Source: a virus | Taxonomy: Duplodnaviria > Caudoviricetes | Reading direction: 5' to 3' (one strand) | Length of the DNA stretch: 64,000 nucleotides | IMG/VR virus record: IMGVR_UViG_3300046167_000801 | In this document: in pieces, positions 1 through 64,000 of the stretch | Layout of the letters: every line of letters starts with the position of its first letter | Numbering within the stretch: position 1 is the stretch's first letter | Program-made: the position numbers and the translations under genes | Notes under the pieces: model-generated | Database searches by the model: none | The model's input: the letters and a program-made list of their open reading frames with translations, nothing else | What the model was told of the DNA's origin: nothing

Positions 1-662
1 TCAATAACGAAATAGAATGTTCTTGCGGGTGTACGACTTCTATAACTTTGCCAAAGATTGGACATACTGTCCGTACCTTTAAAATTTGTTACACACCATT
101 TATTAGAAGTACCAAAATTTTCAGCAGCTAACGAATATTGATAGAATCCAAAAGAAACTGCGTCTCTTTGTGTCTTAGGTTTATATATCCTAAAACCATT
201 TCCATCATCATATATCTTAAATTGGTCACCGAACCACAAGTTTTTGGATTCTTCAACCCATTCTTTTTTACCCTTTTTAGGATCTTCAAAAAAGTATGAT
301 TTTTTCTTAGTACCAACACCTATCCCAAACTGAGCAAATAGAGTACTAATTTGTGGAAAACTATAAGCGACAATGTCTTTAAGTTTATTTGGTAGGAATT
401 CGTCTCTCCCATTTTGACCATTGTACTTTTGAAGAAAAGATACTATTTCAGGTCTTTTAAGACTATTTAATTGGTCCTTTAAAGGTTTAATTCTATTTCC
501 TTCATCATCAGTACCACCCATAAATCTACTAAATATAAATTCAGTTATTTCGGGAGTAACTCTATCATCTTGACTATTCCACTTTTGGTGTAGAGCATTA
601 AGAAGTTTTTTGTTTTTAACTTCTTCGACAATTAGGTCGTACATTATACTTTTAAAATCCAT
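1..662 (-). CDS. Hypothetical phage protein, runs off window start; PcfJ-like 'WCVT...Y...FYFV' motif
   Basis: Hand translation: ATG at 662, open frame to window edge (MDFKSIMYDLIVEEVKN...NKWCVTNF...RTFYFVI). TATTTATA motif upstream at 681-688. Not in ORF track. Confidence 0.75.
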   Translation of the reverse strand, partial: MDFKSIMYDLIVEEVKNKKLLNALHQKWNSQDDRVTPEITEFIFSRFMGGTDDEGNRIKPLKDQLNSLKRPEIVSFLQKYNGQNGRDEFLPNKLKDIVAYSFPQISTLFAQFGIGVGTKKKSYFFEDPKKGKKEWVEESKNLWFGDQFKIYDDGNGFRIYKPKTQRDAVSFGFYQYSLAAENFGTSNKWCVTNFKGTDSMSNLWQSYRSRTPARTFYFVI

Positions 663-696
663 ATAAGAAATGTTTTCTTATATAAATATATGGGTT

Positions 697-1065
697 TTAA
701 CTTATAGTCGACGGTAATTGGGTCGAGATTGATAATTTAATACTATCAATTTCCTCTAATGCCGTTTTAAGAGTTCTTTCCACTAACATGAGTTTCATAA
801 TGACCTCCGCGTTTGGGTTTGAGTGTTCACTTATAAGATTATTTAAAACCATATTCTTAACCACTTCCTCATTATGAGAAACCTTAAGTCGATTCTTCTT
901 TCTTTGATGATATTTTCTTGAATTTTCTTTAGTACAGGAGACACAATAGATACTATGACCATCGTTCATTCTCTTGTTCTTGTAAAACTCTGTTAGTGGT
1001 AAATCTTCTTGACAACCACTACATTTTTTCATACCTTTTTTCATATTCTTTATTATAATATTCAA
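697..1065 (-). CDS. Zinc-finger protein (CxxC...CxxC of the type found with HNH/EndoVII nucleases) with coiled-coil tail
   Basis: KKCSGCQEDLPLTEFYKNKRMNDGHSIYCVSCTKE motif. Confidence 0.6.
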   Translation of the reverse strand: MNIIIKNMKKGMKKCSGCQEDLPLTEFYKNKRMNDGHSIYCVSCTKENSRKYHQRKKNRLKVSHNEEVVKNMVLNNLISEHSNPNAEVIMKLMLVERTLKTALEEIDSIKLSISTQLPSTIS

Positions 1066-1114
1066 AATTACTTTTACAAAAGTATGTATTAATTAGGATA
1101 TAGCCAAATACATT

Positions 1115-1681
1115 ATGGAAAAACTTTTATTTAAACAAGGGTATTATTCAGTATATGAAGTAACTGTCAGGAGTAAAACTAAGTATAGGGTCGATAGTGG
1201 GAAGACATTATTTGTCGCAAGATTTAATAAGTATATTCCAAATCCATATCGTGATATTAAAGATTTCACATCATTAACTAAGGCCAAGGAATATGTTTCT
1301 AAAAAATTAAAGAAGAGTAAATCGGTAAAGAAAAAGAAATTAGATAAAGTACCTAAGTCTTTGTATTTGGTTTTGTTAAAAGAAGAGAAGTCAGGTAAGA
1401 CATTTGTTAAAGTGGGTATCACCTCAAAAAGATTTATAATGAGACGATTCTCCAAAAAATACGGGTATGAAGGATATACCTTAGAATCTATACTTCGTAG
1501 GTTAGACACCCCTCGAGCGGAAAGATTGGAAGAAAGTATAAAACTTACTTTAAAAAAGAAAAGATCTGTAAAAAGTTACAGACCTCTTTTGGAAAGTTTT
1601 GGTGGTTACACTGAATGTTACGAATATGGTTCTTTAGAGACCATATTAAAAGTATTTGATTCGGCAACTAAAAATGTTTAG
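1115..1681 (+). CDS. GIY-YIG / T5orf172-like nuclease-domain protein
   Basis: LYLVLL...FVKVGITSK...RRF...E motif pattern. Confidence 0.5.
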   Translation: MEKLLFKQGYYSVYEVTVRSKTKYRVDSGKTLFVARFNKYIPNPYRDIKDFTSLTKAKEYVSKKLKKSKSVKKKKLDKVPKSLYLVLLKEEKSGKTFVKVGITSKRFIMRRFSKKYGYEGYTLESILRRLDTPRAERLEESIKLTLKKKRSVKSYRPLLESFGGYTECYEYGSLETILKVFDSATKNV

Positions 1682-2028
1682 CCTATACCTAACCAATTTA
1701 GGAATTTATCAATGATATCACCGTGTTCGGATCTACAAGATTTCATAATCTTGACTTCCTTATCTGTTAATTTTGATGCCGTGTTTGGTCCCCACACCCC
1801 ATCTACAGGGTATAATTTTTTCTTACTTTGGAAATTTTCAATGGCCTTTCTTGTACCATCACCATGTAAACCATCTACTTTTAGTTTAGCTCCCATAGTT
1901 TTATTTAAAAAACATTGTACCGCCTTTTTAAAATTTAACTCGGATGTCTGTTCAGTTACTAATTTTTCCTCAACGACGTTGTCGAGAATTTTCTTTACTT
2001 GTCCCTCTGTAAAAATGTATTTTTTCAT
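1678..2028 (-). CDS. Peptidoglycan-binding domain (PG_binding_1) protein
   Basis: LKVDGLHGDGTRKAIENFQSKKKLYPVDGVWGPNT. Confidence 0.8.
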   Translation of the reverse strand: MKKYIFTEGQVKKILDNVVEEKLVTEQTSELNFKKAVQCFLNKTMGAKLKVDGLHGDGTRKAIENFQSKKKLYPVDGVWGPNTASKLTDKEVKIMKSCRSEHGDIIDKFLNWLGIG

Positions 2029-2040
2029 ATTATATAAATA

Positions 2041-2661
2041 TTAGTTTAAAAAATTTGATAGATATCCACCGATACGTTCCGCACGTTGGTTAAGGAGTGA
2101 TAACTCTTTTTTAGATAATTTATTCTTCTTAAGGTAATCAATACCGATAGTCCCTATACATTTATTAGTTCCGATATCATGTAATGCAACTGCGTATGTG
2201 GAAATAGTTCCTGTACTTTCGGCAGCCCCTTTAAGTCCGTACGTCGCCACTTTAGGGTCGTTGAAGTCTGGTATATATAAATTACCATGTTCCATTAATT
2301 GGTGTGTAGATCTTTGATATAAACTTATAGGTATATTTGAGAAGATGTGACCTACGTTACTAACCCCTGGAGAACAACTCTCATACATAACAGAGAATTT
2401 CTGAATAGACTTATTGGTAAGTAGAAAATGACCCCCATTGTGGTACATTTTTACCCAAACTCTATCTGATTTTAATCTTTTTCTAATGTCATCTAACTCA
2501 TCCAAAATAGTTGCTGATTGTACAACTTCATTCTTGATGGGGTCAATTGTTACCTTCTTTCTTAACTTTGCTTTAACGATCTCAACGATTGTTGGACCTA
2601 ACACTGCGGTGATAACCGCCACTATAATAATTCCGATCATTTCTAATGTATGTGAATCCAT
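2041..2661 (-). CDS. N-terminal TM helix + GAF-like domain; T4 holin T-like protein
   Basis: Single hydrophobic helix (IGIIIVAVITAVLG) then SDRVWVKMYHNGG...KFSVMYE...IGTIGIDY, a GAF-type pattern matching gpT architecture. Confidence 0.55.
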   Translation of the reverse strand: MDSHTLEMIGIIIVAVITAVLGPTIVEIVKAKLRKKVTIDPIKNEVVQSATILDELDDIRKRLKSDRVWVKMYHNGGHFLLTNKSIQKFSVMYESCSPGVSNVGHIFSNIPISLYQRSTHQLMEHGNLYIPDFNDPKVATYGLKGAAESTGTISTYAVALHDIGTNKCIGTIGIDYLKKNKLSKKELSLLNQRAERIGGYLSNFLN

Positions 2662-2856
2662 ATAAATTTATATATTAATAAATACACCATAAAACAACCT
2701 TTTTCAATAAAAAAATAATTTTTTAAAACATAAATCTACAAAGTACTAATAAAACTAGCTCAGACGTTCGATAGTGTTGATAACGATCTTTATTTTTCTT
2801 ATATTTTATGTAAATCATATTTATCATATGAATATGTTTAATAAATTTCCCAACTA

Positions 2857-3393
2857 ATGACTAAAATAATAAATCTTTTCGGAGGACCCGGAATAGGTAA
2901 GTCCTCAATATCTGCAGGGTTACTATATAGATTGAAGAAACAACATATAAGTTGTGATAACCCCTATGAGTTCCCTAAATTATTAGCATGGGACGAAAAC
3001 CATTCTGCGATAAGAGATCAATTATTTGTTTTAGCTAACCAACATAGAGGTATAGTTAAGTCATATGGTAAGGTTGATTATATTATATTAGATTCACCAA
3101 TCATTCTATCGTTAACTTATAAAAACAAGTACAGATCTCAGGAGTATCCTGCAACGCTATATGGGGATACGTTCGATAAAATGTTATTAGAGATTCATAA
3201 TCAATATGAAAATATAAACATAGTATTAGACAGAAGTGAGGGTATTCATAATAGTAATGAAAGGTACCAAAATCTACAGGAATCAATAATATTAGACGAA
3301 GTCATTGAAAATTCGTTAGTACAACATGATTTACCATATCACAAAATAAAAGTGGATGACAACACAGTAAACAATATTTTAAAATTATTATAA
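2857..3393 (+). CDS. AAA_28/NadR-like P-loop nucleotide kinase/ATPase
   Basis: KIINLFGGPGIGKS Walker A; YIILDSPI Walker B-like. Confidence 0.75.
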   Translation: MTKIINLFGGPGIGKSSISAGLLYRLKKQHISCDNPYEFPKLLAWDENHSAIRDQLFVLANQHRGIVKSYGKVDYIILDSPIILSLTYKNKYRSQEYPATLYGDTFDKMLLEIHNQYENINIVLDRSEGIHNSNERYQNLQESIILDEVIENSLVQHDLPYHKIKVDDNTVNNILKLL

Positions 3394-4004
3394 TGTATCA
3401 AAGAATAAACAAACTTATTATTATTTGTCTCTTTATTGCGACACAATCTGTTTTCGGTCAGGTCAAAACCTATAAAGGAGAATTATATACCGTAGTCTAT
3501 TCTGAAGATTATGAACAACCATTACAGGTAACTTATAGAGTTATGTGTCCTACAGGAGAAATTAGTAGGGACGGTATGGATTTTTGGAAACCTTCTGGTT
3601 GGAATACCTCAGATAATGGAGATTATAAAGCAAACGTATACGACAAGGGACACATGGCACCTGCCGCGGCATTTAATTGTTTTGATAAACAAACACTTAA
3701 AGAAACATTTAACTACTTAAATTGTGCATTACAACACCAATCGTTGAATAGAGGACCTTGGAAAGAATTGGAAAGGTTTGAAAGGGACCTATCAAAAGTA
3801 TTTGAGAATGTTGAGGTAAGTATCACCATTCACTTTGATAATGAACCTACGTTTGTTGATGGCGGTGCTCAAATTCCAAGTGGGTTCACAAAAACTATAG
3901 TTGTTGGGAAAAACAAATGGACGTTCTATTTCGACAACATAAATTTGAAGGGTAGAGATTGGAGTGATTTCCAAATACCTAACAAGAGACCCGAATCCGA
4001 TTAA
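3393..4004 (+). CDS. Secreted DNA/RNA non-specific endonuclease (NucA/EndA family)
   Basis: YDKGHMAPAA (DRGH-type) and LNRGPWKELE motifs; signal peptide ending SVFG|Q. Confidence 0.85.
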   Translation: MYQRINKLIIICLFIATQSVFGQVKTYKGELYTVVYSEDYEQPLQVTYRVMCPTGEISRDGMDFWKPSGWNTSDNGDYKANVYDKGHMAPAAAFNCFDKQTLKETFNYLNCALQHQSLNRGPWKELERFERDLSKVFENVEVSITIHFDNEPTFVDGGAQIPSGFTKTIVVGKNKWTFYFDNINLKGRDWSDFQIPNKRPESD

Positions 4005-4010
4005 TAATTA

Positions 4011-4217
4011 ATGAGGTATCCCTCCAATAGAAGAAAGTGTGAATACATAAATGGTGAACTATATATAGTTCATGCAAAATACCCCCAAAACAGGGTTAAA
4101 AATGTCTTAGGGGTAAAAGAATGGTTAGGGGTAGACCACGTATTTAAATCTCATAGAGATAATACATATGTTTTTTGTGATCTAATAGAGTGTATTGAGT
4201 GGGAGGAGATTATTTAA
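4011..4217 (+). CDS. Hypothetical protein
   Basis: 68-aa ORF tightly following the nuclease gene. Confidence 0.6.
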   Translation: MRYPSNRRKCEYINGELYIVHAKYPQNRVKNVLGVKEWLGVDHVFKSHRDNTYVFCDLIECIEWEEII

Positions 4218-4557
4218 CACTAATCTTCCTACTTCTTTTTTTAGGTTTAATGGAATTATAAATACTATTAAAATTTTCCATGATGTGTTTAAAGATTGCG
4301 GCCATCTCGTAATTTTCAGACTCTTCATTCTTTTTCCATAGTATAGTAACTAAACTAAGTAATTCATTTTCGGTTATTTTAATCTTACCCCCTATTGTTG
4401 TATTAACAACTTTAAGTGCTACGTAAGATAAACCTCGTTTTTTGTCTTCCGTTAAACTGAAATATCTAGTAACTTCAATAGTCTGACTAACTTTATTACT
4501 GATTTTGTCGATTAGTTGTACGAACGACGGATGATTGATATCTACATTAATTGCCAT
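4210..4557 (-). CDS. Hypothetical protein with UVR-like helix motif
   Basis: Start reassigned to MAINVD at 4557; contains EESENYEMAAIFK. Confidence 0.6.
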   Translation of the reverse strand: MAINVDINHPSFVQLIDKISNKVSQTIEVTRYFSLTEDKKRGLSYVALKVVNTTIGGKIKITENELLSLVTILWKKNEESENYEMAAIFKHIMENFNSIYNSIKPKKRSRKISVK

Positions 4558-4615
4558 AAGTTCCTCGTTTATTAATAAATATCTGTTAATTATGATTACT
4601 TTTAGTGGTTTAAAG

Positions 4616-5005
4616 TTATTTTCCCCACTTTCCCTCTGCAACTATCTGGCAAATGATCCCATAAACTGATAAATCTTGGTAAGTATCCTTCACTGATTCA
4701 CCCACGTTGTCTTTGTTACCTAATAGAACTAATTGTTTTAGTCTTTGGATTTTATCATTCATTCTAAACCATAAACCCATTTGAGACATCTTGCGATCTT
4801 CTTTCTTCTCTAATGTAGTTCCCAATGAAATATTATCAGGGCCGTAATTAGATTGTTTTAGACAAAATAATTCATATTGTTCTTGCATGATGTTCTTAAA
4901 CATCTGAGTTGTTTCGGGGTAGTTAGATTCAACCTCAGACACAACATCCGATGTTACCACTTTTGTTACTAATTGTTCTTCCATATTAATTTTGTTGTTT
5001 GACAT
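4616..5005 (-). CDS. Nucleotide modification associated domain 1 (Nmad1/DUF1599) protein
   Basis: KQSNYG...LWFRMNDKIQRL...ESVKDTYQDLSVYGII pattern. Confidence 0.75.
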   Translation of the reverse strand: MSNNKINMEEQLVTKVVTSDVVSEVESNYPETTQMFKNIMQEQYELFCLKQSNYGPDNISLGTTLEKKEDRKMSQMGLWFRMNDKIQRLKQLVLLGNKDNVGESVKDTYQDLSVYGIICQIVAEGKWGK

Positions 5006-5085
5006 ATTTTAATCTATTTATAGTTTATATAAAATATACATAAAAAAACTGGTTATATCAAATATTTATAATTAAACAACAGATT

Positions 5086-5322
5086 ATGGCATCTAAAAAA
5101 TCAAAAGAGGTAAAAAAACCTGAGAAGTCTCAAAAACCAAAAAATCAACAATTAATTCAAATGTTATCATTTAGAATTGTACCCGCTTATTTCAAAGAAA
5201 TTGAGAAGGTGGCAGATAAAAAAGACATGACGGTCTCTAAATTGATTAGATCATACATTAAAGACGGTATGCATAGAGATAAAGACTTTACCGCAGATGA
5301 CAAAGGGTTTAATATAGGTTAA
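5086..5322 (+). CDS. Ribbon-helix-helix (CopG-like) DNA-binding protein
   Basis: MLSFRIVPAYFKEIEKVADKKDMTVSKLIRSYI. Confidence 0.65.
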   Translation: MASKKSKEVKKPEKSQKPKNQQLIQMLSFRIVPAYFKEIEKVADKKDMTVSKLIRSYIKDGMHRDKDFTADDKGFNIG

Positions 5323-6357
5323 TTATTTGTCGAACCTCTTAAATGAGTTTTGACTTATCACATTTGTAACTACTCCTCCAATAAAACGGGGGAGTATTTT
5401 TTTGTCCGTATAACTCATAGCGGATCTCAAATACGATGTAAAATTATCAACCCAACCTTCTAATGTGTATTCTACCTTATTACGTCTAACAACCCCTTCC
5501 GATGTTTTTAAATTTTCCTTACCTAAAGATTTTTGTACTTCTTTGGTACTCATACCTCTGAATACTTTATATAGTGGAATATCTGAGTTAAAACATTCTT
5601 TTGCGAATTTACTATATTGGTCGATACGTTCATCTCCCTTATTTGTTGTTTCACCACAACTCTCTAATGACTTATTGAAGACAGAACCCAACATAACATA
5701 GTCAGCCCCCAATGCAAGTGCTTTGATAATATCTGCGTATGTTTTGAACCCTCCATCGGCAACTATTTTACAGTCAAGATGTCTATTTCTCTTTTTAATC
5801 TTATTACATTCGTAAATTAAAGATGCCATTGGGTAACCAACACCTGTTTGAACGGTTGTTAAACATCCCCCACCATTTCCAATACCAATCCTTACATAAT
5901 CCGCACCTGCAAGACAGTAGTGGTAAAAAGTATCGGGATTTGCAACATTACCCACCATCAACTTTAACCTGTTTTGATGTTTTGATTTTGCGGTACGACA
6001 CGAACTCAGTAAGTCTGACATATGACCATTAGCCACGTCAATGAGTGCATACACGACCTTACCTTTAGGAATTTTAAAATTCTTATTTAAGAATATACTA
6101 TCAAATTCGGTCAGACTATAGGATAAAAAATGTTCGTCACTAATATGGGTATCATCAGGATTCTTAATGCGGGGTAAAACCACCGTTATACCTAAATTAC
6201 TGAAGTAATGATGGTTTTTCTCATCAACAACGGTATCCATAGGTGCTGTCATCAAAGGTAATTTGTCTTGATCGTAATAGGGAGTTACCTGTGATCTTGA
6301 TCTCACAGATGTAGTAGGCGCAGGCTGAATTAATATATCATTAAAATCGTACAACAT
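5323..6357 (-). CDS. GMP reductase / IMP dehydrogenase family protein (no CBS domains)
   Basis: PLMTAPMDTV, IDVANGH, VRIGIGNGGGCLT (catalytic Cys), IVADGG, GADYVMLGS, FRGM motifs. Confidence 0.9.
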   Translation of the reverse strand: MLYDFNDILIQPAPTTSVRSRSQVTPYYDQDKLPLMTAPMDTVVDEKNHHYFSNLGITVVLPRIKNPDDTHISDEHFLSYSLTEFDSIFLNKNFKIPKGKVVYALIDVANGHMSDLLSSCRTAKSKHQNRLKLMVGNVANPDTFYHYCLAGADYVRIGIGNGGGCLTTVQTGVGYPMASLIYECNKIKKRNRHLDCKIVADGGFKTYADIIKALALGADYVMLGSVFNKSLESCGETTNKGDERIDQYSKFAKECFNSDIPLYKVFRGMSTKEVQKSLGKENLKTSEGVVRRNKVEYTLEGWVDNFTSYLRSAMSYTDKKILPRFIGGVVTNVISQNSFKRFDK

Positions 6358-6369
6358 GTTTAAGAATTT

Positions 6370-6726
6370 TTAGTTTTTTAATTTTTTGGCAATCTGTTTA
6401 CCTTTCTTAGTCAAGAAGAAGTGTTCTTTAGTGTTATCATCTTCATAGGACTCCATGATACCTTCGTCTTTTAATTGATACATGATTGATCCCGTAATTA
6501 TTTTTTTTAGAATAGAGTCGAATTCATCCTCACTCCAAAAGAAATCTAATTCAAGTGAGGGTTCTTCAACGTACTTATCAGTCACCAATTGGATAAGGTA
6601 TTTAGTTGCATATTCTTCCCCTATTTTATAATCATCGAAGAAAAACGATTCTCTCAAACCCTCCAAAATATTTTCTACATGGTGTAGAACTACTTTAGGT
6701 GCATTATATGTATTACTGAGTGACAT
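6370..6726 (-). CDS. Hypothetical protein (C-terminal winged-helix-like)
   Basis: Start reassigned to MSLSN at 6726; ends LKDEGIMESYED...FFLTKKGK. Confidence 0.6.
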   Translation of the reverse strand: MSLSNTYNAPKVVLHHVENILEGLRESFFFDDYKIGEEYATKYLIQLVTDKYVEEPSLELDFFWSEDEFDSILKKIITGSIMYQLKDEGIMESYEDDNTKEHFFLTKKGKQIAKKLKN

Positions 6727-6795
6727 ACTTATAAGATACATAAAAATAATATTCAAGTCAACCCCCCTCATAAACACTTTCTTTTTTTAAAAAAA

Positions 6796-6811
6796 TTACT
6801 TATATTTTATT
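6796..6811 (+). promoter_or_regulatory. Putative early/middle promoter element TTACTTATATTTTATT
   Basis: Identical 16-mer at 41910-41925, both upstream of + genes; resembles the Bacteroidota -7 element TAnnTTTG. Confidence 0.5.
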
Positions 6812-6832
6812 TTAAAACAAGTAATTACTATT

Positions 6833-8086
6833 ATGGCAAAAAACGGAAAAATATTTATTCAGATCGCATCCTATAGAGATCCAGAACTGATTAACACCTT
6901 AGATGATTGTATTGATAAGGCAGACAAACCTGAAAAGTTGGTATTTGGTATTTGTTGGCAACACTCTGATGAAGATGAGTGGGACAATATAGACAAATAT
7001 AAAGATGATAAAAGATTTAAAATTGTTGATGTCAATTATAAAGACTCTAAAGGTGCGTGTTGGGCAAGAAACACACTACAACAAGAATATACAAACGAGG
7101 AGTATACATTACAGTTAGATTCCCACCACAGATTTATTGAGGGTTGGGATACTGAACTTATAAAGATGTTGAAGGGGTTACAAAAGAAAGGACATAAAAA
7201 ACCTTTATTGACTTCTTATATTTCATCTTATAATCCAGAGAACGACCCTGAAGGAAGAGTTAAAGTTCCATGGTTAATGAACTTTGATAGGTTTATACCT
7301 GAAGGTGCGGTTTTCTTCTTACCCGCAACAATACCGGGTTGGGAAAAGATGACAGAACCAATACCTGGTAGATTCTACTCGGCACATTTTGCATTTAGTT
7401 TAGGTAGTTTCGTTAAAGAAGTACCTCACGATCCCGAGTATTATTTCCACGGTGAAGAAATAAGTATTGCGGTAAGATCGTACACCCATGGTTATGACTT
7501 ATTTCACCCACACAAAATTATCGCTTGGCACGAATATACTCGTAAAGGTAGAACCAAACAATGGGATGATGATAAAACTTGGGGTGATAGAAATACTAAC
7601 TCTCATTTACGAAATAGGAAGTTATTTGAAATGGATGGTTTAGAGAAGGATATAGATTTTGGGATTTATGATTTCGGTACTGAAAGAACTTTAGAGGATT
7701 ATGAAAGATATGCGGGTGTCAATTTCAAAAAGAGATCCGTACAGGAGTATACAAAGAAAAATAATTTTGCACCAAACCCACCTCTATATGGTGAGGAATA
7801 TGAATCATCTTGGACGAGATCATTTAAACATTGTATTAATATACATAGGTCTTCCGTTACTGAAAAAGACTACTCATTTTGGGCGGTTATTTTCGAAGAT
7901 GAGGATGGTACACCTATACACAGAGAAGATTTAAATAAACAACAAATAGACACTTATCTTAACAGTTCAAAGGACACATTTAATGTGTGGAAAGAATTTG
8001 AAACTGTTAGACAACCTCAAAAGTGGATTGTTTGGCCACACTCGGAATCTAAGGGTTGGTTAGAAAAAATAGAAGGTAAATTATGA
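6833..8086 (+). CDS. Glycosyltransferase, GlcNAc-transferase (Gnt1/Skp1-GlcNAcT-like, PF11397-type)
   Basis: IFIQIASYRDPEL, SKGACWARN, QLDSHHRF, FHGEEISIAVRSYTHGYDLF motifs. Confidence 0.85.
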   Translation: MAKNGKIFIQIASYRDPELINTLDDCIDKADKPEKLVFGICWQHSDEDEWDNIDKYKDDKRFKIVDVNYKDSKGACWARNTLQQEYTNEEYTLQLDSHHRFIEGWDTELIKMLKGLQKKGHKKPLLTSYISSYNPENDPEGRVKVPWLMNFDRFIPEGAVFFLPATIPGWEKMTEPIPGRFYSAHFAFSLGSFVKEVPHDPEYYFHGEEISIAVRSYTHGYDLFHPHKIIAWHEYTRKGRTKQWDDDKTWGDRNTNSHLRNRKLFEMDGLEKDIDFGIYDFGTERTLEDYERYAGVNFKKRSVQEYTKKNNFAPNPPLYGEEYESSWTRSFKHCINIHRSSVTEKDYSFWAVIFEDEDGTPIHREDLNKQQIDTYLNSSKDTFNVWKEFETVRQPQKWIVWPHSESKGWLEKIEGKL

Positions 8087-8911
8087 AAAAAGTATTAACA
8101 GGATTTAGTAATAACATATCCCAACATAAAAATAAAATTAAATGGTGGGTAGAAAGTTTTAGAAAACATTCAGACGCGGAGATTGTTTTAATTGCCTGCA
8201 AATACCACAGATGAAGATAGACAAGCACTAGAAGATCTTAAGGTAAAATATGTGGAGGTTATTGAGGAGGACACATGGAGAATTAACCACCAAAGACTAA
8301 TTCACACAAGAAATTTTATAGAGTCTTATGATGCTGATTTATTTTTAGCTACAGATGTATTTGACGTTTTATTTCATTCAGATCCTTTTGAGATGTTAGA
8401 TACCGATAATCATGATATATGGTTTAGTAGAGAAGGTATTTTAGTTAGGGAAGAACCGTGGAACGCGGATGTATTAAAAAAGACATTTCCTAATGAAGTA
8501 CAATCATGTATGAATACTGAGATAGTTTGTTCGGGTATAATGGCGGGTAAGAAAGATGCATTTGTAAAGTTGTACGATAAAATGTATGAAATGTGTGAAA
8601 ATAGTGAAGACGGACATAATATTAAAGATCAGGCGGCACTAATCGTTTTAGTTAAAGATCAATGGATTGAGAATCTAAGAATCTTTGATTTAGATGAGGG
8701 GTGGGCAATGCATTGTGCAACGTCGGGACCAACACAGTACTTTACTCAATGGGGTATGAAAAACAACATTATAGGTAAGGGTTATGGAATACCCGAATTA
8801 AAGGAAGACGGTTTCGTTTATAATAGTAAAACAAATAATAAATACACCATGGTTCACCAATTCAATAGAATTGAGGAGTGGTCAAATATTTTAACAAAAG
8901 AGTATGAGTAG
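8083..8911 (+). CDS. Glycosyltransferase-like protein interrupted by a +1 frameshift near 8195-8197
   Basis: ATG 8083 (ATGA overlap with upstream stop) reads MKKVLTGFSNN...EIVLIA and stops at 8214. The +1 frame continues ANTTDEDR...ATDVFDVLFHSDPF...KDQAAL...HQFNR. Confidence 0.7.
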
Positions 8912-9665
8912 AAATATTGCATGTATGTGTACGATGTCACATCAACACAATAGGTTAGATACCGATTGGTTACCTCTTATAACCAAAGATAATTATGATA
9001 AGGAATTAATTGTTGATGTTACAAAAGACCAGTCATTTAAACCCGGTTTTCACTTTACCGAGGATGAGGTTAGAACAAATCTTAATTTTCCACATAATGT
9101 AAGTAAGAGACATTATTGGAATAGTCATGGTAACAGGAACATCATTTGGTTTCATGCACATTTACGTATGTTAAATTTTTACTTATCTAATCCTGATTAC
9201 GAATATTATTGGTTTTTCGATGATGACGTAAGAATAGATGATTGGAATTCATTTTTAACTCAGACAGATACAGATGATTCCGATTTCATATCATATTTTG
9301 TATTTAAAAAAGATGGGGTTAATAGTCAACCTAATGTCCCTGTGATAGATAATAGAACAACATCATCACACATGTGGTTAGAGAGATTCCCTGGTGACGG
9401 GGATACACTACCGGATGGTATTACAGAATGGTTTGGTTCATTCTTCCCTACAGTAAGGTATTCTAACAGGGCAATGAAAAAATTATTAGAATTAAATAAT
9501 CAAGGTTACCATGGTTATGGTGAAGGGTTTGTACCGACAGTCTTAAATCAATGTGGTATGAAAATAACAAGTTTAATTACTTCAAATGATGATTCTAATT
9601 TATTTGATTTTGGAAACAATAAAATTTGGCACAAAAACACAATTGTAGATTGGGCATGGATATAA
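8904..9665 (+). CDS. Putative glycosyltransferase (GT-A, DxD motif)
   Basis: PDYEYYWFFDDDV; embedded in GT cluster. Confidence 0.6.
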   Translation: MSRNIACMCTMSHQHNRLDTDWLPLITKDNYDKELIVDVTKDQSFKPGFHFTEDEVRTNLNFPHNVSKRHYWNSHGNRNIIWFHAHLRMLNFYLSNPDYEYYWFFDDDVRIDDWNSFLTQTDTDDSDFISYFVFKKDGVNSQPNVPVIDNRTTSSHMWLERFPGDGDTLPDGITEWFGSFFPTVRYSNRAMKKLLELNNQGYHGYGEGFVPTVLNQCGMKITSLITSNDDSNLFDFGNNKIWHKNTIVDWAWI

Positions 9666-11008
9666 AGAACACTACTATAGTTACCGCAATATTTGATATT
9701 GGTAGAGATGAGTGGGACAACTTCACAATGTCTTACCACACCTACTTAATGTGGATGAGAAACATTCTTTTTTTAGATACCAATATGGTAATCTACACTG
9801 AGGAAAAATTTAAAAAACAGATCATTGATTTTAGGAAAGAGGTTGATCCAACATTAGAAAAAACAATTATTGTTATTGAACCATTAGAAAATATCATTGG
9901 TTATAAGAAGTTCTTTAATCCTCTCAATACTTTAATGTCTAGTGAGTCCTTCAAATCTAAAATACAATTTCAAGTACCTGAAATGACTAAACCACTTTAT
10001 AACGTGGTTATGTTTGCAAAACTTTTTTACATATTAGATGCACATAAAAGAAACTTATTTAATACTGATTTATTTGTGTGGGCGGATGCGGGTGTACTAA
10101 GAAACGATAAACCTGAATTAGGTATTAGTTGGCCCGATACACAGAAAATAAATGAATTAGATAATAATAAAGTAACCTTCTTTTGTCACCATCCTTATGT
10201 TAGGGTTGGTGAGGATCATTATGAACAACATGCATTATCTCAAATGAGATATATACAAGGTGGTTCCATTTTCGTACCTAAGAAGTGTGTTGATGAGGTA
10301 TGTGAGATATTTGAAGATGTTGTGAAAGAGTCTGTAGAAGGTGGGTACGTTGGTAGTGACGAAAAAATGTTTGACTTCTTATACTTGAGAGATCCAAATA
10401 AGTATAACCTAATACAATGTGGTTGGAGGGAGTATATAGATTTATTTACAAGTGATAAGGATTTGAAAGTAGTTGTGTCAAGATACGACGAAGATACTTC
10501 TTGGACCAATAAACTAAATTATGAATCAATTATATTCAATAAAAATGAATCGGATAATCACCTGTATGAAAATAATTTACCTAATGTTGGTAGAGAAACT
10601 CATACATTCATGTCATATATAATTGACAATTATGATAACCTACCTAATTACGTTGCATTTGTCCAAGGTAATCCATTTGATCATTGTAATGACGTAATAA
10701 ATGATATCAACGGATTTGATTTCAAGAGTGAATTTTTACCTTTAGGTAGAGTGAATAGATATAATATGGAATATGAGTCTATTGATGATCAGATGAGATC
10801 TTTCGGTGAAACTATGGGTATCAACATAACTTTCCCTTCATATAACGTACCGGGTGCACAACACATAATCAGTAGAAGGTTAATTAGAAAACACCCTATT
10901 GAGTTTTATAAAAAAATACATTCTTTAGTTAATACTGAACTATATCCTTTCTCATGTTTGGATTTTGAGAAGACTTTATTTCAAATATACGGAATATATA
11001 ATGTTTGA
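9656..11008 (+). CDS. HtrL/YibB(WlaTC)-like glycosyltransferase fused to DUF3431-like domain
   Basis: TTIVTAIFDIGR, YNVVMFAK, FVWADAG (HtrL-like); then VVVSRYDEDTSW...NVGRETHTFMSYIIDNYDNLP...FVQGNPFDH (DUF3431-like). Confidence 0.75.
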   Translation: MDIKNTTIVTAIFDIGRDEWDNFTMSYHTYLMWMRNILFLDTNMVIYTEEKFKKQIIDFRKEVDPTLEKTIIVIEPLENIIGYKKFFNPLNTLMSSESFKSKIQFQVPEMTKPLYNVVMFAKLFYILDAHKRNLFNTDLFVWADAGVLRNDKPELGISWPDTQKINELDNNKVTFFCHHPYVRVGEDHYEQHALSQMRYIQGGSIFVPKKCVDEVCEIFEDVVKESVEGGYVGSDEKMFDFLYLRDPNKYNLIQCGWREYIDLFTSDKDLKVVVSRYDEDTSWTNKLNYESIIFNKNESDNHLYENNLPNVGRETHTFMSYIIDNYDNLPNYVAFVQGNPFDHCNDVINDINGFDFKSEFLPLGRVNRYNMEYESIDDQMRSFGETMGINITFPSYNVPGAQHIISRRLIRKHPIEFYKKIHSLVNTELYPFSCLDFEKTLFQIYGIYNV

Positions 11009-12083
11009 TTATCTAATAGTTGGTAGTGGATTTTTTGGGTCTATTTGTGCTAGAGAACTTACTGACAAGGGCAATAAAGTTTGTGTAATTGAAAATAGGA
11101 ACCATATCGGTGGTAACTGTTACACATCAAATAGAGACGGTATAAATGTTCATGACTATGGTCCTCATATTTTTCACACCTCAAACGAAGAGGTATGGAA
11201 ATGGATAAATCAATATGCGGACTTTAATAATTTTACTTTAAGACCAGTTGCAAATTACGAAGGTGAGGTTTATTCCTTACCATTTAATATGTGGACATTC
11301 TCCAAATTATGGGGAGTTACTCATCCTTATGAAGTTAAAGAGATAATTAAACAACAAAGTTCTCATATTAATAATCCAAAGAATTTAGAAGAACAAGCAA
11401 TTAAACTCGTTGGGGTTGACGTATATGAAAAGTTAATAAAGGGGTATACGGAGAAACAGTGGAGAAAAAATGCAACTGACCTACCTAAAGAAATAATTAA
11501 AAGATTACCTGTTAGATTTACATACGATAACAATTACTTTAATGACAAGTACCAAGGAATTCCCGTAGGTGGATATACTCAAATATTTGAGAAACTTTTA
11601 GAGGGTATTGAAGTTAGGTTGGAGACTGATTTTTTTAAGAGTAGATTACCGAAACATAAAAAAGTAATTTATACGGGACCCATTGATAGGTATTTTAATT
11701 ATGAGTTTGGTGAGTTGGAATATAAGACTACAGAGTTTCATCACAAAAAGATGGGGACCGACAATTATCAAGGTGTTGTAATGATGAACTATACTGAAAA
11801 GGATATTCCCTACACTAGAACTATTGAACATAAACACTTTGAAGACATAGAGTCTGAAAATAGTTGGGTTACATGGGAATACCCCACCGAATATAAGGCG
11901 GGTTTAACAGAACCTTACTATCCTGTTAACGATAAGGAGAATACTAAAATCTATAAGAAGTATAAAAATTTAGCTGATAAGGAAAAGGATGTTTACTTTG
12001 GTGGTAGATTGGCGGAATACAAATACTATGACATGCATAAGGTAATTGAGTCCGCACTTAATTTTATAAAAAAAACCCTCTGA
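11001..12083 (+). CDS. glf: UDP-galactopyranose mutase
   Basis: DYLIVGSGFFG, HIGGNCY, HDYGPHIFHT, YFNDKYQGIP, EPYYP, GRLAEYKYYDM. Confidence 0.95.
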   Translation: MFDYLIVGSGFFGSICARELTDKGNKVCVIENRNHIGGNCYTSNRDGINVHDYGPHIFHTSNEEVWKWINQYADFNNFTLRPVANYEGEVYSLPFNMWTFSKLWGVTHPYEVKEIIKQQSSHINNPKNLEEQAIKLVGVDVYEKLIKGYTEKQWRKNATDLPKEIIKRLPVRFTYDNNYFNDKYQGIPVGGYTQIFEKLLEGIEVRLETDFFKSRLPKHKKVIYTGPIDRYFNYEFGELEYKTTEFHHKKMGTDNYQGVVMMNYTEKDIPYTRTIEHKHFEDIESENSWVTWEYPTEYKAGLTEPYYPVNDKENTKIYKKYKNLADKEKDVYFGGRLAEYKYYDMHKVIESALNFIKKTL

Positions 12084-12227
12084 TTAGGAGGATTTTTCTT
12101 CTTTCTTAGGTGCTTGTATACCTTTCTCACTTTCGGCCTTCTTAGCCAAGTGATTCTTAATCTCAGTTTTATGTTGTGATGAGATCTTTTTTCTTTCGTC
12201 TTCCGACATTCCAAATGGTCCTGACAT
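12084..12227 (-). CDS. Small hypothetical protein (47 aa)
   Basis: Hand translation MSGPFGMSEDERKKISSQH...KEEKSS; fills the gap between glf and the next gene. Confidence 0.55.
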   Translation of the reverse strand: MSGPFGMSEDERKKISSQHKTEIKNHLAKKAESEKGIQAPKKEEKSS

Positions 12228-12230
12228 AGT

Positions 12231-12518
12231 TTAAATATTTAATATTTTTATTATTTTCTCTTTCTTTTTGGTGAGGACAATACATCTCTCGTATTCTTCT
12301 CTCTCTTCATAAATATCCACTAATGCGGTTACAATTTCAAGACACAACTCTAAATCAGAATCGTAAGAAAGAATTGTCTTAGAGGTAAGATAATGAATTA
12401 ATATCGTTTTGTCAACCTTTGACATAAACTTATAAATCATTTCTAATTCGTCTTCATCGTAATTACCAACGTGAAGAATTCTTGTGGATTGTAATAAAAA
12501 GTTTACCGATAGATCCAT
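12231..12518 (-). CDS. Hypothetical protein with C-terminal UVR-like motif
   Basis: EEREEYERCIVLTK. Confidence 0.6.
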   Translation of the reverse strand: MDLSVNFLLQSTRILHVGNYDEDELEMIYKFMSKVDKTILIHYLTSKTILSYDSDLELCLEIVTALVDIYEEREEYERCIVLTKKKEKIIKILNI

Positions 12519-12839
12519 TTATAATAGTACAAAATTGTTTAATGTTTTAAAACAACTCATGAACCCTTCAATCTCTACCTCTTCTCTTGAAGACATGGAG
12601 GTCTGTCTAGGACATATTATCGTTCCATCACCTAATGATATGGTATACAACCATTGATTTGGTCCAATCATTTCTATTGTTAGATAAATCTTATACTTAT
12701 CAAAAAAATAGTATAATCTTTTAGATTCAAACAGATCTAAAGTGGACACACTTAGCACACCCACGTATGGAAACATCGTGCCAACAAACCTTTCATACGA
12801 AAGAGGATACTCATTTTTTATTTTCTTCCAGTTTAACAT
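12519..12839 (-). CDS. Hypothetical protein
   Basis: 106-aa ORF, head-to-tail with neighbours. Confidence 0.65.
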   Translation of the reverse strand: MLNWKKIKNEYPLSYERFVGTMFPYVGVLSVSTLDLFESKRLYYFFDKYKIYLTIEMIGPNQWLYTISLGDGTIICPRQTSMSSREEVEIEGFMSCFKTLNNFVLL

Positions 12840-12882
12840 ACTAAAAAGTACACATTTAATATAAAATTGTATATTTATTAAT

Positions 12883-13494
12883 ATGAAATTTATTCTAAAA
12901 GAGTCTCAACTTATAAATATCTTCAAATCTGAGTTCGGTGTAACACTTAATGAAAATGTTATCGCTAAGTTTCTGGATATATATGGTAAGGCCATGTCAG
13001 GTGACGGTAATTCTTCAGGATATAGTGGTGGTTTTAACCCTAATTTTGACTATCAGGGTCTTCCACCCGAAAATTTTAATCAAATTGATATATGGCCAGT
13101 AAATGGGGCACGATTAACAAGTGGGTTTGGTCCAAGGAATATTGGTGGTCGTGCAAGTAAAAACCATATGGGTTGTGATTTAGGTGTACCATCAGGGACA
13201 CCCGTATATGCCGTCGCAAATGGAAAAGTAAAAGCGGCAAGAGACACTTCACCAAATGGATGTGGTGGTTTTGTTAAAATACAACACAAAGATTATTCAA
13301 CTAAGTATTGTCACTTGAAACGGTGGGATGTAAAAAAGGGAGATGAGGTCTCTAAAGGACAACAAATAGGATTAAGTGGTGGTGCGAGTAATGACCCTTT
13401 TAAAGGTAATTCTATGGGTGCTCACCTACATTACGAGGTCTTAGATGGTGAAAGACATATAGATCCTGTTAAGGTCCACGGAAGACTTTCGTAA
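12883..13494 (+). CDS. M23 family peptidase (peptidoglycan hydrolase)
   Basis: HMGCDLGVPSGTPVYAVANGKV, YCHL, HLHYEV zinc motifs. Confidence 0.9.
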   Translation: MKFILKESQLINIFKSEFGVTLNENVIAKFLDIYGKAMSGDGNSSGYSGGFNPNFDYQGLPPENFNQIDIWPVNGARLTSGFGPRNIGGRASKNHMGCDLGVPSGTPVYAVANGKVKAARDTSPNGCGGFVKIQHKDYSTKYCHLKRWDVKKGDEVSKGQQIGLSGGASNDPFKGNSMGAHLHYEVLDGERHIDPVKVHGRLS

Positions 13495-13530
13495 AGTTCC
13501 AAGTAATTATAGTTTATTATACTATAATTT

Positions 13531-13764
13531 ATGGAAATCATTGAATTTTATTACAACGAATCAGAACAAATATTAGAAATTACATTTACCGCCGAATCTG
13601 ACGGTGATTATTTAAATGTAGAATTAAGTTTAGACGATGCTAAACTACACTCCCCAATAATTCTTGAAGAAGAAGATTTAGATGATGCCGACTTTGACTT
13701 GTTAGTTGATATATTAGAGTCATACTATTATGAGAACGAATTACCATCTGAAAGTTTTTTCTAA
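13531..13764 (+). CDS. Small highly acidic hypothetical protein
   Basis: 77 aa, D/E-rich. Confidence 0.6.
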   Translation: MEIIEFYYNESEQILEITFTAESDGDYLNVELSLDDAKLHSPIILEEEDLDDADFDLLVDILESYYYENELPSESFF

Positions 13765-13805
13765 ACCTTTTGGTGTATACTTCTTAAACCATAGTATTTA
13801 TTAGT

Positions 13806-14178
13806 ATGAGTTTCTTAAATGATAATGATAAGGGTAGAATTGTAGAATTTGTAAAATTCGTTAGAGACGAATTGGGTCTAAAGGTTACACCTACAATAAA
13901 ATTACTAAATGGTAGAGGAGAACTCAAGACAACTGCACATTACAATTATTCTAATCCCAGAAAAAATCATAAAAGTAAATTCTAAAAACAGACACATTGT
14001 TGATATTATGAGGAGTATCGCACACGAAATGGTACACCACTTACAATATGAACAAGGTCGTTTAGACGGTCCTAAACCACCCGATATTGGTGGTGAGATA
14101 GAAGATGAAGCAAACTCAAAAGCGGGACAGTTTATTAAATTGTACTCGAAGATGGATAGTACAATTTATGATGAGTAG
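13806..14178 (+). CDS. HExxH zinc-metallopeptidase-like protein interrupted by a +1 frameshift at CCC 13956-13958
   Basis: ATG 13806 directly after TATTTATT reads MSFLNDND...TTAHYNYSNP and stops at 13985. The shifted frame continues PEKIIKV...IAHEMVHHLQ...EDEAN. Confidence 0.7.
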
Positions 14179-14218
14179 ATCACCATTCATCATATAAACC
14201 ATTACAATATTTCTTGAC

Positions 14219-14440
14219 ATGAAAAGAAAATTAATTGCAATGATGTTATGTAGTATATTTTTATTTGGTAGTTGTGCCTCTAATAAACCTAGTTGGGAAC
14301 GTAAAAAACCCGTGGTAAGTTTATTAGATTCATTAAGTGTTAAAAATAACCCTAAAGTGACTCAAAATGATCACACCTTTTTAGGACTTTTATTATCAGG
14401 TATGATACTTTTTACCCTACATACATTTACAACAAGGTGA
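14219..14440 (+). CDS. Small lipoprotein with C-terminal TM helix
   Basis: Lipobox-like FLFGS|C; hydrophobic FLGLLLSGMILFTL. Confidence 0.6.
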   Translation: MKRKLIAMMLCSIFLFGSCASNKPSWERKKPVVSLLDSLSVKNNPKVTQNDHTFLGLLLSGMILFTLHTFTTR

Positions 14441-14452
14441 TTTTATAGTTCA

Positions 14453-14827
14453 TTAAAACGTAGTACTAACTTCGTAAACTCTTTTAAGAACTTTATCACA
14501 CATATTTCGATACTCCCTATCAAATTGGTAATTATCTTTATGGGATTTATTTGAGTGCATGATCGTTGCGTGATTCCTCTCAATCAATCTACCTATTTTA
14601 CTGTAAGAGAAACCAAATTTTTCTCTCATAATGTAACAGAATAATTGTCTTCCACTTACGACTTCCCTATGTCTAACCCTTGATATAATACTCTCAATTG
14701 AGATAGATTGTTCTTCAGATATTATATTTAATATCTCGTCAGTATTGACATAGAGTTTTTTAGATGATCGTATTCTTGTTTTGATGTTGGTTTCTAAACC
14801 GACAAACACGTATGGGTGTATTTTCAT
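14453..14827 (-). CDS. Stand-alone DnaA domain IV (Bac_DnaA_C) helix-turn-helix protein
   Basis: IISRVRHREVVSGRQLFCYIMRE...SYSKIGRLIERNHATIMHS matches the DnaA C-terminal signature. Confidence 0.8.
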   Translation of the reverse strand: MKIHPYVFVGLETNIKTRIRSSKKLYVNTDEILNIISEEQSISIESIISRVRHREVVSGRQLFCYIMREKFGFSYSKIGRLIERNHATIMHSNKSHKDNYQFDREYRNMCDKVLKRVYEVSTTF

Positions 14828-14828
14828 T

Positions 14829-15398
14829 TTAAAATCTGTGTAAAGTTATTTCTAAGTGTGATTCAATTGCCTTATCATATTGATTACCCCCAATTAGAAT
14901 ATTAGTAAAGAATCCTTGGGAAGTTAACTTAAGTGTATTTGATGGCATTGCACCGTACGTATCAATACTAAATGTATAACGAGTTTTTTCACCCATATAA
15001 TCAGTTTCTATAATTGTTTGTTCTGTACAATACGTACATGGGAAGTCAATAGGTATCCATTCGTCACTAACATCGTCGGTAATCCTAAGGTCATAATAAT
15101 CAAACTCCCATTGAGTTGTTGATTCATCAAATCTACGATTAATAATTGTACTCTCAAAATCCTGAGATAATAGTAGGTTACCGTCATTATCGACACCTGT
15201 AACATAGAAAGTACCAACTGTTGCTCTGTCATCATCTAAAACAATAACTTCACTATCGTAATTCACATTATCAATTACAACATCCACTTGTACGACATCC
15301 CATCTACCATTTAGGTTAAGTTGGGGGTTACTAATCTCTTCGTACTTTTCACAACCGAATAGGGTAATTATCCCTATCAAATAAATTATTTTTTTCAT
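14829..15398 (-). CDS. Lipoprotein, lipocalin-like beta domain
   Basis: ITLFG|C lipobox; LNGRWDVVQV; CAAATATA (TATATTTG on -) at 15416-15423. Confidence 0.65.
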   Translation of the reverse strand: MKKIIYLIGIITLFGCEKYEEISNPQLNLNGRWDVVQVDVVIDNVNYDSEVIVLDDDRATVGTFYVTGVDNDGNLLLSQDFESTIINRRFDESTTQWEFDYYDLRITDDVSDEWIPIDFPCTYCTEQTIIETDYMGEKTRYTFSIDTYGAMPSNTLKLTSQGFFTNILIGGNQYDKAIESHLEITLHRF

Positions 15399-15479
15399 AT
15401 CAAATCAATTTTATACAAATATAGTATTTTTTTTGATATACAAACTAATTTCAAAAGATTTTTTTGATATTTATAAACT

Positions 15480-15722
15480 ATGAAGATATGCGTAACTGAG
15501 AAACAGTTAGATTTAATTGTCTCAAATCAAACTGAATTTGTTGAACAGGAAGATGGAACAGAAACAGGTACCGGCGATGCATCAGGTGGTGGAACAACCG
15601 CGGGGAGTAAACAATGGGAGAGTGGAGTGACAAGAGGTCCTGACAATCAAATAGGTGTTACTAAGTGGTCTGATGTAGTTGGATCAAAAATAACTAGAGG
15701 CAAGGCAAACCCACTATATTAA
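15480..15722 (+). CDS. Small putative virion protein (WESG-x-TRG motif)
   Basis: MKICVTEKQL N-terminus; WESGVTRGPDN...KITRGKANPL internal duplication; late motif upstream. Confidence 0.7.
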   Translation: MKICVTEKQLDLIVSNQTEFVEQEDGTETGTGDASGGGTTAGSKQWESGVTRGPDNQIGVTKWSDVVGSKITRGKANPLY

Positions 15723-15724
15723 TT

Positions 15725-16942
15725 ATGGTATTACAAAAAACAGGTTTAATATTAGAAAGACATAATAGTATCTTAGACTATAATGGACATACAAACCAAA
15801 CTAAAGATTTAATTAGGACGGACAAAGTACTATTTGAGGCGTTTATTACAGTTGACGAAAGGTATTTCGTAATGAACGATCATGTTATAGACATACAAGA
15901 ACAAACTAACTTAGGTTATTTATGGGACTCATTGGATGTCTTTAAAAAGATATTCGGTAATGTACAGGTAGATGATTCCGAATATAGAGAAATACAAGAG
16001 GGTATCTCAACATTACCTTTACTTGAGAATAAATCAGATTTATATTTAATACGTGACATCCTAATAGAGGGATTTTGGAGTTCTGTGGGAGATGGTCTTG
16101 CGGACTTTGGAAATTGGGCTAAGGATAAGGTTGTGGCGGCAGGAAAAGGCATCGCAAATTTCGCAAGTAGTGCGTGGAATAACATAAAGAAGTTTGGTAT
16201 CGCAATATCAGAACTTGACTTCAAAAAAGTCTTATCTATGATTGGTAAGGGTGTATTATGGGTTCTAAGAAAATTTAAGGACGCGGCGTACTCTACGGTA
16301 GGTATTATTGTAGATGCAATTTTGGTGGCTACAGGTATTGGTAAACCCGTACAAGCTGTGTTTTGGGGATTAGTTACAGGTTTAGATGTATACCAATTGG
16401 CAAGTGGTGATTGGGAACCAAAAGGAACCCCAACTTGGGAGAAATGGTTAGACCTTGTTTGTGATATAATCGGACTATTAGGTGCGGGTGTTGCTGCTAA
16501 AGGTGCAAGAGGTTTAGTAAAAGGAATTAAGTCCGCAACTCAAATACCAAAATTTGTAAAAAAGAACAAGGCAATAATGAATATCATAATTAAACTAAAA
16601 AATGGGGCATCATGGGTTATCAGTAAAATAACCTCAGTCTTAAAAGGTTTAAAAGGAAAATGGAAACCTTTAGATAAGTTTATTGATAAGATTCTTTCTT
16701 TTTGTAAGAAGATATTCACAGGTTTAAAGAATTTCGTTAAGAAAATATTCCCCGATCCGGTTAAACTTACAGGAAAACAAAAACTTAAGAGAGGTGTAAA
16801 AGCGGGGGGTGCCGCGACAACTATCATGTACGGTATTGATAAATACTCTGAAAAAAAGGGTAAAGAATCCGCATTGAAAGTAGATCAGGCAATAGATAAC
16901 ATTGATTTGTCAAGCGCAGAGTTTGACTACGACGAGATTTAA
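15725..16942 (+). CDS. Putative internal virion/ejection protein with hydrophobic helical hairpins
   Basis: GIIVDAILVATGIG...VFWGLVTGL and DIIGLLGAGVAAKGA hydrophobic segments; long amphipathic K-rich helices. Confidence 0.6.
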   Translation: MVLQKTGLILERHNSILDYNGHTNQTKDLIRTDKVLFEAFITVDERYFVMNDHVIDIQEQTNLGYLWDSLDVFKKIFGNVQVDDSEYREIQEGISTLPLLENKSDLYLIRDILIEGFWSSVGDGLADFGNWAKDKVVAAGKGIANFASSAWNNIKKFGIAISELDFKKVLSMIGKGVLWVLRKFKDAAYSTVGIIVDAILVATGIGKPVQAVFWGLVTGLDVYQLASGDWEPKGTPTWEKWLDLVCDIIGLLGAGVAAKGARGLVKGIKSATQIPKFVKKNKAIMNIIIKLKNGASWVISKITSVLKGLKGKWKPLDKFIDKILSFCKKIFTGLKNFVKKIFPDPVKLTGKQKLKRGVKAGGAATTIMYGIDKYSEKKGKESALKVDQAIDNIDLSSAEFDYDEI

Positions 16943-16975
16943 AGAAAAATAACTATTTATATAAAAAATTAACGA

Positions 16976-19090
16976 ATGAAATTAATTGACATTATACAAG
17001 AATCACCAATAGAAGGTGGTGAACAACAGGTAGGTGAACAAGTAGCGGCACTGAAAGGTTTTCTAAAAGGGGTTACTAACCTAACTATTAAATCTGTAAG
17101 AGCAGCAAAACCCGTATTAGCAAAGGACTTACAAAAAGTTTTTAATGCCAAGTCAATTCAAGGTATTAATAAAATAGATGATTTAGTTGTTGCGTTAGGT
17201 AAAGGTACTTTGAAGGGTAAGGCTTTAGGTGATGTTACTATTGGTTTTATGAAAACTAAAGGGGTAAGTTCTAACTATATTGCCAGATTGGCTCCTGAGT
17301 TTGTAAACACACCATCTTTCATTAAGAAATATGCAAAAGACGGTAAGAAACTTACTACTGCATCTTTAAAATCAAGTGGTTATACCGATAATGCGATAAA
17401 GGAGATACTGAAGGCGTCTAAGGGTAGTAATAAATTCCAAAACGCATTGAAATCGTCTAAGACTATTGGAACAACTACTAAGACCGTCGGAACAACTACT
17501 AAGACCGTTGGAACTACCTCTAAGACTGTAGGACAGGCGGCAGTTAATTTAGGTAAGAAGGTTGTTCAAAAAGGTAAAAAATATATAACACCAATTTCAA
17601 AGAGACCTGGAGGAATTATTAAAACGGCCGCCAAGGGAGTATTTAGATTGGGTAAGGGTATAGTAGGTTTAGGTTTACTTAAACTTTTACTTATTTGTGG
17701 TGTAGGTTACATTGGTTATAAATGGTGGACTAGAGTAAAAGGAGATCTACCTGAGTTTCCATCAGATAGTGATTTAGAAGCTACAAAGAATTGGATGGAG
17801 TGTATAGTTAATGCACTTGAAGGGGATGAAAGAGCACACGATATTGTAATAGGTGAAAATAAAAATAGTATTCAATATGATATTGATAGATTCGCTGGTG
17901 AAGATACAGGTGGTTATTTGACCTTCTATGACGATTATACAGTTAAAAGTAAAAACGGTAAAACAGGTAAGTGGGATTGTAATGTTACAAAAAACTTAAA
18001 AGAACAATCAGAGGGTGAGGTTACGAGTCAAATGATTAGTTCAGCAATCACACAATTAGATGATCAATTAAGTGGTGATTTCTTTGAGGGTGATTCTTCT
18101 GATATGCAAGATGCATATAAAATACTTAAATCTTTAGAAGGTACCACCTATAAAGGAAAAGACACAATACAAGTTATAAAAAATAATTACCCTAAAGTCA
18201 CGGGGAAGAAATTGTCAAGTCATATAGGTAATCTAACTAATTTAGATTTTTCCGCAATTGAATTACGTGATGAAATGTTAAAAATGATAGGATCTTCACC
18301 TAAGAAAAAAGGTGGTGGTTCACAAGGAGATTCGGATGACAAGGGAGGATCAAAAGATAATGATAATCTTAACCATTTAACAGTAGTTTGGGACAAGTCT
18401 GAAGGTGGTGGAGGATCTAAAGGATCTAAATACAAACAATGTGATGATTTCCCATTAAACTTATATTGTATATCTGATAAGATTAAAGAAGTACAAAAAT
18501 GTTTAAACCCGACCGCTAACTTAAAGGTGGATGGTTATTACGGTCCTTTGACATTAAAGGCAATGAGGGATAGTTCATTATTTGCAGATGATAAAAAGGA
18601 TGATACTAACATCACTAAAGTAATATATGACAGAATCATAGATAAATGTAACAAGGCTAAAGATGCGGTCAAAGACGCCGACGGTAAAGCGGTTAGACCT
18701 AAAGTAGAACCTATAGAAAAATTAAAAATAAAACCTATAGAAATAGTAAAATTAGACCCTATCAAAATGATTGATACACACGGTGTAGAAAATTTATTGG
18801 ATCAAACTAAGAAGAGGATTGATGGTGAGAGAATCTCGGCCATTATAAGTGATAAAGTAAAGTTCCGTGGAGGAAGATATGTACTTAAAATGGACAACGA
18901 ACTGACAGAGAAACAATTAAAAGTTATAAATCAGGTCATGGCAGGTAGAGGTTTTAGTTTAGATAAGAAGAAAGAGACGTTGAAAGACAATAAATACGTG
19001 TGGACCACTAAAGATAGAGATTCAAGAAAGATTGCACGTAAACAGAATTCAATAGACAACATAAGATCGAAAAACGATGATAAAAAATAG
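16976..19090 (+). CDS. Large putative virion/ejection protein with one TM segment and a C-terminal PG-binding-like motif
   Basis: GIVGLGLLKLLLICGVGYIGYKWW TM; LKVDGYYGPLTLKAM PG-binding motif. Confidence 0.6.
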   Translation: MKLIDIIQESPIEGGEQQVGEQVAALKGFLKGVTNLTIKSVRAAKPVLAKDLQKVFNAKSIQGINKIDDLVVALGKGTLKGKALGDVTIGFMKTKGVSSNYIARLAPEFVNTPSFIKKYAKDGKKLTTASLKSSGYTDNAIKEILKASKGSNKFQNALKSSKTIGTTTKTVGTTTKTVGTTSKTVGQAAVNLGKKVVQKGKKYITPISKRPGGIIKTAAKGVFRLGKGIVGLGLLKLLLICGVGYIGYKWWTRVKGDLPEFPSDSDLEATKNWMECIVNALEGDERAHDIVIGENKNSIQYDIDRFAGEDTGGYLTFYDDYTVKSKNGKTGKWDCNVTKNLKEQSEGEVTSQMISSAITQLDDQLSGDFFEGDSSDMQDAYKILKSLEGTTYKGKDTIQVIKNNYPKVTGKKLSSHIGNLTNLDFSAIELRDEMLKMIGSSPKKKGGGSQGDSDDKGGSKDNDNLNHLTVVWDKSEGGGGSKGSKYKQCDDFPLNLYCISDKIKEVQKCLNPTANLKVDGYYGPLTLKAMRDSSLFADDKKDDTNITKVIYDRIIDKCNKAKDAVKDADGKAVRPKVEPIEKLKIKPIEIVKLDPIKMIDTHGVENLLDQTKKRIDGERISAIISDKVKFRGGRYVLKMDNELTEKQLKVINQVMAGRGFSLDKKKETLKDNKYVWTTKDRDSRKIARKQNSIDNIRSKNDDKK
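17459..17533 (+). repeat. In-frame 21-bp tandem repeat (KTVGTTT x3.5)
   Basis: aagactattggaacaactact / aagaccgtcggaacaactact / aagaccgttggaactacctct / aagactgtagga. Confidence 0.9.
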
Positions 19091-19769
19091 ACAACACATG
19101 AAATCAAATTTAATCAGTTCTTTAGTAAACAAAGAATTAAATGAAAGATTTAATTTAAATAATGATTTAAGACTCTTTTTAGAGAGTATGGAAGGTCAAG
19201 ATGATGTAGAGAACGACGAAAAGGATATAAAGACCTTAGACACGATTATAGGTGTGTTAGACAAGGTTAAGGATACTGACATGTCTGATGAAGAAATAGA
19301 ACAAAGTATGGACGAAGGAATTCTTGATTCTTTGGGTTCTTTATTAGGTTTAACGGGAGACGTTAATAATCCAGGTGAAGGTGGTGTTGGGGACATTGCC
19401 TCAGGAACTGCAATGACACAAATGAAAGAATGGTTGATACGTAAATTCTTAATAAATTTCATGGGAATGGATAGTGGAAAATTAGTCAGTTTCCTTTCAG
19501 GTTCTTTATCCGAACTTAGTGTATCCGCATTACTTTCAATTGCTCAGGGAACAACTAACTGTAAGGAACATAGTGACGAAATTGCAGATGCATTTATGAT
19601 CGGTATATCAAGAATGATAATGGGAGATGCGGAACGAGATTCTATGGGTTATAATGTATTGAAGAATGTAATGGATGAATTCCTTAAAAATTCTAATGCT
19701 GGAGAATATATTTCCGAGAAAGTATGTTCATTTGACCTTAGAGGTTCTATAAAATCTTCATTTTCATAA
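19077..19769 (+). CDS. Hypothetical (putative virion) protein
   Basis: 230-aa ORF co-oriented with late cluster. Confidence 0.7.
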   Translation: MIKNRQHMKSNLISSLVNKELNERFNLNNDLRLFLESMEGQDDVENDEKDIKTLDTIIGVLDKVKDTDMSDEEIEQSMDEGILDSLGSLLGLTGDVNNPGEGGVGDIASGTAMTQMKEWLIRKFLINFMGMDSGKLVSFLSGSLSELSVSALLSIAQGTTNCKEHSDEIADAFMIGISRMIMGDAERDSMGYNVLKNVMDEFLKNSNAGEYISEKVCSFDLRGSIKSSFS

Positions 19770-19790
19770 AACTAAAAAAAAATGTTAATT

Positions 19791-19815
19791 AACCTCACAA
19801 ATGTGGGGTTTTTTT
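19791..19815 (+). terminator. Rho-independent terminator
   Basis: AACCTCAC-AAAT-GTGGGGTT followed by T-run. Confidence 0.8.
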
Positions 19816-19841
19816 ATGACTAAAAGATATTTATAGTTATG

Positions 19842-19940
19842 AGGTCAGTACTTTGGTCGGTACTTGATTGATAAACGAAAATAAACGAAAAGGAGGTGAA
19901 TTAATAATCTCGACAAAGGGGTCTATCGACCTCTTTGTTT
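19842..19940 (+). ncRNA. Candidate small structured RNA (element A)
   Basis: Follows TATTTATA (19828-19835); ends in hairpin ACAAAGGGGTC-TATC-GACCTCTTTGT; shares blocks with 29949-30021; contains AAAGGAGGTG. Confidence 0.4.
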
Positions 19941-20207
19941 GTTTACAATACTTTGTAATTCATTAAGTGTTTGTTTCTTCTGACTATCAATCTTAGTAAT
20001 TCTCTGAGTCTCATATTTTTTCATGTATTTCTCCTCAAATGTACTACCCACCCCTAATTCTACTATAGTTGCTTCATCAGGAATTAAAGGTTTTCTTTTT
20101 TTGGTTGTAATAATATCATCCACATAGACATTTTCAAATACTTTTAAATAATATTTGTCTTTCTTTCGGTATGTTATTTTATAAACTACAACAACAGGTA
20201 TCTTCAT
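19923..20207 (-). CDS. Hypothetical protein
   Basis: Start reassigned to MKIPVVVVY at 20207. Confidence 0.65.
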   Translation of the reverse strand: MKIPVVVVYKITYRKKDKYYLKVFENVYVDDIITTKKRKPLIPDEATIVELGVGSTFEEKYMKKYETQRITKIDSQKKQTLNELQSIVNKQRGR

Positions 20208-20222
20208 ATTTTTGATCATAAA

Positions 20223-20248
20223 AAAAGGGACCACTGAGGATCCCTTTT
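20223..20248 (-). terminator. Terminator downstream of tmRNA
   Basis: AAAAGGGA...TCCCTTTT inverted repeat with flanking A-run. Confidence 0.7.
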
Positions 20249-20257
20249 CACACTTAG

Positions 20258-20640
20258 TGGAGGTGGAGGGTTTCGAACCCTCGTCTTGCTCGTCCCAACC
20301 ATAGAGGACTACACGTTTAGGTCAATATCGATTCTCAATATTCCGAAATATGTGATTGAATTTTTACATCCTCCATCACCAATAGATGTACGACTCGATT
20401 TAAGGTTCAGTCGTTTTTCTACCTTTGTAAGACTTCTGTTCCTAGGTTATATGTCCCGACCCGTTGTAGAGATAACCTTAGGCTACCGCTACTTTAGAAT
20501 CAACAGATACAAGACCCATTAATCCCATTTGTGAATAAACGTCTCCGTCTAAAAAACATCTCCATAGATTTAAGTGATAGGAAATATCTCACTACGTGCC
20601 CTGTTATAATTGACTACGCCAATCAATTCCAGTCACCCCC
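20258..20640 (-). ncRNA. ssrA: tmRNA (transfer-messenger RNA)
   Basis: 5' GGGGGTGACTGGAATTGA pairs with 3' CACCTCC-A (G3:U Ala identity pair); T-arm GAGGG-TTCGAAA-CCCTC; internal tag ORF 20546-20478 GDVYSQMGLMGLVSVDSKVAVA* after TTAGAC resume context. Confidence 0.92.
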
Positions 20641-20645
20641 ATTAA

Positions 20646-20882
20646 TTACTTAACTTCTTTCAAAGAGGGACCATCACCTTTTGAAGGTTTTCTTCTTGGT
20701 TTTCTTCTTGGTTTCTTCTTAGGTTTTGTAAAATCCTCTTCGAATTTTTCAAACTTTTCGACCTTAGGTTTTCTCTTTGGTCTTGGTTTTCTCTTTGGTT
20801 TAGGTTTGGAAACCTCAACAGGTTTCACTTCTTCCTTTTTAACTCCGAAAAGTTTCTTAAAAAAATCTATAATTTTTCTCAT
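20646..20882 (-). CDS. Small Lys/Arg/Pro-rich basic protein
   Basis: KPKPKRKPRPKRKPK and KPKKKPRRKPRRKPSK repeats. Confidence 0.7.
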   Translation of the reverse strand: MRKIIDFFKKLFGVKKEEVKPVEVSKPKPKRKPRPKRKPKVEKFEKFEEDFTKPKKKPRRKPRRKPSKGDGPSLKEVK

Positions 20883-20934
20883 AATTTATTGTTTATAGGT
20901 AAATATACCTCTATTAGTGTAAAATGTAAAGGTT

Positions 20935-21612
20935 TTATTCTTGAGTTGTGCAATCCAACGGAAAATTTTTCTCATACAACGCCTCAAAGAACAGTTTGTT
21001 TTTTAACCATTTCTTGTCAGTTTCTCCGATAGATTTATGATAAAGTTTAATTTTGGTGGTTACTCCCACTTTAACACCTTCTAAATGATTGAGTACACAT
21101 ATTGGTAAATCATAGAAATGAAAACCTTCAAAACGATCATCAAAGTTTTTCTTAATCCTATTTTTATTTATCATCATGAATAATCCGTCAATGATCACGA
21201 CCTCCTTTATATTGTCCCCAAAAGATTTTGAATATTTTGACATGTATTTTTGTGGACCATTAATATGACCTACCTGTCCTTGCATATTTTCTCTGTGTTG
21301 CCACCATTGACCTGATACTAATTTATCAGTACCCGCAAGACCTAAAATACCATAATCGGGGTTTCTATCGAATAATTTTATGATTTTAGGTGTAAGGTTT
21401 TTAGTTTCAAACTCTAAATCATCATGTATAAAAACAACAATATCATTTTTAGATTTCTCTAAACCTTCATTATATATGTCGGTTAAAGATCTATCCCCAT
21501 TGTTCTCATAGACTAAATATTCATTTTTAGGGTGAGAAAAGAACTTCTTTACGTGATCTAAATAATTTTGTTCTATTTTACGTGTTGAATAAACTACAGT
21601 TATTGTATTCAT
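20935..21612 (-). CDS. Glycosyltransferase-like family protein (Glyco_tranf_2_5 type)
   Basis: YNEGLEKSKNDIVVFIHDDL, VVIIDGLFM, FEGFHFYDLPIC. Confidence 0.85.
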   Translation of the reverse strand: MNTITVVYSTRKIEQNYLDHVKKFFSHPKNEYLVYENNGDRSLTDIYNEGLEKSKNDIVVFIHDDLEFETKNLTPKIIKLFDRNPDYGILGLAGTDKLVSGQWWQHRENMQGQVGHINGPQKYMSKYSKSFGDNIKEVVIIDGLFMMINKNRIKKNFDDRFEGFHFYDLPICVLNHLEGVKVGVTTKIKLYHKSIGETDKKWLKNKLFFEALYEKNFPLDCTTQE

Positions 21613-21662
21613 AAAAGGTGTTTTCAGGAAGTGTAAAATGAAATATAAGTAAAATTAATTAT

Positions 21663-21842
21663 TTAATCAAGTGTGTTTAAAATTTCTTCCAATGCTCGTT
21701 GGTATAGAGGTACCATCATATCACTTGTTTTTATTTTAGGTTGGTCCATTTTAGAAACGTGATTACGTAATCTTTCTGTAAGTCCCAATTTATGGGCCCT
21801 ATAGAATATCTCCTCTATTTCGTCACTACTTGACCAACTCAT
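21663..21842 (-). CDS. Small hypothetical protein (59 aa)
   Basis: Hand translation MSWSSSDEIEEIFYRAHKLG...ALEEILNTLD; start overlaps upstream stop. Confidence 0.6.
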   Translation of the reverse strand: MSWSSSDEIEEIFYRAHKLGLTERLRNHVSKMDQPKIKTSDMMVPLYQRALEEILNTLD

Positions 21843-21964
21843 TACTTATAACTGTCTATTTTTTGTTGTAATTTCTGAATCTGTTTTTTTATCTCTTTAG
21901 TTTGTTGTTTAAACTTAAGTTTTAAAATCTCAGAAATAACTCTTTTTTTATCTATGAACCCCAT
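21842..21964 (-). CDS. Small coiled-coil protein (40 aa)
   Basis: Hand translation MGFIDKKRVISEILKLKFKQQTKEIKKQIQKLQQKIDSYK. Confidence 0.55.
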   Translation of the reverse strand: MGFIDKKRVISEILKLKFKQQTKEIKKQIQKLQQKIDSYK

Positions 21965-21995
21965 ATTAATAAGTATGTCAATTTATTGAAATTTA

Positions 21996-22072
21996 TGGTG
22001 GACCTTGATGGGCTCGAACCATCGACCTATCCGTTATGAGCGGAGTGCTCTAACCAACTGAGCTAAAAGTCC
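21996..22072 (-). tRNA. tRNA with CAT anticodon, most likely tRNA-Ile2
   Basis: GGACTTTTAGCTCAGTTGGTTAGAGCA...CTCATAA...GGTTCGAGCC...AAGGTCCACCA; acceptor stem resembles bacterial Ile2 rather than Met; CCA encoded. Confidence 0.9.
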
Positions 22073-22088
22073 TTTATTTAACACTTTG

Positions 22089-22162
22089 TGAACCCGGTAG
22101 GATTCGAACCTACGACCGTCTCCTTAGAAGGGAGATGCTCTATCCAGCTGAGCTACGAGTCC
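22089..22162 (-). tRNA. tRNA-Arg(TCT)
   Basis: Cloverleaf; anticodon arm TCTCC-CTTCTAA-GGAGA; no encoded CCA. Confidence 0.93.
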
Positions 22163-22166
22163 ATTT

Positions 22167-22255
22167 TGGTACCTCGGGCCGGGGTCGAACCGGCACGGAC
22201 ATTACTGTCCACAGGATTTTAAGTCCGGCGTGTCTACCAATTCCACCACCGAGGC
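22167..22255 (-). tRNA. tRNA-Leu(TAA)
   Basis: GCCTCGGTGGTGGAATTGGTAGACACG...CTTAAAA...long variable arm GGACAGTAATGTCC...ACCA. Confidence 0.93.
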
Positions 22256-22312
22256 ATGGTGTAAATGTAAGAACGAATATTAATAAAATCAACCCCCTAC
22301 CCCATATAAACA

Positions 22313-22339
22313 AAAAAACCCCACATTTCTGTGGGGTTT
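22313..22339. terminator. Terminator hairpin
   Basis: AAAAAAACCCCAC-ATTTCT-GTGGGGTTT. Confidence 0.75.
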
Positions 22340-22366
22340 ACTATCATTCTTTAACGTTTATTTTGA

Positions 22367-22690
22367 CTAATCAGTCAATACTTGTTTAGATGTTTTTACG
22401 GGTTCACACCCATCCTTATCGATCTTAGTTATCCTATTCTCGAATTTATCAAACCTACTATCGATATGTCGATATAGGTCATCTACTCGGTCTTCAAGGT
22501 TCTTAACCTCTTGATCCACTCTAAGGTGAATCTCTCTTTGATTATTATCTAAATCTAATTGTGTTCCATTTATGACTTCCTCGAAATCATTAGAACGTTG
22601 TTTAACCTTAACTATACCTACTATAGCGTACCCTAAACCGAACACACCAATTGCTGTAAGCATACCTAAAACGAATTCTAAATTTTCCAT
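22367..22690 (-). CDS. N-terminally membrane-anchored coiled-coil protein
   Basis: FVLGMLTAIGVFGLGYAIVGIV TM followed by heptad-rich region. Confidence 0.7.
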   Translation of the reverse strand: MENLEFVLGMLTAIGVFGLGYAIVGIVKVKQRSNDFEEVINGTQLDLDNNQREIHLRVDQEVKNLEDRVDDLYRHIDSRFDKFENRITKIDKDGCEPVKTSKQVLTD

Positions 22691-22733
22691 AATTTTTAAT
22701 TTTAATTTAGTTTATGTCAAAGAACGATAGTTG

Positions 22734-22805
22734 TACTCCGTAGGAGAATCGAACTCCTATTACCAGGATGAAAACCTGGCGTCCTAACCGTTAGACGAAC
22801 GGAGC
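22734..22805 (-). tRNA. tRNA-Glu(TTC)
   Basis: GCTCCGTTCGTCTAACGGTTAGGACGCCAGG-TTTTCAT-CCTGG...GTTCGATTC...ACGGAGTA. Confidence 0.92.
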
Positions 22806-22891
22806 TATAATCTCCAAATCCTCACTTTTTTAAGTGGTAGCCAGAGTCGTATTGTTTTCAAAATAAGGTATTCCTTAAATCTTCTAACCAT
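22805..22891 (-). CDS. Possible 28-aa basic/hydrophobic peptide
   Basis: MVRRFKEYLILKTIRLWLPLKKVRIWRL*; TATTTATA motif 5 nt upstream (22896-22903); stop overlaps tRNA-Glu position 1. Confidence 0.4.
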   Translation of the reverse strand: MVRRFKEYLILKTIRLWLPLKKVRIWRL

Positions 22892-22995
22892 ACTTTATAA
22901 ATAATACGATTTTTTTTTCATTTAATCAAATGTAAATAACAAAGTATTTATAGTAAGGTCAAGTGATTGACCCATAAAAAGTAAAAATTAAAGTT

Positions 22996-23229
22996 ATGGC
23001 ATTTAAAGACTTATTTAAAGATGAAAACGACATCAACGAAAAATCAGTTGTAGGTTTTCTGTCATTCGCGATAATGGTTTTATTCGCGTTTGCTGATTTA
23101 CTTACAGGGTACTTTGGTAAGGACCTTGTAATTAATGAGTTTATTTATAACTCATTTGTAGTTATTACATTAGGTTCTTTTGGTATTGCTGAGGTTGGTA
23201 AGATCTTCGGTAAAAAAGGACAGGAATAA
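22996..23229 (+). CDS. Small two-TM membrane protein, holin-like
   Basis: Two hydrophobic helices, basic C-terminus, directly upstream of endolysin. Confidence 0.6.
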   Translation: MAFKDLFKDENDINEKSVVGFLSFAIMVLFAFADLLTGYFGKDLVINEFIYNSFVVITLGSFGIAEVGKIFGKKGQE

Positions 23230-23241
23230 AAAAATAAAATT

Positions 23242-24123
23242 ATGATTTTAAAAATTGGATCAAGAGGGAAAGAAGTCAAAGAACTTCAAGAATTTCTTGA
23301 AATCGGAGCGGATGGTATCTTCGGTTCAGGAACTGACTCATCAGTTAAAGAATGGCAGTCCAAAAATGGTTTGGGGGTTGACGGTATTGTCGGTCCTGCC
23401 ACTTGGGACGCTATGGGTCTTGCTACTACTGATAATTCAGAAAAAACGTATGAAACGGAAAACGGTTTGATAATAAACCGACATTTCTTACCTGTTGGTG
23501 AGTACAAACAAGGACCCACAAATAAAGAATACGCTTTTATACATCACACAGCGGGGTGGCATAACCCATACAATTGTATTGACCAATGGTCGAGAGATAG
23601 TAGGGGTGCAGTCGCAACCGAATTCGTATTAGGTGGTCAATCGGTTAAAGGAAATGACACTAAATATGACGGTGAAGTTGTACACGCGTTCCCTGAAGGA
23701 TCGTATGGTTGGCATTTAGGTAAAAACGGATCTCAACACATGCACACTCACTCGGTTGCTATTGAGGTATGTAACTTCGGTTATGTGAAAGATGGTAAAA
23801 CATATGCAGGTACAAGAGTTGCGGAAGATCAGATAGTTACATTATCACAACCATTCAGAGGTTACAAAGATTGGCATAGATACTCTGACAAACAAATTGA
23901 ATCACTACACAAATGGATTCTTTGGATATCTGAGAGAGATAGTATTGATGTACGTAAAGGTCTACCCGATCTTATTCGTAAGATAGGTGTATCTGCCTTT
24001 GAATTTCAAGAAGACGCATATTACGGAAGAGTTAAAGGACTATGGACACATACAAATACACGTAAGGATAAATCTGATATGTTCCCACAACAGGAACTTA
24101 TCGATATGTTGTTAAGTCTATAA
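23242..24123 (+). CDS. Endolysin: PG-binding domain + N-acetylmuramoyl-L-alanine amidase (Amidase_2)
   Basis: ADGIFGSGT...VDGIVGPATW; AFIHHTAG, GWHLG, SVAIEVCN, LWTHTN...KSD. Confidence 0.85.
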   Translation: MILKIGSRGKEVKELQEFLEIGADGIFGSGTDSSVKEWQSKNGLGVDGIVGPATWDAMGLATTDNSEKTYETENGLIINRHFLPVGEYKQGPTNKEYAFIHHTAGWHNPYNCIDQWSRDSRGAVATEFVLGGQSVKGNDTKYDGEVVHAFPEGSYGWHLGKNGSQHMHTHSVAIEVCNFGYVKDGKTYAGTRVAEDQIVTLSQPFRGYKDWHRYSDKQIESLHKWILWISERDSIDVRKGLPDLIRKIGVSAFEFQEDAYYGRVKGLWTHTNTRKDKSDMFPQQELIDMLLSL

Positions 24124-24144
24124 TTAAACTATATAGGTTGGTGT

Positions 24145-25344
24145 ATGAAAAATTTAATAAGATTTATCGTATTCTCTATTTTATGCACCAATGCGTATGG
24201 TCAAACTACTACAGTAAACATAAGGTCACTTAAGACTCATTACGGTGGGAATCAATCAGGTCAATATTATACAGGTAATGCTAATTCGCACTCAGAATTT
24301 GACGCTATGGTTAATCTTGCCGATGGCGGTACTACACTCTATACAGAAGGACCTGTAGATATAACAAGTTATCAAGGTCCAAGAGGTGGTAATCATACTC
24401 CTTATCAACTATGGAACCCACCAAGATGGAGTACTAATAGTGGAAGGTATGCAATTATTTATTCTGGTTGGTTTAAACCTAACAAATCAGGTACATATCG
24501 ATTTAGAACTTTCACAGATGACTCACATGAGTTTATGATTAAAGGTATTGGTAAGACTAATGATATAGTTACTAAACATTATGGTTGGAATGTATGGGCT
24601 TATGGTACGGCAACCCTAGATAAAACTGTATGGTATGAATTTGAATATAGAATACAGAATTTTGGTGGTATAGGTGCTGCAAATTTCCAATATGAAATAC
24701 CCGCTAACTACAATACAGGTCAATTTAATCAACTCAGTCCTAGTCATCCATTTGCAGAATGGTCTGCTACCGACCCTAACGCTGTACCAATCACGGCAAG
24801 TGGTTATATTAAAGGGGGAGAAGAACAAGGTATTGGAGGACAAACAGTTTATCTAAAGACACAGAATAAAAATCAAGTCGGTTTTTCATATACGACTCAA
24901 GCAACAACAACAACAGATTCAAATGGGTATTATTCTTTTAATACCACATTAAATTACAACGATTACGATTTTACAATAGATATTAATCCGTCATTAGGAA
25001 CACTTATAACCACAGATATAAATTGGTTTCAAGATAGATTATTATCAGACACATTCAGTTCAAAAGATTATTGGAGAATGGATGTGAATAATACAGGTTC
25101 GTTTTCTGTCTCTGATATCTATCTAATGCACCAGAGGAGACACGGTAACATTTCTAGTTACCCTGGTGGGGGACAAGAAATATGGAACACAAATTCTTGG
25201 CAAAACCCAACCATTTGGCCGGCAGTTGCTGCGGATTCAGACGATAAAACGATATACGTTGGTTACGGATCATGGTCTCTATTTGATTTAGCCAATGGAA
25301 ATCAGACAACATTCTATTTATTAAGAGTAGGACATAAAAATTAA
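24145..25344 (+). CDS. Exported protein: PA14 domain + Ig/Cna-B-like domain + dockerin-like domain
   Basis: Signal peptide AYG|Q; YSGWFKPNKSGTYRFRTFTDDSHEFMI (PA14); TTTTDSNGYYSF; RMDVNNTGSFSVSDIY. Confidence 0.75.
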   Translation: MKNLIRFIVFSILCTNAYGQTTTVNIRSLKTHYGGNQSGQYYTGNANSHSEFDAMVNLADGGTTLYTEGPVDITSYQGPRGGNHTPYQLWNPPRWSTNSGRYAIIYSGWFKPNKSGTYRFRTFTDDSHEFMIKGIGKTNDIVTKHYGWNVWAYGTATLDKTVWYEFEYRIQNFGGIGAANFQYEIPANYNTGQFNQLSPSHPFAEWSATDPNAVPITASGYIKGGEEQGIGGQTVYLKTQNKNQVGFSYTTQATTTTDSNGYYSFNTTLNYNDYDFTIDINPSLGTLITTDINWFQDRLLSDTFSSKDYWRMDVNNTGSFSVSDIYLMHQRRHGNISSYPGGGQEIWNTNSWQNPTIWPAVAADSDDKTIYVGYGSWSLFDLANGNQTTFYLLRVGHKN

Positions 25345-25362
25345 AAAAGTAAAAAAAAAACG

Positions 25363-26457
25363 ATGAAACTTAAAAACATTTTTCTAACACTATCTTTGCT
25401 AATTGGTACGATGACTGTCTTCGGGCAGACGACTTCACCTGACGCAACTAAACCTTATATTATCTTTGATTCAACTTACACTTTAGAATCCACCTCATCA
25501 ACCTCAAACACAACATTTGACATTTATTACGATAATACGTCGGGTAATGATGTTAAAGGTATTCAGTTTTCATTTAATTATGATAACACGGTATTTGATG
25601 AACCCACTTTAACATATAACAATACATCTGGCCCTGCCGGGTATTTGTCTTATGATGTCGATTCAACAAGTGGAGTTATAAAAGTGGTATGGGTTTATTC
25701 AGGATCATCTACCACTTTCGATATGATTGCGGGTAACATGTTTACAGTAAATGCCCCTTTTCTTTCTAACTATACAAACTCGGCAGTTGCGGACGTAGAT
25801 TTTACTACCGACCTTACCGCTTATTATGTAAAGTCTGATGGGACTGATGGGGTATTGGGTACACAAGATAATGGTGGTAATTTTATAGAACCGGCATTTG
25901 ATTATACCGCCACAATTCTAAATAGTGGGACAAATCCAGCAGACTCTATTGATGTAATATTACAAAAATCGTCAGATGGTTCGTCTTGGACAGATGTTAC
26001 CACAGTAACAACCAACTCGAATGGGGAGTCGGTGTTCTCAGAAAATTTAGATCAGGATTATTGGCAAATTAGACTCAAGATTGCAAGTGGTTTAGATGCG
26101 AGTACCGCACTATCAACTGCAGATGCTAATATGATCGCACAAATTGCTGCGGGGGTACAATCACCATCAGGAATTCAGTTCTATACTGCGAATACAAATC
26201 AAAATAATGGAATTACCGCATCGGATTCATATATGGTATTCTCTAGATTAGCACAAGGTAACTCAAGTTATTCTTCTAATCCAGATGTATTGTTCTTTAC
26301 TGAAGCACAGTATACTACTATTAGTAGTGCAACATCAGATCAGTCTAGTTCTATACCGGGTCTAACGGAGTTTTTATCTCCATTAATTAATAACACAACT
26401 ACGGGTAACTTCTACTTATTAATATTAGGAGATGCCAATGGAACAGGTTTAAATTAA
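25363..26457 (+). CDS. Exported protein: cohesin-like domain + Ig-like domain + dockerin-like domain
   Basis: Signal peptide VFG|Q; KGIQFSFNYDNTVF (cohesin-like); STADANMIAQ...YTANTNQNNGITASD...LLILGDANGTG. Confidence 0.7.
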   Translation: MKLKNIFLTLSLLIGTMTVFGQTTSPDATKPYIIFDSTYTLESTSSTSNTTFDIYYDNTSGNDVKGIQFSFNYDNTVFDEPTLTYNNTSGPAGYLSYDVDSTSGVIKVVWVYSGSSTTFDMIAGNMFTVNAPFLSNYTNSAVADVDFTTDLTAYYVKSDGTDGVLGTQDNGGNFIEPAFDYTATILNSGTNPADSIDVILQKSSDGSSWTDVTTVTTNSNGESVFSENLDQDYWQIRLKIASGLDASTALSTADANMIAQIAAGVQSPSGIQFYTANTNQNNGITASDSYMVFSRLAQGNSSYSSNPDVLFFTEAQYTTISSATSDQSSSIPGLTEFLSPLINNTTTGNFYLLILGDANGTGLN

Positions 26458-26458
26458 T

Positions 26459-27196
26459 ATGAGATTATTATTACTGACATTAGTATTAATATTCACAACA
26501 AGTGCACAATCTCAGGTCGTATTTAATGTACCTGAGATTGAAGTACCTGTAAGTGATTACATTAATCTACCCATAGAAATTGAAACTGAGGGTGAGATTG
26601 TCGGTAGTCTTGAATTTGCATTGAATTACGATCCAAACTATTTAGAGTTTGTGTCAATTACGGTGACACCCAAGGCACAGGAGTGGTTAACCTATACAAT
26701 GGACTGGGAAGGCGAAACTGTTAGATGGGGAGGTTATGATCCCTCCTTCGGTAATTTTACCATAATCAATACAACAGAATTATTTACGGTAAGATTTAAA
26801 GTTACTGATCAAAATTGGACAGAAATTCCAATTACAATAGGTAGGAAAACTGCGGGTACCGAATTAGGTTGGGATATTGAAGTTGAAAATACGGATGGGT
26901 ATGTTAATAAACGATCAATGCCTTTCGATACTAGACCTACTGACGGTATTTATGGGATTGTTTATCCAGTCCCAACTAAAGGTCCCATTACGTTCGACCT
27001 GACAGTACCAGATAATGGAGATTATATTATTAGAGTATTAAACTATGGGGGATTAGAATTTTTAAAAGAGAGGAAGTCTTTTTTCGCGGGATGGGTACAA
27101 TTTCAAATGGACTTATCTTCATTACCACAAGGTGTTTATCTCTTACATATTACTAACGGACAATTTGTAAAAACATTTAAAACAATAAAACAATGA
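26459..27196 (+). CDS. Exported cohesin-domain protein with T9SS type A C-terminal sorting domain
   Basis: Signal peptide AQS|Q; LPIEI...VGSLEFALNYDPNYLEFVSI (cohesin); VYPVPTKG...IRVLNYGG...MDLSSLPQGVYLLHI...KTFKTIKQ (T9SS CTD). Confidence 0.85.
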   Translation: MRLLLLTLVLIFTTSAQSQVVFNVPEIEVPVSDYINLPIEIETEGEIVGSLEFALNYDPNYLEFVSITVTPKAQEWLTYTMDWEGETVRWGGYDPSFGNFTIINTTELFTVRFKVTDQNWTEIPITIGRKTAGTELGWDIEVENTDGYVNKRSMPFDTRPTDGIYGIVYPVPTKGPITFDLTVPDNGDYIIRVLNYGGLEFLKERKSFFAGWVQFQMDLSSLPQGVYLLHITNGQFVKTFKTIKQ

Positions 27197-27450
27197 GTAA
27201 AAATAAAGGATTTTTTTCAGAAATTAAAAACCAAATAGTAACAGGTATTGGTTTAGTTATAACGGCGGGTTTCGGACTATTAATTGCTAACATGCAATCT
27301 GTATTTGAACCTAAAGAAGAAAAGGTAAATTTACCTGTCATGGAACAAAAAATAAATACCCCAAGTAGTATAAAGGATACTTTGGTAATAACTAAAACAA
27401 TTGTTATACCTCCTAAGAAAGAGAAAAAAGAAGAAGACATAACATGGTAA
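27193..27450 (+). CDS. Small single-TM membrane-anchored protein
   Basis: IVTGIGLVITAGFGLLIA TM; Pro/Lys/Glu-rich tail. Confidence 0.7.
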   Translation: MSKNKGFFSEIKNQIVTGIGLVITAGFGLLIANMQSVFEPKEEKVNLPVMEQKINTPSSIKDTLVITKTIVIPPKKEKKEEDITW

Positions 27451-28148
27451 GAATATTTTTAATTATATCGTTACTATTAAGTTTTACAGTTAAGGCTCAA
27501 TTAGGTAAAACAGAGACCGAAAATTATAAAGGTAAGTTTGAACAGGATATTGATATAGATGAGGTATCTGATTATATGTTAGATTACCAATTACCAATCC
27601 AAGTTTTAAATATTGGTTTTACACCGGAGTTATATGAATTTTACCCCGAATTAAGAGAAAATAGGGTGGGATTAGGTGTTAGTAACATAACTCTATCTTA
27701 TTTGGAATGGACTGATAGATTTTTATTTACGGAAGATAAAGAAGAAATTAAACAAAGAATGGTTAAACAACATAAGGCAGCTGCAAAAGGAATATCATCT
27801 AACGATATTAAGGTTGTGGGTAATGTTGTTTTAGCGGAGTATTTTGTTTATGTCGAAATATATGATTATTCGGTATCTGAAGAAGAGGAAGTTACAATTG
27901 ACGGGGTGAAGACCGTACTAAAAACTATTATTGGTATGCAGGTAAGATTTGTTAATGCTGAGAACGGTACCATTTTTACAGGAAGTGGAAGTGGTGAGGC
28001 GGTCACAATAAAAAGAACTAAAATTGGTTCCGTTAATGATGTAAAGTTCAATAAATCAACAATTGGTATTGCAACTAAAAAGGCGTTGGAATCTGGAACG
28101 GCTCGTATTGTAAAAAGAATGATTAAACGTGGGATATTTGAAGAATAA
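27444..28148 (+). CDS. CsgG/HfaB-like outer-membrane assembly/transport protein
   Basis: Signal peptide VKA|Q; VGLGVSNITLSYL..TDRF, AEYFVYVEIYDY, GMQVRFVNAENGTI, IGIATKKALE. Confidence 0.7.
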   Translation: MVRIFLIISLLLSFTVKAQLGKTETENYKGKFEQDIDIDEVSDYMLDYQLPIQVLNIGFTPELYEFYPELRENRVGLGVSNITLSYLEWTDRFLFTEDKEEIKQRMVKQHKAAAKGISSNDIKVVGNVVLAEYFVYVEIYDYSVSEEEEVTIDGVKTVLKTIIGMQVRFVNAENGTIFTGSGSGEAVTIKRTKIGSVNDVKFNKSTIGIATKKALESGTARIVKRMIKRGIFEE

Positions 28149-29478
28149 AATAATTGCGGTAATATTATTTTTATTACCATTGGTTGGTTACGGTCAGTGG
28201 TCCTACACGTTTACAGATCCCTGTACTTTAAATCAACAAACAATTCAGATGGGTTCAAGTGATGAAATTGTTCTGAATTATTTTGGTAACGTACAGACAT
28301 TCACACAGCTCGATTTTACTAATGGTACTTTTGATTCGTGGATGAACATAGTTACTCAATCTAACTCTTCAAACCCATGTCAAGAAATATCCCAAATAGT
28401 TACTAATAATACAAATGCAGTGATAGTTCAAAATACTATCACAGTAATTACAAATATAATGAGTGTTTTGGGTGGGGACATGTTACCACAGGCACTATCA
28501 TCATCAGGTGTCCCCGTGGCGGAGGCCATCGATAACGCATCAAAAAAGAAGAAGAAAAGAAAGAAGGGGAAGAATAATACTAAAACCGAAAATTCTAAAG
28601 AACAATCCGTAGGATCCAATAACAAAAGCGAGAATAGGGGTGAATCTAACAATAGTTCTGAACAGTCTAACGAATCAGGTTCTAATGAAACTAACGGTAG
28701 TCAAGGTAACACTAACGAAAACGGTACATCGACAGAAGGTAGTGAAACTGCGACTGAAGAGGAATCAAAAGAAGGTGGGTTAACCATGTCTTTGGCAAAT
28801 TCAGTTTCTAATGCAATAGATGGTGGAGAGTCAGACAATAAAAATAGAGGTTCACTAATAGCATCAGGAGATATCGTGGTTATTGATAACCAAGACAATT
28901 CGAATGGTCGACAAATAAAAGTGGTAGGATCTATTACAAGTGCGAATACAAAAAAGAGTAGAGTCCAAGGTGCGTTATTTACATACACAACCGTAACTAA
29001 TGATTTTAGTTTAACTTTCTACAAATCATGGATAAACCCAAATAGGACATTTAATTTAGTGGGTGCAAACACCACGATGACCAACTTTGATCAAAACCAT
29101 TTAAATACAACTACTGTTTTAGAATCATTTAAGTTTGGTAAAAAGAAATTTACGGGTATGGTGGGTGCTAATTTTACAATAGGTAAATTAGGTAAAAGAG
29201 AATTACAAAATCTATCCGCAGTCAGTGGTATTCATAGAAACTTTAGAGTAACTCCGAAGATCACAACATCGGCTCTAATATTGGGGGTGTATTCTCCATT
29301 CACACAGTATTATGAGGGTCAGTGGTGGGACCCTGGATTATTAATAGTACCATTTAGTTCTTGGGATATTCAAATCACAAAAACATTTAAATATAACATC
29401 AGTTTTACGGGAGTTTGGCAATCGGGAGGTAATGCATTAAACTATCAAGTTCTGACTGGTGGTAAAATCAGATTTTAA
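28129..29478 (+). CDS. Putative outer-membrane beta-barrel protein with S/N/E/G-rich linker
   Basis: Signal peptide GYG|Q; low-complexity linker; alternating beta strands; C-terminal aromatic ...GGKIRF (BAM-type signal). Confidence 0.6.
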   Translation: MGYLKNKIIAVILFLLPLVGYGQWSYTFTDPCTLNQQTIQMGSSDEIVLNYFGNVQTFTQLDFTNGTFDSWMNIVTQSNSSNPCQEISQIVTNNTNAVIVQNTITVITNIMSVLGGDMLPQALSSSGVPVAEAIDNASKKKKKRKKGKNNTKTENSKEQSVGSNNKSENRGESNNSSEQSNESGSNETNGSQGNTNENGTSTEGSETATEEESKEGGLTMSLANSVSNAIDGGESDNKNRGSLIASGDIVVIDNQDNSNGRQIKVVGSITSANTKKSRVQGALFTYTTVTNDFSLTFYKSWINPNRTFNLVGANTTMTNFDQNHLNTTTVLESFKFGKKKFTGMVGANFTIGKLGKRELQNLSAVSGIHRNFRVTPKITTSALILGVYSPFTQYYEGQWWDPGLLIVPFSSWDIQITKTFKYNISFTGVWQSGGNALNYQVLTGGKIRF

Positions 29479-29480
29479 TT

Positions 29481-29918
29481 ATGAAAAATTTACTAATACT
29501 CTTATTATTCCCAACCCTATTATTTTCACAGGTTGATTGTTATTCTATTAAATCAGTAACCACTGAAATTGAAATGGAAGAAATCAGTAAAAGAAGGATT
29601 ACATTCGGTATAAAACAGATGATGGAAGACATTATCTCAGATAAATACAATTTATGTATGGATGGTAAACCGATTGATGTTATTGTACAATCAATAGAGT
29701 CCCCTCAAACAGGGATCCAACTTGGTCCATGGACGAAAGTGAGTAAAAAAACAATTGTTACTTTACTGATCTACATGGACGGGGAAGTGATTGAGGTGGA
29801 AGGAAGAGCCAAATCTACGGTAGAGTCCACATTTATAGATTTACAAAATGATGATATACCTTTTGATAAGACAACATTTTCATCCGCTGTTAAGAAGGCA
29901 ATAGAAAAGGGGATATAA
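29481..29918 (+). CDS. Exported protein, probable short CsgG/TolB_N-like fold
   Basis: Signal peptide LFS|Q; C-terminal TTFSSAVKKAIE parallels STIGIATKKALE of 27444-28148. Confidence 0.55.
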   Translation: MKNLLILLLFPTLLFSQVDCYSIKSVTTEIEMEEISKRRITFGIKQMMEDIISDKYNLCMDGKPIDVIVQSIESPQTGIQLGPWTKVSKKTIVTLLIYMDGEVIEVEGRAKSTVESTFIDLQNDDIPFDKTTFSSAVKKAIEKGI

Positions 29919-29948
29919 AAAAACCCCAACAAGGTTTGCTGGGGTTTT
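29917..29948. terminator. Bidirectional terminator
   Basis: AAAAAAACCCC...GGGGTTTT. Confidence 0.8.
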
Positions 29949-30021
29949 AGGTCTATACTGGTTTCAACACCAATAATTTAACGAGAAAAAACGAAAAGGT
30001 ATTCGACAAAGAGTACCTTTG
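29949..30021. ncRNA. Candidate small RNA (element B), related to 19842-19940
   Basis: AGGTC-N26-AACGAGAAAAAACGAAAAGG-TAT-TCGACAAAG hairpin; bounded by terminator and TATAAATA at 30025-30032. Confidence 0.35.
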
Positions 30022-30063
30022 ATGTATAAATATATATATTTTTTAAAAAAGTCAAGTTTTTAG

Positions 30064-32079
30064 TTAAATCAGGGGAATATTTTTTGATAATTCCATGTTT
30101 CCGTCTTTAATTTTTAAGATGAAATCGGAATTCTCCGTAATCTCACCTTCTAAAATCTTATCACTTATAAAATCCTCACACAGGTTTTGTATGATTCGTT
30201 TTATTGGTCTCGCACCATACTCTTCTTCAGAATTTCTATTTAAAACTTCTTGACTTACACTACGATCAAATTTTATTTTGTAATCACTCTCGATAAGTCT
30301 TTTTGATAATTTATTTAACTCGATAGTGATAATTTTTTTAAGTGACTTATCTTGTAGTTTATTGAATACAATAATATCATCGATTCTATTTAAGAATTCA
30401 GGACTAAATTTTTGTTTCAATGATTTTTTAATGATTGAGTCTTTTACTTTAGCCCTATCACCGTCAGATGTAAAACCTACACCCCCACCAAAATCGGCAA
30501 CTTTCTTAGCACCGACGTTCGACGTCATTATTATCAAAGTATTAGTAAAATTTACTTTCCTACCAAATGAATCTGTTAACCTACCCTCATCCAATATTTG
30601 AAGTAGGATATTGAAGACATCTTTATGTGCCTTTTCTATTTCGTCAAATAAGACAACTGAAAATGGATTATTCTTAATTTTCTCGGTTAACTGACCACCT
30701 TCTTCAAATCCGACATAACCCGGAGGAGACCCAATTAGTTTGGAAACATTGTGTTTTTCCATGAATTCACTCATATCTACCCTTATAATCTTGTCGGGAT
30801 CTCCAAATAAGGTATTGGCTAATGTTTTTGCTAAGTGTGTTTTACCCACACCAGTAGATCCTAAGAACATGAAAGAACCAATAGGTTTATTATGACCCTT
30901 AACACCAACCCTATTTCTTCTTATTGATTTTGATATGATCTCAACGGCATCGTCTTGTCCAATAACATTTTTGGATATTGTTTTCTCTAAAGATAATAGT
31001 GATTTGGTTTCCTTAGTATCTAATTTATTAATTGGTACCCCTGTGATGTCGGTAATAATATTATAAACATCGTCCACTGAAATAGGTTTCTTATTTAGTT
31101 GTTGTTCTTTATTCCATTTTTTCTTTTCATTATCTAATTTCTTGAGGATCTTTCTTTCTTGATCTCTAAGGTTTGCTGCCTTTTCGTAATCCTGATTCTT
31201 TACAACTTCTAATTTTTTAATTCTAATAGATTCACAACTTTTTTTCAGTTTCTCTATAGATTCTGGTATCTTAATATTTATTTTTTTCTGTGATCCTAAT
31301 TCATCCAAAACATCGATAGCCTTATCAGGGAATTGTTTGTCCGTAATAAATCGTTTACATAACTTCACAATAGTTTCAATTACGTCTTTTTGATAATCGA
31401 CTCTATGATAGTCCTCATAAGAATCTTTTAAATTCTTTAAAATATCGATAGTTTCTACCGTTGTCGGTTCTTCTAATATAATCTTTTGGAATCTTCTTAC
31501 AAGAGCACCGTCCTTCTCAATATTTTTCTTATACTCATCGAAAGTGGTTGCCCCTATACATTGTATCTCACCTCTTGCAAGTGCCGGTTTAAGTATGTTA
31601 GCGGCATCCATAGAACCCGAAGCGTTACCCGCACCAACCATGGTGTGTATCTCGTCAATGAAAATAATCACATTAGGTGCGTCTTGTAGTTCGTTTAGAA
31701 TTACTTTAATTCTTTCTTCAAATTGACCTCTATATTTTGTCCCCGCAACTAAAGACGTTAAATCCAACGACATAATCCTTTTATCTAAAAGATTGGTAGG
31801 ACAGTTACCCGCACTTATAAGTAGTGCAAGTTTTTCCACTAATGCGGATTTACCAACTCCCGCTTCACCAACAATGACAACATTGTTTTTCTTTTTACGA
31901 GATAATATTTGTGCAATACGATGTACCTCTTTATCTCTACCAATGATAGGATCGATATCCCCATCTAATGCTAATTGTGTTAGGTCTCGTGAAAAATTAT
32001 CTAAAACTGGCGTCTTACTACCTTTCTTACCTCTTTTACTTTGGGACTGTGTTCCCTCTTCGAAAAAATCTACTGACAT
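30064..32079 (-). CDS. clpC: ClpC-like Hsp100 AAA+ ATPase lacking the N-terminal Clp_N domain
   Basis: Two AAA modules (GEAGVGKS; GSTGVGKT), IDEIH, UVR middle domain QDYEKAANLRD, ClpP-docking-type VGF loop. Confidence 0.9.
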   Translation of the reverse strand: MSVDFFEEGTQSQSKRGKKGSKTPVLDNFSRDLTQLALDGDIDPIIGRDKEVHRIAQILSRKKKNNVVIVGEAGVGKSALVEKLALLISAGNCPTNLLDKRIMSLDLTSLVAGTKYRGQFEERIKVILNELQDAPNVIIFIDEIHTMVGAGNASGSMDAANILKPALARGEIQCIGATTFDEYKKNIEKDGALVRRFQKIILEEPTTVETIDILKNLKDSYEDYHRVDYQKDVIETIVKLCKRFITDKQFPDKAIDVLDELGSQKKINIKIPESIEKLKKSCESIRIKKLEVVKNQDYEKAANLRDQERKILKKLDNEKKKWNKEQQLNKKPISVDDVYNIITDITGVPINKLDTKETKSLLSLEKTISKNVIGQDDAVEIISKSIRRNRVGVKGHNKPIGSFMFLGSTGVGKTHLAKTLANTLFGDPDKIIRVDMSEFMEKHNVSKLIGSPPGYVGFEEGGQLTEKIKNNPFSVVLFDEIEKAHKDVFNILLQILDEGRLTDSFGRKVNFTNTLIIMTSNVGAKKVADFGGGVGFTSDGDRAKVKDSIIKKSLKQKFSPEFLNRIDDIIVFNKLQDKSLKKIITIELNKLSKRLIESDYKIKFDRSVSQEVLNRNSEEEYGARPIKRIIQNLCEDFISDKILEGEITENSDFILKIKDGNMELSKNIPLI

Positions 32080-32154
32080 ATATTAAAAGTGTTTTAAATA
32101 AAGATACATAAAATTGTTCCAAAAGTCAAACAATACCCCATATGATTTACTACT

Positions 32155-32199
32155 TGACAATATGTCACGTATAATGATTATATTTGTGACAGAATGTCT
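32155..32199. promoter_or_regulatory. Paired TGACA-N3-TGTCA palindromes in the clpC/hsp20 divergent promoter
   Basis: TGACAATATGTCA (32155-32167) and TGACAGAATGTCT (32187-32199), 32 bp apart, flanking TATATTTG (32179-32186). Confidence 0.55.
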
Positions 32200-32264
32200 C
32201 ATTTATGGTATTGGTATTCATTTTGTTCTTATGTGTTTAATAAAAAAAATTAAAAAATTAAATT

Positions 32265-32636
32265 ATGATTTTATTTAGAAACGATCCATGGATCAAATTT
32301 GTTGATGAGTTTTTCGACTCTAAAACTGAGACCACTCAAAGTGGTCGTGTCAATGTACATAGACATGAGGATGAGAATAAGTATGAATTACAATTTCTTG
32401 TTCCGGGTCTTAATAAAAACGATATCAATATCGTGGTTGAAGAGGACTTACTTAAGGTCAATTATAGTAGAACTGAGGATTCCACTGATTATATGGGTTC
32501 ATTTGAAAGAACTTATACTTTACCTGACGATATTGATGAAAAGAAGATTGACGCTAAAGTTAAAGATGGGATACTCTACATAAATTTCCCTAAGAGTAAG
32601 AAAAAAACTAAACAAAGAACTATTTCAGTTTCATAA
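32265..32636 (+). CDS. Small heat shock protein Hsp20
   Basis: YELQFLVPGLNKNDINI, GSFERTYTLPDDIDEKKIDAKVKDGILYINFPK. Confidence 0.95.
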   Translation: MILFRNDPWIKFVDEFFDSKTETTQSGRVNVHRHEDENKYELQFLVPGLNKNDINIVVEEDLLKVNYSRTEDSTDYMGSFERTYTLPDDIDEKKIDAKVKDGILYINFPKSKKKTKQRTISVS

Positions 32637-32663
32637 ATTAGACCCCCGATTAGGGGGTTTAAT
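32637..32663 (+). terminator. Terminator after hsp20
   Basis: ATTAGACCCCC-GATTA-GGGGGTTTAAT. Confidence 0.8.
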
Positions 32664-32746
32664 TTTTATTAGATATTTATAGGATACATCGGACTAACTT
32701 GACTTTGTCTGTTTAAATTGTTATATTAAAATTAAAATAATAAGTT

Positions 32747-32989
32747 ATGGCAATTACATCAGAGAAAATCAACGGAAAAGAGATTCTTGTAGAGATAGAG
32801 TCATCTAATCTAAAGTCCGCATCTTACAATACGGAAGATGAAACATTAAAAATCACTTTTAAAAGTGGTGTTGTTTATGAGTATTATAAAGTTCCGTGGG
32901 AAAAGTTTACGAAACTTAGGATGGCGGAATCGCAAGGTAGATTTTTTAATTTAAATATTGGGAGATCTTATGAGTACAAGAAACTGTAA
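32747..32989 (+). CDS. KTSC domain protein
   Basis: IESSNLKSASYN...LKITFKSGVVYEYYKVP...AESQGRFFN. Confidence 0.9.
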   Translation: MAITSEKINGKEILVEIESSNLKSASYNTEDETLKITFKSGVVYEYYKVPWEKFTKLRMAESQGRFFNLNIGRSYEYKKL

Positions 32990-33756
32990 TGGAAAACAAA
33001 CAGATTGTTGATGAACTAATTGAGGAAATCGGTAACAATCAAGAGATAGTCAAATCTTTTGAAGTAAGGGATTCATTGTCTAATGACATTTTTGATGTCA
33101 AGGATGGTGAATTTTTTATGCATGACGAAATAAGAAAGAAACTTATGGATGTTACAGAAAAATTCATGGATTACTTAGATATAGAATTTTTTATACACGA
33201 TGTAATTTTAACGGGGTCACTCGCAAACTATAATTGGTCAAAATACTCAGATGTGGATTTACACATATTAGTGGATTACGATGAGACGGATTATAATTTA
33301 GACCTTCTAAAAGGTTTTTTTAATAGTAAAAGAAGTCTTTGGAATAAACAACATGAAATTTTAGTTAAAGGGTTTGATTGTGAAATTTACGTTCAAGATG
33401 TAAATGAACCACATCATGCCTCAGGTATCTATTCTGTATTAAATGATGAGTGGGTAGTAACCCCCGTTAAAACAGTGCAGTCAATTGATAAAAATATGAT
33501 ATTAAAAAAATCAGAAGATTTTGAAGATAGAATCGATGATATATCGGAAAGGTTCGATAAAGGAGAGGATGTTTTAGAAGACATAAAACTCCTAAAAGTT
33601 AAACTAAAAAAGTTTAGACAAAGTGGTTTGGATGACGGTGGAGAGTTTTCTTATGAGAATTTGGCATTCAAATTATTAAGAAGAAATGGGTATATAGGGA
33701 AGTTGTTAGATATCCAAACTAAAACCACAGATAAGAAATTATCTATAGAACAATAG
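32989..33756 (+). CDS. Pol-beta superfamily nucleotidyltransferase
   Basis: ILTGSLANYNWSKYSDVDLHIL (GS...DxD); GEFSYENLAFKLLRR. Confidence 0.8.
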   Translation: MENKQIVDELIEEIGNNQEIVKSFEVRDSLSNDIFDVKDGEFFMHDEIRKKLMDVTEKFMDYLDIEFFIHDVILTGSLANYNWSKYSDVDLHILVDYDETDYNLDLLKGFFNSKRSLWNKQHEILVKGFDCEIYVQDVNEPHHASGIYSVLNDEWVVTPVKTVQSIDKNMILKKSEDFEDRIDDISERFDKGEDVLEDIKLLKVKLKKFRQSGLDDGGEFSYENLAFKLLRRNGYIGKLLDIQTKTTDKKLSIEQ

Positions 33757-33826
33757 AGATCAATATATTTTTCTCGATATTGTTGTATTTATAGTATAAG
33801 AATAAGTTATAAATAATTATTTAAAT

Positions 33827-34861
33827 ATGTCAGATCTAAGACCATTGGGTAGTGAAAAATTACCTGTAGACGAAAAATTAAAAAGAATTATGGAGATTGC
33901 CAATTATGGTATATCTCAAAAATCCAACATTACTGAAGGAAATTCTACTAAGTCAGTTCAATTCATTAAAGAATCATCTAACGGTGTGTACGGTATAGTA
34001 AAAGAAAAAGAAGGTTATTTCGTAAAGAAAGGTCTTACAGAAGGTTCTTTAGATTATATCGGAGGTATTTTTATGAAAAATAAAAATAAATTCAAATCAT
34101 ACTCTGAGGCATTAAAAAGATTAGAACTCATTAGTGGACAGGAATCATTAAACGAAGCAAAAAAATACGTATTAAAGACTAAGGACTCAGAACCTGTGGC
34201 CGATGCTCCTGTAGAGGACGTACCCGCAGAACCTGTAGCTGACGCTCCTGTAGATGATGCACCTATCGATGATTTACCACCGGCAGATTCAGGTATAGAA
34301 GACGAAATACCGTCTGATGAACCTGCGATGGAACCTGAAGGTGAGGAAGAAGGTAAGAGATCGGATTATATGGCCGACATTCAAAAATTCTCTGGTAAAT
34401 TAGGACAAGCATTGAGAGATGTAAAAGAAAAAATGGAAAGTGATGATATTAAGTATGTTATCAACATGGTTCTTTCAGCTGTCAATATTGATTCGTTAGA
34501 TGAGGAAGATAGAGAAGAAATTGCAGAAAGATTTGAACCTAAAGATGATTTCTCAGACGAAGAAGGAATGGATGATATTCCATCTGAAGACTCAGACATG
34601 GAAGGTGAATTACCATCTGACGAAGAATTAGATGAGATAATGGATAAATTAGAAAGTTTTGTTGATGCACCTATTGAGGAAACAAGTGATTTACCCGAAC
34701 CAGAAGAAATAGAAGAAAAAAGAATCGAAGACATTGCAGATTTAAGCGTGAGACACGAAGAAGTATCTGAAATGGAAGAAGACGTAGAACTTGATTTAGA
34801 TGAACTCAAAAAGGAAATTAACAAAAATGTTGATGATACTTTGAGTAAATATTTTAAGTAA
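33827..34861 (+). CDS. Acidic putative head-associated/internal virion protein
   Basis: Late motif upstream; P/D/E-rich repeats (EPVADAPV x2); adjacent to packaging module. Confidence 0.7.
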   Translation: MSDLRPLGSEKLPVDEKLKRIMEIANYGISQKSNITEGNSTKSVQFIKESSNGVYGIVKEKEGYFVKKGLTEGSLDYIGGIFMKNKNKFKSYSEALKRLELISGQESLNEAKKYVLKTKDSEPVADAPVEDVPAEPVADAPVDDAPIDDLPPADSGIEDEIPSDEPAMEPEGEEEGKRSDYMADIQKFSGKLGQALRDVKEKMESDDIKYVINMVLSAVNIDSLDEEDREEIAERFEPKDDFSDEEGMDDIPSEDSDMEGELPSDEELDEIMDKLESFVDAPIEETSDLPEPEEIEEKRIEDIADLSVRHEEVSEMEEDVELDLDELKKEINKNVDDTLSKYFK

Positions 34862-34862
34862 T

Positions 34863-35267
34863 ATGAGACTTATCTATATCAATGAAATTGGAGCTGACTA
34901 TAAAGGTCAGAAACAATATGAATTTATTTTTAGTGATCAACTCGAATTTGATATAGAGGAGTGGTACCATATACCCGCATCTACGTGTACAGAAACACTA
35001 TCTCCCCATTTAGAATATATTAGTTTAGTTGGTGTACTTAAAAATAGTGACATTGATTTAGATCTAATACAAAAATCAGATTACTTTGGTGTAATTGATG
35101 CCGTAGACGGTGTGATTTCATTGGGGTGGGAAAAGTTTGATTTCGAAAGTGAGTTTGAAAGACTTACTTTTTCATTTGGTGAAAAAATAGATAAGGTTAG
35201 TGAAAAAATAGAATCAAGAGGTTTTAAACTAATAAAAGAAGAATTAAATTATAATACGGGAATATGA
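34863..35267 (+). CDS. Conserved hypothetical phage protein
   Basis: 134-aa ORF in late operon. Confidence 0.75.
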   Translation: MRLIYINEIGADYKGQKQYEFIFSDQLEFDIEEWYHIPASTCTETLSPHLEYISLVGVLKNSDIDLDLIQKSDYFGVIDAVDGVISLGWEKFDFESEFERLTFSFGEKIDKVSEKIESRGFKLIKEELNYNTGI

Positions 35268-35833
35268 AAAGAAACGTAATAGTATCAAAACTTTTAAATG
35301 AGGGGTTCACTGAGAAGTTCCTTTCTAAATTGACGGATAAACAAATTACTGAATTATCTAATAGAATTTTATCTGAAGAAACTTTGAATATACCTAAGGA
35401 CGATACACAAGGTGTGGAAGACGCAAAAAGAAAAGGTGAAAAATTTGTTACCTATGAAGAAGAAACTGAAGAAGACGAAGAATTAGGGGAAGAAGAAACA
35501 AGTATCGAAGAATGGGTAGAAGGTGTGGTTAAAGAAAACTATCATACAGAGGTTACAACTAAAAAGGAGATATATGAGATGATTGGTGCACTTTCAGACT
35601 CACCTGATGCATTAGCTGCGGCTCAAAATTATTTTAGTGTGGACGAACAGTCACCTGAACCATCTAAACCAGATACTGATGCACCTGTAAGAGAAAAACC
35701 AAGTACGAGACCAGGTAAACCAAAAAGAGAAAATCCTTTTGAACCAAAACATAAACCAAAACCTAAAGCTAAGTTACCAAAACAACTAAGTTTTGATTCT
35801 ATAGGTCTTAATTTAAAAATGGCGGCAGAATGA
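35264..35833 (+). CDS. Hypothetical protein (acidic centre, Pro/Lys-rich end)
   Basis: Overlapping start/stop with neighbours. Confidence 0.75.
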   Translation: MKRNVIVSKLLNEGFTEKFLSKLTDKQITELSNRILSEETLNIPKDDTQGVEDAKRKGEKFVTYEEETEEDEELGEEETSIEEWVEGVVKENYHTEVTTKKEIYEMIGALSDSPDALAAAQNYFSVDEQSPEPSKPDTDAPVREKPSTRPGKPKRENPFEPKHKPKPKAKLPKQLSFDSIGLNLKMAAE

Positions 35834-37146
35834 TTAGTAAAAAAGAATTATTAGAAACCATAAAAGGTTTAAAGGAAATGCCCGTAGATTACGGAGATAA
35901 CCCTGAAAGAATAACACCCGATGTTGAAGACAAATTGGCATCGAGAGAAACACCCTTTAAAGATAATCCTTCATTTCCTGAAGAATCACCAGAAGGTGTT
36001 GAGTCTAATTTTGAAGAATTATTGGCATCTAAGAGATTTAAAGATGTTGTTGCAAAAGTAAAAAGATATACGGGTGAGGAAGGTAATATAACAGACCAAA
36101 ACGTACTATCTCAGTTAATGAGTACTATGCAACGAACATTGATGAGTGTTTTACGATTTGAACAAGACAATAAAGAATATTTAGAGAACTTAGCGGTAGA
36201 ACTTGTTAAGAAAGAAATGTCACTACCTGAAGACACACTACAATTCGATGCGAAATTAGTTGGTATAGGTGGTATAGATTCAGAAGGTTTTTCTAAGGAA
36301 TCAGAAGATCCAAGTGAAGAAGAGGTAGAACAACAATTTGGTGTAAACCCTGAAGAGGCTGAAGATGGTTTAGAAGACTTTATGGATGCGATGGAAAAGT
36401 TCGATCAGGAAACCGCGAAAAGAAGATTTATTAACGCATTAATACAGGGAGCATCTAAAAAAGGACATTATATGTTTGAGTTGGTTGCAAATGAATTAAC
36501 TGAAAGAGATCCAAACATCGTAAATCAATACGGTGTATTAATGTCAGTTAACGATTTACTTTATTGGGTATTACCTGACGGAATGATGGAAATGGGAATG
36601 GGTGATGGAAACCAAGCCGGTAAGGAGGAAATTGATACGGAAACTGATCCACCTACAATTATTGCAAGAGCGGTATTTTTTCCCGCATTGATACACGAAG
36701 TAATTAAAGGAGTAATGGAAATTATGGGTACACAAGGTTTACCCGACGATCCAAGATCTGCAGAAATGGTGATGAATAAAACTGACACTTTACCTTCAGA
36801 AATTTGGGATTTAAGATTAGGACCGATTATTTGGGAAAAATTTAGATCTTCATATCCTGATAGGTTAAATCAAGAAGATATGACACACATCCAAAATTAT
36901 CTTTTCTCAAGATTTTCTCAATTAGACGCTGAAGAATTTTTCAGAGTGGCTAAAGAAATAATGAGAGGATCTGCAATGGGTAAAAGTATTTTAAGTAATA
37001 TGGTGGACCAAATCATACAAGATTTACAAAATGAAGATTACGAAGAGGACCAATATAATAGAGAAAAAGAAGATGACGATGACGATGGTCTCGGAGGATT
37101 CTTAGGGTCATTAGGAATTACATTTTCTCCTGAAGACGACAATTAA
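35830..37146 (+). CDS. Conserved hypothetical (putative virion) protein
   Basis: 438 aa; KRRFINALIQG, LIHEVIKGVME, WDLRLGP. Confidence 0.75.
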   Translation: MISKKELLETIKGLKEMPVDYGDNPERITPDVEDKLASRETPFKDNPSFPEESPEGVESNFEELLASKRFKDVVAKVKRYTGEEGNITDQNVLSQLMSTMQRTLMSVLRFEQDNKEYLENLAVELVKKEMSLPEDTLQFDAKLVGIGGIDSEGFSKESEDPSEEEVEQQFGVNPEEAEDGLEDFMDAMEKFDQETAKRRFINALIQGASKKGHYMFELVANELTERDPNIVNQYGVLMSVNDLLYWVLPDGMMEMGMGDGNQAGKEEIDTETDPPTIIARAVFFPALIHEVIKGVMEIMGTQGLPDDPRSAEMVMNKTDTLPSEIWDLRLGPIIWEKFRSSYPDRLNQEDMTHIQNYLFSRFSQLDAEEFFRVAKEIMRGSAMGKSILSNMVDQIIQDLQNEDYEEDQYNREKEDDDDDGLGGFLGSLGITFSPEDDN

Positions 37147-37163
37147 ATAACACGGATTATAAG

Positions 37164-37189
37164 AAAGTGGTCAATAGACCACTTTTTTT
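37164..37189 (+). terminator. Terminator
   Basis: AAAGTGGTC-AATA-GACCACTTT + T-run. Confidence 0.8.
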
Positions 37190-37190
37190 G

Positions 37191-37198
37191 TATTTATA
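37191..37198 (+). promoter_or_regulatory. Putative late-promoter motif TATTTAT(A/T); representative of about 20 copies
   Basis: Also + at 5063, 12872, 13795, 15468, 16954, 19828, 22945, 32674, 33786, 39028, 42399, 43164; - at 681, 2033, 2677, 22896, 30025, 41872, 51151, 55140; nearly always just upstream of a co-oriented start. Confidence 0.75.
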
Positions 37199-37202
37199 GG
37201 AT

Positions 37203-38978
37203 ATGGATAAACATAAACTCATACAGTTAAAGGAATACGCGAAGATCATGAAAGATACTCCGTATGCACTTAAAACATATTTAACCACGTATGATAATAC
37301 ACAAAAGAAATATGTACCATTAGAGTTATTTCCAGACCAAGTTGAATTAATTAAAGACTACGACAACTATAATGAAAATATAACTCGTAAGTATAGACAG
37401 GCGGGTGTATCTACTGTAACCGCAGCTTGGTTATCTAAACGTATACAAACCGCAAAACCCGAAAACCCAGAAAGAATACTTATTATCGCTAACAAGAGAG
37501 ATACTGCGATAGAAATGGCTAATAAAGTTAGAGGTTTTTTAGATCAATGGCCAGAATGGATTAACGTTGGGTTTTCACCTGATAAAAATTCTGAAAGTAG
37601 GTATCGTATGAATAACGGATGTGAGGTTAAGGCGGTTGCGACATCTGCCGATGCACTTCGTGGTTATACACCAACAGTATTGGTTTTTGATGAGGCTGCA
37701 TATATTGAAGCGGGAGAAGATTTTTGGGCGGCTTGTATGGCCTCCTTATCTACGGGTGGTAAAGTAATACTTATATCCACACCTAACGGACATGACCCAA
37801 TTTATTATGGGGTATATGATCAGGCGTTACGAGGTATGAATGATTTTAAAATAACCGATTTAAGATGGTTTAAAGATCCAAGATATGCCAGTGACTTAAA
37901 ATGGATTAAAGTAGACGATATCATACATTATATGTTGAATAGAGAACAATATAATGATGATGAAATAATTTTAGAACAGGGTTGGGAAGGATATGAAGAA
38001 TTACTCGAGAAAGGATACAAACCGTACTCTCATTGGTTTGAGAATATGGCAAAAAAATTCAAGTATGACAAAAGAAAAATCGCACAAGAATTGGAGTGCG
38101 ACTTCCTCGGTTCTGGTGATGGTGTTATCCCAAATACAATACAAGACAGGATAAGAAAAACCATGATAAAGGATCCAATGGAAAAATACATGCAGGGTAC
38201 TTTTTGGTTATGGAAGGAACCTGTTGAGGGTCATAGATATATAATGGGTGTTGACGTATCTCGTGGAGATAGTGCTGACTCGTCATCAATATGTGTGATT
38301 GATTTTGATGAAAACGAACAGGTTGCGGAATATGTGGGTAAGATTCCACCAGATGATTTGGCATCGATAGTTTATAAATGGGGTACACTTTATAAGGCGT
38401 TTGTCGCTACAGACATAACGGGGGGTATGGGTATTGCAACATCACGTAAACTACAGGAAATGGGTTATAAGGACCAATATATTGACGGGGTGAACTCAAA
38501 TAATATTTGGCAATACAATAAGAAGGCACAGGAAAAAATACCTGGTATTAATTTTAATAACAAACGAACACAAATAGTTGCGTCTTTTGAAGAAAAACTT
38601 AGACATGGATTTATAGTTAAGTCATCTCGATTATTAAATGAATTAAACACGTTTGTTTATATAAACGGTAGACCTAACCACATGAAGGGGGCACATGATG
38701 ATGCAATCATGGCGATGGCCATTGCAATGTACGTGGGTGATATATGTTTCACTCAACTAAAGAGAAACGATAGCGCAAACAAAGCAATGTTAGACTCATG
38801 GTTACTCTCAGAAAGGACTTATGAAACAAAAAAATCTTTCTATTCTCATGGAACCGCGTTCGATGCTGTCGGATCTATGACTACTGACGGACAACCATAT
38901 AACCCATCTAATCAAAATATCAGTAAGGACCAATACATGGAACATAGTTGGTTATTTAGTAAAAGAGGTTATAGATAA
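37203..38978 (+). CDS. terL: Terminase large subunit (T4 gp17-like)
   Basis: KYRQAGVST Walker A, LVFDEAAYI Walker B, ISTPNG, QELECDF, GVDVSRG, HDDAIMA nuclease motifs. Confidence 0.95.
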   Translation: MDKHKLIQLKEYAKIMKDTPYALKTYLTTYDNTQKKYVPLELFPDQVELIKDYDNYNENITRKYRQAGVSTVTAAWLSKRIQTAKPENPERILIIANKRDTAIEMANKVRGFLDQWPEWINVGFSPDKNSESRYRMNNGCEVKAVATSADALRGYTPTVLVFDEAAYIEAGEDFWAACMASLSTGGKVILISTPNGHDPIYYGVYDQALRGMNDFKITDLRWFKDPRYASDLKWIKVDDIIHYMLNREQYNDDEIILEQGWEGYEELLEKGYKPYSHWFENMAKKFKYDKRKIAQELECDFLGSGDGVIPNTIQDRIRKTMIKDPMEKYMQGTFWLWKEPVEGHRYIMGVDVSRGDSADSSSICVIDFDENEQVAEYVGKIPPDDLASIVYKWGTLYKAFVATDITGGMGIATSRKLQEMGYKDQYIDGVNSNNIWQYNKKAQEKIPGINFNNKRTQIVASFEEKLRHGFIVKSSRLLNELNTFVYINGRPNHMKGAHDDAIMAMAIAMYVGDICFTQLKRNDSANKAMLDSWLLSERTYETKKSFYSHGTAFDAVGSMTTDGQPYNPSNQNISKDQYMEHSWLFSKRGYR

Positions 38979-39038
38979 TTAAACAGGTTTAAAAAGTGAA
39001 AAAAATTTCGTATATTATAAAGACTAATATTTATTAAT

Positions 39039-40850
39039 ATGGCAAAACAAAATATGACAGTGTATCAAAGGTTAACAAAGGTTTTCGGTTTTACCGCAGA
39101 CCAACCTTCGAAACCCCCACAATATAAATTTGATAGAGACCAACTGTTAAAAACAGATAGTAGAGAAGATTATGAAAAGGAACTTCTCCAACAACAACAA
39201 TCTCAATATATTGCAGATAAGTGGTCTAAATTAGATCAATCATTATATAATCAATCGGTTTATTATGAACCAAATAGATTAGCAGCGTATTATGATTATG
39301 AGTCTATGGAATTTACACCGGAAATTTCTGCGGCTTTAGATATATATTCTGAAGAATCAACAACCCTTTCAGAAAAGGGGGATATACTTACAATTTATTC
39401 AGAGTCAAAAAGGGTAAAAAACATACTCACAGATCTTTTTGAGAATATATTAGACGTAAACACTAACCTACAAATGTGGTGTAGAGGTTTAGGTAAGTAC
39501 GGTGATAACTTCGTTTATTTAAAAATAGATCCTGAAAGAGGTGTAGTTGGGTGTCAACAATTACCTAACATAGAAATAGAACGACATGAAGGTGCAGCGT
39601 CCAACGTACATAAAGCGGAACCATCGTCAAATGTTACAATGCCAAGTAGAGAACTGAGATTCGCGTGGAAAAATAAAGACATGGAGTTCCAAGCATGGGA
39701 AGTCGCACACTTTAGATTATTAGGGGACGATAGAAAATTACCTTATGGTACGTCAATGTTAGATAAGGTAAGACGTATATGGAAACAATTACTACTTGCA
39801 GAAGATGCAATGTTAATATACAGAACATCAAGAGCACCCGAAAGAAGAGTATTTAAAGTATTCGTGGGTAACATGGATGATAAAGACATTGAATCTTATG
39901 TACAACGTGTGGCAAACAAATTCAAAAGAGATCAGGTTGTTGACCCACAAAATGGACAAGTAGACATGAGGTACAACCAAATGGCTGTAGACCAAGATTA
40001 CTTTATTCCTGTTAGAGATCCGGGTCAAACTTCACCAATTGAAACATTACCAGGAGCACAGAACTTAGGTGAGATTGCAGATATTGAGTACATTCAAAAG
40101 AAGATGTTAGCCGCTCTTAGAATACCCAAAGCATTCTTAGGATTTGAGGAAATCGTTGGTGACGGTAAGACATTGGCACTAATGGACATACGTTTTGCAA
40201 GAACTATTAATAGAATTCAAAAATCCTTAATCCAAGAACTAAACAAAATTGCATTAGTTCATCTTTACTTATTAGGTTTAGAGGACGAGTTGGATAATTT
40301 TACATTATCCCTTACTAATCCATCCGCACAATCTGATTTATTAAAAGTAGAACAATGGAAAGAAAAGATAACACTTTATAAAGATGCAACATCAGATCAA
40401 TCACAGATAGGTATACAACCTGTTTCACATACATGGGCTAAGAAAAACATCTTAGGTATGAGTGATAACGATGTGGTTCTTGATTTACAACAACAAAGAC
40501 TCGAACGTGCACTTGGTGGTGAATTAGGGGCTACACCTAACATTATAAAAAGAACGGGCGTGTTTGATGAAGTTGATAAGAAGTATGGTATACCTGAGGA
40601 GGAGAGACAATCTATGGACACTTCCTCACCTGTTGAAGGAGATGAAATGGGAGGTGCACCACCCCCACCAGCAGGAGACATAGGAGGTGAAGAACCTCTT
40701 AGTGAAGGGACAGGAAAATCAAATAAATCTAAAATATTAAGTATGTTAGGTGATGAATCACAAGATTTTGATGATCTTTTTGATGTTAATAAGGCACAAC
40801 AGAATATTTATGAAGTAGAGAATAAACTCAAAGACATATTAAACGACTAA
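39039..40850 (+). CDS. gp20: Portal protein (T4 gp20-like)
   Basis: MEFTPEISAALDIY, PYGTSML..RRIWKQL, EDAMLIYR..RAPERRVF, DYFIPVR, IETLPGAQNL, DIEY. Confidence 0.95.
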   Translation: MAKQNMTVYQRLTKVFGFTADQPSKPPQYKFDRDQLLKTDSREDYEKELLQQQQSQYIADKWSKLDQSLYNQSVYYEPNRLAAYYDYESMEFTPEISAALDIYSEESTTLSEKGDILTIYSESKRVKNILTDLFENILDVNTNLQMWCRGLGKYGDNFVYLKIDPERGVVGCQQLPNIEIERHEGAASNVHKAEPSSNVTMPSRELRFAWKNKDMEFQAWEVAHFRLLGDDRKLPYGTSMLDKVRRIWKQLLLAEDAMLIYRTSRAPERRVFKVFVGNMDDKDIESYVQRVANKFKRDQVVDPQNGQVDMRYNQMAVDQDYFIPVRDPGQTSPIETLPGAQNLGEIADIEYIQKKMLAALRIPKAFLGFEEIVGDGKTLALMDIRFARTINRIQKSLIQELNKIALVHLYLLGLEDELDNFTLSLTNPSAQSDLLKVEQWKEKITLYKDATSDQSQIGIQPVSHTWAKKNILGMSDNDVVLDLQQQRLERALGGELGATPNIIKRTGVFDEVDKKYGIPEEERQSMDTSSPVEGDEMGGAPPPPAGDIGGEEPLSEGTGKSNKSKILSMLGDESQDFDDLFDVNKAQQNIYEVENKLKDILND

Positions 40851-40852
40851 TT

Positions 40853-41587
40853 ATGGCAACATTCGGGAACATTAAAAATAAGATTTTAGTTAAATTGACT
40901 GAATCATATGGTAAAAAGGATTTTAAAAATAACCTTAACACATATTTTAAACCTATAACTAAAAATGATACACTCAAAGAGATGTATTCATTATATGAGG
41001 AATTGGAAGGTAAAACTTTTGAAGATAAAGAAACCGCAACACTATATGTTGAGGAACTATCAAGAATTTTAAAGGAAAAGACTTCTGAGATACAAACAGA
41101 TTTAAATCAATTAAATGAATCCTTATCTAATGTAGAATCTAAAAGTAATGATTTATACGAAAGTATTGATTCTTTATCTACACCAGATAATTTAAGTAAT
41201 ATCTCCGATAAGGTTATTGCTAAAAAATATTTAGTTGAACATTTAACAAAAAATAAAACTAACGAATCACTTACTGTAGATGAGGGGGTTAACGAATCAT
41301 TACTAAATTCTGTCTTAGTAAATAACTTTAATGTTAGTTTTGATAAGACATTAAATGAAGAAGAAAAAGGTAGATTAAAAAACATACTATCCCTTAACCA
41401 AGAAGATTTAGAAACTAAATTTGAAGAGATAACAGAAAGTATTAAAGGAAAATTAGATTCAATAGTAGAATCGGACGCAGAGTTTAAAACGAAATCTATT
41501 GAGGTTAAGACCGAGATTAATGAAATGACTCAAAGTAAGTATAACTTATACAGATTAGAAGAGTTATTAAATAACTTGTCAGAATAA
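40853..41587 (+). CDS. Hypothetical helical protein in head module
   Basis: 244-aa ORF between portal and bS21. Confidence 0.75.
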   Translation: MATFGNIKNKILVKLTESYGKKDFKNNLNTYFKPITKNDTLKEMYSLYEELEGKTFEDKETATLYVEELSRILKEKTSEIQTDLNQLNESLSNVESKSNDLYESIDSLSTPDNLSNISDKVIAKKYLVEHLTKNKTNESLTVDEGVNESLLNSVLVNNFNVSFDKTLNEEEKGRLKNILSLNQEDLETKFEEITESIKGKLDSIVESDAEFKTKSIEVKTEINEMTQSKYNLYRLEELLNNLSE

Positions 41588-41662
41588 TATTCCTTTACGG
41601 CAGCTACCTTAGAGGTGTAAATCCCTGTTTTTGATACATCAAAGTCTCAAATGGGGATTTTT

Positions 41663-41854
41663 TTATTGCTCGTTTTCGTCTTTCAGTTTCTGTATATACA
41701 CCGCCTTTTGTTTTTGTAGTCTTTTTTTGACGGATGGTTTAGTGAATTGTTTATTCTCTCTGAGTTTATTGATTTGTTTTACGTTTCTTACTTTTCTACG
41801 CAATTTCTTTATCGCTTTCTCAATACCACCTTTGTCTACTTTTATTATTAGCAT
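41663..41854 (-). CDS. rpsU: Phage-encoded ribosomal protein bS21
   Basis: MLIIKV...IEKAIKKLRRK...LRENKQFTKPSVKKR..KQKAVYIQ matches Bacteroidota-type bS21; TATTTATT upstream. Confidence 0.9.
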   Translation of the reverse strand: MLIIKVDKGGIEKAIKKLRRKVRNVKQINKLRENKQFTKPSVKKRLQKQKAVYIQKLKDENEQ

Positions 41855-41958
41855 ATATAATTTTGTATATTAATAAATATACTAGAAAAATTTGTTTTTC
41901 CAAAGAAAATTACTTATATTTTATTAAACACCATTAAAAGATTATAATAATGAATTAA

Positions 41959-42384
41959 ATGAAACTAGGACGTTACATCCCATTAGGGGATCACAAAAAC
42001 GTTAAGATTGGATATGGGACGATAAACCATAAAAACTTAAAGACAATTTACCTCTCTTTAAACTCTTGGTTAGAACCCAAAGAAATATGTGAGGATTACG
42101 ATGCAATATTAAGATCGTCGAAAAACAAAATAAAAAGATTAGTACACAATTTAGGTCACGGACTTTTTAGATCAGAATCGATTGTTGATTTAGATGTAAG
42201 AACTAAAGGTATAAAAAAAGAAAAGAGATCTTTTATGAATTTAGAAGTTACTCTATACACGTTAAAACAAGTAAACGTAAAGGATAAAGACTTGAAAACA
42301 GACATGTATGGTTTACTATGTGAGATCATAGATACTTGTTTAGATAACGAATTATTATACAATTTCCACAAAAAGAAAAAATAA
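41959..42384 (+). CDS. Conserved hypothetical phage protein
   Basis: 141-aa ORF; TTACTTATATTTTATT element upstream. Confidence 0.75.
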   Translation: MKLGRYIPLGDHKNVKIGYGTINHKNLKTIYLSLNSWLEPKEICEDYDAILRSSKNKIKRLVHNLGHGLFRSESIVDLDVRTKGIKKEKRSFMNLEVTLYTLKQVNVKDKDLKTDMYGLLCEIIDTCLDNELLYNFHKKKK

Positions 42385-42425
42385 GTCCGTTTTCCATGTA
42401 TTTATAGTAATAAAACTACAGATAC

Positions 42426-43109
42426 ATGAAAGTATTAGGACCAAAAGAAACAGGTAAAGGAATATTAATAGAATATGACGCGGGATTTATTTCTCCCAAA
42501 GAGAATAAAAGTGTTATATCAGAAATGAAGGGAATTGATTTCTCTGAAGATATTATCCTTTACGCTGTTCTACAGAAATATGATACTCCGAATAAGAACG
42601 GAAGAATCTATCCAGAGAGATTACTCAAAAGAGAGATGGAAAAGTATCAAGAAATAATTGATAAGGGTTCAGCGTTAAATGAACTAAATCATCCATCATC
42701 TTCACTTATAGATTTAGATAGAGTTTCACATACGATCACCGAGACTTGGTGGGACGGTAAAATTCTTATGGGAAAAATTAAATTACTTCTTTCACCTGGT
42801 TGGAAAAAATCGGGTATTGTAAGTACTAAAGGTGATCAAGCCGCAATGTTATTAATGAACGGTGTTACCTTAGGTATATCATCAAGGGGAGTTGGGTCTC
42901 TTAAATCGGTTAAAGGTCAGAATATAGTACAGGAGGACTTCGAATTGGTTTGTTTTGATTTAGTATCATCCCCATCAACACCTGGCGCTTATGTATTCCA
43001 AGATCCAGGAGATAGAGAAAAGTACGAAGAATCCATTGAAGAACAACCTATTGTAGACGAGAGAATGAGTAAACTTATGGGTAATCTGAATAGTTTCTTA
43101 TCTAAATAA
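42426..43109 (+). CDS. gp21: Prohead core protease (T4 gp21-like)
   Basis: PNKNGRIYP, ELNHP, LGISSRGVGS, FDLVSSPSTPGAY. Confidence 0.95.
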   Translation: MKVLGPKETGKGILIEYDAGFISPKENKSVISEMKGIDFSEDIILYAVLQKYDTPNKNGRIYPERLLKREMEKYQEIIDKGSALNELNHPSSSLIDLDRVSHTITETWWDGKILMGKIKLLLSPGWKKSGIVSTKGDQAAMLLMNGVTLGISSRGVGSLKSVKGQNIVQEDFELVCFDLVSSPSTPGAYVFQDPGDREKYEESIEEQPIVDERMSKLMGNLNSFLSK

Positions 43110-43190
43110 TAAACTTTTCTTTGATTACTATATCACAAAAGTAATTTTTTCTTAATTAACAAGTATTTATTATTAAACTATAATATACAA

Positions 43191-44507
43191 ATGAGTAAAA
43201 AATCCATTTTAGAACAAGCATTGCTTCAAGTACAAGATCTTGAAGAGGCAGTAAAGGCAAACGCAAAAGGTATACTTGCTTCAACTATGAAGGAAGAACT
43301 AAACGATGTCCTAAACGAATCTATGGAACAAGAGGAAGTTGAAGGTAACGAAACTCCTATAACAGAAGACGAACAAGATATGCCAATCTCGGAACAAGGA
43401 ATTGAAGACGAGGAAGGAAATGATGACGAAACTTCGATAAACGACGAGCCAGCAGACGACGTTGATCCAGACATGGAAGATGAAGAGGGTGAAGACGAAT
43501 CAGACGACGAATTATCAATAGATGATGAGGACGAAGATTTTTCATTACCAATGGATTCTGAAGAAGAAGGAGAAGACGAAGTACTTGACATGACCGACGC
43601 ATCTGACGATGAAGTCCTAAAGGTATTCAAATCAATGAAACCTGAAGACGGAATTGTTGTGAAACGTGACGGTGATAATGTTGAACTCGAAGACGGAGAC
43701 GACGAATACATCATCAAATTAGATGACGAAGAAAGTGAAGTCGAAGAAGAATACAACGAAGAGGTATCTGAAGAAGAAGTTGAGGAATCAGAAGTATCTG
43801 AGACCGATATGGAAGAAGAGGTATCTGAAGAAGAAGTATCTGAAACTGATGACACTGTCTACGAAATTGAATTAGAAGACGTATCCGAAGAAGAAGTCTC
43901 TGAAGAAGAAGAAGAAGTTTCCGAAGAGGAGGTATCTGAAGAAGAAATTGACGAATCAGAAGTATCTGAGGAGGAAATGGAAGAAGAAGTCTCTGAAGAG
44001 GAAGAATCTCATGAAGAGGAAGTCGACGAAGCTGCAAGAACAAAATCCAATGTACATGGTGACAAGGGAGGTGCTAACAGAGCCGGTATTAAGTCTAAGA
44101 CTAAATATAAGGCAGGTGCAATCAACGAAGAGGTTGAAACTTTAAAGAAACAAAACGGTGAATATAAAAAGGCGTTAGTTTTATTTAAAGAGAAACTAAA
44201 CGAGGTTGCTGTGTTTAACGCTAACTTGGCATACGCTACAAGATTGTTCACAGAACATTCGACAACTCGTCAAGAGAAATTAAATATTTTGAAAAGATTT
44301 GACTCTGTCACTTCTTTAACAGAATCTAAATCCACTTATAAAGTAATAGAAGGTGAATTAGGTTCAAAACAAAATGTTACTGAATCGGTTGCAAAATCAA
44401 TCGTTTCAACTCCGACATCATCCTCATCTCAAGAAGTACTTTCAGAAACAAAAGCATACGAAAGTCCACAGTTTAAGAGAATGAAAGATTTAATGTCAAA
44501 ATTATAA
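43191..44507 (+). CDS. gp22: Prohead scaffold/core protein (gp22-like) with EEVSEEE low-complexity repeats
   Basis: Position between protease and MCP; very acidic; C-terminal coiled coil LNEVAVFNANLAY. Confidence 0.8.
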   Translation: MSKKSILEQALLQVQDLEEAVKANAKGILASTMKEELNDVLNESMEQEEVEGNETPITEDEQDMPISEQGIEDEEGNDDETSINDEPADDVDPDMEDEEGEDESDDELSIDDEDEDFSLPMDSEEEGEDEVLDMTDASDDEVLKVFKSMKPEDGIVVKRDGDNVELEDGDDEYIIKLDDEESEVEEEYNEEVSEEEVEESEVSETDMEEEVSEEEVSETDDTVYEIELEDVSEEEVSEEEEEVSEEEVSEEEIDESEVSEEEMEEEVSEEEESHEEEVDEAARTKSNVHGDKGGANRAGIKSKTKYKAGAINEEVETLKKQNGEYKKALVLFKEKLNEVAVFNANLAYATRLFTEHSTTRQEKLNILKRFDSVTSLTESKSTYKVIEGELGSKQNVTESVAKSIVSTPTSSSSQEVLSETKAYESPQFKRMKDLMSKL

Positions 44508-44542
44508 TAAAATAAATAAAAAAACTAAAACTCAAATTTAAA

Positions 44543-46255
44543 ATGGGAGCATTATTAGAATCAGGTATGGTTGGTAACATCGGGTTAAAACACCTAAGAG
44601 TTATCAAAGAAGATACCATCAAAAAATGGGATGACCTAGGTTTCTTAGAGGGACTTAATGGACATCAAAAAGATAACATCGCTCAGTTGTATGAAAACCA
44701 AGCGTCTTATCTAATTAACGAAGCTGCTGTGTCTGACTCATCAGGTTCATTCGAAACAGTTGTTTTTCCAATCATTAGAAGAGTATTCTCTAAATTATTG
44801 GCAAACGATATCGTTTCTGTACAAGCTATGAACTTACCAATTGGTAAATTGTTCTACTTTGTACCTAAAATTGCAGAAAGAGCTGGCGGTACTGGTCATA
44901 CAGCACCTTACGCATCTCCAGGTCAAGACGCAAACGGAGACTTCACAGGGACTAACCTTTATGATAGATTTTATGAAGAAGGTGATGACGCTGCAGAAGG
45001 TATCTACGATTACTCAAAAGGTAAATTTTCTGTACAAGATTTAGCAGGATCGGCAGTTGTAGTATTTAACGAAGGTATTGCTACAGATGCTGGTACTATG
45101 GCAGCAGGAGAACAATCAAGTGTAATTGTTAAGTTTGGAGGATTCTCTAAATTAGGATCAGGTAAACTTGCGGGACCTAACGGTAACGAAATGGATACTG
45201 AAGAATTTTTGGCATCATTAGATATCAAAAACTCGGCTATTAAGGCTGGTAACTTACCTTTTAACGTTGTAACTCAGAAATACGGAAGTGGTATTGTTGA
45301 GTACGGTGCTAAAGGAACAGGTGCTGCAGGTGGTCAATATCCAGATATCGTTGATAAAGATGGTGTAATCTACTTACAGATTGATCTTGAAGATTATACA
45401 CCGGCATCAGGTTATACAAAATTTGACGCAGCAGGAACTGAAGCGGCATCAGGTTTTACAGGAACTTACAGACAATACGCTACATTAGAATTCGAAGATG
45501 AAATCGGAGAAGTATCTTTCGATTTAGATTCTGTAACAGTTTCTGTTACTGAAAGAAAACTAAGAGCTAGCTGGTCTCCTGAATTGGCTCAGGATGTATC
45601 TGCTTTCCATAACATCGACGCTGAGGCTGAGTTAACAGCATTGTTATCTGAGCAAATCGCGGCTGAGGTTGATAGAGAGATCTTAAGAGACTTAAGAAAA
45701 GGTGCAGCTTGGAACCTTAAATGGGACTACAATGAGTGGAAATATGGTGGAAACGGAAACGCAACACTACAAGGATACACTCAAAAGGATTGGAACCAAA
45801 CGTTAATTACTAAAATTAACCAATTATCGGCTCAAATCCATAAAACTACACTTAGAGGTGGTGCTAACTGGATCGTTGTTTCTTCTGAAGTTTCAGCTGT
45901 ATTCGATGACTTAGAGTACTTCCACGTATCTAACGCAGGTGCAGAACAAGATCAGTACAATATGGGTATTGAGAAAGTTGGTACTTTAGCAGGAAGATAC
46001 CAAGTGTATAGAGATCCTTACTTCCCAGCGGGTAAAGTATTGGTTGGACATAAAGGAAAGTCGTTGTTAGACGCAGGGTACATTTACGCACCTTACGTAC
46101 CGTTACAACTTACACCTACAATGTACAATCCATTCAACTTTACACCGATCAAGGGTATCATGACGAGATACGCTAAGAAAATGGTTAATAACCGTTACTT
46201 CGGTGTGATCAACGTTGCAGGATTACAAACATTCAACTTAGATACTTTAAGATAA
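44543..46255 (+). CDS. gp23: Major capsid protein (T4 gp23-like)
   Basis: ANDIVSVQAMNLP, RKLRASWSPELAQD, IDAEAEL, EVDREI, YAPYVPL, GIMTRYA. Confidence 0.97.
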   Translation: MGALLESGMVGNIGLKHLRVIKEDTIKKWDDLGFLEGLNGHQKDNIAQLYENQASYLINEAAVSDSSGSFETVVFPIIRRVFSKLLANDIVSVQAMNLPIGKLFYFVPKIAERAGGTGHTAPYASPGQDANGDFTGTNLYDRFYEEGDDAAEGIYDYSKGKFSVQDLAGSAVVVFNEGIATDAGTMAAGEQSSVIVKFGGFSKLGSGKLAGPNGNEMDTEEFLASLDIKNSAIKAGNLPFNVVTQKYGSGIVEYGAKGTGAAGGQYPDIVDKDGVIYLQIDLEDYTPASGYTKFDAAGTEAASGFTGTYRQYATLEFEDEIGEVSFDLDSVTVSVTERKLRASWSPELAQDVSAFHNIDAEAELTALLSEQIAAEVDREILRDLRKGAAWNLKWDYNEWKYGGNGNATLQGYTQKDWNQTLITKINQLSAQIHKTTLRGGANWIVVSSEVSAVFDDLEYFHVSNAGAEQDQYNMGIEKVGTLAGRYQVYRDPYFPAGKVLVGHKGKSLLDAGYIYAPYVPLQLTPTMYNPFNFTPIKGIMTRYAKKMVNNRYFGVINVAGLQTFNLDTLR

Positions 46256-46280
46256 TATATCTTTAAGTTCTATTAATATT

Positions 46281-46309
46281 AAAGGGGATCGATTCGGTCC
46301 CCTTTTTTT
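46281..46309 (+). terminator. Terminator after MCP
   Basis: AAAGGGGA-TCGATTCGG-TCCCCTTT + T-run. Confidence 0.85.
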
Positions 46310-46338
46310 ATTGCAATATTTTCTGTATATTATAACTT

Positions 46339-46779
46339 ATGATATGGAAAGATTACTTTGTTAGTATTGCAGAACAAGTTAAAGAAAAGTCTAAAGATAT
46401 TAAGACTAAAATAGGTGCCGTTATTGTTGGTAAAGATAATGAGATATTAAGTACGGGATATAACTCATTCCCAAGAGGACTAAACGATAATGTGGTTCAG
46501 AGACAAGAACGACCTGAAAAATACTTTTGGTTTGAACATGCAGAAAGAAACGCCATATATAATGCAGCGAGAATAGGTGTATCATTAAAACAATCCACAG
46601 TATATCTAACTTCAGGACTACCATGTATGGACTGTGCAAGGGGTTTGGTACAATCGGGAGTAATAAAGATTGTATGTAAAAAACATTGTACTACTAAAAA
46701 TTCAGGTAAGTGGAAAGAAAGTCAAGAACGATCTCTTATTTTGTTGAATGAGTGTGGGGTAGAAGTCGAGTTTTATTAA
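46339..46779 (+). CDS. dCMP deaminase family protein
   Basis: STGYNSFPRG, HAERNAIYNAA, PCMDCARGLVQSG. Confidence 0.92.
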   Translation: MIWKDYFVSIAEQVKEKSKDIKTKIGAVIVGKDNEILSTGYNSFPRGLNDNVVQRQERPEKYFWFEHAERNAIYNAARIGVSLKQSTVYLTSGLPCMDCARGLVQSGVIKIVCKKHCTTKNSGKWKESQERSLILLNECGVEVEFY

Positions 46780-47047
46780 GTTTTCTTATTTTAACCTTTA
46801 AATCACCCGTCCCCTTAATAACTCTATGGAATTCACCTTCGGGGATATTAATAACTAACCCTTTAGTTATTTTAATTGGTAATTTATTATCCATTTGAAA
46901 TGACCAATCACTCTCGTGTAAAAAAGTAACCTCACGATCTTCGTTATCGAAGTGCCATTTTAATTCAGATTCATTTATATCTTTTGAAAACACTCGTGTA
47001 CTGTGGTTGTCGGATAATATTTCTCTATATGGTAAAGTATCCCCCAT
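46736..47047 (-). CDS. Small cupin-like protein
   Basis: LKWHFDNEDR...WSFQMDNKLP...IPEGEFHRVIKG. Confidence 0.65.
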   Translation of the reverse strand: MGDTLPYREILSDNHSTRVFSKDINESELKWHFDNEDREVTFLHESDWSFQMDNKLPIKITKGLVINIPEGEFHRVIKGTGDLKVKIRKLNKTRLLPHTHSTK

Positions 47048-47547
47048 TAAAGTTTAAAGTTTGTTCTTTTACTTTGTTTAATAATGTCCATTAATGAGTT
47101 AAAAACGTCTTTCTCATTAATGTAAAGTCCTCTAATTATTATTCTACCATATTCTATTAAAGAAACCCCTGTTTCCCACTCATCATAGTCTTTACCTACA
47201 TCACCTTCTTCCATTGCTATGGTAGCAAACATAGTTAAACTTTCTTCTACCATTTCGGCATTGTCTTTATCTAATCTATTATATGTGTAACGACCATCTT
47301 CATCCTCATCTTCTTCAGGATACATATCGGCCATATGGTAGTCAATATCTACCATATCAGTGTGAGATAAGTACTTAATTTTTGTCTGTTTGTTTCTTAC
47401 GATAAACAAACCAGTTTTCTTGTCCCATAACAATAAATCAAACTGATCTTCAACGTCATCAAGTTCATCATCATAAAACCCCATACCCGAGGAATCAGGA
47501 TACTCTGGTGGGTCGTAATAACCTTCAAATAAATTGTAAAGTTTCAT
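47047..47547 (-). CDS. Acidic hypothetical protein
   Basis: 166-aa ORF in - strand late operon. Confidence 0.7.
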   Translation of the reverse strand: MKLYNLFEGYYDPPEYPDSSGMGFYDDELDDVEDQFDLLLWDKKTGLFIVRNKQTKIKYLSHTDMVDIDYHMADMYPEEDEDEDGRYTYNRLDKDNAEMVEESLTMFATIAMEEGDVGKDYDEWETGVSLIEYGRIIIRGLYINEKDVFNSLMDIIKQSKRTNFKL

Positions 47548-47548
47548 A

Positions 47549-48532
47549 TTACCAAGGATTAGAGGATTTTATACCTAACGCCTTACGATATCTTGCAATA
47601 TTACAACTCCAATATCCTGCCTTAGTACGATCTTTCTTTTCACTACACTTATGTCTAGCTCTAAATGATTTAGCTGCCGCTTTGTTATTATTTCTAACTT
47701 TTAATTTCGGGTCACCAAAGGTTACTTTTTTAATAGTCCCTTTTGGAGTTTTCACGTATACCGCAAACTTCTTAGGTCCACCTGGTGTTCTAAAAGGTTT
47801 GTTTAATTTAACATTTCTACCTCTGTGTTTAGCCTCAACTAAATGTTCGTCTTGATTTTCCACAAATGGAATGTCTAAATAAACTTCTTTACCCTCATAT
47901 AATCCTGTTTGTCCTAAATCAGTCTTTATTAAATCTAAATCGATTCCTGAGACTTCTAAGACATTATCTTCACTTAATTGACGTACTTCATTATATATAT
48001 TGAAAAACTCATTAGAATAGATCCTATATACATTCTCGACGATTGGTAGGTTATTATCTATATGGTATTGTAGTCCTTCACTTAAAACTTTAGATTCATT
48101 TACTAAATTAAGTTTAGGTTCTTGAATGTCTAATTTTTTTTGTTCTAAATTGTGGAAAACCAAAGAGATTATTCTGTTCTCATCAATACTAGTGTATGTA
48201 GGGGTATTTCCCTTACCCTTCTTATTACTTTTTCTTTCTGCACGTCTTTTTTGACGAGTCATTTTCTTTTTATCTTTCTTAGTATATGAACTTGTGGTTT
48301 TAGGAGTCTTTTTACTGACTTTTTTGGACGGTCTACATTTAGGGTAACCTTTTCTCTTCTTGTCACCATCCGCATCTTTACGACCACATGGTGGGTGTTT
48401 ACCATCTATTTTTCTAGATACATCAACCCATTTTTCTTTAAACCAACGACCCAAATCTTCTTGGAGGACCTCACCATTTGATAGGCAGTCTTCCATATAT
48501 TTTTTATCTTCTTCGTTGATATGTATTTTCAT
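47549..48532 (-). CDS. Putative virion protein with basic Cys/Trp-containing domains
   Basis: EDLGRWFKEKWVD...PPCGR...YPKCRP; KLNKPFRTPGGPKKFAVYV...FGDP...FRARHKC...AGYWSC. Confidence 0.7.
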   Translation of the reverse strand: MKIHINEEDKKYMEDCLSNGEVLQEDLGRWFKEKWVDVSRKIDGKHPPCGRKDADGDKKRKGYPKCRPSKKVSKKTPKTTSSYTKKDKKKMTRQKRRAERKSNKKGKGNTPTYTSIDENRIISLVFHNLEQKKLDIQEPKLNLVNESKVLSEGLQYHIDNNLPIVENVYRIYSNEFFNIYNEVRQLSEDNVLEVSGIDLDLIKTDLGQTGLYEGKEVYLDIPFVENQDEHLVEAKHRGRNVKLNKPFRTPGGPKKFAVYVKTPKGTIKKVTFGDPKLKVRNNNKAAAKSFRARHKCSEKKDRTKAGYWSCNIARYRKALGIKSSNPW

Positions 48533-48541
48533 TTTTCTATA

Positions 48542-49282
48542 TTATTTCTTTGGTGTTGATGGTGGGTTTAAAAATTCTTGAAATTTCTTAGTTAGTTGTT
48601 CAAGTTCAGGATCATTCATACCATCAAGTAGATCACTTGAATATTGTTTTATAAACGATGGTGTTACAAACATGTAGGTATCTTTATGTATAGTTAACTC
48701 AGTACTTGTACTATGTTCTTTTATACAAGGTCCTATAGACAATGCTTGTGAATTTTGTTCAGTATCAAAAGTACATACAATAGCACTAATGACGGGCATA
48801 CCTAACAAGTACTCACATACGAATATAATGTTACTTGCCTTCTTTGATGTATGATCCTTATTTCCTGAAATAGTTAATCCCTCTTTTCCAACCGAACTAA
48901 CCATCGCCTTTGCAAATGCCAATCCTCCTACACCTGTGGCTAGTCCAAGAACCCCTTCTAATAGTTCCTTAGAAAACGTAGCTCCCCAAGAATTAGATTT
49001 ATGATTAACATCTTCTTCGTTAACGTGTACGAAACAACCCGAAGAGTCTATTATTTTTTGTAATGCATCATAATCATAAAGAGATTTACCTTCATTATCC
49101 AACGCCTTTGTCATTGCACCAAAAAATACGGATACTTCCGCAAATACATCTCTTACTTCTTTTTCTATTGTTGCATTGGTCATATCAGTAGTTGCCATCA
49201 TGATATTACCTGTTTCATTAAATACAAACCCTTTTTTAACTTCTTGGTTATTTGGGTCTTGTTGTGTTACTTTATCAGCCAT
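48542..49282 (-). CDS. Possible Evf (Erwinia virulence factor)/Cyt-toxin-like protein
   Basis: GFVFNETGNIMM...DVFAEVSVFFGAM...FVCEYLLGMP...GPC...HKDTYMFVTP recalled as an Evf-family pattern; not verified by search. Confidence 0.5.
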   Translation of the reverse strand: MADKVTQQDPNNQEVKKGFVFNETGNIMMATTDMTNATIEKEVRDVFAEVSVFFGAMTKALDNEGKSLYDYDALQKIIDSSGCFVHVNEEDVNHKSNSWGATFSKELLEGVLGLATGVGGLAFAKAMVSSVGKEGLTISGNKDHTSKKASNIIFVCEYLLGMPVISAIVCTFDTEQNSQALSIGPCIKEHSTSTELTIHKDTYMFVTPSFIKQYSSDLLDGMNDPELEQLTKKFQEFLNPPSTPKK

Positions 49283-49300
49283 ATTATTTTATTTAAAATT

Positions 49301-49744
49301 TTATTTTTTCTTTTTACAGTATGAACCTGAACATCTTTTTTTACCATCTAAACCTTTAATTTTTCCTTTACAAACTTGGACCGCATAACCATTGGCATAT
49401 GCACTTGGGTAAACGTCGAATTTAGATTTAGCCGCAGATATTCCTCTTGAACATAATTTGTTTTTCTTTTTTTTCTTTGCTTCGTGTAATTCATGACCAT
49501 CTTCAGTTTGATTCATTAGGAAATCTAAAACTTGGTCCATATTTTCCTTCGCAACACTAACGTGGTCGTCTGCCCAATCATGACCATTTTGTAATATATC
49601 TTCGATTACATTTTTATCTAAGTTTAAAAGAATATCACATTGTCTACGTATTTGTTCAAGATTACTAAAGAACATATAATTCTCTGTTCTCTCTTCGTTG
49701 AGTGTGTTTAAATGTTTTTTTATTAATTTTTTAATATTGTCCAT
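49301..49744 (-). CDS. DUF5872-like protein
   Basis: AAKSKFDVYPSAYANGYAVQVCKG. Confidence 0.65.
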   Translation of the reverse strand: MDNIKKLIKKHLNTLNEERTENYMFFSNLEQIRRQCDILLNLDKNVIEDILQNGHDWADDHVSVAKENMDQVLDFLMNQTEDGHELHEAKKKKKNKLCSRGISAAKSKFDVYPSAYANGYAVQVCKGKIKGLDGKKRCSGSYCKKKK

Positions 49745-49758
49745 ATCTAATAAGTATT

Positions 49759-51132
49759 TTATTTTTCGGATACAATTTCGAATTTTATTGCTTCGGGATA
49801 AAAAATCTCCTCGTTATGTTTAATACCCTTCACTTCTATGTAATATTCTCTTGGTATTAGTATTGAAGTATCTAACATAAAACTATTTTCATTGGTCACA
49901 TCCATGTAAGTCCAATCAAAAACATTTACATTACTTACCCCCTCTTTAATATAGATACGATAGAAAACCTCATCAAACAATTCGTTTGTTGATTTACTAA
50001 TTGTTCTAAATATTGTGGTTAGTTTTCTTACTTCACCCGATTTGATTTTTTCATTTTGTTTTATACCTGAATATTGTACAATATATTTATTGGATTCTTT
50101 TTGATTTTCACCAATACTAAATTTAGAAGAATATGGTTTAGGTATAAATTTTTGTGTTATATCGGGAAAAGTGTTTCCCTCGATTTTAATTCCTTTCCAC
50201 ACATCGTAGAAGAAACGTTTACCGTCACAAACCAATCCATCTATACCTAATATAACTCTGTAAACTCCTTTTCTAACTTTTTCAACAGTAAGATCGGTTA
50301 AACCAGATATCGGAGTTTTAGTTGAGTCTAAAATATCAACACTTGGTATTTGATCTAAGTCAAAGAAGTTGGTTTCTTTATTCACATATAAAAATAAATT
50401 CTGATCTGTTTTTTCTATAAAATTTTCACGATCATCAATAATCCTATCATCGAAGTTGGTTTCTAAGTAAGGTTCAAAAAATGTCTGTGTATATTTTGTA
50501 AAGAATGCAACCGATTGGTCTACTTCAGATGACAGATCTTCATAAAGAGGTTCAAATGCAACACCCAAACCATAATTTACTGTAGTACCCGTTAAAATTC
50601 CGTTTACGTAATCTGTTATATCTACATCTAAATTTTCATTACCATTATCAAACTGTTGTTCACCAATAATGGTTGGGTTATTAGAGTATACTCCCTCTGC
50701 AGACCATGAGTCTAAAGTTGTCCTTGAGAACCAATTTGAAGGTCTTATATCAAAAGTATCATTTCCTGTGGTGTAATCATATCCTGAATCTTCATAATCA
50801 AAACCAACACCCTCATCCCAATACTGATCTATTTTAAATAATATAAGTTTAAATGAAGTGGTTCTTTCTCTTCCTGTACCTCTTTTTGCACCTAAGAATG
50901 TCTCATCCCCAAAAATAGTGTTGGTCATGTGAATTCTATGTACTGTATTTGAGTTCAGGACGTAATCACCATTATCCACTTTAGATTTTAAACCATCTAA
51001 ATCTAATTTTAGGATAAACTTAGAAAACCCTGACCCATAAAAAATTTCAGTTGCAGGGTTTTTAGAGGTATTAACCTTTAATCCTTTAATTATTGTATTG
51101 TTTTTCTCAAAATATGAACGATAGTATGACAT
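49759..51132 (-). CDS. Putative virion structural (baseplate/tail-associated) beta-rich protein
   Basis: 457 aa; late motif upstream; QQFDNGNENLDVDIT...NYGLGVAF...FFTKYTQTFFEPYLE. Confidence 0.6.
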   Translation of the reverse strand: MSYYRSYFEKNNTIIKGLKVNTSKNPATEIFYGSGFSKFILKLDLDGLKSKVDNGDYVLNSNTVHRIHMTNTIFGDETFLGAKRGTGRERTTSFKLILFKIDQYWDEGVGFDYEDSGYDYTTGNDTFDIRPSNWFSRTTLDSWSAEGVYSNNPTIIGEQQFDNGNENLDVDITDYVNGILTGTTVNYGLGVAFEPLYEDLSSEVDQSVAFFTKYTQTFFEPYLETNFDDRIIDDRENFIEKTDQNLFLYVNKETNFFDLDQIPSVDILDSTKTPISGLTDLTVEKVRKGVYRVILGIDGLVCDGKRFFYDVWKGIKIEGNTFPDITQKFIPKPYSSKFSIGENQKESNKYIVQYSGIKQNEKIKSGEVRKLTTIFRTISKSTNELFDEVFYRIYIKEGVSNVNVFDWTYMDVTNENSFMLDTSILIPREYYIEVKGIKHNEEIFYPEAIKFEIVSEK

Positions 51133-51162
51133 CTTGTAATTAGTTTCTTATATAAATATCAC

Positions 51163-52662
51163 TTAGTTTATTCTAATCGACTTATTTAAGATGTCATTTT
51201 CAAGTGTTTTTCTAAGTTCTACTAATTTATCCCAATCCGAGTAACCATTTTTTACCATTGGTTTTGTTGGTTGGTGAGCATGACCCGCAATAACTCTTGT
51301 TAAAATGTCTAAATAATCCAACAAGGTTTCACCTCTCACAGTTGCGTAGGTGTTAGGTTCAATCGAAGATAGAAGTTCTTCTTGAGTGTATTCGTATTTG
51401 TTTAACTTGTTGAATAATATTTTTTTAGTCCCCACAACATTTGTGTCGGTAGATATCATAAAAATTCTATCAGAAGATAATGTACTAAATGACTGTTCAA
51501 GTGTTGAAGAAACTGTTTTAAGTATTTTTTCTTTTTTCTTTTCTGTTTTTGGTTTTGGTGTTGGTTCATTCGGACTATAAACTAGACCTGAACCCATTAC
51601 CGTAGTACCAAGACAAGAAGGTGTCACTTTACTTAAAAAGGTAGGGTTAGTTAATGTTCTCACAGGTCTGTAATAAAACGGGTGTAAATCTATTTTGGGT
51701 AGATTACCGTCGAACTTTCTAATACCCTCGGAATTCATTTCACATATGGTTTTCCGTATGGTTATATATGCTAACTCATAACTATCAACAGTTTGGGAGA
51801 ATGAGGGTGACGACAAGGTACCATCTGTATTAATTAATTTAATTTGTTCAGAATAGTCTGATAGGTCTTGAGCAACATCACTGTTAAAGACGTTGGTGTT
51901 AAATGTTTGTCCGTAAATTTTCTTTACTTCATAAATGTACCAATCAATAACGTATTCCGACTGACCAGTTTGACTATTATTAATATTATACTCAACTATA
52001 TAGGAAAGTTTTTTGAAGGGTACTGAGGTCACTTCAGTCTCTTCTTCTTTAATTTCTTGTTTTGTTCCAAATTTTTTCAAACTTAGAATTGATCTCTTTT
52101 CGGAAAGTATGGGGTAGTTTATTATATCGGTCCTAACTTTATCCGACGAACTATCTTTAGACACTAATTTACCACCTCTAAGAGTTAAACCATTTTCAGT
52201 GAATAAAACATCTGAACCATAGGGTCCATATATTGCGTAGTCTTTAAGATTAGATAATGTCCCTTCTGATTTTTCTTTAACATATGTCCCATTTTCTGAG
52301 AATACGTTGTTCATTTTTTTAACGTTAGATCCGTAACTAGTATTTTCTACTTGTCTAGCATTAGTTTGACTTTGGAAATCATGTACTGTGGTGAATGGTC
52401 CTGCTATGTATTCCCTGTTAACTAAATCATTTTCAGGATTATATACAATTATTTTTACCGCCTGACCTATTTCAGGTATAAAATTAATATTTGTGGGTAG
52501 AAATGGATTGGCAATAAAAGGATCGTTATCGTCCCATGGTTCATATTCCCTTGACTTCTCTATAGGTCCTGTGGGTGTACCTGTAAGTTTAACGCGTATT
52601 CTACCAATCCCCTTAGGGTCGACATTATTATCAACAATCGCCAAACTTATAATACTACTCAT
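51163..52662 (-). CDS. Baseplate hub gp5/Vgr-like protein (N-terminal OB fold)
   Basis: IVDNNVDPKGIGRIRV...PEIGQAVKI; C-terminal VRGETLLDYL...HAH. Confidence 0.65.
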   Translation of the reverse strand: MSSIISLAIVDNNVDPKGIGRIRVKLTGTPTGPIEKSREYEPWDDNDPFIANPFLPTNINFIPEIGQAVKIIVYNPENDLVNREYIAGPFTTVHDFQSQTNARQVENTSYGSNVKKMNNVFSENGTYVKEKSEGTLSNLKDYAIYGPYGSDVLFTENGLTLRGGKLVSKDSSSDKVRTDIINYPILSEKRSILSLKKFGTKQEIKEEETEVTSVPFKKLSYIVEYNINNSQTGQSEYVIDWYIYEVKKIYGQTFNTNVFNSDVAQDLSDYSEQIKLINTDGTLSSPSFSQTVDSYELAYITIRKTICEMNSEGIRKFDGNLPKIDLHPFYYRPVRTLTNPTFLSKVTPSCLGTTVMGSGLVYSPNEPTPKPKTEKKKEKILKTVSSTLEQSFSTLSSDRIFMISTDTNVVGTKKILFNKLNKYEYTQEELLSSIEPNTYATVRGETLLDYLDILTRVIAGHAHQPTKPMVKNGYSDWDKLVELRKTLENDILNKSIRIN

Positions 52663-52862
52663 TATTTGTTCACTCTATTTAACATCTCATCGTTTATATT
52701 ATTGTACAATTGCTCAATCTTATCCAAATGTTTAGTTAATTCTACAATACTATATTTTGTCTTTTCAAACTCATCATTTAAAAATTCTAAACCTTCCTCT
52801 AAATCTTTATTAGATTTTACTGAAGGTTCATTTGAAACCTCTAAAACTTTTTTTAAATCCAT
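52662..52862 (-). CDS. Small coiled-coil protein
   Basis: Start reassigned to MDLKKV at 52862. Confidence 0.65.
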   Translation of the reverse strand: MDLKKVLEVSNEPSVKSNKDLEEGLEFLNDEFEKTKYSIVELTKHLDKIEQLYNNINDEMLNRVNK

Positions 52863-52863
52863 A

Positions 52864-54759
52864 TTAGAACATTTTACCTGAAAAATTAATAAACCCTGGA
52901 GGTATAGGTATTGGTCCCATAGGAGACGCCAATACTGTAAACTTATTACCACCCTTGATGTGTGAGTTAGTGTCTATTTCTTCACTTTGACCATCTATCA
53001 TACTTTTTACCATTCCCATCATTTCATTGGCCTCACCATATATAGGTCCCGTATTAAGACCCAAACCGGCCATTCTCTCAGCCGCGTTCATATACGCTCT
53101 ATCCGCACTATACCCCGGTAACAAATCTGAAAAACTAAGTAATATACCAGGTATATTGATTGTGGGACCTCTCATATTTATCGCCCCTAATATCGTGTCT
53201 ATTATTGCTTGGAATATTGCCAAACAATTATCAAGACCACGAGCCAATATTTTTCTAATAAGTGCGATAATTGCTAAAAGTATTCTTCTGAATCTTTTAA
53301 ATTTATTTGTGATTATCTTTAACGCAATTTCTTTAACAAAATTTAAAAGGTCTCTTTTAATAAATCCCCAAAACTCTTTTATAAATCTCCAAAAAACATC
53401 TTTTATTATTTTGAAGAATAGTTTTGAAAGTTTTTTCATTATGTCTTTTACATCACCCGCAAATCCCTTTATCTGTTTCCATGCAACAATTATAGGGAAC
53501 ATCATTTTAGGTGATATTATTGATGAAACTAATGCCTTTGGTACATTTAAGATAAATAAATTTATAAGTTCTAAATTAATATTATCTATTGGTGCAAAAT
53601 TGTCACTCTGTATTGCTGAATTATTTGCCGCGTTTGCCAAGGTTGAATCCACTAATTGACCTAAATCTCCATTTTGTGAGAGGTAAACAAAATCTTCAAA
53701 ATTATCGGATGAGGACGGTACTTCAAAATTACCACAATCTACGAATCTAAGTACTTTACGATATCTTGCATCTTCATCATCTAAATCTATACCCTCTACA
53801 TCATTGAAATCGAAATACGATTCAATATCTTGATCGTTCTCATTAAATTGTTTACTCGTTGTTTGTATAAGTCCCGAATCTTCACTTGGAGAGTTACATA
53901 TTTTAAATAACTTATTACAGAGTTTGTTTAATTCATTAACCGCCTTATCAAAAACAGGTGGATTCTCACCATCTCCTTGTAGAGTCATTAACATTGCGGT
54001 TTTAACAATATATTCAAAACTAGGTTGTTCAATACTACTGTAGTAATCCCCAACAAACTGACCTACCTTAGGTACGGTACCACCACCACCTTGTAATCCA
54101 CTTACATCGTACTTTTGAGTACCGGCATTCCAATTTAAATCAAATAAACTCGCACCTGAATTGGAACTAAAAGTGTATGGGTTTGAGAAAGTGTCGTAAA
54201 AATCTCTATTCATTTTTACATTACCCGTACTACTATTTGGGTCCTCATACATTATTAGACCTACTTTGGAGTTGGGTTCGGTTTGTAAAACTTCTAAGAA
54301 GTCAAACTCTTTAGGTGAAATAGACATTGTGTTTGCGGGCATATCTGTATCTACACCACATATACTTGTCTCCTCATCTACAAACAATACTTTTTTAACG
54401 GCATCTGCAACAATATTTTTAGAGTCTTCAGAGGTTATCCTTGCCGACTCCATTGCATATTTCTTAATCTTATTACCTGATATTAATTTATCATTAACCT
54501 GAATGTCGTTACTTTTATTACTAAGAAACCCAGACGCAACATCTATGATCGAACTGAATATATCGGTTTTCTCACCTTTTTTCTTAAACTTAGATTTTAG
54601 ACCATCTATTTTGGTCTGTAATAGTTTATCGGTCTTGGTTATACCATCCGCATAAATGTCATATAATTCGTCAGTGTTTAATTTAGGATCATCATTGATC
54701 TTTTTAATCACATCGATTTTAGACTTTAATTTATTTCTAAGTTGTTTAACCTTACTCAT
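52864..54759 (-). CDS. Large hypothetical (putative baseplate/tail) protein
   Basis: 631 aa; amphipathic helical C-terminal part. Confidence 0.7.
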   Translation of the reverse strand: MSKVKQLRNKLKSKIDVIKKINDDPKLNTDELYDIYADGITKTDKLLQTKIDGLKSKFKKKGEKTDIFSSIIDVASGFLSNKSNDIQVNDKLISGNKIKKYAMESARITSEDSKNIVADAVKKVLFVDEETSICGVDTDMPANTMSISPKEFDFLEVLQTEPNSKVGLIMYEDPNSSTGNVKMNRDFYDTFSNPYTFSSNSGASLFDLNWNAGTQKYDVSGLQGGGGTVPKVGQFVGDYYSSIEQPSFEYIVKTAMLMTLQGDGENPPVFDKAVNELNKLCNKLFKICNSPSEDSGLIQTTSKQFNENDQDIESYFDFNDVEGIDLDDEDARYRKVLRFVDCGNFEVPSSSDNFEDFVYLSQNGDLGQLVDSTLANAANNSAIQSDNFAPIDNINLELINLFILNVPKALVSSIISPKMMFPIIVAWKQIKGFAGDVKDIMKKLSKLFFKIIKDVFWRFIKEFWGFIKRDLLNFVKEIALKIITNKFKRFRRILLAIIALIRKILARGLDNCLAIFQAIIDTILGAINMRGPTINIPGILLSFSDLLPGYSADRAYMNAAERMAGLGLNTGPIYGEANEMMGMVKSMIDGQSEEIDTNSHIKGGNKFTVLASPMGPIPIPPGFINFSGKMF

Positions 54760-55136
54760 TACATCTTATAATTTTGAGTATTATCTGTGGGTTCATCATC
54801 CTCTCTCATAAGTTTTTCCAGTAAAATTCTATCCTCTTCGGATAGGTCCATTTTACCCCCTGACTGTGGACCACTACCTCCTGTTTGTTTAAGGAGTGTA
54901 CTTTGTAATTTCACAAGGGAAATTTTCTTTTCAGTACAATCGTTCATGATCTTCTGTTGTTCTTTAATAACTGGTCCAATTACACTCATATCTTCCGCTT
55001 CTTTCATAAAACTCAACATCTTTTTAGTAATCATACTAGCCGTCTGTTTTTGTTCAACAATGTCGTTATATATTTCTTGCATAAGTGCAAGTGCAGAATC
55101 AGTATCTAAAGACAATAAATTCTTTTTCCTTCTCAT
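54759..55136 (-). CDS. Conserved hypothetical helical protein
   Basis: TATTTATA motif 4 nt upstream. Confidence 0.7.
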   Translation of the reverse strand: MRRKKNLLSLDTDSALALMQEIYNDIVEQKQTASMITKKMLSFMKEAEDMSVIGPVIKEQQKIMNDCTEKKISLVKLQSTLLKQTGGSGPQSGGKMDLSEEDRILLEKLMREDDEPTDNTQNYKM

Positions 55137-55154
55137 ACCTATAAATAGATTGTT

Positions 55155-55856
55155 CTAGTAATTTATAAAATCTAACTTCAATACCTCATAGAGTTTTTTA
55201 AACTTTTTCATAGCAACTCTTATTTCTTTGGTAGATAGTGAAGTCATCTCACGTAAGGATAATAGAATTAAGTTTTTATTAAACTTATTACCTTCACCCA
55301 CTTGAAATATCTTTTCAAAGTTGGTAAAGACCTCAACAAGGGCATATCCTAACTTCTGTTCATTCTCATTAAGGGTTTCTTCTTCGATAAATTTTTCTAA
55401 TTCAACCGTAAGTTTATTTACGACATCCTTATAATCTATAATTTCTTCGTCTATAATGTAAGAAAGGTCCGCCCTATCTTCAATCCGTGAGGATATGTCT
55501 TCATAGGAAACAGACCTGTTCATTAGTTTTTGGTCTTTCTGTATTGTACCCATAAGGTAATTTTTACAGATAGTACCGAAATAGGAATATGCTTTATAAT
55601 TTTTAGTCGTATCAAACTTACTGATCTTAGTCATTAAAAATGATAATGTATCAGTATGTATTTGTTCGAAATTATAGTCTTTCCTATAAAGTTTGTAACG
55701 GCGAATTATACTTTCCACCATTATTTTGAGAGGTTCTCTTAAATATTCATTAAATATCTTATTCTTTTCGTCTTCGTTTTCTGATTCTAAAAATCTTACT
55801 ACCGCTTGTTCTTGCTCCTCCCCAAAGTACATTTTTTGGGTTCTTTTTCTGGGCAT
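55155..55856 (-). CDS. Phage RNA polymerase sigma-factor-like protein (region 2; gp55-like late sigma candidate)
   Basis: LSFLMTKISKFDTTKNYKAYSYFGTICKNYL resembles sigma70 region 2.2-2.3. Confidence 0.7.
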   Translation of the reverse strand: MPRKRTQKMYFGEEQEQAVVRFLESENEDEKNKIFNEYLREPLKIMVESIIRRYKLYRKDYNFEQIHTDTLSFLMTKISKFDTTKNYKAYSYFGTICKNYLMGTIQKDQKLMNRSVSYEDISSRIEDRADLSYIIDEEIIDYKDVVNKLTVELEKFIEEETLNENEQKLGYALVEVFTNFEKIFQVGEGNKFNKNLILLSLREMTSLSTKEIRVAMKKFKKLYEVLKLDFINY

Positions 55857-56641
55857 TAATTGTCTACGTATTCTACTTCTCGTTTATTCTTGAAGAAAAA
55901 TTCTTTTTTAGCGGTCTCCAACCAAAACTTAGCTTCACCATCACCTAATTTGTGATCGTCTGAGTTTTTATAGGACCAAAATAATGAGTCTTCTCTAAAG
56001 TTTACATGTCTATACCCAACTTGAGGGATAGTGGCCACTTTAGCGCCGTTATGAGTTAATCTCAATAAAAACTCATAACTAAATGTGAGTTTAATATTAT
56101 CTTTAAATGAACCATTTTCTTTAATAACTTCTGTTTTATAGAAACCACCACTTGTTTGGTAATTTTGATAATCTAAAAGTATTTCATTACTTAGTTCTCC
56201 TTGGTTCTCACTGAAACCATATGCCCAAACAGATTCATTTGTAAAATTCAAAAGTTTACCTTCAGAATTAACATCTTTAACGATTGGTAATAGGATATCC
56301 GCGTCAGGGAAAAGAGTATGGTATGTTCTAAATGACTTAATCCAATTAGGTGTGTATTCATCATCTATCTCCAATATTGAAAACCATTCAGTTTCACAAT
56401 TATCAATTCCCAAATTTACTTGAGAACAGAAACCTGTGTCCCCTTCATTGATTACTATATTAACATCTAATTTATCTGAAATACTATCTTTTTTTAGATC
56501 TCCCAAGACATTTTTAGGTCCCACTAATAATAGGGAGACATCGTCATGAAACTGTTCTACAGAAAGTATTGCTCTTGAAAACATTTCATTATATTCACCT
56601 TTCAAATCGTGAATAGGTAATATTACGGTTATATTTTTCAT
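55856..56641 (-). CDS. Glycosyltransferase family 2
   Basis: ITVILPIH, QVNLGIDNCETEWFSILEIDDEY. Confidence 0.85.
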   Translation of the reverse strand: MKNITVILPIHDLKGEYNEMFSRAILSVEQFHDDVSLLLVGPKNVLGDLKKDSISDKLDVNIVINEGDTGFCSQVNLGIDNCETEWFSILEIDDEYTPNWIKSFRTYHTLFPDADILLPIVKDVNSEGKLLNFTNESVWAYGFSENQGELSNEILLDYQNYQTSGGFYKTEVIKENGSFKDNIKLTFSYEFLLRLTHNGAKVATIPQVGYRHVNFREDSLFWSYKNSDDHKLGDGEAKFWLETAKKEFFFKNKREVEYVDN

Positions 56642-57705
56642 GCTGTTTCTTCTTGTTTTAATTTATCCAACGCTTCTGACAATACGTTTAATCTTCCTTC
56701 TTTAAGTGAATTAAAAATAGATGTCACATTGTTATCGATTATATCACTATCGTATGGTATTAGTGTTTCTCTCATTTTTTCTTTTACTTCGTCAGTAATT
56801 GTTACTCCTTCCAACCACGCTAAAACGTAAGTACCTAGTAGTTCTACAATTTTATTTAAATCATAAGTCCATATACCATTCTCGGACAACCACTCAGGTT
56901 CTGTTGTAGGTATTTTACCAATAACTGGTACTTCACACTTCATTGACTCCAAAGGGAACGTCCCAAAAGTAGAATCATCGTCCATCCAAACAGAACAAAT
57001 ACATTCTTTTAATTGGGTAGAAAATTCTTCATAGGTTAATTGTACCATATCTTTAAATGTAACCCATCTTAGTTGAGGGTACTTTAAATAGAATTCTGAT
57101 ATTACTTTTCTATGTTGACCTCGGTCTCTCGCACTAATGGCAATAAAAGGTTTGGTAGGGTTTTCTGAAGGAGAGAATCCATCACCAATCTTTGGTGGAT
57201 TTACGTGAATCAAATTCTCAGGGAAAATACTTTTTATATATTCCTTAGATTTTTGTGTTGTTGTAATTACTTTATCAAAACCATAATCACTCCATCTACT
57301 ACCAACAGGTAGGGTTTCAAATATATATTCGGTTTGTTGTACTAACATAACCTTAGTACATTTAACTGATGCCAGTTGTTCAAGTACGTTAGAGTAGTAT
57401 TCAGGTACCACTAAAATATCTTCAATACCCATTTGAACTTGATCCTCTTTTATACTCACAATTGGTATATCTTTAAATCTGTCACCTAACCACGAATTAA
57501 CACCTACGTAGTTTTTATCTTCAACTAAAATGTATGCATCTAACCCACTTTCTCTTAAAGTGTGTACGGTGTCATATATGTATTTAACTGACGCCCTTGC
57601 ATTTGTTTTAGTATCATATGTAAGAAAGTATAACTTATGTTTGTTAGATTTTAACCTATCATACGCACTTTCTATTTTTTCCAAGTTTTCTATTTTTTCA
57701 CTCAT
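56638..57705 (-). CDS. GT-B fold glycosyltransferase
   Basis: DILVVPEY, EGFGxxPLE-like DSTFGTFPLESMKCEVPVIG. Confidence 0.75.
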   Translation of the reverse strand: MSEKIENLEKIESAYDRLKSNKHKLYFLTYDTKTNARASVKYIYDTVHTLRESGLDAYILVEDKNYVGVNSWLGDRFKDIPIVSIKEDQVQMGIEDILVVPEYYSNVLEQLASVKCTKVMLVQQTEYIFETLPVGSRWSDYGFDKVITTTQKSKEYIKSIFPENLIHVNPPKIGDGFSPSENPTKPFIAISARDRGQHRKVISEFYLKYPQLRWVTFKDMVQLTYEEFSTQLKECICSVWMDDDSTFGTFPLESMKCEVPVIGKIPTTEPEWLSENGIWTYDLNKIVELLGTYVLAWLEGVTITDEVKEKMRETLIPYDSDIIDNNVTSIFNSLKEGRLNVLSEALDKLKQEETA

Positions 57706-57991
57706 ATTCTTCTTTAACTAAAATACCATATTTTATTAGTGTGTTAAACGCAAATTTAAATGGTAATGATAATTCTGAATTAAGTAATCCTAACCCGTTA
57801 TCGTCCACCACATTCTCAGTTAAAATAGTATCTATACATTGTTTAACCGCATCGTATTTAAACACGTTTATTGTTTGTTCCACTTGTAGTGGTTCCCCCT
57901 TATCATTCTTGATCGGTTCGACTTCTAATTCGCACGTCTCAGTAATTTTGCTAATGTTGAGATAATAATATTCTCCGAAGATTTCAACCAT
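57698..57991 (-). CDS. Hypothetical protein
   Basis: 97-aa ORF in operon. Confidence 0.7.
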   Translation of the reverse strand: MVEIFGEYYYLNISKITETCELEVEPIKNDKGEPLQVEQTINVFKYDAVKQCIDTILTENVVDDNGLGLLNSELSLPFKFAFNTLIKYGILVKEEYE

Positions 57992-58575
57992 GTCTTATCT
58001 ATTTCTGTTAATTTATGTATTTCTAATTGATTTGTAAAGTGTTGGTTATAGTCAGTATTGAACTTTACAACCTTCTTATTTTTAGGACAATGATCAATAA
58101 CTGTTTTATTGTCCGTTATCCATAAATCACAATTTTTCCAAAGTTTGGGTATTTCACTAGACATGGTAAACTTAACGTTATTACCCATAAAACCGTTTTT
58201 AGAAAGAAAGAACAATGTAGATGGTTTAGATTTACCTAATTGATCTAAACCTATCAGAGTAAAGTTATGTTCCTTATTTTCATATATAAGATTATTTAAA
58301 TCATGAAATGCCTTTAAATAACTTTGATTTGCATGTCCAAATATTTCCATAGCATAATCAATGAAAATAAAATTATCGAACTCACTTTTAGATTGGTATA
58401 AATAACTCTCTAATAAGAAGTTATTTTTAACTGGTTCTATAACACCGTACTCAAACGAATTCTCCTCATCGGTCTTTTCATCAGACTCCCTATCTAAATA
58501 ATAATCTTTATAGTGGTAATCAAACTTTGCAATTGTGTTACGTAAAACCCCATCTATGTTTATTAAAATCTCCAT
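57925..58575 (-). CDS. HAD-like 5'(3')-deoxyribonucleotidase family protein (motif I NxD rather than DxD)
   Basis: ILINIDGVLRN; CDLWITDN...VVKFNTDYNQ. Confidence 0.65.
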   Translation of the reverse strand: MEILINIDGVLRNTIAKFDYHYKDYYLDRESDEKTDEENSFEYGVIEPVKNNFLLESYLYQSKSEFDNFIFIDYAMEIFGHANQSYLKAFHDLNNLIYENKEHNFTLIGLDQLGKSKPSTLFFLSKNGFMGNNVKFTMSSEIPKLWKNCDLWITDNKTVIDHCPKNKKVVKFNTDYNQHFTNQLEIHKLTEIDKTWLKSSENIIISTLAKLLRRAN

Positions 58576-58611
58576 ATTAATAATATAATAAATTTATTGT
58601 TATAAGTAAAG

Positions 58612-59310
58612 TTAATCGTATCTTTTTAATATCTTACCAATTATTGGGTTTCTAACAATGTCCTTAGTTCCAAACTCATATACACCCACATTATTTAAAT
58701 CCATTAATCTACTCTTAGCATCATAAAGACCACTTTTAGTTTTATCTTTAAATTTATCTGATTGTTCTAAATCCCCCGATATAAAGAATTTAGAATTAAA
58801 ACCAATTCTTGTTAAAAGTAGTTTCATTTGTGCCGGTGTGGCATTTTGGGCCTCTTCGAATATTAGAATAGTATTATCTACATTCCATCCCCTCATATAT
58901 GCCAATGCGGCAACCTCAATAAACCCCTCATCTTTTAATTTAGTTTTGTTTTCTTTACCGATTATTTTATTTAAAAGGTAATATGATGGGAAAATATATG
59001 GGTCTAACTTTTCTTCTAATCCACCAGGTAATGAACCTAATTTCTCTTCGGCCTCAACAGCGGGTCTAACAATTATAATTTTTTCATATTTGTTATTATC
59101 ATTCCACAATAAGTCACACGCCTTTTTCATAGCGATATACGACTTACCCACACCTGCAGGTCCAAAACATAATGTTATTTCATTATCTTCTAACGTATCC
59201 CAATACTCTTTTTGGGACTCTGTTAGAAATTTCTCTCTTGGTTTTTTAAATATCTCTTTTATTCTTTGTTTTGATGATACCTTAGTACCTGTACTTTTTC
59301 TTTGAGCCAT
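58612..59310 (-). CDS. phoH: PhoH family ATPase
   Basis: GPAGVGKS, RPAVEAEEKLGSLPG, LAYMRG, EEAQN, LLTRIG, GDLEQSD. Confidence 0.95.
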   Translation of the reverse strand: MAQRKSTGTKVSSKQRIKEIFKKPREKFLTESQKEYWDTLEDNEITLCFGPAGVGKSYIAMKKACDLLWNDNNKYEKIIIVRPAVEAEEKLGSLPGGLEEKLDPYIFPSYYLLNKIIGKENKTKLKDEGFIEVAALAYMRGWNVDNTILIFEEAQNATPAQMKLLLTRIGFNSKFFISGDLEQSDKFKDKTKSGLYDAKSRLMDLNNVGVYEFGTKDIVRNPIIGKILKRYD

Positions 59311-59331
59311 TAATTATGTATATGTGTAACC

Positions 59332-59973
59332 TTATTTACCTGTCGATCCAAAACCTCCTTCTCCTCTATCGGTTTCGGATAATTCAGTAACTTCAGTAAA
59401 TTTTATTTTGGGGTAGGGTAAAATCATTAGTTGACATATTCTTTCCCCGTTCTCGTAAATAGTGGATTGGTTAGATCCTTTATTAATGTTAAATGTTGCC
59501 ATTATTTCTCCTCTATATCCACTATCTATAACACCGACAGAGTTACTTAACTCCAAAACGGTCCTACGAATTGAGGATCTTGGGAATACTAAACCAACAT
59601 AACCTGAAGGTATTTCTAATGAAATTCCTGTACTGTACGTTACTTGGTTTGTTTGTTCATTCAATGTATAACTTACACAATGTAAATCCACACACCCATC
59701 ACCTTTTTTAGAATATGTTGGTGTAACTGCGTCTTTGTGTAGTTTTTTAAATTTACAACCAATACTATATTCATAAGGAGTATTAATAGTATCACCTACA
59801 CCAACACCTTGAGAGTTTTGTACATGATCCATAGAGTCCGACGTTAATTTATTTAACGTCTCGGACACCTCATTCATAAAAGACTCATCTATGTTATCCT
59901 CGTCCTCTTCTGAAAGGATTTCCTCAAAACCTTCTAACTTTTTTAGATATTCCTCTAATGTCTTTTTATCCAT
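59332..59973 (-). CDS. dut: dUTPase with acidic N-terminal extension
   Basis: GDGCVDL, STGISLEIP, PRSS, GVIDSGYRGEI, ERICQL, RGEGGFGSTG. Confidence 0.93.
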   Translation of the reverse strand: MDKKTLEEYLKKLEGFEEILSEEDEDNIDESFMNEVSETLNKLTSDSMDHVQNSQGVGVGDTINTPYEYSIGCKFKKLHKDAVTPTYSKKGDGCVDLHCVSYTLNEQTNQVTYSTGISLEIPSGYVGLVFPRSSIRRTVLELSNSVGVIDSGYRGEIMATFNINKGSNQSTIYENGERICQLMILPYPKIKFTEVTELSETDRGEGGFGSTGK

Positions 59974-60526
59974 GTTTTTGTTCAAATATTGCCAACTCAA
60001 ACCCTTGTTTAACGATTTGTGCTAATGGTGTTGAATGGTATTTAGATTGTAAATCATTATCACCTTTATCAGAATTAACTATCGTCTGATATTCTTCTTC
60101 ACTTAATTTAACTCCATATATTGAACAATAATACGCTGATCTTTCACCTACTCTCATAGATACCAATTCATCGTTGAATTCATACATTTTACCCAACTTA
60201 TTTCGGTGCCATTCACTCTCATTTGGTACAAATAAAAATACCTTACCTATTTGTGATAGGATTGTACATTTTAATATACTATCAATGGATTGTTGTAAAT
60301 TTTCAGGTAAAATACTATTAACCTTAACCGCGTATTTAGATGCAATAAAAACATGTTCTATTAAACCACCGGGATAGGCACCGTACATATCTAATGTAGT
60401 TGATGCGGGGGAAGTAAAAAGATCATCACCTAAGAATTTAAGTAAATCAGATGTTAACACATCATATTTCTCCGAAGTCTCAAGTAACTTCTTTTTATTA
60501 TTTTCTATTTGTTCTTTGTTTAACAT
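59966..60526 (-). CDS. HD-domain-like protein with degenerate HD motif
   Basis: AYPGGLIEH typical of a phage HD family, but ILSQIGK in place of LxHDIGK. Confidence 0.6.
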   Translation of the reverse strand: MLNKEQIENNKKKLLETSEKYDVLTSDLLKFLGDDLFTSPASTTLDMYGAYPGGLIEHVFIASKYAVKVNSILPENLQQSIDSILKCTILSQIGKVFLFVPNESEWHRNKLGKMYEFNDELVSMRVGERSAYYCSIYGVKLSEEEYQTIVNSDKGDNDLQSKYHSTPLAQIVKQGFELAIFEQKHG

Positions 60527-60530
60527 AATG

Positions 60531-60764
60531 TTATCCTTTATAAAGTTCAGGTGTAATTGCTGGATCTAAAACACATTCAACCGCCATTTTAACGATTGAG
60601 ATACTTTCACTTGATCTCATATCTTCCGATTTATATTTGTTTAAGACGATTGTTGCCTCTTCTACAGACTCTGCCTGTACGACATATTTTACTTTGTCTA
60701 ATCTTGGATTTCCGTTTCTATCCAATTGTTCTTTTTCGTAACCTACTGTTGCTAAATAATACAT
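60531..60764 (-). CDS. DUF4494-like protein (Bacteroidota-associated)
   Basis: YLATVGYEKEQLDRNG...KYVVQAESVEEA. Confidence 0.7.
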   Translation of the reverse strand: MYYLATVGYEKEQLDRNGNPRLDKVKYVVQAESVEEATIVLNKYKSEDMRSSESISIVKMAVECVLDPAITPELYKG

Positions 60765-60768
60765 AATT

Positions 60769-62001
60769 TTACTTTTTTATAATTGATTTTAAAAATTCCA
60801 CTCTATCCTTAGAAACAGTGGCGAGTGAATATTTTACCTTTACTGTTTCATATAGTTTATTACCTAAGTCTTCTATCATATTAGGGTTGTCTATTAGTTT
60901 CTTCATATGTTTACCCCACTGTTTGTGGTTTTTATTTGTCGATACTAATAAGGAATTACCTTTAGGATTAATTCCACCACCTCGTTCAACCGAAGAAACT
61001 AAATCAATAAGATAAGGGTCTTCTTCTGTTGCAATAATGGCCTTCTTATGAAATCCCGCTTCAATCACCTTTAGTTGTGATTTATTAGAATTAAATTCGG
61101 ATTTAACTAATGGGGCTAAAGACACATCAAAATAGTTGTAATTAGATGCGTACTTATTTATATCCATTGTCCATCTACGAACATAAGGTTGATTTAATTC
61201 TTCAGGGAATTGCGTTTGTGTAAATGTCTGTAAATGGTTCTTATAATTTTCGGAAACAGATTTATAATCATTAGTGAATATTTTTTCATACTTATACCAT
61301 ACAGTTTCCGTAGGTTTAATTGGTCTTTCTGACATCTCCCCTGTTTGACGGTTTATGGTTTTCATATTACCTCGTAAATCAAACCCACACAACACAAATT
61401 GACTTTTATCTTTGTATTGTTGAGTAATCGTGGAGATACCACTTTTAATTAATTCAAGATCATATAAGTGGGAAGACCCACCTAACCAACCAAATCTAAC
61501 TAAGTCAGATTTCAATGGTTTTGGTTGAAATTGAGATTCCTTTTCGTTTACTGCATTTGGAAAAACCGAAACATTCTTTATCCCTAAAAGACTTTTAATT
61601 GTTTTTTGGTAAATAGGTGTTGTGGTTGTAACGTAATCCGATTTCTTAAGTAAATCTGCACGGGCCTTACTATAACCATTTCTTTTAAATGTTTCGTAGT
61701 TTGGATGTCTATGATCCACCCTCCAAAAATCGTCAATATCCATAACAACTTTAATACCTTCTTTCCTTAACCAATCGATACGATCTAAATTTAATTGGGT
61801 ATTACCTCTGTGTATGAATGAGTGAAAATATACAATATCGTAATTTTCGAAGAACTTATTTTCATTAGGTACGTCGAATACAAGATCAACATGTACTTCA
61901 TCGGAATGGTTATCACCAATATAAGTAAATGGATCTATGATTCTATATTTCCCAACACCGTGACTATCTGACGGAATTGCGAGTACTCTAACTTTTGACA
62001 T
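60769..62001 (-). CDS. GT-B (GT4-like) glycosyltransferase
   Basis: HGVGKYRI, VVMDIDD, RFGWLGGSSHLYDL, FDVSLAPL...FNSNKSQLKVIEAG. Confidence 0.85.
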   Translation of the reverse strand: MSKVRVLAIPSDSHGVGKYRIIDPFTYIGDNHSDEVHVDLVFDVPNENKFFENYDIVYFHSFIHRGNTQLNLDRIDWLRKEGIKVVMDIDDFWRVDHRHPNYETFKRNGYSKARADLLKKSDYVTTTTPIYQKTIKSLLGIKNVSVFPNAVNEKESQFQPKPLKSDLVRFGWLGGSSHLYDLELIKSGISTITQQYKDKSQFVLCGFDLRGNMKTINRQTGEMSERPIKPTETVWYKYEKIFTNDYKSVSENYKNHLQTFTQTQFPEELNQPYVRRWTMDINKYASNYNYFDVSLAPLVKSEFNSNKSQLKVIEAGFHKKAIIATEEDPYLIDLVSSVERGGGINPKGNSLLVSTNKNHKQWGKHMKKLIDNPNMIEDLGNKLYETVKVKYSLATVSKDRVEFLKSIIKK

Positions 62002-62053
62002 ATATTATTGTTATATATCAAAATATAAGAAAAAAATATGATGAAATCAATCC

Positions 62054-62659
62054 TTACTTAGACTTATTTACTCCAGTAATTTTACCTTTGAATATTGAGT
62101 CCCCTACTTTAAGTACTAAGGTTTCGTTAATTGACGCGGTTTTAGATGCCGTTAAAATTAATTCTAATTTTCGGTCGACAATTTCTTCTAAAGTGTCTTT
62201 GATGGTTTCTTTTATAAGTGATTGAAGATCCGAGTTATTAGGACTTTCCGAAATTACTTGTTTAGTATTAGGTGTTGATTTTTTAGGTGACGACATTCCC
62301 TCTTTTTCCATTAATTTTTTTGCACCTTCTAATAAACCCATATCTAAACCGTCGCCTAACGAAATTTGATCCATAGTAGGTATTGGGTTGTTAATCATAG
62401 CTTGTTTTATTGAATCGGGTAATTTAGAATTATTAATCTTGTCCTCATTTACCACATTAGTGGCAACGTTTCTTGTGTTTGGTTTCTTTTCTATTTGGGA
62501 TACCGCATCACTGGCATTTTGTTGTAAAACAGATTCATCTATATTACCTTTAGTGTAGTCCCCACCATCAACCTTAGTCATAACTTTTTTAGCGTTAACT
62601 AATTTAGTCATAAGATCCTCCGCACTTATAGGTTTTGTATTTAATTGAGTATTTGACAT
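62054..62659 (-). CDS. Hypothetical protein
   Basis: 201-aa ORF. Confidence 0.7.
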   Translation of the reverse strand: MSNTQLNTKPISAEDLMTKLVNAKKVMTKVDGGDYTKGNIDESVLQQNASDAVSQIEKKPNTRNVATNVVNEDKINNSKLPDSIKQAMINNPIPTMDQISLGDGLDMGLLEGAKKLMEKEGMSSPKKSTPNTKQVISESPNNSDLQSLIKETIKDTLEEIVDRKLELILTASKTASINETLVLKVGDSIFKGKITGVNKSK

Positions 62660-62695
62660 TGTGTTATAATTTATTAAAATATAGACTTTTATTTT

Positions 62696-63403
62696 TTATT
62701 TATAAAGTAATCTTTTAATTCTCTTTATGTTCTCATTCAAACCATCGTAATCATTTGTTTCATCCTCTTCCTCCTCATCTGAATCATCAATTACGGGTGG
62801 TTCTATACTTGGTTTATTTTCAGGTTCGGGACTTGGTAATTCATCACTTTGTGGTTCTATAGAAGTTGGTTCTACTTGTTGAGGTTCTACGGATGGTTCT
62901 ACTTGTTGAGGTTGTGGTTCAGTTTGTTGAGGTTGTGGTTGTGGTTCAGTTTGTTGGGGTTCTGCGGATGGTTCAGTATCCTTAGTTACTTGAGGTATTT
63001 CTGACCAATCGGATGTCACGTATGTTGTTGACATTGATTTATCATCACCTTCCTTATATCCCGGTCTTTTTGTGTCAAAAGTTTCTTGATCAAATATCTC
63101 TACTTGACTTAACCTAGAAACCATAAATGTCCTCCAATTATTTTTACTAAATCCCGTCTTTGATCTTGACGGGGGTTGCACCCAACCTCTAATGATCATG
63201 TTTCCTTTTTTAGATAGTCCTAATGCGACTACCTCCACTTTTACTCTACGTCCGGCCTGAACTTGATCTCTTGGTCCATTATAAAAAAAACTTATTGGGT
63301 TTCTTTTTTTAATTGCATTAGCCAACGCTTTAGGTTTTGACGCTAATTTTGGTTCAGATTGTTCACCTATTAAAAACTTATATATATCTTTAAATAATTT
63401 CAT
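62696..63403 (-). CDS. WYL-like domain protein with P/Q/E-rich repeat tail
   Basis: ISFFY...RRVKVEVVALG...RGW...WRTFMVSRL; QQTEPQPQ / QQVEPS repeats (~62866-62975). Confidence 0.65.
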   Translation of the reverse strand: MKLFKDIYKFLIGEQSEPKLASKPKALANAIKKRNPISFFYNGPRDQVQAGRRVKVEVVALGLSKKGNMIIRGWVQPPSRSKTGFSKNNWRTFMVSRLSQVEIFDQETFDTKRPGYKEGDDKSMSTTYVTSDWSEIPQVTKDTEPSAEPQQTEPQPQPQQTEPQPQQVEPSVEPQQVEPTSIEPQSDELPSPEPENKPSIEPPVIDDSDEEEEDETNDYDGLNENIKRIKRLLYK

Positions 63404-64000
63404 TAAAAATCGGGATAACCACTATTACCACTATATTGGTTCCTTGCAATACTTTGGTTTCTTTCGTTTATATCTTTTGATGTACCTACACTATTATTGT
63501 TTTCTGCTCTACCTTTTTCATCGCCATCAGAAATTGCATTAGGGTGTACTAAACTATATGAATTGTTTTCATCATATATGTTTCTTGCTTGATTATCTAA
63601 ACGATTATTTATATCGGTTTGTGAACCAACCTGATTATTATTTTCACCTTTACCTAAGTCATCTCCGTCCGACAATGCATTAGGATGATTCACACCATAC
63701 CCATTTAAATCATTACTGTATTTGTTTTGTGCAATTATTGCCGCTCTTGTATTGATGTCAGTTATAGATCCAACCATTTGGTTATTCTCACCTTTACCTA
63801 ATTCATCTCCATCAGATATTGCGTTAGGGTGGTTTACACCATAACCATTACTTGAGTTGTATGAGTTTCTAGATACATTATCCACTCTTGTTTGATTATC
63901 TGTTAATCCACCAACTTTTCCGTCATTCTCTCCTTTACCTAACTCATCCCCATCAGAAATTGCGTTGGGGTGATTAATACCGTAACCGTTATCAGAGTTG
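63403..64000 (-). CDS. Repeat protein (47-48 aa HPNAxSDGDxxG units), starts beyond window end
   Basis: Frame stays open from 63999 through the ORF-track start; four repeat units in window. Confidence 0.85.
   Translation of the reverse strand, partial: NSDNGYGINHPNAISDGDELGKGENDGKVGGLTDNQTRVDNVSRNSYNSSNGYGVNHPNAISDGDELGKGENNQMVGSITDINTRAAIIAQNKYSNDLNGYGVNHPNALSDGDDLGKGENNNQVGSQTDINNRLDNQARNIYDENNSYSLVHPNAISDGDEKGRAENNNSVGTSKDINERNQSIARNQYSGNSGYPDF

Follow-up and report, generated by a model that had tools for sequence, protein, structure and literature searches.

The seven co-oriented, tightly coupled genes g1-g7, at 24145-29918 on the plus strand of the analysed window (the whole stretch of DNA, 64,000 nt in length), are best interpreted as a self-contained accessory unit carried by large Flavobacteriia phages and specifying a lectin-tipped cohesin-dockerin chain together with an envelope partner module, an interpretation to which we give an even chance. 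The likely role of this cassette is to display an exchangeable sugar-binding protein on the surface of the infected cell. Coordinates and strand of the run, as reported in an earlier sequence-only reading, were confirmed from the ORF list, and the intergenic gaps or overlaps from g1 to g7 are +18, +1, -4, -7, -20 and +2 nt. The genes and their predicted parts are:

24145..25344, plus strand: g1, signal peptide, PA14-like lectin domain, Ig-like domain, dockerin-like module
about 25009-25341, plus strand: dockerin-like module of g1, homologous to the C-terminal module of g2
25363..26457, plus strand: g2, signal peptide, cohesin-like domain, Ig-like domain, dockerin-like module
25429-25887, plus strand: cohesin-like domain of g2
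26089-26454, plus strand: dockerin-like module of g2
26459..27196, plus strand: g3, signal peptide, cohesin, T9SS type A C-terminal sorting domain (CTD)
26522-26842, plus strand: cohesin of g3 (Pfam Cohesin 3.3e-9, 37.5 bits, cut-off 24.1)
26960-27193, plus strand: T9SS type A sorting domain of g3 (Por_Secre_tail 1.6e-7, 32 bits, cut-off 27)
27193..27450, plus strand: g4 (ORF), 85-aa bitopic membrane protein
27444..28148, plus strand: g5, CsgG-family periplasmic or outer-membrane protein
28129..29478, plus strand: g6, signal peptide, N-terminal domain, linker and barrel; GTG start, conserved in relatives
28849-29475, plus strand: C-terminal outer-membrane beta-barrel of g6, with Phe as last residue
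29481..29918, plus strand: g7, CsgG-family paralogue of reduced length, with signal peptide and conserved Cys pair

The window belongs to a large marine phage of Flavobacteria. Its phage nature is borne out by terminase, portal and major head genes 7-15 kb downstream of the cassette, and among cultured phages its nearest relative is Flavobacterium phage immuto, an isolated phage with a complete genome that contains the cassette (syntenic genes immuto26A_13-19). Contigs assigned to Flavobacteriaceae and Bacteroidota MAGs carry near-identical copies, which might suggest an origin of the segment from host DNA or from chimeric assembly, but these contigs, of about 250 kb, are comparable to the other viral contigs carrying the cassette. 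Such an origin is extremely unlikely and is refuted by the phage structural genes in the window, a GC content that is even throughout, the cassette of phage immuto and its presence in 190 IMG/VR stretches.

With g5 as query, the same gene set was found in 39 viral loci. The dockerin-like module of g2, used as query, recurs in 190 viral contig stretches of IMG/VR, from which 80 loci were kept, and the same gene set recurs in these, so that conservation of the cassette in phages is evident from both queries. All g2-module loci with enough flank also possess g3, g5, g6, g7 and a g1-like gene, and g4 equivalents are likewise present. The recurrence of this arrangement is far beyond chance, and the cassette genes travel together wherever the flank suffices.

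All seven products are predicted to be targeted to export or to the membrane. In six of them (all but g4), an N-terminal hydrophobic core leads into a small residue and Gln, the Sec signal peptide pattern that had been noticed before. A pattern test on homologues with intact N-termini found it conserved in 18/18, 28/30, 21/22, 33/33, 27/28 and 25/28 homologues of the six proteins. In g4, a single N-terminal transmembrane segment (TM) is found, without a small-residue/Gln junction.

The g1 protein is predicted to start with an interchangeable, glycan-binding domain. Its assignment to PA14 stands as a likeness only, being marginal: the Pfam match (E 0.0078) is below the cut-off, as are those to SdrD_B and CarboxypepD_reg, and the best matches in a PDB profile search are PA14 proteins with E 0.11-0.23. 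In related phages the N-terminal domain is instead of the GEVED, C-type lectin (Lectin_C) or Laminin-G (Laminin_G_3) type, so that relatives exchange the head domain but keep the Ig and dockerin-like parts.

The C-terminal modules of g1 and g2 are paralogous, as previously claimed (hhalign prob 98.6%, E 1.2e-15, 107 columns), and look like a dockerin on several lines of evidence: their match to each other, domains found in variant cassettes, and the ESM Atlas, where 80 of the 100 nearest named clusters of g2 carry Dockerin_1 (score 0.94). Loop motifs of the D-x-N-x-D/N-G type are visible, whereas the module, at about 120 aa, is nearly twice the size of a canonical dockerin, and no dockerin was detected in the window's own proteins by Pfam or PDB profile search. 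At the N-terminus of g2, the proposed cohesin holds as cohesin-like but marginal, with cohesins 4ums (E 0.021) and 5lxv (E 0.11) as best PDB profile matches and a weak similarity to the g3 cohesin (hhalign prob 12%). Identification of g3 as a cohesin joined to a T9SS type A CTD is firm, as both Pfam matches exceed their cut-offs and the sorting domain also matches TIGR04183 (8.4e-7); among the seven proteins, g3 is the sole carrier of a CTD, in agreement with the earlier reading. In a divergent lineage (loci L030-L039 and L109-L138), g2 and g3 are fused in frame into a protein with a single CTD. These natural fusions, together with the swapping of the g1 lectin domain, lend indirect support to the postulated tip-adaptor-base order.

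We favour a process in which the cassette products assemble into a complex within the infected cell's envelope. The g3 protein would pass the outer membrane via the host T9SS and remain on the surface, the dockerin-like module of g2 would dock into the g3 cohesin, and g1 would dock into the cohesin-like domain of g2, resulting in a lectin-tipped chain with g1 as tip, g2 as adaptor and g3 as anchored base. The partner module in the envelope would comprise g4 as inner-membrane anchor, g5 and g7 as periplasmic CsgG-like proteins and g6 as barrel, and may act as a route or platform for the subunits that lack a CTD, or tie the complex to the cell wall. Neither g1 nor g2 carries a CTD, although the chain model places both outside the outer membrane.

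The chain is reminiscent of cellulosome scaffolds, in that a Pfam-detected cohesin (g3), an adaptor with cohesin-like and dockerin-like parts (g2) and a dockerin-like cargo (g1) parallel the anchoring scaffoldin, adaptor scaffoldin and dockerin-tagged cargo as base, adaptor and tip. It differs from cellulosomes in being phage-encoded, in an anchor that is a T9SS sorting domain rather than an SLH domain or sortase signal, in a cargo that is a lectin and not an enzyme, and in a dockerin-like module of about 120 aa that is below Pfam detection and whose binding is predicted. A further parallel is “Cryophage” (Bellas et al. 2020), a Bacteroidota phage with T9SS type A cargo that includes a PA14 protein and differs between phage variants (PMC7468147). 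Both have the type A sorting domain, a PA14 or PA14-like protein and variable cargo, but the Cryophage cargoes each bear their own CTD and include enzymes, and the cohesin/dockerin, CsgG-like and barrel partners of the cassette are not described for Cryophage (PMC7468147).

The glycoside hydrolases reported among such phage T9SS cargo (PMC7468147), the polysaccharide-degrading habit of the hosts and the carbohydrate-binding types of the g1 head domains would fit an auxiliary metabolic aid, where polysaccharides are captured, or host dockerin-enzymes recruited, at the infected cell as a supply for phage production. We regard this as very unlikely, as domain searches revealed no enzyme domain in any product of this cassette or its variants, and a probably late expression allows little time for nutritional gain.

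Turning to the partner module, g4 consists of an N-terminal TM and a charged, Pro-rich periplasmic tail with a conserved C-terminal Trp; its equivalents in divergent loci, located between g3 and g5, have 98-112 aa and end in ...E[ES/P]W. The g5 family belongs to CsgG, with 20 of 33 diverse members matching Pfam CsgG (best 1.9e-17) and 6/33 matching LpoB, while the window's own g5 falls below Pfam detection. Against E. coli CsgG, the channel of the curli (type VIII) system, the family profile gives an hhalign prob of 91.9% (E 6.9e-7) over 227 collinear columns. In g5 the two membrane hairpins of CsgG are shortened by about 6 and 11 residues and acidic, being rich in Glu; the earlier assignment as CsgG-like holds, but a CsgG-type pore is doubtful because the full-length membrane hairpins are absent. 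The signal peptide of g5 in the window is of the signal peptidase I type, with no lipobox, in contrast to E. coli CsgG, while some lineages have a lipoprotein, with a lipobox shared with CsgG in 6/33 phage homologues and in most distant cellular homologues. The fold model of g5 is poor (pLDDT 44.5). A second CsgG-like fold had been claimed for g7, and g7 is indeed a shortened g5 paralogue (hhalign against the g5 family: prob 96%, E 3.9e-9, 120 columns) in which the central helical segment is missing; BLASTP also aligns the two at the C-terminal helix (E 2e-4).

In g6, an N-terminal domain of about 90 aa with two conserved Cys is followed by a long low-complexity linker, the length of which differs about fourfold between homologues. 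The C-terminus is modelled as a 12-14-stranded outer-membrane barrel, which bears out the barrel ending in Phe: residues 242-447 are all-beta in the AF2 model (pLDDT about 70-80), nearly all Foldseek matches in the PDB are outer-membrane barrels, and VIA Z scores are 12-16.5 to CymA, EspP, OmpG, NalP, KdgM, PorV and FapF (12.2-12.5 to FapF, 15-16 to EspP). The layout of N-terminal domain, disordered linker and barrel ending in Phe resembles that of autotransporter beta-domains and FapF (VIA Z 12-16), but there is no sequence similarity and the fold match is generic.

This layout, the collinearity of g5 with CsgG, the restriction of the CTD to g3 and the constant linkage of the g1-g3 and g5-g7 gene sets could indicate that g1 and g2 leave through an outer-membrane secretion channel of their own, built from g5, g6 and g7 (curli/type VIII-like or FapF-like), with T9SS carrying g3 alone and the chain being assembled outside the cell. 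We consider such a channel quite unlikely, given the shortened, Glu-rich hairpins and a barrel similarity in which CymA, OmpG and PorV score alike. Also, curli and Fap subunits are unfolded, whereas g1 and g2 consist of several folded domains, and the fused lineage, with g2 already on the g3 CTD, still keeps g5-g7. The cassette further differs from the curli system in having no curlin-like subunits, CsgE or CsgF.

CsgG/CsgF clusters have been described in pelagimyophages (HTVC008M group) and in methylophage Melnitz, with “sibling capture” and lysis timing as published hypotheses for phage CsgG (PMC7029224, PMC9004378). These are likewise large marine phages, whose CsgG-family genes form part of a small operon for exported proteins, but they have a recognisable proteobacterial-type CsgG and a CsgF, which the cassette does not; g5, from Bacteroidota phages, is below Pfam detection, has shortened hairpins and is joined by a barrel protein, a truncated paralogue and the cohesin-dockerin-lectin set. 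No published system matching the whole seven-gene cassette was found in the literature, so that the claim of a phage system without described counterpart holds for the cassette as a whole but not for its parts, which have partial precedents (PMC7468147, PMC7029224, PMC9004378).

The neighbourhood of the cassette includes the following elements:

22945..22952, plus strand: TATTTATA motif, candidate late promoter before the holin-like gene
22996..23229, plus strand: holin-like protein (ORF) of 77 aa with two TM, a linked neighbour outside the seven
23242..24123, plus strand: endolysin (PG_binding_1 + Amidase_2), a linked neighbour
29920..29948, no strand assigned: 13-bp hairpin between the convergent g7 and ClpB-like genes

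The endolysin is identified by Pfam (E 5.6e-14 for PG_binding_1, 3.7e-8 for Amidase_2) and by PHROG endolysin families. In about half of 75 loci, a holin-like gene, an endolysin gene or both are found no more than 1 kb from the cassette. Their placement takes at least five forms, among them upstream, downstream, endolysin only and, in L133, L134 and L136, a holin-like gene inside the cassette. As to expression, the TATTTATA motif has 24 copies in the window versus 14.6 expected (24 being reached in 2 of 100 shuffles), some of them immediately upstream of terminase (37191) and of other structural genes; together with the start of RNA-library contigs from two studies at 22955-22964, this is a weak hint at a late promoter. 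One RNA-library contig, of 22964-24336, spans the holin-like gene, the endolysin and the start of g1. Metatranscriptome libraries from three studies have identical contigs on g1-g4 and g6. For all of these RNA-library contigs, DNA carry-over is possible. As lysis genes often adjoin and RNA contigs bridge from the endolysin to g1, a late, lysis-linked action fits at least as well as an early superinfection exclusion. The most likely purpose, though a speculative one, is that late in infection the cell or its debris might be made to bind host-type surface glycans, so that receptors on debris are masked or neighbouring host cells are kept close.

The cassette may alternatively be part of the lysis/egress programme, with g4, g5/g7 and g6 forming a device across the envelope that works alongside holin and endolysin, either on the outer membrane or on the timing of lysis, and with the lectin chain as an auxiliary that, for example, holds or marks wall or membrane. 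Besides the adjacent lysis genes and the single RNA-library contig that joins them to g1, this is suggested by the candidate late motif, which at this locus is found only upstream of the holin-like gene, by the overlap of g4 and g5, as is often seen in spanin gene pairs, and by the lysis timing put forward for phage CsgG by Buchholz et al. (PMC9004378). We nevertheless consider it unlikely: in phage immuto and many other loci there is no lysis gene within 8-10 kb and the cassette lies among replication genes, the periplasmic part of g4 is of low complexity and not a coiled coil, and g5, a 215-aa globular CsgG-family protein, is unlike o-spanins. Moreover, known lysis mechanisms give no role to lectin, cohesin, dockerin or T9SS signals, and homologous triads of a g5-like, a g7-like and a barrel protein exist in cells of several phyla, one of them directly behind T9SS cargo genes. 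A role in lysis would be compatible with late surface display. The frequent adjacency of lysis genes, for its part, may point to a purpose other than lectin display.

The run of genes had been thought to be closed by a terminator at 29917. A hairpin is present, at 29920-29948, but it was scored on the minus strand, and since only four T follow it on the plus strand, it is probably a bidirectional terminator.

From its domain content, the cassette may encode a surface scaffold of the cohesin-dockerin type, in a setting that is new for such scaffolds. ORF calling in the window returned seven co-oriented genes, g1 to g7, at the same coordinates as in the sequence-only reading (24145-29918), and their junctions of +18, +1, -4, -7, -20 and +2 nt indicate tight coupling.

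Cassette genes and other features, by position in the window
22996-23229, holin-like gene (77 aa, two TM), upstream of g1
23242-24123, endolysin gene (PG_binding_1 and Amidase_2), upstream of g1
24145-25344, plus strand, g1
25363-26457, plus strand, g2
26459-27196, plus strand, g3
27193-27450, plus strand, g4
27444-28148, plus strand, g5
28129-29478, plus strand, g6
29481-29918, plus strand, g7
29920-29948, 13-bp hairpin between the convergent g7 and ClpB-like genes
30064-32079, minus strand, ClpB-like ATPase gene, downstream of and convergent with the cassette
37203-38978, large terminase (PHROG profile)
39039-40850, portal (PHROG profile)
44543-46255, major head protein (PHROG profile)

Because the window holds terminase, portal and major head genes and its GC content is uniform, the cassette is phage DNA. 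Near-identical copies of it are found on contigs of about 250 kb, and the source is therefore probably a jumbo phage of Flavobacteriia. Among cultured phages, DNA and protein searches gave no relative other than the Flavobacterium phages vB_FspM_immuto (160 kb), in which immuto26A_13 to _19 are syntenic with g1-g7. A terminator had been placed at 29917; a hairpin does follow g7, at 29920-29948, but its plus-strand T-tail is short and it is probably a bidirectional terminator. The ClpB/ClpA-like gene beyond it (30064-32079, minus strand) encodes a full-length double AAA+ ATPase (PHROG 4871, E 5e-241), and adjoins the cassette in the closest relatives (loci L002-L005 and L021), not in others.

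For g3, the proposed base of a lectin-tipped chain, the combination of a cohesin with a T9SS C-terminal sorting domain (CTD) is upheld by profiles scoring above their cut-offs. Residues 22-128 match Pfam Cohesin (PF00963; 37.5 bits, cut-off 24.1, E 3.3e-9), and residues 168-245, the very C-terminus of this signal-peptide protein, match both Por_Secre_tail (PF18962; 32 bits, cut-off 27) and TIGR04183 (T9SS type A; 28.9 bits, cut-off 23). As had been proposed, g3 is the only CTD carrier in the cassette. A homologue in locus L045 in which g2 and g3 are fused likewise matches Pfam Cohesin (E 5.3e-9). The cohesin claimed for the N-terminus of g2, the presumed adaptor, is less certain: cohesins are its best matches in a PDB profile search, but with E-values of only 0.021 (4ums) and 0.11 (5lxv), there is no match to Pfam Cohesin, and the likeness to the g3 alignment is weak (hhalign prob 12%, E 0.0024).

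The paralogous C-terminal module described for g1 and g2 is indeed common to both (hhalign prob 98.6%, E 1.2e-15). It comprises about 120 aa, about 60 of them in an additional beta-rich part, and has one clear loop of the type with which dockerins bind Ca (D-x-N-x-D/N-G...D), visible in g1 and in divergent g2 homologues, which is followed by a helix and preceded by a degenerate copy. In the ESM Atlas, where nearness is scored on features of a protein language model, Dockerin_1 is present in 80 of the 100 nearest named clusters (score 0.94, 195-200 shared features), and the g1 homologue of locus L010 gives a sub-threshold match to Dockerin_1 (E 0.0052; 17.4 bits, cut-off 22.9). Profiles find no dockerin in the window proteins, however: neither g1 nor g2 matches Dockerin type I (PF00404) at E<=1, and a PDB profile search with the g2 module gave no match at E<=10, and no dockerin. 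We regard the module as dockerin-like, not as a proven dockerin. A similar reservation applies to the PA14 domain proposed for the N-terminal head of g1, as the Pfam match is under the cut-off (PF07691, 16.5 bits against 24, E 0.0078, 46 residues) and PA14 proteins, although the top matches of the PDB profile search, have E-values of only 0.11-0.23; this sub-threshold likeness makes the head PA14-like, and membership of PA14 is not established. In the centre of each of g1 and g2 is an Ig-like domain, which matches SdrD_B/CarboxypepD_reg or Big_1 weakly.

The cluster had been put forward from a single stretch, and it proved to be a recurrent phage gene set. A viral-contig scan with g5 gave 39 loci, and the set is kept in all that have sufficient flank; the g2 module, used in a second scan, matched 190 stretches, 80 of which were retained, and every locus with enough flank has g3 (or a fusion), g5, g6, g7 and a g1-like gene. 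Diverged equivalents of g4 occur between g3 and g5; they have 98-112 aa, with a TM at the N-terminus, a tail rich in Pro, Ala and Gln, and a Trp that is conserved at the C-terminus. Two architectures occur. The window shows the first, with g2 and g3 as separate genes and g1 upstream of them; in the second, a single protein of about 630-670 aa combines g2 and g3 and has only one CTD, and the g1-like gene is downstream of it. This natural fusion suggests, indirectly, that g2 and g3 act together, and lends the same indirect support to a pairing of the dockerin-like module with a cohesin. The g1 head is exchanged between loci (PA14, GEVED, C-type lectin or Laminin_G_3), and the Ig and dockerin-like parts are retained, a pattern that would be expected of a specificity-determining tip.

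Sec signals followed by Gln had been ascribed to six of the proteins, with a TM anchor as the seventh. The pattern, a small residue and Gln after an N-terminal hydrophobic core, is present in all six and is kept in nearly all their homologues with an intact N-terminus (18/18, 28/30, 21/22, 33/33, 27/28 and 25/28), as judged by a test of the sequence pattern. In its place, g4 has a single TM, and its periplasmic part is Pro/Lys/Glu-rich and of low complexity.

By itself, g5 of the window matched no family in Pfam and other profile searches, and an exhaustive profile search, which covered 1.84 billion representatives, yielded no more than 274 relatives. In the family alignment, 20 of 33 diverse members match Pfam CsgG (PF03783, best E 1.9e-17) and six of the 33 match LpoB, and the alignment of the family profile with E. 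coli CsgG is collinear across 227 columns (hhalign prob 91.9%, E 6.9e-7), which places g5 in the CsgG family by homology. The g7 protein, aligned to the g5 family with a probability of 96% (hhalign, E 3.9e-9), is a shortened paralogue. The CsgG-like character claimed for both stands as family membership. A lipobox, found in most distant family members and in 6 of 33 phage homologues, is absent from window g5, which has a signal peptidase I type junction without Cys, and no cassette protein matched the CsgE, CsgF or curlin families in the profile searches. In the curli-type CsgG channel, two full-length membrane hairpins build a 36-strand pore. Since the g5 segments aligned to these hairpins are about 6 and about 11 residues shorter, one of them with a Glu run, it is doubtful that g5 would form a canonical CsgG pore. 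A fold model of g5 from 20 close sequences (pLDDT 44.5) is too poor for judging the hairpins, and PDB profile searches with shallow and deep alignments gave neither CsgG nor another credible match. A two-component spanin was considered for g4 and g5 and rejected, the g4 tail being of low complexity and not a coiled coil, and g5 being a 215-aa CsgG-family domain without a lipobox in this phage, unlike the small outer-membrane lipoprotein that an o-spanin is.

From N- to C-terminus, the g6 protein has a domain of about 90 aa in which two Cys are conserved, a hydrophobic helix that is also conserved, a linker of low complexity and an all-beta domain. AlphaFold2 models 13 strand segments in residues 242-447 (pLDDT 70-80), nearly all Foldseek matches of this part are outer-membrane barrels, and VIA-align scores it alike against CymA, EspP, OmpG, NalP, KdgM, PorV and FapF (Z 12-16.5). 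By this model and its matches, g6 ends in an outer-membrane barrel of 12-14 strands, with no one barrel family singled out. The barrel ending in Phe that had been proposed is supported by these comparisons and by the terminal residue, Phe or Leu, which is kept in homologues. A PDB profile search with g6 returned low-complexity proteins only, the ESM Atlas gave only leads below 0.9 to barrel families, and the matches listed in a homologue search were all at least 94% identical and had no Pfam families. In the homologues, which are otherwise conserved, the linker ranges from about 50 to about 200 residues, a roughly fourfold spread (alignment A9), and shifts between Lys-rich, Ser/Asn/Gly-rich and Thr/Gln-rich compositions.

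Part of the cassette has a counterpart in cells. Loci L049, L050, L053 and L055-L060, on MAG contigs from Cloacimonadota, Desulfobacterota, Nitrospinota and Ignavibacteriales, have a g5-like lipoprotein gene adjoining the gene of another CsgG-family lipoprotein, which matches the g7 profile. Nearby is a gene whose product, of about 325-450 aa, ends in an aromatic residue and belongs to no Pfam family; the triad of Cloacimonadota is preceded by two T9SS cargo genes. Exact-protein look-ups for cellular g5 relatives led to contigs of 1-2 kb only, and g6 showed no significant likeness to the barrels beside cellular g5-like genes (hhalign prob 2.5%). The g5-g7 part thus resembles, in gene content, an uncharacterised cellular module, and the cohesin-dockerin-lectin part is, among those seen here, specific to phage cassettes.

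In the mechanism that we propose, g3 would be taken to the cell surface by the host T9SS, g2 would dock on g3 and g1 on g2, resulting in a lectin-tipped chain, and g4, g5, g7 and g6 would together make up a module in the envelope, acting as a route, a platform or a tie to the wall. Having no CTD, g1 and g2 might cross the outer membrane either piggy-back on g3 or via the g5-g7 module.

The main rival explanation is that the cassette acts directly in lysis. In about half of 75 loci, a holin-like or endolysin gene is found no more than 1 kb from the cassette, and in some the holin-like gene is inside it; the placement of these genes takes at least five arrangements, and in phage immuto and many other loci the flanks hold none of them. 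The motif TATTTATA is mildly enriched in the window (24 copies against 14.6 expected), with one copy at 22945, before the lysis genes, and others before terminase and other structural genes, and may be a late promoter element in this group of phages. It often lies 10-50 nt 5' of structural gene starts, e.g. at 16954, 37191, 42399 and 51151 (minus strand). Contigs from metatranscriptome libraries of two studies start at 22955-22964, one such contig spans the holin-like gene and the endolysin and extends into g1, and short identical ones lie on g1-g4 and g6; these are no proof of transcription or of a single transcript, and poor or no cover of g5, g7 and much of g6 says nothing on expression. 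The cassette may, tentatively, be expressed late, jointly with the lysis genes. Just upstream of the latter, at 20257-20640, 21996-22255 and 22733-22805 (all minus strand), are four tRNA genes (Met, Arg, Leu, Glu) and a phage tmRNA (ARAGORN tag VDSKVAVA*), and these sites draw many RNA-library contigs of other organisms.

Given the probable late timing and the variability of the lectins, two purposes lead, both speculative: binding of host-type glycans might mask receptors on debris, or might hold neighbouring hosts, the latter being an idea ('sibling capture') raised for phage curli genes (PMC7029224). As g2 has cohesin-like and dockerin-like ends, a head-to-tail polymer is conceivable. It is in our view rather unlikely that g2 forms a non-covalent head-to-tail fibre, capped by the g1 lectin and rooted in T9SS-anchored g3, which near lysis holds neighbours or masks debris receptors, a phage-built adhesive organelle with a head exchanged as host glycans change.

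The statement that no phage system of this kind had been described survives for the whole combination but has to be tempered by three partial precedents. Cellulosome-type scaffolds have the same architecture, 'Cryophage' carries phage T9SS cargo (PMC7468147), and pelagimyophages and Melnitz have CsgG/CsgF clusters (PMC7029224, PMC9004378); no single one of these combines all cassette elements, and the literature searches gave no account of phages with a cohesin-dockerin system. If the proposed chain exists, large marine and freshwater phages of Flavobacteriia would remodel the host surface with a plug-and-socket lectin display via the host T9SS, a new class of phage accessory function with a bearing on superinfection, progeny loss to debris, and particle and cell aggregation in algal-bloom turnover. 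It would also suggest a function for the uncharacterised cellular triad of two CsgG-family proteins and a barrel in several phyla. Cohesin-dockerin pairs with swappable lectins are possible parts for surface display in Bacteroidota, and phage immuto with Flavobacterium sp. LMO8 is a cultured phage-host pair for testing.

Several loci depart from the two main architectures. In two phage-like contigs binned to Sediminibacterium and Flavobacterium (L047:4572-6696 and L048:4409-6575), a cohesin protein of 589-597 aa has no sorting domain and its gene is followed by one for a separate lipoprotein of 118-123 aa that matches Por_Secre_tail weakly, much as though the CTD had become a protein of its own. 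Some cassettes have a 1.3-kb insertion between g4 and g5 (L091:11433-12688 and L103:11373-12596), encoding a TM protein of 87-89 aa and an Ala/Glu/Val-rich repetitive protein of 318-327 aa that ends in NWF. Some fused-type cassettes encode an extra small TM protein of 116-134 aa beside g4 (L115:8803-9153 and L124:11673-12077), and in L133, L134 and L136 a holin-like gene occupies a similar position.
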